Below the pieces are notes generated by a model, which made no database searches, was not told the origin of the DNA, and was given only the letters and a program-made list of their open reading frames with translations. A stretch of 64,000 nt of DNA from Macrostomum lignano (Eukaryota), in NCBI GenBank assembly GCA_002269645.1, contig NIVC01000741.1:310001-374000 (forward strand). The letters run 5' to 3'. The translations under genes and the position numbers were made by a program. The first letter of the stretch is position 1. Each line of letters begins with the position of its first letter. Positions 1-64,000 of this stretch are shown here, piece after piece.

Positions 1-53
1 GTCAGGAAACTAATTTATTCTGGGGCTTTCTAGGAAAGCTCAGCGCACAAAGC

Positions 54-3000
54 ATGAGAGCCGCCAGCCCAAATGTGATGCTGGTCAATGGCAGCCAGAC
101 CATGGACCGCCTCGTCAACCTTCCAGACGGTCGCCGCGGCGGCGGAGACGGCGCAGACGGCGGCGGAGGCATCGATGCCGAAGGCTCCTCGGACGGCTGC
201 TACAGCGTGCTGAAGTCCATCATGTTCTTTTTTAATGGCATCTTCTGGGTGAGCTTCAAACTGCCATTCGATCAGTCTCTCCCTGCATCTCCTCTCTCTC
301 CCTGCCTCTTCCCTCCCAGCCTCTCTCCCTGACTGCCTCTCCCCCATATTTTTCCCTCCCTACCTCTCCCTCCCTACCTCTCCCTCCCTGCCTCTCCCTA
401 CCCCCTCCCTGCCTCTCCCTCCCTGCCTCTCCCTCCCTGCCTCTCCCTCCCTGCCTCTCCCTCCCAGCCTCTCTCCCTGACTGCCTCTCCCCCCTATTTT
501 TCCCTCCCTACCTCTCCCTTCCTACCTCCCTCCCTCCCTGCCTCTCCCTCCCTGCCTCTCCCACCCTACCTCTCCCTCACTACCTCTCCTCCCTACCTCT
601 CGCTCCCTGCTTTTTCTGCCTCTCTCCCAGTCACCAGACTCCACTTTGTGCACCGCCTGACTTCAGCTGCTGGGCGTGGCCACCTTCAGCGTGGGCATCG
701 CAATCCACACCGACCGCGAGTTCCGTGTGGCGGTGGCCGGCTACGTTCCCGGCGCGGGCACCGGCGCCAGCATCTTCATAGTTGTCGGCGTTGCCATGGT
801 TACCACAGGATTTCTTGGCTGCTGCGGCGCGATCCGAGAGAGCCAGTGCATGCTGCTGTCGGTGAGAGAGGCGGTGGGATCCGGGTAGAGCTTTACAGGG
901 GACTGGGAGCCCTGAGTAAAAAGCCTAACCCGAACCCTGACCCGAACCCGAACCCCGACCCGAACCCGAACCCTGACCCGAACCCGAACCCTAACAGTTT
1001 TCGACAGATAAAATTTGCTGTTTACTTGTAAGCAGCTGACAGTTGAAATTCGCACTACCACTGATTTTGAGGGGTCGCCATCGCAAACCCGAAATATCAA
1101 TAAACCCGAAATATCACAAACCCGAAATAACACAAACCCGAAATATCACAAACCCGAAATATCACCAAACCGAAAAATCACAAACCCGAAATATCACAAA
1201 CCCGAAATAACACAAACCCGAAATATCACCAAACCGAAAAATCACAAACCCGAAATAACAATAAACCGAAACATCACAAACCCGAAATAACACAAACCCG
1301 AAATATCACAAACCCGAAATAACACAAACCCGAAATATCACAAACCCGAAATATCACCAAACCGAAAAATCACAAACCCGAAATAACAATAAACCGAAAT
1401 ATCACAAACCCGAAATAACAATAAACCGAAACATCACAAACCCGAAATAACACAAACCCGAAATATCACAAACCCGAAATAACACAAACCCGAAATATCA
1501 CAAACCCGAAATAACACAAACCCGAAATATCACCAAACCGAAAAATCACAAACCCGAAATAACAATAAACCGAAACATCACAAACCCGAAATAACACAAA
1601 CCCGAAATATCACAAACCCGAAATATCACCAAACCGAAAAATCACAAACCCGAAATAACAATAAACCGAAATATCACAAACCCGAAATATCACAAATCCG
1701 AAACATCACAAACCCGAAATATCACAAACCCGAAATAACACAAACCTGAAATATCACAAACCCGAAACGTCACAAACCCGAAATGTCACAACTCCTATAT
1801 CTAGTTGTAGCAATGCCTAGCACTATTTTGGTTTTCGGAGTTACGATATTGCACGCATTGATTGACAGAGACGAGCGTATTTTGTCTCTGGGCGAATAAA
1901 ACTTGCTTGCCACTTATTCCTGCAATTGCAATCTTAGGCTCTGAAGCATGAATAGAATGTTATAGAACTGTATGGGATCAGTATTGCTTTATTGATAGCA
2001 ATAAAACATGCAGTATCAGGTACGCAAGGTGCAATATACATACATGTAGTGTAAAATCAGCTGACGCCTCTCGTCACCCCGGAGTCCCGAATCTTGCCAT
2101 CGCAGTTTTTCGTCATCCTCTCGGCCGTGTTCACGATGCTCATCGGAGCGGGAATCTGGGCCGCCGCATCCAAGGATCAGCTGTCCGCCCTGCTGTCTGG
2201 CGAGCTGGAGAGGCGGGTGGCGACTTACAACACCGACCTGGCCAGCAGGGACATCATGGACACCGTGCAGGACCTGGTGCGCTGCTGTCTGTGGGTTTGG
2301 GCGTTGAGTTTCCGGTTCTGGTGCTTCACTACTCACGTCTCACCCTTACGTCTCTCTCTCTCCCCATCACGTCTCACCCTCTTGCCTTCACGTCTCACTC
2401 TCTCCTCTGACGCCTCACCTTCTTTCCCTCACATCTCAACCTCTCCTCATCACGTTTCACCCTCACGTCTCTCTCCCTCCCCATCACGTCTCACCTTCTT
2501 GCCTTCACGTCTCACCCTTTCCTCTGACGCCTCACCTTCTTTCCCTCACATCTCACCCTCTCCCCATCACGTCTCACCCTTACGTCTCTCTCTCCCCATC
2601 ACGTCTCACCCTCTTGCCTTCACGTCTCACCCTCTTCCTTTACGTCCCCCTCTTGCCCTCAAGCCCCACCACGCCACTGTGAGCCGAATATACATGTAGA
2701 GGGCACACTGTTTACATGTACTCGTGTGTGATGACATACTGTAAGAGGTAACATACATTTATTAAGACATGTCCATGCATTTAATACATAAAACTGCAGA
2801 GTATAAAACTCATTGATAATGGCGGCCTTTAGAAAGGTCGTTTAACAGTAGGAATACCAAGCCATTTTCCCGCTCGTGGAACTACCATGCAAGGAGGAGA
2901 GCTGGGGGGAATTCCCCCATTGGTAGTTTCACCGTTAACGTACTAACTTAAAAGTCTAAGTCACAGGACAGCACCATTACATCAACTCTTTCAGCTTTCT

Positions 3001-3530
3001 CCAAACTCTCCCGATCCCCTCTTCTCACTCTCCGGTTTCTTGTCTCAGTCCCGGGTTCTTCGAATTTCACCCTCCGTTACAATACGCGGCTCCCCTCGCC
3101 AGTTCGAGTGCTGCGGCGCCCAGCACGGCGGCTCCGACTATCAGCGCCGGGGCCTCGAGGTGCCCAGCAGCTGCGCCAGGCGGTTCCGCAGCAAAGACGG
3201 TTGTTACCACAGAATCAGCGACTCGCTTGCGGCCAACCTGGCTCGCGTCACGGGCACCGGCGTTAGCATTGCGTTTGTAGTTGTGAGAGACGCAAGTTTT
3301 TATTTGTTCAAGCTAAAAAAAACTAGCAATTTGCGCTACTAGCTTACTGCAATTAAGTAGTTAGACTAGCATTTTTTTAATAAAATAAGCAAAAAATAAA
3401 ACTGAGAAGCTACACCTTCACTCAATTCCAGCTGCTAGGGATGGTTCTGTCAATGATGATCTTCTGCAACCTGCGTGATCTGCAGAGCCGTCAGCATGGC
3501 CCCCATGGAGTTCGGAGGCGGCAGCCTTGA
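54..3530 (+). CDS. Tetraspanin, 5 coding exons (54-248, 667-861, 2106-2276, 3103-3282, 3432-3530), ~279 aa
   Basis: All four introns are GT..AG and phase 0, and the exons join in frame. Four hydrophobic TM segments; GFLGCCGAIRESQCML (TM2-TM3 signature); large extracellular loop with FECCG, PSSC and GC (4-Cys type); TGA at 3528-3530. Confidence 0.93.
262..625 (+). repeat. Degenerate CT-rich tandem repeat (ccctgcctct-like) in tetraspanin intron 1
   Basis: Directly visible reiteration of cctgcctctc/cctacctctc units. Confidence 0.9.
924..995 (+). repeat. Telomere-like hexamer run (CCCGAA/CCCTGA/CCCTAA)n
   Basis: cctaacccgaaccctgacccgaacccgaac...ccctaac; 6-bp period; inside tetraspanin intron 2. 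Confidence 0.85.
1083..1790 (+). repeat. ~16-bp minisatellite (caaacccgaaatatca variants)
   Basis: About 40 degenerate copies sharing the core AAACCCGAAA. Confidence 0.92.
2331..2660 (+). repeat. Degenerate cacgtctcaccct repeat in tetraspanin intron 3
   Basis: Repeated cacgtctcac motif, with a larger duplicated block. Confidence 0.8.
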
Positions 3531-4157
3531 ACACATTTTCTTATTTAACTTCGAAATATACACTGAAGAGCGTGCTGCAGTGAAGCACACTTGTTCACAG
3601 TGCTGTAGAATTGGAGTTATTAAGGCTCAGTTTTATTAGCGAAATTCTGGCCAGTACATGTAAATTGAAAATGTCTCTCGAACTTTTAACTTCCAATACA
3701 AGTTAAATTCACTGCATCGACAGGGCTTTTGCGACAGAAAATCTCCTGAGTAATTAGTTCAGCAATTACGGCTGGCGGCTCCCAGCAGGAAGAGGACAAT
3801 ATTGAAGATGAAGAATACAAGGGGATGCTGGAACCAGGTACATGTACTTTTGACGAGAGTTAAGTCAAAGACTGAAGCATAATTCAAGAAAGCGAATTTT
3901 CACGGATACAAGTTGGCCTTCAGGTGACTGTTGGGGCCGATTTGACGACGCTTTCCAGGCTCTACACCTTTTTACTTTCTATTTTGAAAAATCTGCACTA
4001 GCAGTGGCTCAACCAATCTATGGCCTGAATTCTGTCGATCAAGTAGTGATCAAGTAGTTGATGATATAAATCGCAAGTTTTCATGTCCCATTCTCAGGGG
4101 TTTTTACTGCTTCTCAGTCAATCAGAAATTAGCATTTTGTCTATGGTCCAACCTGAT

Positions 4158-4430
4158 GGGGGCCGTAGCCTAGTGCTCTAGAGAGGCGCTCTTATGTGCC
4201 GGCGGCCCAGGCTCGATTCCAAGTGCAGTCACATCAATTTGGGGCTAAATTGGAATCTCGGCTTGGCTCTGCTCGTGCAATTAACACCCTTCAGGGCCAA
4301 CCACCTAGGCAGGGTGAAGTGTACATGTCTAGCGATAAAGTTTGTGCCCAACTTGTCTTTATTCTGCTGTAGGCTCTCAACTTAAGAGGTGCGTTTTCCA
4401 ACTGAGCAGGACAACAGTAATATTATTAAA
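4158..4430 (+). mobile_element. Probable tRNA-derived SINE
   Basis: Starts GGGGGCCGTAGCCTAGTG (A-box-like) with GGCTCGATTCC (B-box-like) about 45 nt downstream, followed by an unrelated body and an AT-rich tail. No clear TSD was found. Confidence 0.5.
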
Positions 4431-5059
4431 ACTGCAATCACTGAGACCATTGAACAGTGCCGCAGGGGTTAAAATATAATAACAATACATATAGACGCAA
4501 TTTGCGCTAAAACATTGGAGGCGAAGCAAAGCCTAAGCGAGAAACTGTGTGGTATATTTGTTAGCCAAATTTTACAGCAGTCAGAGCAAACTACAGCTGC
4601 TTCACATCAGTAGAAGTTCAATATATCCGATTCATATCCAATTATTTGTCTCAGTAAGAGATTCAACAGCAGCTGAGGGGCTGTGGCAAGCGGTGGAGTT
4701 GGCCTGCAGGCAGCGGTTGGCGAGCACCGCACACTCCTGGCAGGCCCGTGTAGACAAAAGTGCAGGTAAAAATCCAGCTAAAATTGGTAGCTATATAAAA
4801 GTGCACTGGCTGCTACTCACAGTTCAGTAGCCAGCAAAGCGCACGGCATGCAGCTGCACTGCTTAGCAAGCACAAAAACTGATAGGGCGCTACATTTAAG
4901 GGCTTTGAAGGTTTAACACAGAGAAGCGAATGGAGTTGGTTGGGCGCGGTTTGGGCTTTTAGCCTGCACAAACAATTAAAATTCAATAAAGCTAGCATGT
5001 AATTTAAAGCTGCACTTTTCGTTACGAGCACTTATGCATAAAGTTCAGCTTTTGCGTGG

Positions 5060-5490
5060 AGTGAGTGGCTGGCGAGTCTCTGTCCCTGGAGTGGGGTGGC
5101 TGGCGAGTCTCTGTCCCTGGAGTGGGGTGGGTGACGATTCTCTGTCCCTGGAGTGGGGTGGGTGGCGATTCTCTGTCCCTGGAGTGGGGTGGGTGACGAT
5201 TCTCTGTCCCTGGAGTGGGGTGGGTGACGATTCTCTGTCCCTGGAGTGGGGTGGGTGACGATTCTCTGTCCCTGGAGTGGGGTGGGTGACGATTCTCTGT
5301 CCCCGGAGTGGGGTGGGTGGTGATTCTCTGTCCCGGGAGTGGGGTGGGTAGCGATCCTCTGTCCCGGGAGTGGGGTGGGTAGCGATTCTCTGTCCCGGGA
5401 GTGGGGTGGGTGGTAATTCTCTGTCCCCGGAGTGGGATGGGTGATGATCCTCTGTCCCGGGAGTGGGGTGGGTGGTGATTCTCTGTCGAC
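5060..5490 (+). repeat. 31-bp G-rich minisatellite (ctctgtccctggagtggggtgggtgacgatt)
   Basis: About 13 copies between the convergent tetraspanin and ARF6 3' ends. Confidence 0.93.
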
Positions 5491-6240
5491 GGAGTTGGTT
5501 AGGAACAATAAAAGTATGAACCGATTAAAGGGGGCACAGGACACTAAATTGAATTAAATTTATAAAATATATTCTGGTTAATAGTGACTAAGAGCAGAAA
5601 AATAAAGTAGCAATTATAAACAATTAAAGCTAAGCCTATAATTCGAGATTAACAAGTGAAAAATCATATGCAATTTGAACTAAACGATTTGATCACAATG
5701 CAAGCATATAAAAAACCTAGCGATGACAGCAGCGTTACTGAACTAAAAACAATCTCTCTGCCAACCAGCCTGAGTATGCATAAAAAATAAAACTTAGCTA
5801 TCACAAAACAAAGGACATTTTAGGGCATTCATAAGTCCCAAAAGCATGAAAAGTGCAAATATACAATAAAGTGGCCCAGAAAGTGTAGGTCGCGCAATCA
5901 ATCAATAAATACTTGTATAAAAGAGCGCACTGCAAAAAAATAGTAAATTGCATAAAGTACTTTGTAAAAAGGGCAATAAAACACAGAGCACAGACCCCGC
6001 ATTCGCAGTTAATAGACAGAAAATCCATCAGGTGGCTGGAGCATCTGACTCAGACTAGACAAATGAGGATTAAGCCAAAGTGAGTGAGGAGCTCAAACAC
6101 AGGTACACCAGCTCGGGAAGTCAATTAGCATAGGGGGGGGGGGGGGGTGCACGGCAACAAATAAAGTTGATACAAACTGTATTAAATAACAGCACATCCA
6201 CAAACAAGGTGACAAGAGACTGGTTCCAACAGCTCAGGAT

Positions 6241-9327
<3,087 letters not shown>

Positions 9328-9941
9328 TTATAATAATGTGGGATCTCTGTTGAGCCTGTGGCCTCTGAAATTCAGTTAAATTACTTTCCTATGTCTAGTG
9401 TGTCTAACACATTTTTACTCAATAGTCCAAATTTCAGAGATAGAAATTTCAAGCAAGACCAAAGCCAATCTTAAAACAATAGGTATTGCTTAGAAAAAGT
9501 ACATTTTGCTATCTTAAACAACAGTTTAACATAAAAATTATAGTATATCTTCTACTAGGCTTATAAAATAAAAAACAATAGTAGGCTTAACTTGAATCTT
9601 AGTAATATTTTAGGTATAATTTTGACATATTTTATGCTTAAAAAACAGTAGAATATGCATAGATAGGACATTGACTATAGTTAGAGATTCTGGCACTGGT
9701 ACAAAAGGGAACCCTGGTACATTTGGTGTATACTCATAGTGCACACTGAGGTCCCTAATACATGTGGCACAAAACTTCCTAGCATAAGTCAGCATGAATT
9801 ACCAAGAATAACCATTAAGTTATAGCTATAATTAATATAATATAATATAGATTTTTTTGAATACCACTACCACTAGCATCTAGTGTGCCCTTTTGTAGTA
9901 CCCAGCAGGTCTAAGCAAGGGATTATTATTATATATTATTA

Positions 9942-10561
9942 GACTCATTCCAGATAAGATGGACATATTTGGAAAATAGAAAAAAGTCAATATTTTTGCT
10001 TGTCATTGCCTTATCAGCCAATTTTTTGCCAAATGTTTTAAATGTGTCATTTATACAATCTGAGAAAAAATGAATCATAAAATGTTGGATTAGTAAGTTA
10101 TCAATTGGCAAAAAGTCATTTTTCTAAAAATTTGGACATTTTTCTAAGCAGAAGATATCATTAACTTTGTGTACCTTTTAAAAACAAATGGAAAACTTTG
10201 GAAGGTTGAAACAAACTATAGATAAAATTAAAGTACTTGCATAATCAGATAAAAACATTACCAACTATATATTCTATTATATTTTTTTATAATATTGGTA
10301 CCTCAAAGTTACTAAATTGATAGAAAAAAAATATGTTACGACCACAACAGTTATGACCAGCACACAAACAAAGTTAGATAAAAAATTACAATTTCTCCAA
10401 TCATTAGAATATTGCACTAAAAATTTTCCACAGATGTTAACATCTTTTTGTAGAAGTTTCATTGTTTGGCATATACTATGTGAACAGAAATTTTTAGTTA
10501 AACTTAAAAAACCTATTCCTCCATTTTTCTATTGTTACGACTATGTTTATATGGCATCAAC

Positions 10562-10562
<1 letters not shown>
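9942..10562. mobile_element. Diverged MITE, GGCTCATTCC-TIR family (copy 1)
   Basis: Begins gactcattccagataagatggac, homologous to 51272ff. Ends gttacgactatgtttatatggcatcaact (degenerate TIR). Flanked by atta/atta within an (ATT)n tract. Confidence 0.7.
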
Positions 10563-10597
<35 letters not shown>

Positions 10598-12502
10598 CAT
10601 TAGTATTATTATTATAAATATTTTTTGTTAATCTTATTTACATTGACTTCTTAGCAATTCTACTATAAGCCCTGACATTTAAAAGATTCCCCATTTAAGC
10701 TTCAAATGACACATCTTAGCAATTCTTCCCAAGCATTGAAATCTCAGCAATTACACTCAATCTATGACTTGCAAGATATAAAAAGTTTTTAAATGACACT
10801 CTTTCAGTTAGTCTTGTTGTAGCTATAATAGATACAAAAATTTACAGATACATTGATTTTGGCCTCTAAGTTACGGATATAGATATAGTTATAGGAATAA
10901 GAAATTTCTAGATTTTTCTCATATTGTATATAGAACTTAGTTTTTATAACTAAACTTTCTAGCTACCCTTTAATAATACATATAAGATGTAGGTAAGTAC
11001 ATATACTTTTATTCCTTTTTATTAATTTGACTTATGCTTTTTATATTTGATATAATGCTTTTTTGTTTGACATGATGCCTTTAATATATTTTAAATTGTG
11101 TCTTTTAGGTTTTATATGATTTTCTTTTTATGTTTCCTATGATGACTTCTTTTATATTTGATATGATGCTTCTTTAATGTTTAATACGAGGTTTTTTATG
11201 CTTACATTATACTTCATTTTATATGGTATTTCTTTTATATTTTACAAGTGTCCTAGGGCTTGCTTCTGTCCTCCAACTATCCTACTAATTGCCACCAAAG
11301 TTGTAACAAGGCTAATTTACTATTCTCTTAAGTGTTCTTCTTAGGTTGGTAGCTGCTACCAAGATTATTCTATTAATAAATTATGAGTTTTTCAATACTA
11401 GAATAATCTGAAAAATGTTTCTTAGAATAGGTCTGAGTATTTATTCTGAGGATTTAGTCTGAGTATTTAGTCTGAGTATTTAGTCTGAGTACTAGTCTGA
11501 ATATTATTCTGAGTATTATTCTTAGAAAAACAGTTAGCCCTGAAAGGTTTACTCTTCTGATTATTCTGGTAGCATTCTATTATTCTGGTAGCGTTCTACT
11601 TAATAATGGCCTGAGAGGTAATTTGGCTTACTAGTATATGTATTTCATGTACTTTGCAAGTCCTTGGGCGTTACCGAGATCAGAGGGTCACAGCCTCCGT
11701 TATTCTTACGTCTTACTTCAGATCTACTTCGCAACTTTGTACTACTCAACACTTTCCTTCTTAGTAGTATATATGGTACACACCTCCGTCTACTTCACTC
11801 TTACTTCTTAAAGGAATGAATACAAAAAACACTTCTTTAATTCTTATTTTCTTGGAACTCTTATTAATTGCTATCAACTGTTTTATTGAACCATAATGCG
11901 CGAGGTTGCTTCTTCCTCCGCCAAAATTGCCTCTATTTATACCATTTTTTACTCGTAGATTTAAAACAAAAATTATATTTGTAAAATATTATGAGAAAAT
12001 TGTACAGTATAACAAACTATTTACTTAGCATTTAGGCATGAATTTGAAAACATGATTACTCGTACAATTATAGATCGCCTTGCACACAAGGTGCTTTTAA
12101 AGTTTTATACTAAATATGCGGAATATGCCTATGATATTTCTTAGAATCTTATAGTTTAATACTCATAGTCATTCCAAAGTTGGTTAGAATAGAATTTATA
12201 CAAAGTAGTTAATTATGACAATGACAAATGATACTATACATTTAAAATAATATTAAAATAAACATAAATGATCAATTACTTAGGAAATTAGTATTTGCAT
12301 CTATTCAATTTTATAAAAATAATAATATGGTTATGCTATCAAAATTAGGGCCTATGTCTAATGTCATGTGTCTACATTATGTTTTCAACATTAGGCTATA
12401 TGACATAATTAAGTTAGACTTAGGCCTACAATTCAACTAATAAACTAACAATAAATAAAAGGCCTACCCACCTAGTATAGGCCTAATACATTTTTATCAG
12501 AA

Positions 12503-13290
12503 GGCTCATTCCATATAAGCATGGTCGTAACATGACAGGCTATTTTTACTTATAAAATGAAATATAATAATAGAATATACTAAACCAATATTTTAAATGA
12601 AAGATAATTTTGTCAAAAATATTTTTATAGAGTTTCATGTAGATATCATCATTAGTATAGATGCTATTAAACCTTGAATGGCACTTATGGTCGTAACAAC
12701 AGGATTTTTGACATATAGAAACTAAAAGGTAAAAGTCTTATAACATTTTTATTTTTGATATTTTGCAATACATTTTTTTAAAATTTGACTAAGAACATCT
12801 TTAGTAATCATACTCTTTTTGTAGAATATATAAACTCAAAAAGGCAACAAAGATACAAAAGAAAAGGCAGCCTTATGGTCGTAACATTATGGTCGTAACA
12901 TATTTTTTTCTGTCAATTCAGTAACTTTGAGGTACCAATATATTAAAAATATAATAGATTATTTGGTCACCAATACTTTTATCTGATGATGCAAGTACTA
13001 TACTTTTATCTATAGTTTGTTTCAACCTTCCAAAGCTTTATATTTGTTTTTAAAAGGTACACAAACTTAATGATGTCTTTTGCTTAGAAAAATGTCTAAA
13101 TTTTTACAAAAATGACTTTTTGCCACTTGATAGCATACTAATCTAACATTTTATCATTCATTTATTCTTAGATTGTAGATATTACACATAAAAAACATTT
13201 GGTAAAAAAATTGGCTGATAAGGCAATGGCAAGCAAAAATATTGACTTTTTTCTATTTTCCAAAAATGTCCATCTTATATGGAATGAGCC
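12503..13290. mobile_element. MITE, GGCTCATTCC-TIR family (copy 2), 4-bp TSD AGAA
   Basis: TIR GGCTCATTCCATATAAG at both ends, agaa on both flanks, internal repeats of ATGGTCGTAAC. It is the reverse complement of 51272-52046. Confidence 0.9.
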
Positions 13291-13714
13291 AGAATCAATT
13301 CAGTCATACCTTATCAACTCAGTTCAGTCAATCAGTTTTTTTTTCAAATATTTTTTACAATGTCTTTTAAGTAGGGGCCTAAAAATATGCTTGACCTTGG
13401 TTTATCAAAAATGCATAAGTATTAAATTAAAATCTCTTGCCTAATGCATTGAGTAGTTTTTTAGCCAAAATATATACTAGATCTACCATCAGGGATCATC
13501 AGAAAATTTCTAATAAAAAATTGAAATTTTGAAGAAAATTGGTTGAGCCACTTTTCCTATAATCAATCGCATACCTAGATAGTTACTTCAAATGAAACCT
13601 CTCAATATTCAAGTAGGCCTATATGCCTACATTTAACTTTTTATGCATAGCTAAGCTAGGCCAAAAATAATATGATAAGGTGACCTTTCGAAGAAAAGTG
13701 AATCTCTTGTCTTA

Positions 13715-13974
13715 GGGCCTTTTCATATTACCAATTTCAGAACCAGAATCGGTTCGGAATTCCAAGAAAAACAGCAGTATAACTATTAAACTCTGTTAAT
13801 ATTTGACTGCCTTAACAACCTAACTTAGCACAATTTTTCACTTTCTTCTTGGCGATTGTCATTCAATAATAAAAACTTTATAGCACGTATCTCCCTCTAG
13901 TTATGGAGACAAAAAGTTATACTTCACAAATTGGTTCTGGTTCTGGAACCAGAACAAGCAATATGAAAAGGCCC
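13715..13974. mobile_element. PIF/Harbinger-type MITE, 260 bp
   Basis: Perfect 15-bp TIR GGGCCTTTTCATATT; 3-bp TSD TTA (13712-14 and 13975-77), typical of PIF/Harbinger. Confidence 0.85.
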
Positions 13975-16005
13975 TTAGTGGACTACAAGCCTTCTTAAGA
14001 TAGTTATTATTACTTCTTTTTAAACACATTTATGCCCACACTAAAATAATGAAAAATATGTTTTCTACCAAGGACTGACAAATTGTTTTTTAACTGCTGC
14101 CAATAACTAAAAATGTACTTTTTTAAACTGAACCCAGTGCGGTTGGGACGTCCGGTTGAGCCATGGCTGGGCCCACGGGATCGACCCAAATTAAGCCTAA
14201 TATTAGTATTCCACCCACGGACTAGGTAAATAAGTTGATAAAAGTACACATTAGTCCGTGATCCTCTACCTTATAAAATCCGGAAATCATAAAACTGTGC
14301 TATTTCTTGTATTTGTCACTCCATAAAATTGCAGCTATTGCATAGAATTATTTTGTTTCCGCGAGAAAACATTGACGGAAACAAATTTGAAATTCCACTA
14401 AAACGAATAAGGTGCGGTACCTTCTACATACATGTTTATACAAAATGAAATGAACAGCTGAATATTAATACAACCCCGTAACTTTTGTACATGTACATGT
14501 AACCATGGATAACTAGAGTAGAAGGACGTTACACTCAGCTTTCGTGGAAATCGGGCTGGAGGCCCAATTTTCGCGTAAATAAACTAGCGAGATAGAAGAA
14601 CATAATTTTTTTCATGCGAAATAGGCAGCTAAATTTGAGTCGAAGAAGCAGTGAAGTTCTTATTTTGATATAAGTTGAAAGCTCTAGTTGTCCATGACAT
14701 GTACATGTGCATTTACCAATCTTTGCGTGATCATACTGTAGTGTAAAAGGAGATCGAACAAGCAGTTCTATATGCTGTGATAGATATCCGGCCTGGGATT
14801 TGTGCCTTGACGTACTGCGGCATAGATGTACGCGGGCGAGCTTATTTAGAGGTGCTGCAACCCTTAGGGGCGCCAATATGTCTTGGTGGACGTTCCTGGC
14901 TCTTAGTGGGCGCCACTACCCCCGTCTCTCATGCCGGGTAGGATGCCAATTCCAAGAAACGGCAAAATTGAGCTTCTGTCTTTCGTCGAGCTTGGTTATC
15001 ATCTCTTTCATTTAGCTTTTTGTTGAACGCAATATTTGTGGGGGCTATAGGGAAGGCCTACTGCCCCGATTGCCACGGTCTCAGATTAAATTGTACTTTA
15101 GTTTGCTGTGCATGTATATGTGACGTATCTTATTTCCGGTGGACTGTACAGCCTAAAAGCGTCTGTCTGCGGGGTGCAATAAATGCCATTTTAATATAAT
15201 AAAGTACAAGAAAAAAAGCCAACATAATCAACTTCACTACACATGCGTTCAGTGGCAGATCATTAAAGATCATCTACATAATATCTGCTCTGGTACAAGT
15301 ACGCTCATACATGTATATAGGATTGATTACACATGCTGACGCGTCTGCAAAATTTTACAATATTGTTCAGGATGTATCTGCAAATCTCTTTCCAGCCGCA
15401 TAAATATGGTAGACGCAGCTTCTATGCGCAGAAAGCATTCTCGAATTCCCTTATCTGGTGGAATCCACGCCGCTTCTGGCTACCGCTGCACGGCAGTCGG
15501 CTGCGCAAGGCTGCTGGGCGATTAATGTATTAGGCAAATAGAAGAATAACAGAAACTGCAGTTGCGGCCGCGCATCAAGCATGCAGCATGAGTGCTGCGA
15601 ATGGCGATAGAGGGCAGCCCCCGCACCCGAAGCTCGTCAACGCTACGATCGGGCCACGGCAACAAGTCAAGTACAAAGCAAGCATGCATGGGCAAACAGT
15701 TGCTGCTAGAAGAAGCAGGGCAAAATAGCCGCCAATTATACGGCTGCTTCCGTTTGGTCCGCGGACCGTCAGCGAATGAGAGAGCGCCATAGCGGAGTGC
15801 ATGTATTGAGAAAATCCAAAAAAATCCCCACGCATATCCTTTCAGAGCCGATTAAGCTTTTTACTGCTCACACAATTCTCCCCGAGCCCTAGCAGCAAAT
15901 TTCAAGGTGCTGAAGAAGCCACGTGCAAAATTGAGCAAGTTGAACACTTTTCTAAAAAGCTATCTTCACAAGGTATTTCAATTTCTATTTAAACTGTTTC
16001 ACGGA

Positions 16006-16762
16006 TGCCTATACTGTGTTAGATATGCCTATACTGTGTCAGATATGCCTATACTGTGTCAGATATGCCTATACTGTGTCAGATATGCCTATACTGTGTC
16101 AGATATGCCTATTCTGTGTCAGATATGCCTATACTGTGTCAGATATGCCTATTCTGTGTCAGATATGCCTATTCTGTGTCAGATATGCCTATACTGTGTC
16201 AGATATGCCTATACTGTGTCAGATATGCCTATACTGTGTCAGATATGCCTATTCTGTGTCAGATATGCCTATACTGTGTCAGATATGCCTATACTGTGTC
16301 AGATATGCCTATACTGTGTCAGATATGCCTATACTGTGTCAGATATGCCTATTCTGTGTCAGATATGCCTATACTGTGTCAGATATGCCTATTCTGTGTC
16401 AGATATGCCTATTCTGTGTCAGATATGCCTATACTGTGTCAGATATGCCTATACTGTGTCAGATATGCCTATACTGTGTCAGATATGCCTATACTGTGTC
16501 AGATATGCCTATACTGTGTCAGATATGCCTATACTGTGTCAGATATGCCTATACTGTGTCAGATATGCCTATACTGTGTCAGATATGCCTATACTGTGTC
16601 AGATATGCCTATACTGTGTCAGATATGCCTATACTGTGTCAGATATGCCTATACTGTGTCAGATATGCCTATACTGTGTCAGATATGCCTATACTGTGTC
16701 AGATATGCCTATACTGTGTCAGATATGCCTATACTGTGTCAGATATGTCTATACTGTGTCAG
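16006..16762 (+). repeat. 20-bp minisatellite (atgcctatactgtgtcagat)n
   Basis: About 38 near-identical copies. Confidence 0.97.
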
Positions 16763-16875
16763 AGATGTGAGGTGTCAAGAGTTCCTATGTGAGGTGTCAG
16801 GAGCGCCGAGGTGAGGTGTCAGGAGTGCCGGTTGTCATGACTTATGGGGTGGGGCCGCGTGGTAGGGGTGGAGCT

Positions 16876-19800
16876 TGTTGTATATTAACAGAGAAGACAC
16901 AGAGTATGCCCCCAAGCCCAATGTTTTGTTGTCTAAGGCACAACCTATTATTTTATAATAAAGTACGAGCTAGTTACAACATGAATCCCAAGAGGAGTTC
17001 GTAACTACCGGAGCAATACGATAGCTCGAACCCCTAAGCGAACCGTTGTCTTCTTACTTAAATGTAGCAGCTCCACGTCGGAGCAGAAGACATAACAATG
17101 GCGACGAGTACAAAAATCGGCGAGTTTGACGTGGCTAAACCGGATAAATGGGAAGCCTACGAAGAGCGGCTAGAACAATTTCTCGTCGTGAATAAAGTGA
17201 CCGAGGAGGCACAAAAGCGAGCGAGCTTGATCACAGTGATAGGCAATGACTGTTATCAATTGCTACGCAACCTGCTATCGCCTAAGAAGCCAAAGGATGT
17301 GGCGTACGACGAACAAGTGAAGACGCTGAGGGAACACTTCAACCCAAAGCCAAAGATTGTCGTCGAGCGGTACAACTTCCACAGCAGAGTCCAACACGAA
17401 GGAGAAACAGTGAGTGACTTTGTTGCAAGTCTGCGGAGGTTGGCAGCCACGTGTGGTTTTGACAAGTTCCTGGAGGAGGCACTGAGAGACAGGTTCGTCG
17501 TTGGCCTCAGGAACAGGCTCATCCAGCAGCGATTGCTACAAGAAGAGACACTGACCCTGTCGGGTGCATTAACGCTAGCGACTGCGATAGAAGCAGCAGA
17601 GCGAGGAGTCGTGACTATCACCTCCGCCACAGGAGTCGGTCATAGTGTCAATTTCTCGAAGGAAACTAACAAGCAATCAACTGCAGCGCAACATGGGAAA
17701 AGGAGCCGCGCCCAAGATGGATGTTTCCGCTGTAACGCGAAGGATCATTGGGCAAGGAGCTGTCCATATAGGAATAAAACGTGCAGCAAATGCGGCCGAG
17801 TAGGACATCTTAGAGATGCATGCCGTACAAAGGACAAGGCAAAAGAGTCTGGAAGTGGCAGGTCGAAGAGATTCAACTCTTCAAAACGTGGGAAGTCCGG
17901 TAAGGTGCATTACGCGCGGAATTTCGACAGTGAGTCAGAAAGTGAGGGTTCGGACTGCAGTGGTCGAGACAAGCATTCCGAGATCAGGACTGTGTTTGCT
18001 ACAGGAATGGCTGGCTTTAGTGGATCAGCACCGTATATGTGCGAGTTAAATATAAATGGGCATTTTGTAAATTTCCAACTGGATACTGGCGCAGACAAGA
18101 CCCTTATTAACGAAAATACTGGCAAGAAAATTGGCTTAAGGTGGTCTAAATCTAATGTTAGACTGTCAAGTTACACAGATCATCTCATACCAGTTCTGGG
18201 CGAAGCTACTGTTATCGTAACTAACTATCAGGAAAGACAGTATCAACTAACTGCGCTTGTTGTGAAGGGAGACAGAGTGAATCTTCTAGGTCGGGACTGG
18301 CTCTCTTCGTTGAAAATTGACTGGAGCAAATTTGCCCATGTGAAAACAACAACGTTGGTTCCACCTATCGAGCGGTTAATGAAGAAGTATGATCAAGTGT
18401 TTGCTGAAAGCCTTGGCACTATCAAAGGGTTAAAGGCCAGAATACTGTTGAAAGAAAACTTCATTCCAAAGTTTTGTAAGAGTCGACCGGTGCCATTTGC
18501 GATCAAAAGCCTCATTGAAGAGGAGCTGGCGAATTTGCAAGCTCAAGGCATAATAAAAAAAGTGAGCGCATCAGACTTTGCATCTCCGATTGTCCCAGTT
18601 TTGAAGCGCGATGGAAAATCCGTAAGGATTTGCGCTGATTTTAAGAGAACCGTTAATCCCCAATTGGAAGTTGACAAGTACCCTCTGCCGAAACCGGAAG
18701 AAATTTTCGCAACTCTTAATGGTGGAAGAGTCTTCTCGAAATTGGATATTTCGCAAGCGTTTTTACAACTGGAACTGGAGGATTCGTGCAAAAAGTTTGC
18801 TACAATTAACACACATCTGGGTTTGTTCCAACACGAGCGACTAACAAGGGGTCTGGCATCAGCCCCTGCACAATTTCAAGAAGCGATGGAGAAAATTTTA
18901 CAAGGCTTGGAAGTGGTTGTCTATATAGACGACATTCTTGTATCCGGCAGTTGTTTGGAAGACCACGACTAAAGACTGGAAGCTGTATTAGAACGTCTTT
19001 TAGCTCACGGTGTGCATTTGAATCGGAAAAAGTGTGAATTCCGCCTAAATAGAATTGAATTCTTGGGCTACGTTATCGATGAATCGGGAATCCATCCCTC
19101 GAAAGAGAAAGTTCAGGCAATTCATGAAGCTCCAACACCAACTAACGTGTCAGAGGTTCGTTCCTTGATAGGAATGATCAGCTATTATGGAAAGTTTATT
19201 CCAAACCTATCATCAATACTGGTACCTCTCAACAGACTATTGCACAAAGACGCAGAGTTTCATTGGAGTGAGGCGTGTTCGGCAGCATTCGAGAAAGTGA
19301 AGGCAACTCTAACTTCTGAGCGTGTTCTGGCTCATTTTGATTCTAAGAAGCAGCTTGTATTGCAAACGGACGCCTCCAAATATGGAATCGGGTGTGTCAT
19401 CTCACATTTGATGCCCAATGGCGAGGAAAGGCCTGTAGCATTTGCTTCGAGAACTCTAACAAAACCTGAGATCAACTACTCTCAACTAGAGAAAGAAGCG
19501 CTGGCCATCGTATTCGGAGTTAAAAGATTTCACCAATATCTTTTTGGACATCATTTTATACTAGTGACTGACCATAAACCCCTACTGACCATTTTTGGAG
19601 ATAAGAAGGACATTCCTAGCATAGCAGCAAGCAGACTTCAGCGCTGGGCCGTGTTGCTTTCTGCCCATCAGTATACCATCAAATTCAGAAGAACAGAGGA
19701 TCATTCTAATGCTGACGCACTTTCACGTCTCCCAGTGCCTGGTAATATCAGCAAGGTTGATCGTGTCTTGGAGGTCAGGCTAGAAATGCTACCAGTCAAC

Positions 19801-21435
19801 GCAGAAACAATACGAACCGAGACACAGAAAGATTCACAGCTTCAGAGAGTTGTTCGATACTGTCAAAATGGTTGGCCAGACACCTGTGAGCAAGAGCTGG
19901 AACAGTACTTCAGGAAGCGGAACGAGTTTTGCATTGAGCAAGGTGTGCTATTTTGGGGAGTAAGAGTAATTATTCCAAGAAGCTTACAACAGGTTGTGTT
20001 AGAACTGCTTCATGATGGACATCCAGGAATTGTTGCAATGAAATCCATAGCTAGACTGCATGTATGGTTCCCAGGAATCGACAAGGCTATAGAAGCCCTA
20101 GTCCATAGTTGTGAAGGCTGTCAGCTGCAAAGGAATTTGCCTGCACAAGCACCAGTTCAGCCTCTTGTCTGGCCGGAAAGGCCTTGGACTCGAATTCAAC
20201 TGGACTACATGGGACCATTCCATGGATACTACTGGCTTGTTATAGTCGATGCAACAAGTAAATGGGTTGAGATCTTTCCCATGAAGCACGCAACTACCAA
20301 CAGGACGATAGAATGTCTACGAGAAACTTTCGCACGATTTGGCATCCCACAGCAAGTGTTGAGTGACAATGGAAGCCAGTTCTGCTCAGCTGAGTTCCGT
20401 ACTTTCCTAGAGCGGAATAACATCCGACAGATTTTGACAGCTGTTGGACATCCGCGTACCAACGGACTTAGTGAAAGAATGGTGCAAACAGCAAAGTCTG
20501 CTATCAAAGCAGGAATTAAGACTCACGGTGATCCAATCTTGAGCATGCAGAACTTTCTGTTTCGCTATCGCAGTACACCTCATTCAACAACCGGTAGAAC
20601 ACCAGCAGAGATGATGTTATGCTACAGTCGCAGGACACGGTTGGATTTTCTTAAGCCGGATGCTTACTCAAGAGTGTTAAACAAGCAGACGGATGTCACT
20701 GAACGACAAATAGAGAGAGGATCAACTATTCGAGAATTTCAAGAAGGAGACTCAGTTCTGACGTTGGACTTCAGAAGGGAGCGAGAAAACAGGTGGATTT
20801 CTGCCAAGGTGATCGCCCGCACAGGACCGCTGTCCTATAGACTGTTGGTCAACGGACAAGTCTGGAAGCGACACGTCGACCAAATTGTCAGTGCAGAATT
20901 ACCTGGACAGAACAAGCCGGAGGCTCATCACCTACCGCCTATTCTGAAGGATCCTAGGAGAGTTCAGAGCGACAAAACTACCACCGAGAAAGAGCGGCGA
21001 GAGAGTGAATCAACTCAACCGGTCCAAGACGTGCCAAGCCGAGGAGAATCTCAGACAGCGGACACATACCAGGATGACGCTGACCCTGGAGCAGAAGGCG
21101 TGGGCACAAGGATACTGAGGGATCGAAGCAAATTGAGAAAACCGGATCGGTTGCATTACAGTGAATAATTCCGGATAACTGACAATGCAACTTTTTATTG
21201 ACAAAAGGGGGAATGTTGTATATTAACAGAGAAGACACAGAGTATGCCCCCAAGCCCAATGTTTTGTTGTCTAAGGCACAACCTATTATTTTATAATAAA
21301 GTACGAGCTAGTTACAACATGAATCCCAAGAGGAGTTCGTAACTACCGGAGCAATACGATAGCTCGAACCCCTAAGCGAACCGTTGTCTTCTTACTTAAA
21401 TGTAGCAGCTCCACGTCGGAGCAGAAGACATAACA
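16876..21435 (+). mobile_element. Ty3/Gypsy LTR retrotransposon B (inner) inserted in the 5' LTR of A; 222-bp LTRs; TSD GAGCT
   Basis: LTRs 16876-17097 and 21214-21435, identical by eye. PBS TGGCGACGAG at 17099; PPT aaaagggggaa at 21203-21213; GAGCT at 16871-75 and 21436-40. Confidence 0.97.
17098..21168 (+). pseudogene. Element B gag-pol polyprotein (Gag-2xCCHC-PR-RT-RNaseH-IN) with an in-frame TAA at 18970-18972
   Basis: CFRCNAKDHWARSC and CSKCGRVGHLRDAC knuckles; LDTGA protease; YIDD RT; TDASKYG/TDHKPL RNase H; HDGH..CEGC and SDNG..NGLSER integrase. The two ORF-track segments are in the same frame across the stop. Confidence 0.92.
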
Positions 21436-21595
21436 GAGCTTGTTTAGTAAGCCTAGCTAGCAGTACGTACGGTAATGTACATGCGCGGGCCACCGTGCCC
21501 CTTGGCCTATAAAATATACAGAGCGTGGAGGGTTTTGCCTCAACTGAGTTTACTCCAGAATAAGCGAATTGACTTCATTACAATTGGCGACGAGA

Positions 21596-24500
21596 ATGGC
21601 TTCAGTTGGACAACTAGAGCCTTACGAGGAAGGCAAAGATTGGGACGCCTATCAAGAGCGAATGGACTCTTACATGCTTGCAAACGGCATAGAAGGCGAC
21701 GACAAGAAGAAGGCAGTGTTTCTGACATTGATTGGCGAACGATGCTACGCAGTCCTGCGGGATCTCTGCAGTCCGACCAAGCCAACAGATCTGCAATACA
21801 GCGCCCTCACCGAGCACCTTCAAAAGTACTTCAAACCGAAGAAGCCAGTAATCGCTGAACGGTTCAAGTTCTACAAGCGAGCACAAAAGGACGGAGAGAC
21901 GGCTGCTCAATTTCTGGCTGCGCTGCGGAATCTGGCCGATTCGTGCGAGTTCGGCGGGTTTCGAGAAGAAGCTCTCCGAGACTGTTTCGTTTGTGGTCTT
22001 CGGGACCAGCGGACCCAGCAGCGACTCCTGATGGAGGAGAAGCTCACGCTGGATGCGGCCAAGAAAATTGCCCTCGCGGCGGAGATTGCTAAGTCGGAAA
22101 CTGAGCAGTGGAAATCGAGCTCAGAGGTCAGCTCAGTCCAGCAGGTAGCGCCAGACTCGAAGGCGTGCTACAGGTGCGGATTGAAAGGCCACCTGTCGGC
22201 AGCCTGCCACTTCAGGACCGCAAAGTGCCACAACTGCGGGAAAGTTGGACACCTGCAGAAAGTTTGCCGCTCAGCCAAGAAAGCCTCCAGCACAACGAAA
22301 GCCGGACGGCCAGAGAACGGACCAGCGCACGCAATGCAAACGGAAGAGGAGGAGGAAGCAGCAACTGGCTGGATTTCGCAAGTCACTGCATCGGCCAAGA
22401 AGATCAGCGTAAGCCTGCTGGTGAATGACTAGCCCCTCACCATGCAGCTGGACACCGGTGCCTGCGTCAGCCTCGTACCGGAGTCGGTGTGGAAGCAGCT
22501 CGGACGACCTCCACTGACACCAACACGCCTGCGACTCCGGACCTGGACGGGCGAGCCAATACAAGTCAAGGGAACAGCCGAGGTCAGGGTCAACTACGAC
22601 GGAAGACAGCATGATAAGCTGCCGCTGGTGGTCACCAGTCAGACCGGAGCCTGCCCATTGCTAGGACGCAATTGGCTGGAAAAGGTGCGACTCAACTGGA
22701 CTCAGTTGTTTGCCAACCAGATCAGCCAGGCGCCGGCGCAGAACAGCGGGCCTCTCGACCAGATGCTGGAGGAGTTCGCTGATGTTTTCGACGAGAGCCT
22801 GGGGCAGTTGAAGGATCAGACAGTCGCACTGAGACTTAAAAGTGACGCACAGCCTCGATTCTGCAAGGCCAGACCCGTGCCATTCGCAGTGCGGGACAAG
22901 CTTGAGCTCGAGCTCCAGGACATGCTCAACAAAGGCATCATCCGCCCGGTGACCTACAGCGAGTGGGCTACGCCAGTGGTTCCGGTACTCAAGGCGGACG
23001 GCTCAGTCCGACTGTGCGGCGACTATAAACTGACGTTGAACCCTCAGCTTCACATCGACCAGTACCCGCTGCCTACGCCTGAAGAGCTTTACGAGCAGAT
23101 GGGACGGGGTCAGCTGTTCTCAAAACTCGATCTGTCACAATGTTATCTTCAGTTTCCACTCGACGAAGAGAGCTGCAAGCTGACGACCATCAACACGCAT
23201 AAAGGGCTTTTCGAGTACCTCCGGTTGCCATTTGGCGTCAGTTCGGCTCCTGCGATTTGCCAGAGGCTGATGGAAACACTTTTGAAGGGCGTGCCGGGAG
23301 TCTGTTGCCGCATTGATGACATCCTGGTGTCCGGTCCGTCAATGAGTGAGCACCTAGCAGCGCTTCGCGAGGTACTGACCAGGCTGAGAGCGGCGGGCCT
23401 GCGGCTGAAACGAATCAAGTGCAAATTTCTGCAAGAAGAAGTCAAATACCTGGGCTCGTTGCTGAGCAAGGACGGAGTCAAGAAGCTGCCTCAGAAGGTG
23501 GAAGCAATAGTCAACAGCCCGAGGCCAGCGACAGTATCAGAGCTGCGATCATTCTTGGGCCTCGCAAACTACTATGCTCGACATGTCAAGGACTTCTCCA
23601 CGATCGCTGCTCCTCTGTATAAACTTTTGAGGAAGAGAGACGGACTGGCGGTGGGCTGAGACGGAGGACCGAGCCTGGGACCATCTTAAGCAAGAACTGA
23701 GTTCGGACAGCGTGCTGACGCATTTCAACGAGCAGCTTCCAGTGGTGGTGGCCGCGGATGCTTCATCGGTCGGCATCGGCGCGGTGCTGTCCCACACGAT
23801 GGAGGACGGCTCGGAACGGCCGGTGACTTTTGCTTCAAGGACGCTGTCAGCAGCGGAGCGAAATTACTCGCAAATTGAGAAAGAAGCCCTCGCCATCGTG
23901 TTCGCCATCAAGCGGTTCCACCAGTACCTGTTCGGCCGGAGCTTCACGATAATTACGGATCATCAGCCGTTGACGACGATTTTCGGACCGAAGGTTGGCA
24001 TCTCGCCGACTGCAGCAGGGCGACTTCAGAGATGGGCACTGCTGCTGTCAGGGTACAGCTACAGCATCCGGTTCCGCAAGACTGCTCAGCACAGCAACGC
24101 AGACGGCCTGTCTCGCTTGCCCCTGCAGATGAAGGACGACAGCCCAGACGACGACGATCGGGTCTGTCAGCTGACGGGCGAGTTTCCATTGACGGCGGCG
24201 GATGTAGCGGCAGCAACGAAGCGAGATGACGAGCTCCGAGATGTTCTCCGGATGATAATGACTGGCTGGCCAGAGTCGGTTCCCCCGGGGCTCGAGCCCT
24301 ACTTTCGTCGTCGACTAGAACTAAGCGTGGAAGACGGCTGCGTGATCTGGGAAACTCGCGTGCTGGTTCCGGAAGCGTTGCGACCTGGAGTTCTGCGCGA
24401 GTTACACGTGGAACATTTCGGCATGGCCCGGATGAAAAGTGTCGCCAGAACCTTCGTCTGGTGGCCAGGAATGGATGCTGACATCGAGTCGGTTGCCAGC

Positions 24501-25475
24501 AGCTGCCAAGCCTGCCAATCCGTTAAGCTGCATCCGGTGCTGGCTCCAATGCACCCCTGGGTGTGGCCAGACCAGCCCTGGGACCGCATCCACGTTGACT
24601 TTGCCGGGCCGGTTCGAGGCCGCCAGTTTCTCCTCGTAGTCGACTCGCACTCAAAGTGGCCGCATGTGGAGGCCGTGTCAACACTCGAATCGGCCGAGCT
24701 GGTTCGCAAGCTGCGAGTGTTGTTTGCACAATGGGGCCTGCCGAGAGAACTGGTATCGGACAACGGTCCAGCATTCATCAGTCAAGGATTTAGCGATTTC
24801 TGCAAAGCAAATGGAATTCGCCACACAAGAAGCAGTCCATATCACGCCAAGACCAACGGACTGGTGGAACGGCTGGTGAAGTCGTTCAAGATGGCCATGG
24901 AGGCGTCACGGAGCAGTCAGCCGGACCTCGACATCCGCCTGTGCAACTGGCTGCTGGGCTACCGAGCTAGCCCGCACCCAACGACCGGTCGGACACCAGC
25001 GGAGCTCTTCCTGAAGCGGCAGCTCCGGACTCGAATGGACCTGCTGCGGCCGTCAGCCCGGGATCGAGTACTGCGGGAGCAATCTGCCCAGAAACGACAG
25101 CACGACCGGCGGTCGCGGGAGCTGCCGGAGGAGCCGTGGTCGGAGGCCTGGGCCAGGGACTACCGGCCTAATGCGGCGGCCTGGCAACCAGCAAAAGTTC
25201 TCGAGCAGACTGGGCCGCTGAGCTTCCGAGTCGAAACGAGCGACGGCCTGACCTGGCGCCGTCATGCCGACCAACTGCGGGGCCGGCGAGTCGAGAGCGA
25301 CCAACCTGACGGTCCGGCAGCCGGGACCGAGCCAGCTGAAGCTGCGGACTCGACCGGGACCGGCGCGGAGCACCCGGAGCCGGAGCCGCCAGACGCGCCC
25401 TGCGGACTGCAGCCTGCACGCCGGCGACGGCCACCTGAGAAGCTGACCTACTCAAAACTCGGGAGCTGTGATTGA
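21596..25475 (+). pseudogene. Element A gag-pol polyprotein with an in-frame TAG at 22430-22432 and a +1 frameshift near 23635
   Basis: MASVGQLEPYEEGKDW.. Gag with two CCHC knuckles; VND*PLTMQLDTGA protease; RIDD RT; ADASSVG RNase H; HVEH..CQAC, SDNG integrase. The frame moves at aagagagacggac. Confidence 0.92.
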
Positions 25476-27132
25476 TAGGAAGCGGACTTCTTCTGAGAGG
25501 GGAAAAGTGTCATGACTTATGGGGTGGGGCCGCGTGGTAGGGGTGGAGCTTGTTTAGTAAGCCTAGCTAGCAGTACGTACGGTAATGTACATGCGCGGGC
25601 CACCGTGCCCCTTGGCCTATAAAATATACAGAGCGTGGAGGGTTTTGCCTCAACTGAGTTTACTCCAGAATAAGCGAATTGACTTCATTACACCGGTGTG
25701 AGGTGTCAGGAGTGCCAATGTGAGGTGTCAGGAGTGCCGGTGTGAGGTGTCAGGAGTGCCGATGTGAGGTGTCAGGAGTGCCGGTGTGAGGTGTCAGGAG
25801 TGCCGGTGTGAGGTGTCAGGAGCGCCGAGTTGAGGTGTCAGGAGTGCCGGTGTGAGGTGTCAGGAGTGCCAATGTGAGGTGTCAGGAGTGCCGGTGTGAG
25901 GTGTCAGGAGTGCCGATGTGAGGTGTCAGGAGTGCCGGTGTGAGGTGTCAGGAGTGCCGGTGTGAGGTGTCAGGAGTGCCAATGTGAGGTGTCAGGAGTG
26001 CCGGTGTGAGGTGTCAGGAGTGCCAATGTGAGGTGTCAGGAGTGCCGGTGTGAGGTGTCAGGAGTGCCGGTGTGAGGTGTCAGGAGTGCCGGTGTGAGGT
26101 GTCAGGAGTGCCGGTGTGAGGTGTCAGGAGCGCCGAGGTGAGGTGTCAGGAGTGCCGGTGTGAGGTGTCAGGAGTGCCAATGTGAGGTGTCAGGAGTGCC
26201 GGTGTGAGGTGTCAGGAGTGCCAATGTGAGGTGTCAGGAGTGCCGGTGTGAGGTGTCAGGAGTGCCAATGTGAGGTGTCAGGAGTGCCGGTGTGAGGTGT
26301 CAGGAGTGCCGGTGTGAGGTGTCAGGAGTGCCGGTGTGAGGTGTCAGGAGTGCCGGTGTGAGGTGTCAGGAGCGCCGAGGTGAGGTGTCAGGAGTGCCGG
26401 TGTGAGGTGTCAGGAGTGCCAATGTGAGGTGTCAGGAGTGCCGGTGTGAGGTGTCAGGAGTGCCAATGTGAGGTGTCAGGAGTGCCGGTGTGAGGTGTCA
26501 GGAGTGCCGGTGTGAGGTGTCAGGAGTGCCGGTGTGAGGTGTCAGGAGTGCCGGTGTGAGCGGCATGGATATATAGAATTATCGCTGGTCAGAGCTAGGT
26601 GCCACAGCAATCACTGCACCAACGCCCTACAATCCCAAATGCGCCAGGTGTACACCAGAAGAAAGCGCTGAGCAGTTTATTTACATTTTCGCTCTGATAC
26701 CGGAGTGCCTGCTCTGCTCAGAGAAGGCAGCTCAGGTCGAGCACATAATAAGCGCGCACTTGCCGGGCCAGAAACTCCAGACGCAATTGTGGCCCGGTCA
26801 GCTGAGCAAGTCAGGGGCAGAGAGAAGGCGGCCCAGGTGCAGGCGGAGCGGCGCAGCATTCTAACGCTAGAAAACCTTAAGCCACCTCGTCTCCACCCGC
26901 TTGAAGTGCTCAAGAAACTCAAACTTGGCCTAGCTATCTAACCTCTGTCTGCCCGTCTCCACCCGCCCCAGCCCTGCAGTTTGGCATCTGACTGCCCAAT
27001 GCGTGCCTCTCATGTCTTTGACTGTCGCGAGCTGGCGGCTATTCATTGAGCCTGTCTCATTCAAGCCTGAACCGCAGACCCATGCAGATCAAAGCTTGAG
27101 CATTTTTGATTTCCCTTGGCAGGCCGGTCACG

Positions 27133-30981
<3,849 letters not shown>

Positions 30982-31544
30982 CAACCAATATGCTAGTATT
31001 TACACCATATGCATGTACGCAGCCGATAAAGTAGTCTTTACTGCATCTCTGATCAGCTTATTTAACAATGAATTTGACTCCATAAAAGGCAGATTCTCTT
31101 GAACTAGTTGCATACTACTTATCAAACAATGACGTCATAAGTAGCGTAATGCGTACATGTAAATCAGAAAGTTGAAGATATTTTATTAATTAACAAAATG
31201 TTAAAATTAAACAATCAAAGAAACTTGATGCCTGAAGGCAGAAGCAATCGGCATGGATAGCAATCAATGAAATGATGGCAATAGAATCTGCGAGCGAAAT
31301 CAATCAACAAGCAGAATAAACTACAGATGCCAAGGATAATTCAGAATAAGTATTGAAACCAAGTCGATCTCCAGCTAGGAGCTGGGTTTTCAGTCTCCTC
31401 AAATGCACCGAAGCAATGTTATCAAAGTGCGCCAACTGCAAGTGCTGTGGGTTCCAAAGCCTAAACTACGAGTTTAAATTAGCTCAGCTGTGCGGCTGCG
31501 TTACAAAAAACAGATCTCACTGATGGGCAACCATTGGTGTGAAT

Positions 31545-31725
31545 GAGGATCTGGGAGGTTAGAGCCTAGCAACTGAAGATCTGGGAGGTTAGAGCCCAGA
31601 AACTGAGGATCTGGGAGGCTGGCCCAGCAACTGAGGATTTGGGAGGCTGGCCCAGCAACTGAGGATTTGGGAGGCTGGCCTAGCAAAAGGATCTGGGAGG
31701 CTGGTCCAGACATACTGAAGATCTG
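31545..31725. repeat. ~28-bp repeat (aactgaggatctgggaggctggcccagc) in the NUBP2 3' region
   Basis: About 6 degenerate copies. Confidence 0.8.
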
Positions 31726-31791
31726 TGGTTCAGAATCTGGGTTGCCCAGCACTTGAGGATCTGTCTACAGTCGCACAGAGTCGCAGATTAG

Positions 31792-33113
31792 CTAGGCCTG
31801 GTCCCCACCAGCAGCCGCCTCCCTATCCAGCTGCTCCCTCAGTCTGGTTGCCACCTCCTGCGCCAGTAGCTGAGCTGGCGACGACAGCGCCTTGGCGCCG
31901 GCCGCCTGGCCTTCGTCCAGACAGGCCGCCAGGCTGGGGTCGATCGGCAGGCAGCCGAGGAAGGGCAGCGCCTTGGCCCTGGCGAGCTCGCGGCCGCCGC
32001 CGCTGGAGAACGGGTTGCTGCAGCCGGCGCAGTGCGGGCAGGCGAAGCCGCTCATGTTCTCCACGATGCCCAGCACGGCGAGGCCCGTCTTGGCGCAGAA
32101 GTCCAGCTCGCGGCGGACGTCGCCGACGGCCACGATTTGCGGCGTCGTGACGGCCACCGCGCCGCGCCTGCGGCAGGCCGAGCCGACTGGTAGCGCCTCC
32201 AGCACTGCCAGGTGCTCGTCCGTGGTTCCCGGAGGTGTGTCCACCTGGGATAAACCGGGGAAAGGGTGGAGGCTGACACTGCCGACTGCTCGATCTGACA
32301 CTGCTGACTGCTCAATCTGACACTGCTGACTGCTCAATCTGACACTGTTGACTGCTTAATCTGACACTGCTGACTGCTCAATCTGACACTGCTGACTGCT
32401 CAATCTGACACTGCTGACTGCTTAATCTGACACTGCTGACTGCTTAATCTGACACTGCTGACTGCTCAATCTGACACTGCTGACTGCTCGATCTGACACT
32501 GCTGACTGCTCAATCTGACACTGCTGACTGCTCGATCTGACACTGCTGACTGCTCAATCTGACACTGCTGACTGCTCGATCTGACACTGCTGACTGCTCA
32601 ATCTGACACTGCCGACTGCTCAATCTGACACTGCCGACTGCTCGATCTGACACTGCTGACTGCTCAATCTGACACTGCTGAACCCCACACTACTGCAGTG
32701 CTGCTACTTACCACCAGGTAGTCCAGCCGCTGCCAGTGCACATCCCGCACAAACTGGCCCACCATGCTGGTCTTCTTCGGGCCCCGCCAAATCACTGGAT
32801 CGTCTCGACCTTCCAACAGGAAGCCGATCGACATGACTAGGAGTTCGGCGCCGTCTGAGGCAGCTCCGGGCAGCCTCAGGTGCACCGGCACCCAGCCCTC
32901 CGGGCACTGGTGAACCCGCTGGCCCTCCAGACCCAGCATTCTTGGCACACTGGGCCCGCACAGGTCGATGTCCAGCAGGCCGACCCTGTGGCCCGCCTGT
33001 GCCAGGGCCAGCGCCAGCTGCACGCTGACTGTCGACTTTCCGACGCCGCCTTTGCCGGACAGGACCAGCAGAGCCGTGTCGATCCGGGGACCGCCGCTGC
33101 CTTCGGACATCAT
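31792..33113 (-). CDS. NUBP2: Cytosolic Fe-S cluster assembly factor NUBP2/Cfd1; exons 33113-32712 and 32244-31792, ~284 aa
   Basis: [13 protein letters not shown] deviant Walker A; [12 protein letters not shown]; VIWRGPKK; DYLV|[12 protein letters not shown]; [11 protein letters not shown]. No N-terminal 4-Cys motif, so Cfd1 rather than Nbp35. Confidence 0.93.
32273..32680 (-). repeat. 22-bp minisatellite in the NUBP2 intron
   Basis: gactgctcaatctgacactgct on the + strand, about 18 copies. Confidence 0.95.
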
Positions 33114-33169
33114 GCATTGCAGCGAGGTTGGCTGTCTGTCTTGCAAAAATATGAGGCACTTACCTAGCC

Positions 33170-33700
33170 TGATAAAAAGTGTTTACCTAGCTTCAGATAG
33201 TGTTTACCTAGCCTCAGATAGTGTTTACCTAGCCTAAGATAGTGTTTACCTAGCCTGAGATAGTGTTTACCTAGCTTCAGATAGTGTTTACCTAGCCTGA
33301 GAAAGTGTTTACCCAGCCTAAGATAATGTTTACCTAGCCTAAGATAATGTTTACCTAGCCTAAGATAATGTTTACCTAGCCTAAGATAATGTTTACCTAG
33401 CCTAAGATAATGTTTACCTAGCCTCAGATAGTGTTTACCTAGCCTGAGATTGAGTGTTTACCTAGCCTCAGATAGTGTTTACCTAGCCTCAGATAGTGTT
33501 TACCTAGCCTGAGATTGAGTGTTTACCTAGCCTGAGATAGTGTTTAATTGAGCCTAAGATAGAGCGTTTAGTTAAGACTAAGATAAAGTGTTTACCTAGC
33601 CTGAGACAGAATGTTTACCTGGCCTAAGATAGAGTGCCTTGTGTAGCCTGATATTGAGGTTTACCTGAGACTTGAGAGGGAGTGTTTAGCTAGCCTCTAG
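33170..33700 (-). repeat. 21-bp minisatellite between RBM7 and NUBP2
   Basis: agatagtgtttacctagcct(c/g/a) on the + strand, degenerating toward 33700. Confidence 0.92.
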
Positions 33701-34046
33701 GTTGAGTATAATCTAGTAAGCATATGCATATAAAAATACAAGCCAGCACCGTCATCAATTTAGCTTCATAAAAGCACCGGAATTTTTACAAGAGAGAAAC
33801 AATCACTTAGTACAGTACTTATAGTAGACAGAAGGAGCGCACTGCTTACAGTGCCCAGTGAAAACTGTTTACAAGCAAATTGATGCACATTATTTACGAG
33901 CTATTAAAATCTGCAGCTGAAATTAAGAAACAAAAAAGCTGCTCAAATGCATCGCAGACTGAAAAAAATCAATATTGATCGATCCAGGAACCCCGACGCA
34001 AATATATTTTTTATCTGTCGTTAGCTCGTATGGGCAACCGTATTGT

Positions 34047-35373
34047 TTAAAATCGGGCCTGCTTATTTCGGCCATAGTGGCTGTTGAATCCGCTGTCGCT
34101 GGTTGATCGCTTAATGCCGTGCTGCTGATGTTGCTGGCGGTGCTGATGATGCTGCTGATGTTGCTGGCGGTGCTGATGATGCTGCTGATGATGGTGCTGC
34201 TGGTGGTGAACAACTGGCGGAGGGAGCGGCGGTGGCGGCGGCAGCAGAAAGTTGCCAGCTTGCTGATGCTGGCGCTGATGCTGCGGCAGCTGCGGCGGCG
34301 GCAGGAGAGGGAAGCTTGGCGGGGGCGGCGGCGGCATCGGAGGCTGCGGAAGCTGGCGGTGGCGCTGATGCTGTCGCCGGTGGTCGCTGCGGGCCTCCCG
34401 AGCGGCTCTGTCGGCCCGTTCCCGGTCGGCCAGCCGCTCTGTCGGCAGAATCTCCTGCCACTGGCGCTCGTGGCCGCTGCCCTGGCGCGGCTTCACGAGG
34501 AGTTCGGCGCCGCACAGGCGCAAACTCTGCGCAACAAGATGCCGGGATGGCGGGTGAGTTCAACTACCTGTGACAGTATCTGTAATAATACTCACTACCA
34601 CTGACAGTATCTGTAATAATACTCACTACCTGTGACAGTATCTGTAATAATACTCACTACCACTGACAGTATCTGTAATAATACTCACTACCACTGACAG
34701 TATCTGTAATAATACTCACTACCTGTGACAGTATCTGTAATAATACTCACTACCTGTGACAGTATCTGTAATAATACTCACTACCTGTGACAGTATCTCT
34801 ATACAAAACTCACTACTTGTGACACTACTTGCACCACTGCCTGTGACACTTGCATCACTGCCTGTGACACTACTTGCACCACTGCCTGTGACACTTGCAT
34901 CACTGCCTGTGACACTACTTGCATCACTGCCTGTGACACTACTTGCATCACTGCCTGTGACACTACTTGCATCACTGTCTGTGACACTACTTGCATCACT
35001 GCCAGTGACACTTGCATCACTGCCAGTGACACTTGCATCACTGTCTGTGACACTTGCATCACTGCCTGTGACACTACTTGCATCACTGCCTGTGACACTA
35101 CTTGCATCACTGTCTGTGACACTTGCATCACTGCCTGTGCCACGGCATCTGGCAGACGCCACTCACCCTAAACAGGCGGCAGGCATAGAGCACCGACTCC
35201 TCGTGTTTGAAGGTGACGAACGCGTAGCCATTTTTGCCATCCTTGCCGGCCACGAGTTTCACGGGACACTCGAGCGGGCCGGACTGCAGGAAGAGCTCGG
35301 TGAGCAGGTCCGCAGTCACATCGGGGCCCAGGTTGCCAACCCACAGGGTTCTCTCGCGGCTATTGTCATCCAT
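34047..35373 (-). CDS. RBM7: RRM protein of the RBM7/RBM11 family; exons 35373-35167 and 34526-34047, ~228 aa, Q/P/H-rich tail
   Basis: MDDNSRERTLWVGNLGPDVTADLLTELFLQSGP..GKDGKNGYAFVTFKHEESVLYACRLFR|SLRLCGAELLVKPRQGSGH parallels RBM7 (RTLFVGNL..FAFVNFKHEVSV..IKIQFRSGSSH). Confidence 0.8.
34560..35137 (-). repeat. Two adjacent minisatellites in the RBM7 intron (~31/28 bp and 24/21 bp)
   Basis: ctgtgacagtatctgtaataatactcactac (34560-34800) and gtgacactacttgcatcactgcct (34810-35137). Confidence 0.92.
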
Positions 35374-35469
35374 GAAGTCCAGAAACGCTGCAAAAGTAAA
35401 ATGCACCATTGTGAATGCTTTGAGATACTTGGGGACTGCTTTCTGAAGGACCAGGAAGTAACAGGTAAC

Positions 35470-35921
35470 AGCTCAATGAATGATTGAGAGAGGGGTGCAG
35501 CAGCTCAATGAATGATTGAGAGAGGGGTGCAGCAGCTCACTGAATGATTGAGAGAGGGGTGCAGCAGCTCACTGAATGATTGAGAGAGGGATGCAGCAGC
35601 TCACTGAATGATTGAGAGAGGGGTACAGCAGCTCACTGAAGGATTGAGAGAGGGGTGCAGCAGCTCACTGAATGATTGAGAGAGGGGTACAGCAGCTCAC
35701 TGAATGATTGAGAGAGGGGTGCAGCAGCTCACTGAATGATTGAGAGAGGGGTGCAGCAGCTCACTGAATGATTGAGAGAGGGGTGCAGCAGCTCACTGAA
35801 TGATTGAGAGGGGTGCAGCAGCTCACTGAATGATTGAGAGGGGTGCAGCAGCTCACTGAATGATTCAGAGAGGGGTGCAGCAGCTCACTGAATGATCGAG
35901 AGGGGTGCAGCAGCTCACTGA
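35470..35921 (-). repeat. 32-bp minisatellite between CSTF2 and RBM7
   Basis: cagctcactgaatgattgagagaggggtgcag, about 14 copies. Confidence 0.94.
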
Positions 35922-36024
35922 AGGTCAAGGACAAGGCGGCAACCTGATGCAAACAGCTTCTGATATGTACACTCGATAAAAAACACAGAAACCCAGAAGC
36001 CAAAAATATTTTGCACAGGAACAT

Positions 36025-36030
36025 TTTAAT
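36025..36030 (-). terminator. Putative CSTF2 polyadenylation signal ATTAAA
   Basis: About 200 nt after the stop, followed on the minus strand by a GT/T-rich tract (ttttggcttctgggtttctgtgtttttt). Confidence 0.5.
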
Positions 36031-36232
36031 TGATCATATTGAACAGTCATTGAGTAGCAAACATTACAGAATGACAGCAGAGTTGATTAGCTTTTGCATT
36101 GTCCTATCAACAGTTTACTAGTAGCCAGCCAGTACCGGAACACCAGCAGAGATCAGCAGGAACAATGCCTGATGCCTAAGCCGGCACTAAACCAGAGTGA
36201 ATAAATGACAGCGGCAATGAGCACACATTGAG

Positions 36233-38253
36233 TCAGATGTGACCAGCCTTGGCCAGCTGCTCTTTAAGAATCATGATGGACCGGCGCTGGTCCTCAGGCA
36301 GCATGTGGATTTGCTCATCTGACAGCTGCAGCACCTGCATGATGAGCGCCGCCTTCTCTTGATCTCCGCCGGCGATGGCGCCCATCGACAGCTGAGCGCC
36401 GCTGCCCTGCGAAGACTGCGGCTGCTGCGGTTGCTGCGGCTGCGCCTGGGGCGGCGGCGGCGGTGGCGGCTGGCGGTACGGCTGCTGCTGCTGCGGGTAC
36501 ATCTGCTGCTGATGTTGTGGTGGCGGAGGCGGTGGCGGTTGGTGATGGTGGTACATCTGCTGCTGCATCGGAGGCTGCGGAGGCTGAGGCGGCTGGTGTT
36601 GGTAGTGCTGCTGCTGCTGCATTGGCTGATCGACTGGCATTACGGGCGGAATCTGCTCAGTGGTTCTGCTCAGCATAGCGATGGCCACCTTGGGGTCAAC
36701 CAGCTTCATCACAATCTGAGCCTGCAGCAGGGCGTAGGCCAGCTGCGGGTTCTGCAGCAGCATGTTGCGGGCCTCGTGCGGGTTGTTCTGAATGCACTGC
36801 TTCATCTGACGCATCAGCTCGAACATCTGCTCGGGCGGCAGGCTGGCAACCGCCCGGCTGATCTCCTCCGGCGCGTTCTTTGGGTCCACCTGGGCGGTTT
36901 GGGGTTGGCTTTTTACCTGAATTTACATTGTTGTTTCTTATCCCAGCTTTTCATTCATCTCGCTTATCACCTCCCTCTTGCTTAACATGCACCCTTCCTT
37001 GTCCTTTATCCCCTTCCTTCTCCCTAATCCCCTTCCCTGTCCCTTATTCCCTTCCCTGTCCCTTATCCCCTTCCCTGATCCTTATCCCTTTTTCATCCCT
37101 TATCCCCTTCCCTGATCCTTAGCCCTTTTTCATCCCTTATCCCCTTCCCTGATCCTTATCCCTTTTTCATCCCTTATCCCCTTCCCTGATCCTTATCCCT
37201 TTTTCATCCCTTATCCCCTTCCCTGATCCTTAGCCCTTTTTCATCCCTTATCCCCTTCCCTGATCCTTATCCCTTTTTCATCCCTTATCCCCTTCCCTGA
37301 TCCTTATCCCTTTTTCATGCCTTATCCCTTTTAAGCTTTTCATCCCTTATCCCCTTCCCTGATCCTTAGCCCTTTTTCATCCCTTATCCCCTTCCCTGAT
37401 CCTTATCCCTTTTTCATCCCTTATCCCCTTCCCTGATCCTTAGCCCTTTTTCATCCCTTATCCCCTTCCCTGATCCTTATCCCTTTTTCATCCCTTATCC
37501 CCTTCCCTGATCCTTATCCCTTTTTCATCCCTTATCCCCTTCCCTGATCCTTATCCCTTTTTCATCCCTTATCCCCTTCCCTGATCCTTATCCCTTATCC
37601 CCTTCCCTGATCCTTATCCCTTTTTCATCCCTTATCCCCTTCCCTGACCCTTATCCCTTTTTTGTCCCTTACCCCCTTCCCTGACCCTTATCCTTTTTTG
37701 TCCCTTACCCCCTTCCCTGTGTCCACATCCACTGCCGCTTATCCCTCCCTACAGCATACAGAATCCCAAGAGCTCCCGCTCCCACCTTCTCCCCATAAGG
37801 CGAGTCCACAGGCGGGCCGGAGACGCCGGGGCCATGGCCCTGGCCATCCTGCTGTTGCTGCTGCTGCTGCTGGTTCTGCTCGCCAGCGGCCGGGCCGATG
37901 CGCAGCGGCCTGCCGCAGAACTCGATATTCTGCAGATTGCGCAGGGCAGCCTGGGCGGTAGGCAGGTCCTTGTACTCGCAGAAGCCGTAGCCCTTGGGCT
38001 TGCCGGTCTCCCTGTCGTACACGAGGCGGAAGCCGATGACGGGCCCGGCCTGCTCGAACATCTCCTTCAGCCGGTCCTCAGACGCTTCGTAGGGGATGTT
38101 GCCGACGAATATGGAGCGAGCGGTCCGCTCCAGGGCCTCGCGCTCGCGCTGGCCTTGGCTTTGCCTGTCAGCCGCGGCTTGCTGCTGCTGAAGCATTTGC
38201 TGCTGCTGCTGCTGCAGTTGCTGGGGGCCTGGGGCTGCCATTTTGGATTGCAT
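36233..38253 (-). CDS. CSTF2: Cleavage stimulation factor 64 kDa subunit; exons 38253(or 38241)-37786 and 36889-36233, ~370 aa
   Basis: RSIFVGNIPYEASEDRLKEMFEQAGPVIGFRLVYDRETGKPKGYGFCEYKD RRM; hinge ISRAVASLPPEQMFELM..NPQLAYALLQAQ; C-terminal DQEKAALIMQVLQLSDEQIHMLPEDQRRSIMILKEQL. Confidence 0.96.
36990..37720 (-). repeat. 37-bp minisatellite in the CSTF2 intron
   Basis: tccttatccctttttcatcccttatccccttccctga on the + strand. Confidence 0.94.
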
Positions 38254-38267
38254 GCAATAAATTGAGT
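38251..38267 (-). other. Genomic copy of a spliced-leader 3' end (ACTCAATTTATTGCATG) fused to CSTF2
   Basis: The minus strand reads ..gcgctata ACTCAATTTATTGCATG caatccaaaATGgcagcc. The 17-mer equals the 3' end of the Macrostomum lignano SL as I recall it (..GAAGACTCAATTTATTGCATG); not verified by search. Confidence 0.65.
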
Positions 38268-38324
38268 TATAGCGCTCCGTGATTAGGTGAGCTTGTGAGA
38301 TAAGGCTAGCTCAAGGACTTCGGA

Positions 38325-39115
38325 AGCAGCAGCCTACTCAAGTGACTGGGAAGCAGCAGCCTACTCAAGTGACTGGGAAGCAGCAGCCTACTCAAGTGAC
38401 TGGGAAGCAGCAGCCTACTCAAGTGTCAGGGAAGGGAAGCAGCAGCCTACTCAAGTGACAGGGAAGCAGCAGCCTACTCAAGTGTCAGGGAAGGGAAGCA
38501 GCAGCCTACTCAAGTGTCAGGGAAGGGAAGCAGCAGCCTACTCAAGAGACAGGGAAGCAGCAGCCTACCCAAGTGTCAGGGAAGGGAAGCAGCAGCCTAC
38601 TCAAGAGACAGGGAAGCAGCAGCCTACTCAAGTGTCAGGGAAGGGAAGCAGCAGCCTACTCAAGTGACAGGGAAGCAGCAGCCTACTCAAGTGACAGAAA
38701 AGGGAAGCAGCAGTCTACTCAAGTGACAGGGAAGCAGCAGCCTACTCAAGTGACAGGGAAGCAGCAGCCTACTCAAGTGTCAGGGAAGGGAAGCAGCAGC
38801 CTACTCAAGTGTCAGGGAAGGGAAGCAGCAGCCTACTCAAGTGTCAGGGAAGGGAAGCAGCAGCCTACTCAAGTGACAGGGAAGCAGCAGCCTACTCAAG
38901 TGAAAGGGAAGCAGGAGCCTACTCAAGTGAAAGGGAAGCAGCAGCCTACTCAAGTGAAAGGGAAGCAGCAGCCTACTCAAGTGACAGGAAAGCAGCAGCC
39001 CACTCAAGTGACAGGAAAGCAGCAGCCCACTCAAGTAACAGGGAAGCAGCAGCCTACTCAAGTGACAGGGAGGGGTAGCAGCAGCCTATTCAGGTGACAG
39101 GGAAGGGTAGCAGCA
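38325..39115 (-). repeat. 27/32-bp minisatellite between ZCCHC4 and CSTF2
   Basis: gggaagcagcagcctactcaagtg(a/t)ca on the + strand, with or without an extra gggaa. Confidence 0.94.
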
Positions 39116-39284
39116 GTTTCCCTCGAACTTGGGAATTAACAAAGAAAGCAAAACAGAAAACGAAGATGTTTAGACTTCAAGAAGATTGAGCACGGTGTAT
39201 TCTGGCGGTTACAAGTAGAAAAATGCATCAGAAATGTACAGAGCAGATTTCTTCATCGCAAGCAAATGCATCTCAGTAAGCAGC

Positions 39285-40928
39285 TCAGTTCTTCGCCGAC
39301 AAGCCAGACCGGCAGTCGTGAGAGTCGATATACTTGGCCTTGACGCATCTGTTGCAGCGCTGGCAGTGCAGCCGGGCAGGCGGGTGCAGCGTGGCGCACG
39401 TGCCGCAGGCTGCACAATGCGGATTCCAGTGGGCCGAGTGGCGGGCGCAGACGGAGCACCAGCTGGTGCCGGGAGGCGGCGGCAGGCGGGACTCGGGCAC
39501 GTTGGAGAACAGGCGGACGGCAGAGACCGAGGCGCTGCGCAGCTTGGCGTGATTGGCGTAACTCAGCTGGCAGTCGTGCAGGCTGAGCCGGGGGCGCAGC
39601 CACCGCTTGCCCAGGTAGTAGGGCGCCGCCACGGCTGTGAACACCTGTCGGGAATGCGGGGAGGGGTTGGCGCTCGGTTGCTGTGAATAGGACAGGTGAG
39701 ACAGATCTGATAGGACAGGTGAGACAGATCTGATAGGACAGGTGAGACAGATCTGATAGGACAGGTGAGACAGATCTGATAGGACAGGTGAGACAGATCT
39801 GATAGGACAGGTGAGACAGATCTGATAGGACAGGTGAGACCGATCTGATAGGACAGGTGAGACAGATCTGATAGGACAGGTGAGACAGATCTGATAGGAC
39901 AGGTGAGACAGATCTGATAGGACAGGTGAGACAGATCTGATAGGACAGGTGAGACAGATCTGATAGGACAGGTGAGACAGATCTGATAGGACAGGTGAGA
40001 CAGATCTGATAGGACAGGTGAGACAGATCTGATAGGACAGGTGGGACAGATCTGATAGGACAGGTGGGACAGATCTGATAGGACAGGTGAGACAGATCTG
40101 ATAGGACAGGTGAGACAGATCTGATGTCAGGTGAAAACAAGAGTTGCCCACCTCGCAGTGGCCGGCAGCCGCGGCGAGATCTGCCAGGTGCTGCAGGCAG
40201 TCCATCAAGGGGGTCAGCAGGCCGCCAAAGGGCGGGTCAGCCACAATGAGGCAGACGGAGTCCGAGCCCCGCTTGGCCGCCAGCCAGCTGACGAATCTGT
40301 CTCGCCCACCCGGTCGCAGAAACGCGGCGTTGAACATGTTGAAGGCCAGACAGTCGGGGAAGAATTCGGCCAGCCGCAGGTCGGCGTCAAGCAGGAGGCT
40401 GCGGCAGCGCCGGCCGCCGATTGCGTAGCGGGCAGCCTCGTGCAGGCGGGGGCAGCCGACGCAGACGAGCTGCCGGCAGCGGAGGCGGCGCACCAGGCGG
40501 AGCAGGTAGGCCAGGCTGGGCGGGGAGAAGAAGTACTGCGAGGACTGCCGGGTGGTGAGTGGCGGCAGGAAGACGGTGGGGGCCAGCAGGCGCCGCTTCG
40601 GTAGCCGCGGCAGCAGCTGGTGGGTGGCGCAGGCCGCCAGCTCGGAGCTGCCGAGTGCCAGCCGGCCGCAGTTCAGGCAGTAGGCGCGCAGCCGGCGCGG
40701 CGTGGCGAGGGCTTCGTCCAAGCGGCAGCAGTTCGGCGCTGACAAGGCGGAGGCCGCGCCGGACTTGGCCGAGCAGGCGCCAGGCCGCCTGGTGAAGGAG
40801 CAGCAGTGGCGCCGGGTGAATCGACCGGCGCCGTCGCGCAACACCAGGGCGAGCATGGGGCCGTGCAGCGGGCAGGCGGGCGCAGCCTCCTCAGCCGCAT
40901 CAAGGCCACACTGCTGTATGGAGGCCAC
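39285..40928 (-). CDS. ZCCHC4: 28S rRNA N6-adenosine methyltransferase ZCCHC4; exons 40928-40152 and 39644-39285; start codon uncertain (SL-donated AUG or ATG at 40961)
   Basis: APACPLHGP zinc finger; LVCVGCPRLHE; LLLDADLR; FNMFN; catalytic ADPPFGGL; PYY; SYANH; VRLFSNVP; CSVC..NPHCAACGTC..HCQRCNRCVK Cys-rich domain. Confidence 0.9.
   Translation of the reverse strand: MASIQQCGLDAAEEAAPACPLHGPMLALVLRDGAGRFTRRHCCSFTRRPGACSAKSGAASALSAPNCCRLDEALATPRRLRAYCLNCGRLALGSSELAACATHQLLPRLPKRRLLAPTVFLPPLTTRQSSQYFFSPPSLAYLLRLVRRLRCRQLVCVGCPRLHEAARYAIGGRRCRSLLLDADLRLAEFFPDCLAFNMFNAAFLRPGGRDRFVSWLAAKRGSDSVCLIVADPPFGGLLTPLMDCLQHLADLAAAAGHCEVGNSCFHLTSDLSHLSYQICLTCPIRSVPPVLSDLSHLSYQICLTCPIRSVSPVLSDLSHLSYQICLTCPIRSVSPVLSDLSHLSYQICLTCPIRSVSPVLSDRSHLSYQICLTCPIRSVSPVLSDLSHLSYQICLTCPIRSVSPVLSDLSHLSYSQQPSANPSPHSRQVFTAVAAPYYLGKRWLRPRLSLHDCQLSYANHAKLRSASVSAVRLFSNVPESRLPPPPGTSWCSVCARHSAHWNPHCAACGTCATLHPPARLHCQRCNRCVKAKYIDSHDCRSGLSAKN
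39686..40125 (-). repeat. 23-bp minisatellite in the ZCCHC4 intron
   Basis: gacaggtgagacagatctgatag on the + strand, about 19 copies. Confidence 0.96.
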
Positions 40929-41367
40929 CTGTAAAGCTGGGCGCCGATCTCGACTTCGCATGAGGATGGACTGCTGAAAATCGCGTGCCAGAATATTCGA
41001 TGAGATCGAGCCCAGGACCTCGGCAGGTGAATCTTGAGGCAAGATATGGGGCAACTATGAGCCAAGACAAAGCTGGAGACCGGGCAAAAAGGCCTCGAGA
41101 ATCCGCAGGATTCGACTCGAGAGAGAGAAAGAGGAGGGAAGGACCTCTAAATATTGTATGGCCAAAATAGACATCGAACCAATGACCTCCTAAAACTAGT
41201 ATTAGTAGGTATAGTATCGAGCTTTGACCTTTGACAATTCAATTGACAACATAAGAGTTCGAGCCTAGGACCCCTAGAATTGTATGCACAGACTAGAGAT
41301 GGGAGCCAAAAGTAAAACAAAAAATACGAAAGAATTGGCAAAACCACAAGAACAAGCAATGTCTGCT

Positions 41368-41373
41368 TTTATT
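41368..41373 (-). terminator. Putative polyadenylation signal AATAAA upstream of ZCCHC4
   Basis: Followed on the minus strand by a GT/T-rich tract (ttgttcttgtggttttgcc..ttttttgttttacttttgg); about 440 nt upstream of the ZCCHC4 acceptor. Confidence 0.5.
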
Positions 41374-41842
41374 AAAGAAACAGTAAACTGACCATAATCG
41401 GCGAGAATGCATATGAAAATCACCGCCAGCCAGCAGGTGCCAACCGCACTGGCCGCTCAATATTACATTTGTCTGGGCGCACCTGGGCTCGATTAAGTTG
41501 AGCATACTACTGACAAGCCTGCACAAAATAGTAGTAACGTACTAAAGCAAACTCACTAGAGCTCCAAAAACTACCAAATCAAGAAAATAAATTCGCGTAC
41601 TTCAGTTCCTAAGTTGGGAAATTGAAATTAGAAAGCGGTTGCACCAGAACCAGCAATTTCAACTGAGGAGCTTCGAAGTTAGCCCTTGAATAAAATTGGC
41701 GAAACGTAAGCATTAGAAGGACTGCGATGGATAGTGGACAGGCGAATTACAAATGAGGGCGCATTAAACAATGAACACAGGTGGTCTGGGACCTTTTGTG
41801 CTCAGAAAATTTAACTTTGTATAAAGTTCACGATGTGACAAA

Positions 41843-44800
41843 GGATTTTGGAGTAACTGGGGCGACCTCAATGATGTAGCAGAGAGGATTCTGGAGTAAC
41901 TGGGGCGACCTCAATGATGTAGCAGAGAGGATTCTGGAGTAACTGGGGCGACCTCAATGATGTAGCAGAGAGGATTCTGGAGTAACTGGGGCGACCTCAA
42001 TGATGTAGCAGAGAGGATTCTGGAGTAACTGGGGCGACCTCAATGATGTAGCAGAGAGAATTCTGGAGTAACTGGGGCGACCTCAATGATGTAGCAGAGA
42101 GGATTCTGGAGTAACTGGGGCGACCTCAATGATGTAGCAGAGAGAATTCTGGAGTAACTGGGGCGACCTCAATGATGTAGCAGAGAGGATTCTGGAGTAA
42201 CTGGGGCGACCTCAATGATGTAGCAGAGAGGATTCTGGAGTAACTGGGGAGATCTCCACGATGAGACAGAGGATTCTGGAGTAACTGGGGCGATCTACGT
42301 GATGTGGCGGATAGGATTCTGGAGTAACTGGGGCGACCTCAATGATGTAGCAGAGAGGATTCTGGTGTAACTGGGGAGATCTCCACGATGAGACAGAGGA
42401 TTCTGGAGTAACTGGGGCGACCTCAATGATGTAGCAGAGAGGATTCTGGAGTAACTGGGGCGACCTCAATGATGTAGCAGAGAGGATTCTGGAGTAACTG
42501 GGGAGATCTCCACGATGAGACAGATGATTCTGGAGTAACTGGGGCGATCTACGTGATGTGGCGGAGAGGATTCTGGAGTAGCTGGGGCGACCTCAATGAT
42601 GTAGCAGAGAGGATTCTGGTGTAACTGGGGAGATCTCCACGATGAGACAGAGGATTCTGGAGTAACTGGGGCGACCTCAATGATGTAGCAGAGAGGATTC
42701 TGGTGTAACTGGGGAGATCTCCACGATGAGACAGAGGATTCTGGAGTAACTGGGGCGATCTACGTGATGTGGCGGATAGGATTCTGGAGTAACTGGGGCG
42801 ACCTCAATGATGTAGCAGAGAGGATTCTGGTGTAACTGGGGAGATCTCCACGATGAGACAGAGGATTCTGGAGTAACTGGGGCGACCTCAATGATGTAGC
42901 AGAGAGGATTCTGGAGTAACTGGGGCGATCTACGTGATGTGGCGGATAGGATTCTGGAGTAACTGGGGCGACCTCAATGATGTAGCAGAGAGGATTCTGG
43001 TGTAACTGGGGAGATCTCCACGATGAGACAGAGGATTCTGGAGTAACTGGGGCGACCTCAATGATGTAGCAGAGAGGATTCTGGAGTAGCTGGGGCGACC
43101 TCAATGATGCAGCAGAGAGGATTCTGGTGTAACTGGGGAGATCTCCACGATGAGACAGAGGATTCTGGAGTAACTGGGGCGACCTCAATGATGTAGCAGA
43201 GAGGATTCTGGAGTAACTGGGGCGACCTCAATGATGTAGCAGAGAGAATTCTGGAGTAACTGGGGCGACCTCAATGATGTAGCAGAGAGGATTCTGGAGT
43301 AACTGGGGCGACCTCAATGATGTAGCAGAGATGATTCTGGAGTAACTGGGGAGATCTCCACGATGAGACAGAGGATTCTGGAGTAACTGGGGCGATCTAC
43401 GTGATGTGGCGGATAGGATTCTGGAGTAACTGGGGCGACCTCAATGATGTAGCAGAGAGGATTCTGGTGTAACTGGGGAGATCTCCACGATGAGACAGAG
43501 GATTCTGGAGTAACTGGGGCGACCTCAATGATGTAGCAGAGAGGATTCTGGAGTAACTGGGGCGACCTCAATGATGTAGCAGAGAGGATTCTGGAGTAAC
43601 TGGGGAGATCTCCACGATGAGACAGATGATTCTGGAGTAACTGGGGCGATCTACGTGATGTGGCGGAGAGGATTCTGGAGTAGCTGGGGCGACCTCAATG
43701 ATGTAGCAGAGAGGATTCTGGTGTAACTGGGGAGATCTCCACGATGAGACAGAGGATTCTGGAGTAACTGGGGCGACCTCAATGATGTAGCAGAGAGGAT
43801 TCTGGTGTAACTGGGGAGATCTCCACGATGAGACAGAGGATTCTGGAGTAACTGGGGCGATCTACGTGATGTGGCGGATAGGATTCTGGAGTAACTGGGG
43901 CGACCTCAATGATGTAGCAGAGAGGATTCTGGTGTAACTGGGGAGATCTCCACGATGAGACAGAGGATTCTGGAGTAACTGGGGCGACCTCAATGATGTA
44001 GCAGAGAGGATTCTGGAGTAACTGGGGCGATCTACGTGATGTGGCGGATAGGATTCTGGAGTAACTGGGGCGACCTCAATGATGTAGCAGAGAGGATTCT
44101 GGTGTAACTGGGGAGATCTCCACGATGAGACAGAGGATTCTGGAGTAACTGGGGCGACCTCAATGATGTAGCAGAGAGGATTCTGGAGTAGCTGGGGCGA
44201 CCTCAATGATGCAGCAGAGAGGATTCTGGTGTAACTGGGGAGATCTCCACGATGAGACAGAGGATTCTGGAGTAACTGGGGCGACCTCAATGATGTAGCA
44301 GAGAGGATTCTGGAGTAACTGGGGCGACCTCAATGATGTAGCAGAGAGAATTCTGGAGTAACTGGGGCGACCTCAATGATGTAGCAGAGAGGATTCTGGA
44401 GTAACTGGGGCGACCTCAATGATGTAGCAGAGATGATTCTGGAGTAACTGGGGAGATCTCCACGATGAGACAGAGGATTCTGGAGTAACTGGGGCGATCT
44501 ACGTGATGTGGCGGATAGGATTCTGGAGTAACTGGGGCGACCTCAATGATGTAGCAGAGAGGATTCTGGTGTAACTGGGGAGATCTCCACGATGAGACAG
44601 AGGATTCTGGAGTAACTGGGGCGACCTCAATGATGTAGCAGAGAGGATTCTGGAGTAACTGGGGCGACCTCAATGATGTAGCAGAGAGGATTCTGGAGTA
44701 ACTGGGGAGATCTCCACGATGAGACAGATGATTCTGGAGTAACTGGGGCGATCTACGTGATGTGGCGGAGAGGATTCTGGAGTAGCTGGGGCGACCTCAA

Positions 44801-46925
44801 TGATGTAGCAGAGAGGATTCTGGTGTAACTGGGGAGATCTCCACGATGAGACAGAGGATTCTGGAGTAACTGGGGCGACCTCAATGATGTAGCAGAGAGG
44901 ATTCTGGTGTAACTGGGGAGATCTCCACGATGAGACAGAGGATTCTGGAGTAACTGGGGCGATCTACGTGATGTGGCGGATAGGATTCTGGAGTAACTGG
45001 GGCGACCTCAATGATGTAGCAGAGAGGATTCTGGTGTAACTGGGGAGATCTCCACGATGAGACAGAGGATTCTGGAGTAACTGGGGCGACCTCAATGATG
45101 TAGCAGAGAGGATTCTGGAGTAACTGGGGCGATCTACGTGATGTGGCGGATAGGATTCTGGAGTAACTGGGGCGACCTCAATGATGTAGCAGAGAGGATT
45201 CTGGTGTAACTGGGGAGATCTCCACGATGAGACAGAGGATTCTGGAGTAACTGGGGCGACCTCAATGATGTAGCAGAGAGGATTCTGGAGTAGCTGGGGC
45301 GACCTCAATGATGCAGCAGAGAGGATTCTGGTGTAACTGGGGAGATCTCCACGATGAGACAGAGGATTCTGGAGTAACTGGGGCGACCTCAATGATGTAG
45401 CAGAGAGGATTCTGGAGTAACTGGGGCGACCTCAATGATGTAGCAGAGAGGATTCTGGTGTAACTGGGGAGATCTCCACGATGAGACAGATGATTCTGGA
45501 GTAACTGGGGCGATCTACGTGATGTGGCGGAGAGGATTCTGGAGTAGCTGGGGCGACCTCAATGATGTAGCAGAGAGGATTCTGGTGTAACTGGGGAGAT
45601 CTCCACGATGAGACAGAGGATTCTGGAGTAACTGGGGCGACCTCAATGATGTAGCAGAGAGGATTCTGGTGTAACTAGGGAGATCTCCACGATGAGACAG
45701 ATGATTCTGGAGTAACTGGGGCGATCTACGTGATGTGGCGGAGAGGATTCTGGAGTAGCTGGGGCGACCTCAATGATGTAGCAGAGAGGATTCTGGTGTA
45801 ACTAAGGAGATCTCCACGATGAGACAGATGATTCTGGAGTAACTGGGGCGACCTCAATGATGTAGCAGAGAGGATTCTGGTGTAACTGGGGAGATCTCCA
45901 CGATGAGACAGAGGATTCTGGAGTAACTGGGGCTACCTCAATGATGTAGCAGAGAGGATTCTGGCGTAACTGGGGCGACCTCAATGATGTAGCAGAGAGG
46001 ATTCTGATGTAACTGGGGAGATCTCCACGATGAGACAGAGGATTCTGGAGTAACTGGGGCGATCTACGTGATGTGGCGGATAGGATTCTGGAGTAACTGG
46101 GGCGACCTCAATGATGTAGCAGAGAGGATTCTGGTGTAACTGGGGAGATCTCCACGATGAGACAGAGGATTCTGGAGTAACTGGGGCGACCTCAATGATG
46201 TAGCAGAGAGGATTCTGGAGTAACTGGGGCGATCTACGTGATGTGGCGGATAGGATTCTGGAGTAACTGGGGCGACCTCAATGATGTAGCAGAGAGGATT
46301 CTGGTGTAACTGGGGAGATCTCCACGATGAGACAGATGATTCTGGAGTAACTGGGGCGATCTACGTGATGTGGCGGAGAGGATTCTGGAGTAGCTGGGGC
46401 GACCTCAATGATGTAGCAGAGAGGATTCTGGTGTAACTGGGGAGATCTCCACGATGAGACAGAGGATTCTGGAGTAACTGGGGCGACCTCAATGATGTAG
46501 CAGAGAGGATTCTGGTGTAACTAGGGAGATCTCCACGATGAGACAGATGATTCTGGAGTAACTGGGGCGATCTACGTGATGTGGCGGAGAGGATTCTGGA
46601 GTAGCTGGGGCGACCTCAATGATGTAGCAGAGAGGATTCTGGTGTAACTAGGGAGATCTCCACGATGAGACAGATGATTCTGGAGTAACTGGGGCGATCT
46701 ACGTGATGTGGCGGAGAGGATTCTGGAGTAACTGGGGCGACCTCAATGATGTAGCAGAGAGGATTCTGGAGTAGCTGGGGCGACCTCAATGATGCAGCAG
46801 AGAGGATTCTGGTGTAACTGGGGAGATCTCCACGATGAGACAGAGGATTCTGGAGTAACTGGCGCGATCTACGTGATATGGCGGAGAGGATTCTGGAGTA
46901 ACTGGGGCGATCTCCGTGATGTGGG
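41843..46925. repeat. 5-kb complex tandem array of 43/41-bp subunits with a 1102-bp higher-order period
   Basis: Constant GGATTCTGG(A/T)GTAACTGGGG plus three variable tails. Identical ORFs recur at 42212/43314/44416 and 42760/43862/44964 (spacing 1102). Confidence 0.95.
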
Positions 46926-47249
46926 ATTTGAGCAGAAAGCGGTTCTGTCACAAGCGCAGCAGGCAGCATTCGCCAGAGCGCTTAAATCGTTACTGTTTGG
47001 CCCCTGAAGTAGGCAAAGGGTAGCGGCAGCCAGTCAAAGTGTAATTATGCCTAGCGAATAGAGACCAGAGTTTATCTCGGGCAGTGTTTTACAGCAGGGG
47101 GCGCGTACGCTATTAGAGAAAAAAAATAATTTACAGAGCGAACGGAACAGAATGATTACGCAACTGAAAGTAGATCTAAGGAACACAACTATGTAACAAG
47201 TAGAAAGCCTTCATTCGCGCATGCAGTTGAACCTTTGCAACTCTGCAAA

Positions 47250-48942
47250 TCAAGTACCAATAGTGGTTTGAATAGCCCGTACGTACTGGCAGGGCACCCA
47301 GTACAGCCAGTACATGGACTGCTCTGTGGTGCCCAGCTGCAGTCCGACAATGTGGTGCGCCTCCTGGCCTTCGATGGGCTCGCTGACTATCCGCTTGATT
47401 GACGACATCGGGATCTTGTTGGTGCGCTCCTTAGTTCCGATCCACAGCTGGTCGATTTCCAGCTTGAATGTCAGGCGAACCTGCGGGCAGGCAGGCGGAT
47501 GCTGGCGATTCTCGTGTTGGTGGGGGCGACTCTCATGTTTGGGGGGGGGGGCGATTCTCGTGTTGGTGGGGGCGACTCTCATGTTTGGGGGGGCGATTCT
47601 CGTGTTGGTGGGGGCGACTCTCATGTTTGGGGGGCGATTCTCGTGTTGGTGGGGCGATTCTCATGTTTGGGGGGGGGGGGCGATTCTCATGTTTGAGGGG
47701 GCGATTCTCGTGTTGGTGGGGGCGACTCTCATGTTTGGGGGGGGGCGATTCTCGTGTTGGTGGGGGCGACTCTCATGTTTGGGGGGGGCGATTCTCGTGT
47801 TGGTGGGGGCGACTCTCATGTTTGGGGGGGCGATTCTCGTGTTGGTGGGGGCGATTCTCATGTTTGGGGGGGGGGCGATTCTCATGTTTGAGGGGGCGAT
47901 TCTCGTGTTGGTGGGGGCGATTCTCGTGTTGGTGTGGGCGATTCTCGTGTTGGTGGGGGCGATTCTCATGTTTGGGGGGGGGCGATTCTCATGTTTGGGG
48001 AGGGCATTCTCAGCATGGGGGGCATATTCATTTGGGGGGGAATTCTCATGTTTAGGGGGCGATTTTCATGTTTGGGGGGATTTTTATGTTTGGGAGGCGA
48101 TTCTTATGTTTGGGGGGGGGGGGTGTGATTCTCATTTTGAAGGGGCAATTATCATGCTGGTGGGACAACTCCAGTCTTAGTTGCAGTTCAGGTCAAACGG
48201 CCCCAAATACCTTGGCACCCTGTCGATTGTACATGCCACTAAGCGGGGCCGGGGGCAGCGGCAAGTTGGCATTGAGAATTCCGGGCGTCAGGTCGTCCGG
48301 CCGGCCGTACTTGTCCAGCACTCGGCGGTGCAGGTCGCGCTGCGACAGACGAACCGCGCCAGCGCCATCTGAGTTGCCTGGATTGTTCGCTTTCGACCTG
48401 CGGACAAACGTTTGAGCGAAATTGCTCACCCGGACACAGACATCCCATCTCGGCCAGACCACAAGCAGACACCCCACCTCACACACGAGCTGAATCGCCT
48501 TATTCGCCTACCTGGCATCAGCCGCTTCGCCAGCCGCGTCCTGACGCCGTACCGACGCCAAGCTGTCCGGCGTGCTGCCCACGAGCATCAGCTTGGCACC
48601 GTCGCCGACCCCGAGCTCACTGAGTCGCCGATCGTCATGGCAGAGGCCTCTGAACATGAGCTTCTGCATGTCAACCGGAACGCCAGTCAATTCCTGAAGC
48701 TGCCGTTTCAGAGAGATGACCTTAGCCGAGACCGGCAAGGTCAGGTCAATCTTGCGCTTATTGAAGATGACCTTCAGTGACACTGGTGAGGAGTCTGCAT
48801 CCGCTTCCAGTTCCGGTTCTGCGGCCGCTTCTTCTGCTGCCTCTTGAGTCGCTGATGAGCCCTCTGGTGCTGCCTCATCGCCATCTGCACAGATGGAAGT
48901 CTGCGGCTGCATCTCAGCAACTGTCGTGTGGTCTTCGCTCAT
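47250..48942 (-). CDS. UBFD1: Ubiquitin domain-containing protein UBFD1; exons 48942-48512, 48397-48211, 47480-47250, ~282 aa
   Basis: UBL domain LKVIFNK..MQKLMFRG..GAKLMLVGS; HRRVLDKYGRPDD; PLSGMYNRQGAK|VRLTFKLEIDQLWIGTKERTNKIPMSSIK..YWLYWVPCQYV. Confidence 0.93.
47505..48130 (-). repeat. G-rich compound minisatellite in UBFD1 intron 2
   Basis: Alternating ggggcgattctc-gtgttggtg and ggggcga(t/c)tctc-atgtttg units with variable G runs. Confidence 0.92.
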
Positions 48943-50459
48943 AGCTCTAGGTAACAGAAAAGTCAGAATTCAAATGTAATAGCCCACCCCAGCAATTTTG
49001 AGAAAGGCTACATATTGGAAAAAGAAAAAGGAACACTCAACTCAACATTTAAAAAACTATTATGAAGATTATTAGTCTATTTTTTATTTTACAAGCTCAA
49101 AGACCTGATACAGATTTTTATATTTTTTCATTTTCATTATCAATAAGTCCTTAAAATTTAACAAATGGCATCCCAACTGAGATTTAAAAATTCAAAATTC
49201 AAAACTAGGCAATACTACCAGTTGAAAAATGAAATTAGTGTTTATACAAATTCATACATTGGCAAGAGCTTTGGCCCAAAACAAAAACATCACAAGGGAT
49301 TCAATAAACTGTTCCACTTTATAGACAAAATATCTAGACTTATTTTTGATATTATTTGAGTAAAAAATAGACAAAGTGAAAGTTTAAAGTCTTGAAATGA
49401 GCAATATAGCTGTGATCATGCTATATTAATTGAGTTTTTCTCTTTATATCTAAAGCTGAGTGGACTGGTCGATCGACCAGGTTTAACGCATATGTCCTCT
49501 TAGATGGCTGCCAACTCAAATGCGGGACTTATATATATCAATGCAGAATTTTCCTATGCAACAAATAGGCTATTTTAATGTTGAATTTTTTAAATTAGGT
49601 AGGGTTGCTTGCTTAACAACAATTAAGTAGAGAAAACTCAAAATCAACATTTTAGTTCTGCCAATGCATTTTGACCACAATTGGTCATCTTCAAGGCAGA
49701 CGCGTCAATTAATCACACAGAACCAAGTTATATATTTTATTTAAGAAATGAAGACTGTACAATGCCATGTGCAAATCAATTTTAGTCTAGTCCAGTTAAC
49801 AAGAGAAAGAAAACCTAAATAAAGTTAACGAGACTGCCAATGTAGCTAAAACACATTGAGTTGGTAGCTTGCATCCCCCCATGGCTAACTGGCTGTTCCA
49901 ATTTGGTTTCTGAGTAATTTTTTAAATTAAGTCTGTTAAAAAGCAGAAAACTGGTTTGTTAACCTTCTTTGGCCACTTTTCCTGCTCTGAACTGAAAATT
50001 TGCAACAATTTTGAGCAATTGCGCCACAACTTTTTCCTATCTTGGCAGTGCATTTTTTCTCCAGTAGGGGTTTTGAGGAGTTCTAAATGGCTGCATTTGT
50101 ACACTTGGACCCTTGCTAACTGGTGAAAAGTAAAATTCAATGCATAAACTTGCAAGCCTCTCACTGTAGCAAGCAGTGAATGTACACTAAAAAAAATTCA
50201 GTGCTTTAAACTGGGAAGTTCAAATGCAAACTGTTCCTTGAGTTTTAAACTTTCAAAGAAAAGACTTATATTGCTAGAAAGATCTTTCAATGGTGAGTTT
50301 GGGAAAATAAGTTTTTTTGCTTTAAGTATGAAAAATAAAAGCACAGCATTCAAAAAAATGATTTCCATACTTTTAACTTTCTACAAAGATTGTACTCATT
50401 TTGGGGTTGAATGGGGTTTCAACTGACCCCCACCAGTTGGGGGTTTCAATTTTTAATTG

Positions 50460-51005
50460 CTATTTGATTGGCTAAACTAGAGAAATTTGTACTAGAGTGA
50501 CCATAGTCACCTGGTGTCATCTGTTGAAAGAGCCAACAGTGTTGGGGTAATGACAAAATGCTTGAAAGACTAGCTGAGGATGTCCAACAGTTGAAGCCAC
50601 TGTCATCAACCCACTGTCAAGGCTTGATTGGCAAAACTATAGAAATTTGTATCAGGGTACTCATACAATAGTCACCTGGTATCATCTATTAAAGGAACCA
50701 ACAGTGTTGGGGTAATGATGGAATGCTTATGCTCAAAAGACTAGCTGAGGATACCTAGTAGTTGAGGTTTGCCTACTATTGAGGCTTGATTAGCTAAACT
50801 AGAAAAATTCTTACCAGTGTCTATAGTTACCCAGTGTCATCTATTAAAGGAACCAACAATGTCAGGATAATGATAGAATACTCATGCTCAAGAGACTAGC
50901 TGAGGATACTTAACAGTTGAGGTTTGCCCACTATCAAGGCTTGATTGGCAAAACTAAAGAAATTCGAATTAGGGTGTCTATAGGCACTTGGTACCACCTG
51001 ATAAA
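50460..51005. repeat. Old degenerate ~160-bp tandem repeat (3-4 copies)
   Basis: The blocks aaactagagaaatt / atagtcacctgg / ccaacagtgt / gactagctgaggat recur near 50475, 50635, 50797 and 50952. Confidence 0.75.
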
Positions 51006-51271
51006 GGTCTAGAAGCTCTACTTAGGTAAAGGCTACTGACCAACAAAGTCAATGCTGATGCAGACACATTATCAATGTGCTGATAAAATTTGGAGGCTTG
51101 GCAAGGCTATACTGAGACATAGTGCTGATTGGCACACTGGGGTATATTGACTACACTAGTACGTGTTTATAGGAAAATCTAACTTGGCAGAATTGTTGAA
51201 TATCTCAACAGTCTAGATGGCTGGCAACTTGATTCTTGTTTGAGAAGGTATATAACAAAAAGTTAGCCTAA

Positions 51272-52046
51272 GGCTCATTCCATATTTAAGATGGACATTT
51301 TTGGAAAATAGAAAAAAGTCAATATTTTTGCTTGCCATTGCCTTATCAGCCAATTTTTTTACCAAATGTTTTTTATGTGTAATATCTACAATCTAAGAAT
51401 AAATGAATGATAAAATGTTAGATTAGTATGCTATCAAGTGGCAAAAAGTCATTTTTGTAAAAATATAGACATTTTTCTAAGCAAAAGACATCATTAAGTT
51501 TGTGTACCTTTTAAAAACAAATAGAAAGCTTTGGAAGGTTGAAACAAACTGTAGATAAAAGTATAATACTTGCATCATCAGATAAAAGTATTGGTGACCA
51601 AATAATCTATTATATTTTTAATATATTGGTACCTCAAAGTTACTGAATTGACAGAAAAAAATATGTTACGACCATAAGGCTGCCTTTTCTTTTGTATCTT
51701 TGTTGCCTTTTTGAGTTTATATATTCTACAAAAAGAGTATGATTACTAAAGATGTTCTGAGTCAAATTTAAAAAAATGTATTGCAAAATATCAAAAATAA
51801 AAATGTTATAAGACTTTTACCTTTTAGTTTCTATATGTCAAAAATCCTGTTGTTACGACCATAAGTGCCATTCAAGGTTTAATAGCATCTATACTAATGA
51901 TGATATCTACATGAAACTCTATAAAAATATTTTTGACAAAATTATCTTTCATTTAAAATATTGGTTTAGTAAATTCTATTATTATATTTCATTTTATAAG
52001 TAAAAATAGCCTGTCATGTTACGACCATGCTTATATGGAATGAGCC
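51272..52046. mobile_element. MITE, GGCTCATTCC-TIR family (copy 3), 4-bp TSD CTAA
   Basis: TIR GGCTCATTCCATAT; ctaa at 51268-71 and 52047-50; near-identical reverse complement of 12503-13290. Confidence 0.9.
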
Positions 52047-52716
52047 CTAAGTTCTTTGTGTGCCTGCATTGCTCCAGTATGGTGCAGCAAATATTGTCAA
52101 GGAAGGGAGAAATTTTTCCACTTTTTGGTAGTTTGACAGGCAGAAAAATGGCTTGGTATTCCTATTGTTAATATGTACTAGTAGCAAAGTTGTTTGTTAT
52201 AGCCAATTGCTACTTTAAAACTAGTTGTACTTCCACAAATGGCACAATCCAACTTGAGATTATTGGTTGTCTAGCCATCCAGAGAGTAGGGGTCTAAAAG
52301 CAGAAAAGTAAGCAATGGCTTGACTTGAATTCTAGTATTGATAGCTTAGGAGCCAATTTTTTCAATCTCAAATATATCTCCCTTTAAAGGTTGCCCATGT
52401 CATTTTAGCTTTTTGACCATAGACCTATTTAAAAAATTCTTGATACATCAACAAACAAATTAAAATGCTATAAAGACTTGTTGTCCTAAATAAAATTACC
52501 CAGTAGTACCTTCAGGCCAGACTTTGGAAGGTTATATGCCAGAAAATTCTAACATACAAATGACCCCTTTCAAAGTTAGCATAGGCCTACAAATTTTAGC
52601 ATACAAGTTCATGCAATTTGTTGGCATAAAAATTTTGTTACCAAAATGGCTATTACCAAAATGGCTATTATTGAAGTTGATTATATTCCATTGCTCCTAC
52701 CCCTGGCATTTTGCAA

Positions 52717-53380
52717 GGTGCGCGGCCATTTCGTCTGCCGCCTTTTTGTCTGCCGGCAGACGAAATGACTTTTTAAAATAAGTAACAAAATAAGTTTTAT
52801 AAATGGCTGAAATTAATTTATAGCTTATTTTTAATACTTATAATTTACTAGTAATTTTCAGATTTAGAATTAGATGTAGTCTTTGTATTTTTTATTTTGC
52901 TTATCGCAATGTTTCCAAGAAATACAATTATTTGTATAATATAAGCTTTAATTAAATCTACGTAGTGAGCTGTGAATGGGATTTATAATTTGTGCACGTG
53001 TAACTTACTTATAATAAGTAAAATAATTCCAACTCGACTAATTGCTTTTGAGCTTTGAAGCTTTGAGACGGTTAAGAGATAGTATGGCGTCTGGGCCATA
53101 TCATGACGAAAATGCATTGAATTCGTTCAATCGCGTAGTTTAATAAATATAAACAAAAATATTCAGAAATTACTCGTTTAAGTCATTACTACTAAGAAAT
53201 GATCCCGATATCTTAATCACTGTTATCTTAAATATCTTAAATCTAAAATTAATGACAACAACTGACATGTGTACAATTATTAAAACTTTACTATTCGTTG
53301 GCGGACGAAACGACTGTATCGTTTTCTTGCAGACGAAATGGTGGCAGACAAACTGGCGGCAGACGAAATGACCGTCAACC
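52717..53380. mobile_element. MITE with GGT..ACC ends and an 8-bp TSD TTTTGCAA
   Basis: Imperfect TIR ggtgcgcggccatttcgtctgccgcc versus ggttgacggtcatttcgtctgccgcc; TSD at 52709-16 and 53381-88. Confidence 0.85.
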
Positions 53381-54396
53381 TTTTGCAATTAGTACTTTCA
53401 AAACAAAACAATGTCAAAACAATATCTCATTTTATCCTTTGCTTTTCTTGTGGCCTTGCATATACTTTTAGAATTTTTTGTTAAAAAGATGGTTATCCAA
53501 GAGCTAAAGCCCTTCCCACCCCTCCCTTTACACTGCCACTGCTGGCATACATTTAGATTTAGCTAAGATAAGATTCTTGTTCTGGTAAACACTACTATAC
53601 TATTTGGACCCTGGCCCTCAGGCCTTAGGCCTTGTATAGTTATAAGTTGTATTGTGATATAGATCTGGCAATTGATATCTATATAAAAGCAGGCCTATAA
53701 CAAACAACTTTGTTCCCAATACATATTAAACAATAAACTATTAAGCCTATAATTTCAATTTGTTCACTTGTTTCATAATTTTGGACATTAAAAATAGAAA
53801 AGAAATTTGAATTCAAGTGAAAAAATAATTTAACAAATGATTCAATAGGATACTATAGCCTATAAGACATGTCTAAGTGAAATTTAAAACTAGGGGCCTA
53901 ACATTTGTTATTCAACATAGTTAGGCTAGGGCCTATACTTATAATATAGTATTACCAAGTCATGGCACCCTCACTATCAAAGTACTTAGGCCTAGGCCCC
54001 TAGCCTATTATTTAGTAGGCCTAAGTAACTACTGACATTATAAGGGCTAATTAAAAATTAAGCTGCCTTATGCTTTTACCTATACCTAGTCCTAGGCCTA
54101 CTTATTACTATAGTTATATAGTATTATATTAGGCTAGGCCTATTATTATGATCTACAGATTATTTAGTCTTAGGGCCTAACTCTTATTAACAGAAAATAT
54201 TAAATAAGAAATTAACACTGCGACTGCTGCAGGAAAAATTGTTGGCACTTATTGGAATAGGCATAAATTTAGAGACGAAAAAGAACTGACTTAACAGTCA
54301 TTGGATGATAAAATGGATGCTTGTCACTTCTTTAACTGGTTTGTTGAACAGACCAAAGTGCTAGTTGGGCCTAATGGAATGGGTGGTTCAAAAAGT

Positions 54397-55570
54397 GGTT
54401 CCTGGACACTTCGTCATCCACTCATATTTCTAGACACTTCGTCATCTTACCACTTCGTCATCTACGATACTATTGTGGACACATCGTCATCTACTCCCTG
54501 GACACTTCGTCATCCACTTTGTCTAAAAAACTTAGCTATATGTAACTTCGTCAGCTAAGTTGTATCGAGTAGTCATAAATATAGGTGGCTACACTGAGGA
54601 TTAACTAACTGATTAACTAACTGATAATTAATGAGGATTAACTACAACGGGGGAAGAGCTGGAGAAGAGAAGAGATCGCGATCGCGATCAGTACAAAATT
54701 GAATTCTACTCGCGGTTTAAATCATACAATATCTTGGAATCATACAGTAAAACAAAAATAACAATAAATTGGAAATATGCATGCCTAAATAGCAAAATTA
54801 AATGAAAATTAAAAAAAACATAATAATAAATACACAAAAACACACTATTCATAAACATATTTAAATCTACATCGTTACAACTCCACACATGTTTGTGGAA
54901 GCGAAGCTATAATAAAATTACAATGAACACTTGTACACATACAGCGTGCATTTAGATGCCAATTATAGCGAGAAGTTGAATCCCTAAACGTGTATTTAAT
55001 CCTATATTTTACAGACTATTGATTGAGAAACAATTTACATGCAAAAAAAAACAATCGAATAACAATTTTCCCGTACAACAATCCGACGTCGCACCGACCT
55101 CTGAACCGACGTCGTACGACGTCTATGTAACATTACGTGTTTCCTATTGGTCGGACGTCGGGCCGACGTCGAAGTCGTAGTCCAAAAATTTATTTCGCGC
55201 TGCTTTAACATTTATTTTCGCGGGATGAACTGGCAAGCAATACTGTTACGCTTAATTTAATTATTTAAGGCGAATAACGTGAATTAAGGCGAATTTAATT
55301 TTTCGACTACGACTTCGACGTCAGCCCGACGTCCGACCAATAGGAAACACGTAATGTTACATAGACGTCGTACGACGTCGGTCAGATACGTCGGATTGTT
55401 GTACGGGTTTACAGCTTTGAGAAATCTTGGGATGACGAAGTGTCCTCAAAATTTGGTCACTTCGTCATCTAGATTTCTAACATTTTTTTTGTATGACGAA
55501 GCGTCCAAAAACCATGGTCACTTCGTCATCTGGATGACGAACTGGTAAGATGACGAAGTGTCCAGGAACC
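54397..55570. mobile_element. MITE with GGTT..AACC ends and an 8-bp TSD CAAAAAGT
   Basis: TIR GGTTCCTGGACACTTCGTCATC; internal CACTTCGTCATC repeats; TSD at 54389-96 and 55571-78. Confidence 0.87.
55070..55407. mobile_element. Foldback MITE nested in the 54397-55570 element
   Basis: Long (>100 bp) inverted repeats cccgtacaacaatccgacgt...acgtcggattgttgtacggg, rich in GACGTC; flanked by ttt/ttt; TSD ambiguous. Confidence 0.8.
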
Positions 55571-57366
55571 CAAAAAGTGGCCAAGCGATTCTCACTGAAC
55601 TGCTGAACAGGCTGTTGACAACGGACAAAGTAGCCAGAAGACTTGGTAGTTAGGAAGTTTATATTAATATCTTTGAGGACGGGGGCCGGCTTGGAAACGA
55701 AAACTTTTCGCTCGGTTCTTCATACCTCGGGGCGGGCACTCCGGTGAACCCAACAGCCGGTGAATTCAGTAGTTAGTGGGGCGGGCGGCCGCCGGGGGTT
55801 GTTTCTTGCCGCGTTCAAATCGGTGCTGGATTTCCGGCGGTTCGACAAGTTAAACAAACTCGGGGTGCAGATTGGAGCTCAGGCTGCTAAGTTCCTCAGG
55901 CTCAGGGAGTGGGTAGCTGTGGTCGTAGCCGGGCGGTCTTGTTGTTGCTGTCTCTTTCAATGCCAATTGCAGATTAGTCGCTACCGCGGAGAACTTAATA
56001 AAATAAACGAATTCGCTAAATATAGTACCAGAAGTAGTAGGTCGCTGCCACCACCGCAGTAATTCACGAAGAAAAGCTTTAAGACGTAATTAGCTTGAAA
56101 TAACCTAAGCACTTCTCTTTGATTAGACTGCAAGGGGTCGATTAATGCTTTCCGACGTCACAAAAGCTTGACAATTAAACAGCTTAGGCCCCCCACTCCT
56201 GTCAGATGGTCAGCCCCATGGTAGCTTGATCGTGTGGCGAGCAGTCTAGGTCCTATAGCTAAGAGAGGGACAGCGAGAGACAAGCAGGGAGAATTTTGAA
56301 GGTAGAAATTAGCTAATCCGTAGACTAAGCTAACTCGCTGCAACCAGCCCGTGCGTCCTGGCTCACCACACCGGGACTCTCGAAATCGGGCTTCCGACTA
56401 GAAGGGGCTTTGCACTTACCTGCCAACTAGTGTCTTTTTGCTGTCAATCTCGAAGTCATAGCCGATGTTAAGGGACACTGCTGGGACTAGATCGCATTGG
56501 CCATGCAGGTACAGAGCAAGGACAATTGAAGTTACGTTATATCTAAGCTACTTCAGTTGTCCTTGGTACAGAGGGGACTTGTGCAGGGGATTCTTGCGGT
56601 GGCGAGTCTATGGGGTAGCTACATGTACTATTACATTGCTAAATACGAAGATATGTACTTTTGGCCTTCTACGCGCCAACTAGCCTCTCCTAGCGCTGAT
56701 GATAGACTAACTCAAACTTCAGAGACCGCATGATTCATTACCCGAGCCGCTTGGCGAACCTAGAGTGCACAAAGTACATCTCTGGCGCCGATTCTGCACT
56801 ACTGGCAATTTTGCTCACTGATTTGATAGATTGATTGACTGAGAACTGCCTTGCCATTGGTCCACAGCTCTTATTAAATAGAAAGTGAAGATAATGAAGA
56901 GAAATCGCTAATCGCTAATCCCAAAGTTACTTTTAGGGGTAAAACGCATAGCTGTCAAAGCTGTCACACGCTTGAGTGAACACGAACAATAGGCTCTGAC
57001 CTCATAAATCTTGATGGCCTGTCAAAATGATGAGAAAAAAGCTACCGCCCGCATCCTCTCAGACCATCTGGTGCCCGCCTCAACACTGAGTGAGGCGCAG
57101 GTGGCTGTCAGACCAGCCTCGAAAGCGATGATTTATGACCCAAAAAGCTGCGCCTACGTTATTATGACTACTAGTACGACCAGACATTATATCTAGTATA
57201 GATTCTATGACTATTCGCAGAAAAAGGATAAAAATGCCCATTGCCCACTGTTAGTAGGCTAGTAAGTTTAGAGCCCATGTGCTAGCGCGGGGTTTGGAAA
57301 AAAGCGCGTCCTCATCACTTTCATCGTAGTACTATTAGATGCCCACTCCGATCTTTTAGCAGGTGT

Positions 57367-57545
57367 CAGGGACTACTCAAACACCGGGACGGGAAACTAG
57401 GAATTTTTTACGAGGCTGGTCTTTTATCAGCAGTAGAAAATAACCATAGACAACAAAGTAACACAGCATCTATCTAATGAAAATAATTGCCAGCCAGCCT
57501 CGTAAAAAAATTTTGTTTCCCGTCCCGGTGTTTGAGTAGTCCCTG
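57367..57545. mobile_element. hAT-type MITE, 179 bp
   Basis: Perfect 31-bp TIR CAGGGACTACTCAAACACCGGGACGGGAAAC; 8-bp TSD GCAGGTGT. Confidence 0.92.
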
Positions 57546-57764
57546 GCAGGTGTTAAAATATATACAGTATATATGCAGAGCTATACTTGTATGAAGCTAG
57601 CTTAATTCTCTTGACGCACGCGACATGTGTTGACAAGTCGAAAATCAGCACTCTAGATTAAAGCCTTGTACGAGTTATTCACGGTAAATTGTGTTTTTTC
57701 TTCATAAGGCAATTTTTTACCATGGATTGAATATTTAAATTTTATATATTCCTTCTGTAATCGC

Positions 57765-59033
57765 CAGTGTTGTGCAAGTTACTTTGAAAAGTAACTTCCA
57801 GTTAAGTAACTTCCGGTTCCAAGGAAATTAACTTCCGGCACTTGTTCGGGTACCGGTACTTTTTGTAAAATGTTAATTTTAAAGAACCGCCAATTAAAAA
57901 GTGTTCAAGCATGTCTTTATGAAAAAAAACAAAAAGTATTTGTTGGTCTAGAGTTAACATGCTGTTATTCCTCAAATCGCATCCAAAATTTGAGTGAATA
58001 AACAAAACCTTTACAAAACAAGGATTGCACTATCTGATATATCAGGAGGCTACACTCGCGATTCATAGAAAAGATTTTGGAGGCCGATTTTCAAATGTTG
58101 ATTCTGACTCTTAAGAAGTACTCTATATTTGGAGATAATTTTGTCTAATAGGTGTGTCACAATGGGTAGAATACTTCAGACGAATTTTAGTTTTTGTGGG
58201 TCATTCCCGTCGCCCTTACTAGTATTGTGCTGTAATTTTACAGCAGCTATTTTACAGTAGTGTAAGTATACTTTTGTACAGCTGACTCATTTAGAATCAA
58301 TGATAATCTTCTGGCAGCCTTGCCAGTTAACAGTTAACCACAGTTAATACCAGTTAAAAATTAAGAAAAAAGATACCAGGACAACAAATGGATGGTATTT
58401 GAAAGCTGGATCAATGCACAAGACTAAATAACTTAGTGCCATGCGCTAGCTGCAATTAGAAAATTATAATACGCCTCAAAAGAGTTGAAGTCAAAACACT
58501 TTTAGAATGCATCACTCGTGTCGTCCTGCACGAACATCGAAATTAAGAAATCGGCCTTCAAAATATTTTCCACGAATCAGGAGTGTAGTGTCCTGGCGTT
58601 ATCCTTGTTAGAAAACTTGCAAGGAGTTGGTAAAGGATGTTTATTGTTTTGAAAGTGTCTTGTTTCAGCATTAGTAGTTACCAATAATTACTTTAATTCT
58701 ATGATTCTATGATTCTTAAAACGTGCTTTAACTTAGAAAGTAAAAATCACACGAACTAGGATCATCTCTTTTTTACCTTTTTTATAATTGTGCTATGATT
58801 TTTTGGTGAAAGTTTTGCGCTTTTGGGAAATATTTAGTGCTAAATTGGCTGTTTGGCACCTAAAATTCATTTTCAAGTACCGGAGGACTGCGGACTTGTC
58901 AAAAAGTAACTTCTGTTACTTAAGTCCGGCATTCTGAAAAAAGAACCGGAAAAAACTGCCGTTTAAAAAAAAGTAACTTCCGGTACTAAAAGTGCCGGAA
59001 GTGCCGGAAGTGCCGGAACTTTGCCCAACACTG
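57765..59033. mobile_element. Old hAT-like non-autonomous element, probably with a nested degenerate MITE (~58043-58596)
   Basis: CAGTGTTG(T/G)GCAA termini and subterminal AAGTAACTTCCGG repeats at both ends. The TSD is not conserved. An internal ~70-bp degenerate inverted repeat is present. Confidence 0.55.
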
Positions 59034-59508
59034 GTGAAGTTTTAATCAAGGATGATTAAAAATAGCTAAGCCAATTCGTGCACGTCAAATTAAAAAACGT
59101 TTATTAGCCAGCAGTCCAACGTGAGCTGCTTTGTCAGTCACAGCTAGCCATGCACAAGGATCCCCTGCTAAAAAGTCCTTCAGCTGCTTGGTGTAGGAGA
59201 CTCCCCATGAATGCCCGAGGGCAAAGCAGAGTCCCGTCTTCGGCTAGCTCAAACACTCCCGATCATCAGAATCCGCCAAGTTAAAGTGGAAGAGACGGTG
59301 TGCCTGCTCATAATTGGTGGTGGCATCCTTCCTAGCTACAGCGGCCAGCAAGAGCAGTCGGGGGTCCGAAAGTTTTAGGTGAATTGCATTTTCAGCAAAT
59401 TGCATGGGAAATAAGTAACGGTTACATCACCCACCCGAGTCGAGTCACCATCACGTTGTCTATAAAAGTTATAGAATTATGCACATGTACATGTACATGT
59501 ATTGCAGT

Positions 59509-61055
59509 CATGGCGTCGCCATGGATTTTATGGTGGGGGGGGGACAAAGCCAAGAATCCAACATGTTCATGTACATGACTAAATTTTGGCACTCATTTTG
59601 GCGTCACAGGGACTCCTTTTGGCGCCGCAGGCACTCATTTCGGCACCGCAAGCATTCCTTTTAACGCCGCAGGCACTCATTTTAGCGCCTCAAGGCACTC
59701 ATTTTAGCGCCGCAGGCACTCATTTTAGCGCCTCAAGGCACTCATTTTAGCGCCTCAAGGCACTCATTTTAGCGCCGCAGGCACTCATTTTAGCGCCTTA
59801 AGGCACTCATTTTAGCGCCTCAAAGCACTCATTTTAGCGCCTCAGGCATTCATTTTAGCGTCTTAAGTCACTCATTCTAGCGCCTCAGGCACTCATTTTA
59901 GCGTCGCAGGCACTCATTTTAGCGCCTCAAGGCACTCATTTTAGCGCCTCAAAGCACTCATTTTAGCGCCGCAGGCACTTATTTTGGCGCCTCAAGGCAC
60001 TCATTTTAGCGCCTCAAAGCACTCATTTTAGCGCCTCAAAGCACTCATTTTAGCGCCGCAGGCACTCATTTTAGCGCCTCAAGTCACTCATTTTAGCGCC
60101 GCAGGCACTCATTTTAGCGCCTCAAGGCACTCATTTTAGCGCCGCAGGCACTCATTTTGGCGCCACAGGCACTCATTTTAGCGCCGCAGGCACTCATTTT
60201 AGCGCCTCAAGGCACTCATTTTAGCGCCTCAAGGCACTCATTTTAGCGCCTCAAGGCACTCATTTTAGCGCCGCAGGCACTCATTTTTGCGCCACAGGTA
60301 CTCATTTTAGCGCCGCAGGCACTCATTTTGGCGCCGCAGGCACTCATTTTGGCGCCACAGGCACTCATTTTGGCGCCACAGGCACTCATTTTAGCGCCGC
60401 AGGCACTCATTTTGGCGCCACAGGCACTCATTTTAGCGCCTCAAGGCACTCATTTTAGCGCCGCAGGCACTCATTTTAGCGCCGCAGGCACTCATTTTAG
60501 CGCCGCAGTCACTCATTTTAGCGCCTCAGGCACTCATTTTAGCGCCGCAGTCACTCATTTTAGCGCCTCAGGCACTCATTTTAGCGCCGCAGTCACTCAT
60601 TTTAGCGCCTCAGGCACTCATTTTAGCGCCTCAAGGCACTCACTTTAGCGCCGCAGGCACTCATTTTGGCGCCTCAAGGCACTCACTTTAGCGCCGCAGG
60701 CACTCATTTTAGCGCCGCAGGCACTCATTTTAGCGCCGCAGTCACTCATTTTAGCGCCTCAGGCACTCATTTTAGCGCCGCAGTCACTCATTTTAGCGCC
60801 TCAGGCACTCATTTTAGCGCCGCAGTCACTCATTTTAGCGCCTCAGGCACTCATTTTAGCGCCTCAAGGCACTCACTTTAGCGCCGCAGGCACTCATTTT
60901 GGCGCCGAAGTCGCTGTATTCTGGCGCCCTGAAGAAACATTATTGATTACCACAACGACTCACAAGGTGGGGAGAGACAAAACATTGGCATGTCCCCCCA
61001 GAGCTTTTACTGGGGGGGACATGTCCCCCCTGTCCCCCCGGTGGTGACGCGCCTG
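59509..61055. mobile_element. hAT-like non-autonomous element carrying a minisatellite
   Basis: Ends catggcgtcgcca and tggtgacgcgcctg (imperfect TIR), G-run subterminal motifs, flanks attgcagt and gttacagt (6/8 match to an 8-bp TSD). Confidence 0.6.
59580..60910 (+). repeat. 21/22-bp minisatellite (ggcactcattttagcgccgca / ..gcctcaa)
   Basis: About 60 copies. Confidence 0.96.
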
Positions 61056-61924
61056 GTTACAGTACAATATCCAATATGTACAATTAGTGTCATTTGTTTT
61101 ACAATATCCATGGCTACATGTAAAGCGAGAGTCCCTCAATAGATTCTGTTGTGTTCGAGCTACGGGATACCTAAAATTAATCCTAACATTAACCGTAACA
61201 GGGCCCCAAGACTTGAGTGAGTCCTCATCATGCGAGTGTATGTAACACTTTGCATGTATGTATAATCTAATAATCTGCAGAAAAAGAATTTTTTCAACTT
61301 TCAAACAAGACAGTGTATTTTGCAGAGGGAGCGGCACACAAAAAAGCGCGGCAATACATTGCACTTTTTAGATTAGTCGGTATAATATAACATAACAGCG
61401 TGAAAAAATCTAAACCGAGAAAAAACATTTTGCTTGAAACTTTTTTCAATCTACGAGCCAGCTAATTATTTACCTCAAAGTGCAGTAAAAACAGATAAAA
61501 AGAATAACTGGAAGGAACTTATATAACATGATAGAAATTCACTCGAGAAGTGTTAGTCTTGGAAAATAATATTTTTAGCTAATTTAACGTGATTAGCGGA
61601 TTCGCTAAGTTTTTTATTTGCTTGCCATAATTTTTTCACCATCTGATATTTAACTGAACTGAGAATACAGCTTCACTCGCCTTTGAACTCGAATGTTGCA
61701 GATTTTGGCAAAGTTTTCTAGAATGAGTCCACCAATTTGGGTGCATCAGGCATGCGGGAGGAGCGTCGGTCGGGGAGTGCAAGGCTTGCAAGATACACAT
61801 GTATTGTGTAATTTTATTAATAAAGTCTTTCGGTTAGGTATAGAGAAATTCAATAAACAATACTGCTTCCTTACTGAGTTCGTAGGCAGAGGTTAAAGAG
61901 AATCAGTGATACAAATTTTGTTAG

Positions 61925-62236
61925 AAATTAAATATCGCAGAGTTCACACTAAAACAATTAAATATCGCAGAGTTCACACTAAAACAATTAAATATCGCAG
62001 AGTTCACACTAAAACAATTAAATATCGCAGAGTTCACACTAAAACAATTAAATATCGCAGAGTTCACACTAAAACAATTAAATATCGCAGAGTTCACACT
62101 AAAACAATTAAATATCGCAGAGTTCACACTAAAACAATTAAATATCGCAGAGTTCACACTAAAACAATTAAATATCGCAGAGTTCACACTAAAACAATTA
62201 AATATCGCAGAGTTCACACTAAAACAATTAAATATT
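61925..62236 (+). repeat. 30-bp minisatellite (aattaaatatcgcagagttcacactaaaac) x10
   Basis: Perfect copies. Confidence 0.96.
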
Positions 62237-63186
62237 GTTTCTGATTTCCGTCCTCTTTTAGTCGAAAACTGATCAGGCGGCGCGGCCGGTGGACCCGCCG
62301 GCGGAATTCTCAGCTGTCGGCCCCGCCACCGGGTCGTAAAAACGAACTCTTCCTGCGAATATGGCGCAATTTTTTCACGTTTTGCGCAGCGACTTGATCC
62401 AAAGAAAACCCGGTTTAAACAATCCCCGATGCCAGAGGAACTCGTGAAACTCACTGAATGTCTTGAAGGTTTTAATACTCATAGGTCATAACCCACCATT
62501 GGCATGTCTAGTCGGAAGTGACAGAACTTGTGCAAACCAGGCAATGTGTTGGATAAATTGGTAAGTTTAAATTTCTTCAGATTTAATTTTTGAAAAAATG
62601 CGACATTCAACTTTGGCAAAAGCGGACGAATTTTGGCAACACGGTCATCTGAAAGGCAAACTGTAACAAACGAACGAGAAAGGCAAGATACAAACAGAAG
62701 AGTAGTCAATGTCACTGCTTCATTGATCCAGATGTTACTTTTGAAGTCATTCAAAAAGCATTCGCTATCAATGTCATTGACACTGGCGAGCGTAGTCAAG
62801 ACAGCGGGGTCCATAGCTCAGCACGTACGCTCGTAATCGTGCCAATTCCGACATTTTTCGGAGGTGATGAAACTAGATGACGCTGCCTCTACTTGAGCCA
62901 TCAGAATAGTGAGGCGACGATGTTGTAACGTCTCACCAGATTGCGCTGCAGTCTGCCTGTCCTCAAGCTCGTGCACTGGGTCAGTTCCTCTTTCAGATCA
63001 TCCTTCGCAATTCGCCCACTTTTGCCAAAGTTGAATGCACGCTTTAACTGATGATAACCATAGGCATATTGCCCGAAGGTTATTATATTATCAATGGGCT
63101 TGCCAAAATTAAGGTCAATTTTGCCAAAGTCGAAAATGAAATGGTATACTACAAGCAATTAACACAATAACTGAGTGAAACCCAAC

Positions 63187-64000
63187 CTGCCGTGTACGGC
63201 TCCTCAGTCCTATACGGCGTGTGAAGATTCGGTTCACGTTTCCGCCACCTGATGTGCACGATGTAGACCTGTGCAGTGGAGCATTGGTGAATCATTACAA
63301 ATCTTCAGAATAACTATAAACTTATTAACTTCATTTCTTTTAATATCAATCAATAAGGCTTACGGAGACAAAAATGATGAGCACAAAGAGGAAAAGTCCA
63401 CCAATAACCGCCACCAGAATAATAAGGACAGTGTAATCCTGAGACGGAGTTGCAGTGACTCTGGTTGCTGTTGTGCCAGCCATGACACTTCCCGTTGTGG
63501 ATGCTGCCTGTGCTGTTGTTTCGATGGCTGCAACAGAAGAGCTCGTACCGGCAAGGGTCGTAACAGCTGAGGTGTCGTGACAGAAAAATTGTTACAAAAA
63601 ATAAATTTCTAGGTTAATATTTAAGCCGCTACTTACCAGAAGATCCAACGTTATCGACAATGACACCGCCCAGATCCGTCGCTTTAAGACTTTCAGAAAG
63701 AAGTTTAATAATAGCATCGGCCGTGTTTGTCAGCGTGTCTCGAACCACAAGGTTTCCACTGATAACAACACTTCCCGACTTAAACTGTAAGTTTACTGCA
63801 TTTTGCAGTTCACCATTAAGCGAAGTTGACCTGGATGATTTCATAATGGTCTCGAAGGCGTAGTTAGCCAGCTGCTTGTAGCGCCAACTGTTCGGGTCTG
63901 CATAGTCATCGAACCACTGCAAATTTGAAAAGCGGAACGAGAACGGCACGGTCTTGACGTTCTTAAACACAGGCTGGTAGTTGGACGGACAGATGCAAGA
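63187..64000 (-). CDS. SEA-domain, mucin-like type I membrane protein (partial; exons >64000-63637, 63566-63364, 63268-63187; 5' end outside the window, last exon uncertain)
   Basis: SEA fold with the autoproteolysis motif LQFKSGSVVI; S/T/A-rich stalk; TM VLIILVAVIGGLFLFVLIIFVS|VYIV followed by the basic stop-transfer HIRWRKR; GT..AG junctions keep the frame. Confidence 0.8.

Follow-up and report, generated by a model that had tools for sequence, protein, structure and literature searches.

Five neighbouring genes of Macrostomum lignano (UBFD1, ZCCHC4, CSTF2, RBM7 and NUBP2) probably form a single operon that is resolved by spliced-leader (SL) trans-splicing, of the kind already described for this species. 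The initial annotation of the sequence had proposed such an operon. Gene order, read-through from UBFD1 to ZCCHC4, an SL-CSTF2 junction and the 5' end of RBM7 support it; two of the four acceptors that were named for it were wrong. We analysed a window of 64,000 nucleotides from assembly Mlig_3_7, which is identical to contig NIVC01000741.1. The gene annotation that we used is RNA-seq based, and all of the RNA evidence below comes second-hand, via annotated gene models.

Pfam and PDB matches identified all five genes on the minus strand, and we obtained complete GT-AG models for each of them, which bears out the earlier claim of five co-oriented genes:

47250 to 48942, minus strand: UBFD1 coding sequence, 282 aa, in three exons (48942-48512, 48397-48211 and 47480-47250)
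39285 to 40973, minus strand: ZCCHC4, two exons (coding exons 40961-40152 and 39680-39285)
36233 to 38250, minus strand: CSTF2 (CstF-64), two exons (38250-37786 and 36889-36233), with an ATG at 38241
34047 to 35387, minus strand: RBM7, two exons (coding exons 35373-35167 and 34526-34047)
31792 to 33113, minus strand: NUBP2, two exons (33113-32712 and 32244-31792)

In the complete model of CSTF2, the coding exons are 38253-37786 and 36889-36233; the gene exactly matches BOX15_Mlig006421g3. The NUBP2 model shares 99% identity with a protein of M. lignano. ZCCHC4, which is an rRNA m6A methyltransferase, has an alternative acceptor at 39644, 36 nt downstream. No gene on the opposite strand interrupts the cluster, which is followed downstream by a convergent gene. 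No non-coding RNAs turned up when the window was scanned with Rfam and for tRNAs, and the ~10 kb upstream of UBFD1 lack a sizeable ORF.

All three copies of the locus (the window, L001 and L002), which are 92-99% identical, have the genes in this order. Conservation of gene order in relatives had been suggested as a check. In Echinococcus granulosus and Cichlidogyrus, CSTF2 is flanked by unrelated genes, so the cluster around CSTF2 is not kept in either.

Read-through RNAs link UBFD1 to ZCCHC4 in two paralogous copies of the locus, where they are annotated as chimeric UBFD1-ZCCHC4 models. If CCCTGCCA/GTACGT in the last exon of UBFD1 is spliced to TTTTCAG/CAGTCC before ZCCHC4, the product is exactly the annotated protein P0128 (475 aa). 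For the other copy, the identical splice predicts both the 525-aa model and the coordinate of its stop. In the window copy, UBFD1 and ZCCHC4 are annotated separately, with a spacer of 6.3 kb. The relevant features at this end of the cluster are:

48943 to 49400, minus strand: unique, AT-rich sequence preceding UBFD1, where the promoter and transcription start of the unit presumably lie
47287 (last exon base), minus strand: cryptic donor TGCCA/GTACGT in the last exon of UBFD1
41368 to 41373, minus strand: probable poly(A) signal of UBFD1 (AATAAA), with a GU/U-rich tract behind it; the ZCCHC4 acceptor is 400 nt farther on
40974 to 40975, minus strand: AG of the ZCCHC4 acceptor, GATTTTCAG/CAGTCC, with the first exon base at 40973, 12 nt before the ATG at 40961

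This is precisely the acceptor before ZCCHC4 that is spliced, in cis, in the chimeric annotated RNAs. The AG that had been proposed instead, at 40930-29, lies inside the reading frame, and annotated RNAs use GATTTTCAG/C at 40975-74. The terminal AUG of the SL would be in frame with ZCCHC4. All three copies of the locus share the AATAAA at 41373. We found no chimeric models that join ZCCHC4 to CSTF2 or CSTF2 to RBM7.

At UBFD1, the proposed acceptor AG at 48948-47 is inside annotated transcripts, which start 12-14 nt before the ATG; the annotated coding sequences begin with LPRAM (TTACCTAGAGCT-ATG). This AG is probably not used as an acceptor, so UBFD1 looks like the promoter-proximal gene.

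CSTF2 is directly joined to SL sequence in the assembled DNA:

38251 to 38267, minus strand: ACTCAATTTATTGCATG, the last 17 nt of the M. lignano SL, which abuts exon 1 of CSTF2
36025 to 36030, minus strand: probable poly(A) signal of CSTF2 (ATTAAA), with a GU/U-rich tract behind it

The window copy lacks an acceptor for CSTF2, since 13 nt there (38263-38251) read as the 3' end of the SL. These 13 nt stand in place of the acceptor TGTTGAATTTCAG of L001. Overall, SL 3' sequence abuts exon 1 in two of the three copies, and the third has a canonical TTTCAG at the exact spot. The ATG of the SL tail is in frame with CSTF2. No other partial matches to the leader were found near gene starts in the window, L001 or L002. 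We disregarded protein P0126 (locus L008) as independent genomic evidence for the SL block, as it is from an unrelated metagenome sequence that does not match the window.

Because the assembly was polished with RNA-seq reads, the SL tail may be an artefact of that polishing. Mlig_3_7 was polished by Pilon with STAR-mapped RNA-seq reads, and the block replaces 13 nt with 13 nt, by exactly 8 substitutions and no indel. Eight mismatches is, by our calculation, the maximum under STAR's default filters for an end-to-end read of 50 nt (an assumed read length). In the alignment, mismatches between SL and genome farther upstream (at -18, -19 and -21) are untouched. Alternatively, the tail could be real DNA in two of the three copies: cDNA of a trans-spliced CSTF2 mRNA would have recombined with its own operon locus and overwritten the acceptor, with the upstream junction at an ACTC microhomology. 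We consider this possible, with the odds somewhat against it. The 17-nt match to the SL is exact in two contigs that differ at nearby SNPs, the boundaries of the block are identical in both, and the acceptor was kept in the third copy. Also, the first "SL RNA gene" reported for M. lignano is remarked in the literature to map to the 5' end of a protein-coding gene. On the other hand, CSTF2 keeps its intron (37785-36890), so the intron loss of a converted gene is not seen.

Should the tail prove to be genuine DNA, it would directly document a flow of information from RNA to DNA at an operon of an animal, and it would catch in the act the RNA-mediated gene conversion that has long been invoked to account for the loss of introns. 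It would also be an animal counterpart of the relic leaders of dinoflagellate retrogenes (Slamovits & Keeling 2008; PMC6050394, PMC5585692). As in those genes, leader sequence would then be encoded in DNA directly 5' of the coding region; at CSTF2, it starts right behind the internal AG of the leader. Unlike in those genes, the tail is only 17 nt, occurs as a single copy and lacks an upstream AG, CSTF2 retains its intron and its place in the cluster, and the block may come from polishing. If RNA-seq polishing is the cause, then other parts of the assembly may also contain corrupted acceptors, at genes with high expression. Users should be aware that Mlig_3_7 can carry SL sequence written into the genome at trans-splice sites.

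The acceptor sites of the last two genes are:

35388 to 35389, minus strand: AG of the RBM7 acceptor, TTTTGCAG/CG, 14 nt before the ATG at 35373
33132 to 33141, minus strand: three candidate acceptor AGs of NUBP2, AAG/ACAG/ACAG/CC

The AG proposed for RBM7, at 35389-88 (TTTTGCAG), is present and recurs in both of the other copies, and it coincides with the 5' end of an annotated mRNA. In L002, the first complete codon behind this AG is where the annotated coding sequence of RBM7 begins. More generally, the coding sequences of CSTF2 and RBM7 are open to their annotated 5' ends beside the junction or acceptor sites, and the CSTF2 ones are named "partial". The AG at 33141-40 that had been proposed for NUBP2 is likewise present in all three copies, but it is only one of three candidates. 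Because YTNCAG is so frequent on the sense strand (0.0068 per nt), motif matches alone are weak evidence, and because the copies are 92-99% identical, conservation of an acceptor across them carries little weight. A fused RBM7-NUBP2 model, P0002, uses the middle candidate AG. This fusion depends on a number of cryptic sites and seems to be poorly predicted, so we rejected it as evidence for read-through. In a NUBP2 contig from a related Macrostomum-like sample (L004), we noticed a 47-nt stretch ending in ATATTTGATG, which is not demonstrable as a leader. A CSTF2 transcript contig from Echinococcus (L006) has no leader.

The stop-to-ATG gaps are, in order, 6288, ~1031, 859 and 933 nt, as had been estimated, and tandem arrays make up 81, 76, 54 and 52% of them. 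The arrays in the gaps are:

41842 to 46922, minus strand: 43-nt minisatellite, ~120 copies, in the UBFD1 3' region and spacer
38322 to 39105, minus strand: 27-nt minisatellite that fills the ZCCHC4-CSTF2 spacer
35469 to 35922, minus strand: 32-nt minisatellite in the CSTF2-RBM7 spacer, ending 80 nt before the RBM7 acceptor
33160 to 33632, minus strand: 21-nt minisatellite in the RBM7-NUBP2 spacer, ending 19 nt before the first candidate acceptor

The description of the gaps as largely minisatellite therefore holds, but the arrays are not specific to spacers: array content is 75% in the spacers and 84% in the introns. The arrays in the introns are:

47504 to 48119: UBFD1 intron 2, 21-nt unit
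39687 to 40125: ZCCHC4 intron, 23-nt array
36992 to 37719: CSTF2 intron, 37-nt unit
34563 to 35143: RBM7 intron, 24/45-nt and 31-nt units
32273 to 32681: NUBP2 intron, 22-nt array

The NUBP2 intron is about 90 and 134 nt in the two other copies. Similarly, the 43-nt array after UBFD1 has just 17.8 copies in each of them. Minisatellite turnover can thus stretch the spacer of an operon: the array spans 0.8 kb in two copies and 5 kb in the third. The arrays of both spacers and introns are presumably fast-evolving passengers rather than operon signals.

SL-resolved operons with repeat-filled spacers have been documented across the M. lignano genome (PMC5730564, PMC8629364). Repeats inflate the intercistronic distances, so the published rule for this species uses a repeat-adjusted intergenic distance of under 1 kb (PMC8629364). 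The five genes follow one another on the same strand, uninterrupted by genes on the other, and the repeat-adjusted stop-to-acceptor distances for the last three spacers are 250, 391 and 434 nt. For the first spacer, this distance is 1195 nt including the 3' UTR, or 400 nt counted from the AATAAA. A promoter could fit into the 400 nt of unique sequence that precede ZCCHC4.

These distances also bear on whether the genes are instead a tight cluster of independently transcribed units, each with a promoter in or next to a minisatellite spacer, and each trans-spliced on its own outron or starting at its own TSS. SL trans-splicing is common in M. lignano, a single SL is in use, and most trans-spliced genes (~60%) are outside of operons. 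The raw spacers are long (0.9-6.3 kb), and the genes are annotated separately in the window copy. But the unique sequence between array and exon is just 71 nt for CSTF2, 80 nt for RBM7 and 19 nt for NUBP2, which leaves 19-80 nt for promoters before these three acceptors; read-through RNAs link UBFD1 to ZCCHC4 in two copies; and the repeat-adjusted distances are short enough for the published rule. We think that independent transcription is unlikely.

If the cluster is one operon, then RNA polymerase II would start at a single promoter, in the AT-rich region just upstream of UBFD1, and would read ~17 kb, continuing across the last three spacers. UBFD1 would retain its own short capped leader. 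Upstream messages would be cleaved and polyadenylated, for instance after the AATAAA at 41373 and the ATTAAA at 36030 (this processing is partly observed). These two signals and their GU/U-rich stretches are both present, as had been noted. The downstream coding regions would each receive the 35-nt SL at an acceptor that precedes the ATG by a few nt: at 40975-74 for ZCCHC4, at 38251/38250 for CSTF2, at 35389-88 for RBM7 and, for NUBP2, at one AG within 33141-33132. Judging from the sequence, the leader's terminal AUG is in frame in ZCCHC4 and CSTF2 and could start translation there.

The initial annotation had also raised the possibility of a self-regulating operon, whose products CstF-64 and RBM7 act on its own intercistronic RNA. 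What favours this is the co-location of CSTF2 and RBM7 and the link between CstF-64 and SL2 in C. elegans, reportedly from the work of Evans and colleagues in 2001. That coupling needs a dedicated SL2, while M. lignano has one SL and no SL2-type system. The cluster around CSTF2 is not conserved in Echinococcus or Cichlidogyrus, and no sequence feature indicates autoregulation. Enrichment in RNA-processing genes, which had been put forward as well, is typical of operons generally and is not a signal at this cluster. We consider such feedback very improbable.

The cluster resembles the operons previously described in the same species and assembly (Wudarski et al. 2017, PMC5730564; Ustyantsev & Berezikov 2021, PMC8629364). 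The shared features are co-oriented conserved housekeeping genes, YTNCAG-type acceptors just before the ATG, a single 35-nt leader that ends in AUG, a first gene that need not be trans-spliced, and spacers that tandem repeats have lengthened but that come to well below 1 kb once adjusted for these repeats. There is no difference in kind, but five genes is above the usual number, as 93% of the published operons have two or three. The cluster is not named in the literature that we searched, and its gene IDs were not found in papers or supplements. Thousands of operons in M. lignano have so far been inferred only in bulk; to these, the cluster adds an example with five genes that has been dissected in detail. 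SL2-type operons of C. elegans are also similar: they have a polycistronic precursor, as the M. lignano cluster probably does, 3' end formation of the upstream gene is spatially coupled to trans-splicing of the next gene, and both are enriched for housekeeping and RNA-processing genes. In contrast, C. elegans has a dedicated SL2 and spacers of ~100 nt with a U-rich element, while the M. lignano cluster has one leader and minisatellite spacers of 0.9-6.3 kb. Finally, the chimeric proteins in the databases (UBFD1-ZCCHC4 and RBM7-NUBP2) should be flagged as by-products of operon transcription or of gene prediction.

Five genes lie between positions 48942 and 31792 on the minus strand of the window, and the initial annotation proposed that they form a trans-spliced operon. 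In transcription order, with the domains that support their names, they are:

UBFD1, minus strand, first gene, from 48942: Pfam ubiquitin and PH_UBFD1_C
ZCCHC4, minus strand, second gene: Pfam N6-adenineMlase; matches 6uca (ZCCHC4) in a PDB search
CSTF2, minus strand, third gene: Pfam RRM_1, CSTF2_hinge, and CSTF_C
RBM7, minus strand, fourth gene: Pfam RRM_1; RBM7 is the best match in a PDB search
NUBP2, minus strand, fifth gene, to 31792: Pfam NUBPL-type ParA domain

We obtained clean GT-AG models for all five genes, with 1–2 introns each. The window's NUBP2 model shares 99% identity with BOX15_Mlig019661g1 from Macrostomum lignano, and the CSTF2 protein, read from its second ATG, matches BOX15_Mlig006421g3 exactly. 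The database locus of the latter (L003; GCA_002269645.1, NIVC01000741.1, Mlig_3_7) is identical to the window (window position = 48242 minus L003 position). Two further contigs, L001 (NIVC01003158.1) and L002 (NIVC01004038.1), share all five genes, with order and orientation unchanged. Exons are 97–99.8% identical among the copies, except for the low-complexity exon 2 of RBM7 (93–94%), and unique non-coding sequence is mostly 92–98% identical. Because the copies are so alike, the conservation of acceptor sites among them carries little information. In the UBFD1 half, L001 1-6340 and L002 1045-7401 form one block with 98.9% identity, arrays included. From just 5' of ZCCHC4 onward, the array lengths of these two copies differ, and L002 has an additional ~365-nt insertion there. 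L002 resembles a mosaic that arose through recombination or through chimeric assembly.

Operons resolved by spliced leader (SL) trans-splicing are already documented genome-wide in M. lignano, on this very assembly (PMC5730564, Wudarski et al. 2017; PMC8629364, Ustyantsev & Berezikov 2021), and this cluster would be a new, well-dissected example. M. lignano attaches a single 35-nt leader (CGGTCTCTTACTGCGAAGACTCAATTTATTGCATG) to ~30% of its genes, at acceptors with the motif [T/C]TNCAG, and ~15% of the genes have been placed in operons of two to nine members. Repeats push operon genes apart, and once they are subtracted, the remaining (repeat-adjusted) distance peaks near 100 bp. Genes are placed in an operon if this distance is under 1 kb and the downstream gene is trans-spliced (PMC8629364). 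With arrays subtracted, the four spacers of the cluster measure, in order, 1195, 250, 391, and 434 nt from stop to acceptor. The gap lengths between the genes in the initial annotation are correct, and its poly(A)-type signals were found at 41373 and 36030. The AATAAA at 41373 is 400 nt 5' of the ZCCHC4 acceptor and is kept in all three copies. The ~10 kb upstream of UBFD1 are AT-rich and contain no sizeable ORFs, and the next annotated gene 3' of NUBP2 is convergent.

A single SL-resolved operon is the most likely reading, and we hold it with reasonable confidence. UBFD1 would be the promoter-proximal gene, and ZCCHC4, CSTF2, RBM7, and NUBP2 would be trans-spliced downstream genes. The main alternative is a tight cluster in which each gene has its own promoter. 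Since the arrays stop just 71, 80, and 19 nt short of the exons of CSTF2, RBM7, and NUBP2, there is little unique sequence for separate promoters, and we think this alternative improbable.

The database models also bear on read-through. The Mlig_3_7 gene annotation is based on RNA-seq (StringTie, TACO), and the TBONE pipeline cuts it at SL and poly(A) peaks; multi-gene precursors are ~7% of assembled M. lignano transcripts. In L002, the database protein P0128 (475 aa, named 'partial') follows UBFD1 to ...YWLYWVPC and then runs out of frame into exon 1 of ZCCHC4. When the cryptic donor CCCTGCCA/GTACGT, in the last exon of UBFD1, is joined to GATTTTCAG/CAGTCC, the product is identical to P0128. 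In L001, this splice yields a 525-aa protein whose stop is at 7134, in agreement with the annotated L001 model. As both splices match the annotation, RNA-based models in two copies cross the minisatellite spacer from UBFD1 into ZCCHC4. Such a chimera is expected as a by-product where one precursor brings together an upstream donor and a trans-splice acceptor. Three public models at the locus are faulty (L001 1297-7134; L002 2335-8409). Besides P0128, the out-of-frame UBFD1-ZCCHC4 chimera, these are P0127, a UBFD1 model with a duplicated N-terminus, and P0002, an RBM7-NUBP2 fusion that rests on cryptic splice sites. We rejected all three as real proteins: they are annotation by-products.

The chimeric models place the ZCCHC4 acceptor at 40975-74, 12 nt 5' of the ATG. 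The AG at 40930-29, which had been suggested instead, is within the reading frame. For RBM7, the proposed acceptor at 35389-88 agrees with the annotated coding sequence in L002, which starts at the first full codon past TTTTGCAG/CG. NUBP2 has three candidate acceptor AGs, in AAG/ACAG/ACAG/CC (33141-33132). At UBFD1, the AG at 48948-47 had been taken for an acceptor. Three UBFD1 database proteins start with LPRAM (TTACCTAGAGCT-ATG), so this AG is inside the transcripts. No further AG occurs in the preceding ~60 nt, and there is an in-frame TGA 30 nt upstream. Together, these observations suggest that UBFD1 has its own start site: it is probably the first gene of the unit, with transcription starting ~13 nt before the ATG. 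The first gene is not trans-spliced in 18% of M. lignano operons.

One feature alone could prove unexpected: leader sequence in the DNA at CSTF2. The leader's final 17 nt, ACTCAATTTATTGCATG, are at window 38267-38251, adjoining the CAATCCAAA-ATG of CSTF2, and L002 has the same tail (9981-9997). L001 instead reads ...ACTC-TGTTGAATTTCAG/CAATCCAAA-ATG, which is a canonical acceptor exactly at the junction. The annotated CSTF2 coding sequences of L001 and L002 are partial and start with KM... and SKM..., a few nt from the 38251/38250 junction. Whatever its origin, the leader block can only derive from an SL-bearing CSTF2 mRNA, so it records trans-splicing at 38251/38250.

In the assembly, the site at 38251-38267 is recorded in two versions, the acceptor TGTTGAATTTCAG (L001) and the leader-bearing AATTTATTGCATG. 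Mlig_3_7 was polished by Pilon with Illumina DNA reads and with RNA-seq reads mapped by STAR, and we favor, with some reservation, an artefact of this RNA-seq polishing. The block replaces 13 nt with 13 nt, with exactly 8 bases changed and no indel; its flanks are perfectly identical; the four bases upstream of it (ACTC) match the leader by chance; and further mismatches between leader and genome, at -18, -19, and -21, were left as genomic. This is what base-level polishing with end-to-end leader-bearing reads would yield. From the default filters of STAR, we calculated that up to 8 mismatches are tolerated in a 50-nt read, where the read length is assumed. A real cDNA-mediated conversion is perhaps half as probable. 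It would fit the identical block boundaries in two contigs that differ at nearby SNPs, the unaltered third copy, and the published remark that the 'SL RNA gene' first reported in M. lignano falls at the 5' end of a protein-coding gene.

The initial observation holds in large part, and there is good support for the operon reading. The accompanying idea of feedback through CSTF2 and RBM7 found no support: M. lignano has a single leader and lacks an SL2-type system, and in two parasitic flatworms CSTF2 has unrelated neighbours.

The leader's terminal AUG would be in frame for ZCCHC4 (40961-40973, minus strand), where it would add M-QSIL, and for CSTF2 (38241-38253, minus strand), where it would add M-QSK. 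At RBM7, this AUG would begin a 23-codon upstream ORF in another frame, overlapping the start. NUBP2 has an out-of-frame ATG (ATGCATGATG) 4 nt before its start codon in the window copy only (33113-33123, minus strand); L001 and L002 have ATTGCTGATG and ATTGATGATG at this position. In a NUBP2 contig from a related Macrostomum-like sample (L004 1-47; SRR28338163; 82% protein identity), the intron is absent, and the 5' leader ends in ...AAACAATATTTGATG, faintly reminiscent of a flatworm spliced-leader end.

Tandem arrays make up 52–81% of each of the four spacers, as the description of minisatellite-filled gaps implied, but they are not peculiar to the spacers: they account for 84% of intron sequence, compared with 7% in exons and 30% across the window. 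Given this high share in introns, the arrays belong to the surrounding non-coding DNA in general rather than to intercistronic regions as such. Simple and tandem repeats are 15% of the M. lignano genome. Nearly all introns of the five genes (31792-48942, and in L001 and L002) are mostly one minisatellite. Array families and sites are common to the three copies, while copy numbers vary up to ~7-fold. For instance, the window has ~120 copies of a 43-nt array, of which L001 and L002 have 17.8 each, and the NUBP2 intron is ~90, 134, or 467 nt long. In intron 1 of UBFD1, L001 and L002 have an array of 1.4 kb where the window has a single unit and no array.

Elsewhere in the window, an ARF-family GTPase gene (6444-9318, minus strand) is built like the five genes of the cluster, with a TTTCAG acceptor (9366-9371) 46 nt before the ATG and 30/31-nt minisatellites (6423-8422) in its intron. 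Two neighbouring Ty3/gypsy-type LTR retrotransposon bodies (~17100-25500, plus strand) have long open frames for gag, protease, RT, and integrase, which is consistent with the 21% share of LTR elements reported for the M. lignano genome.
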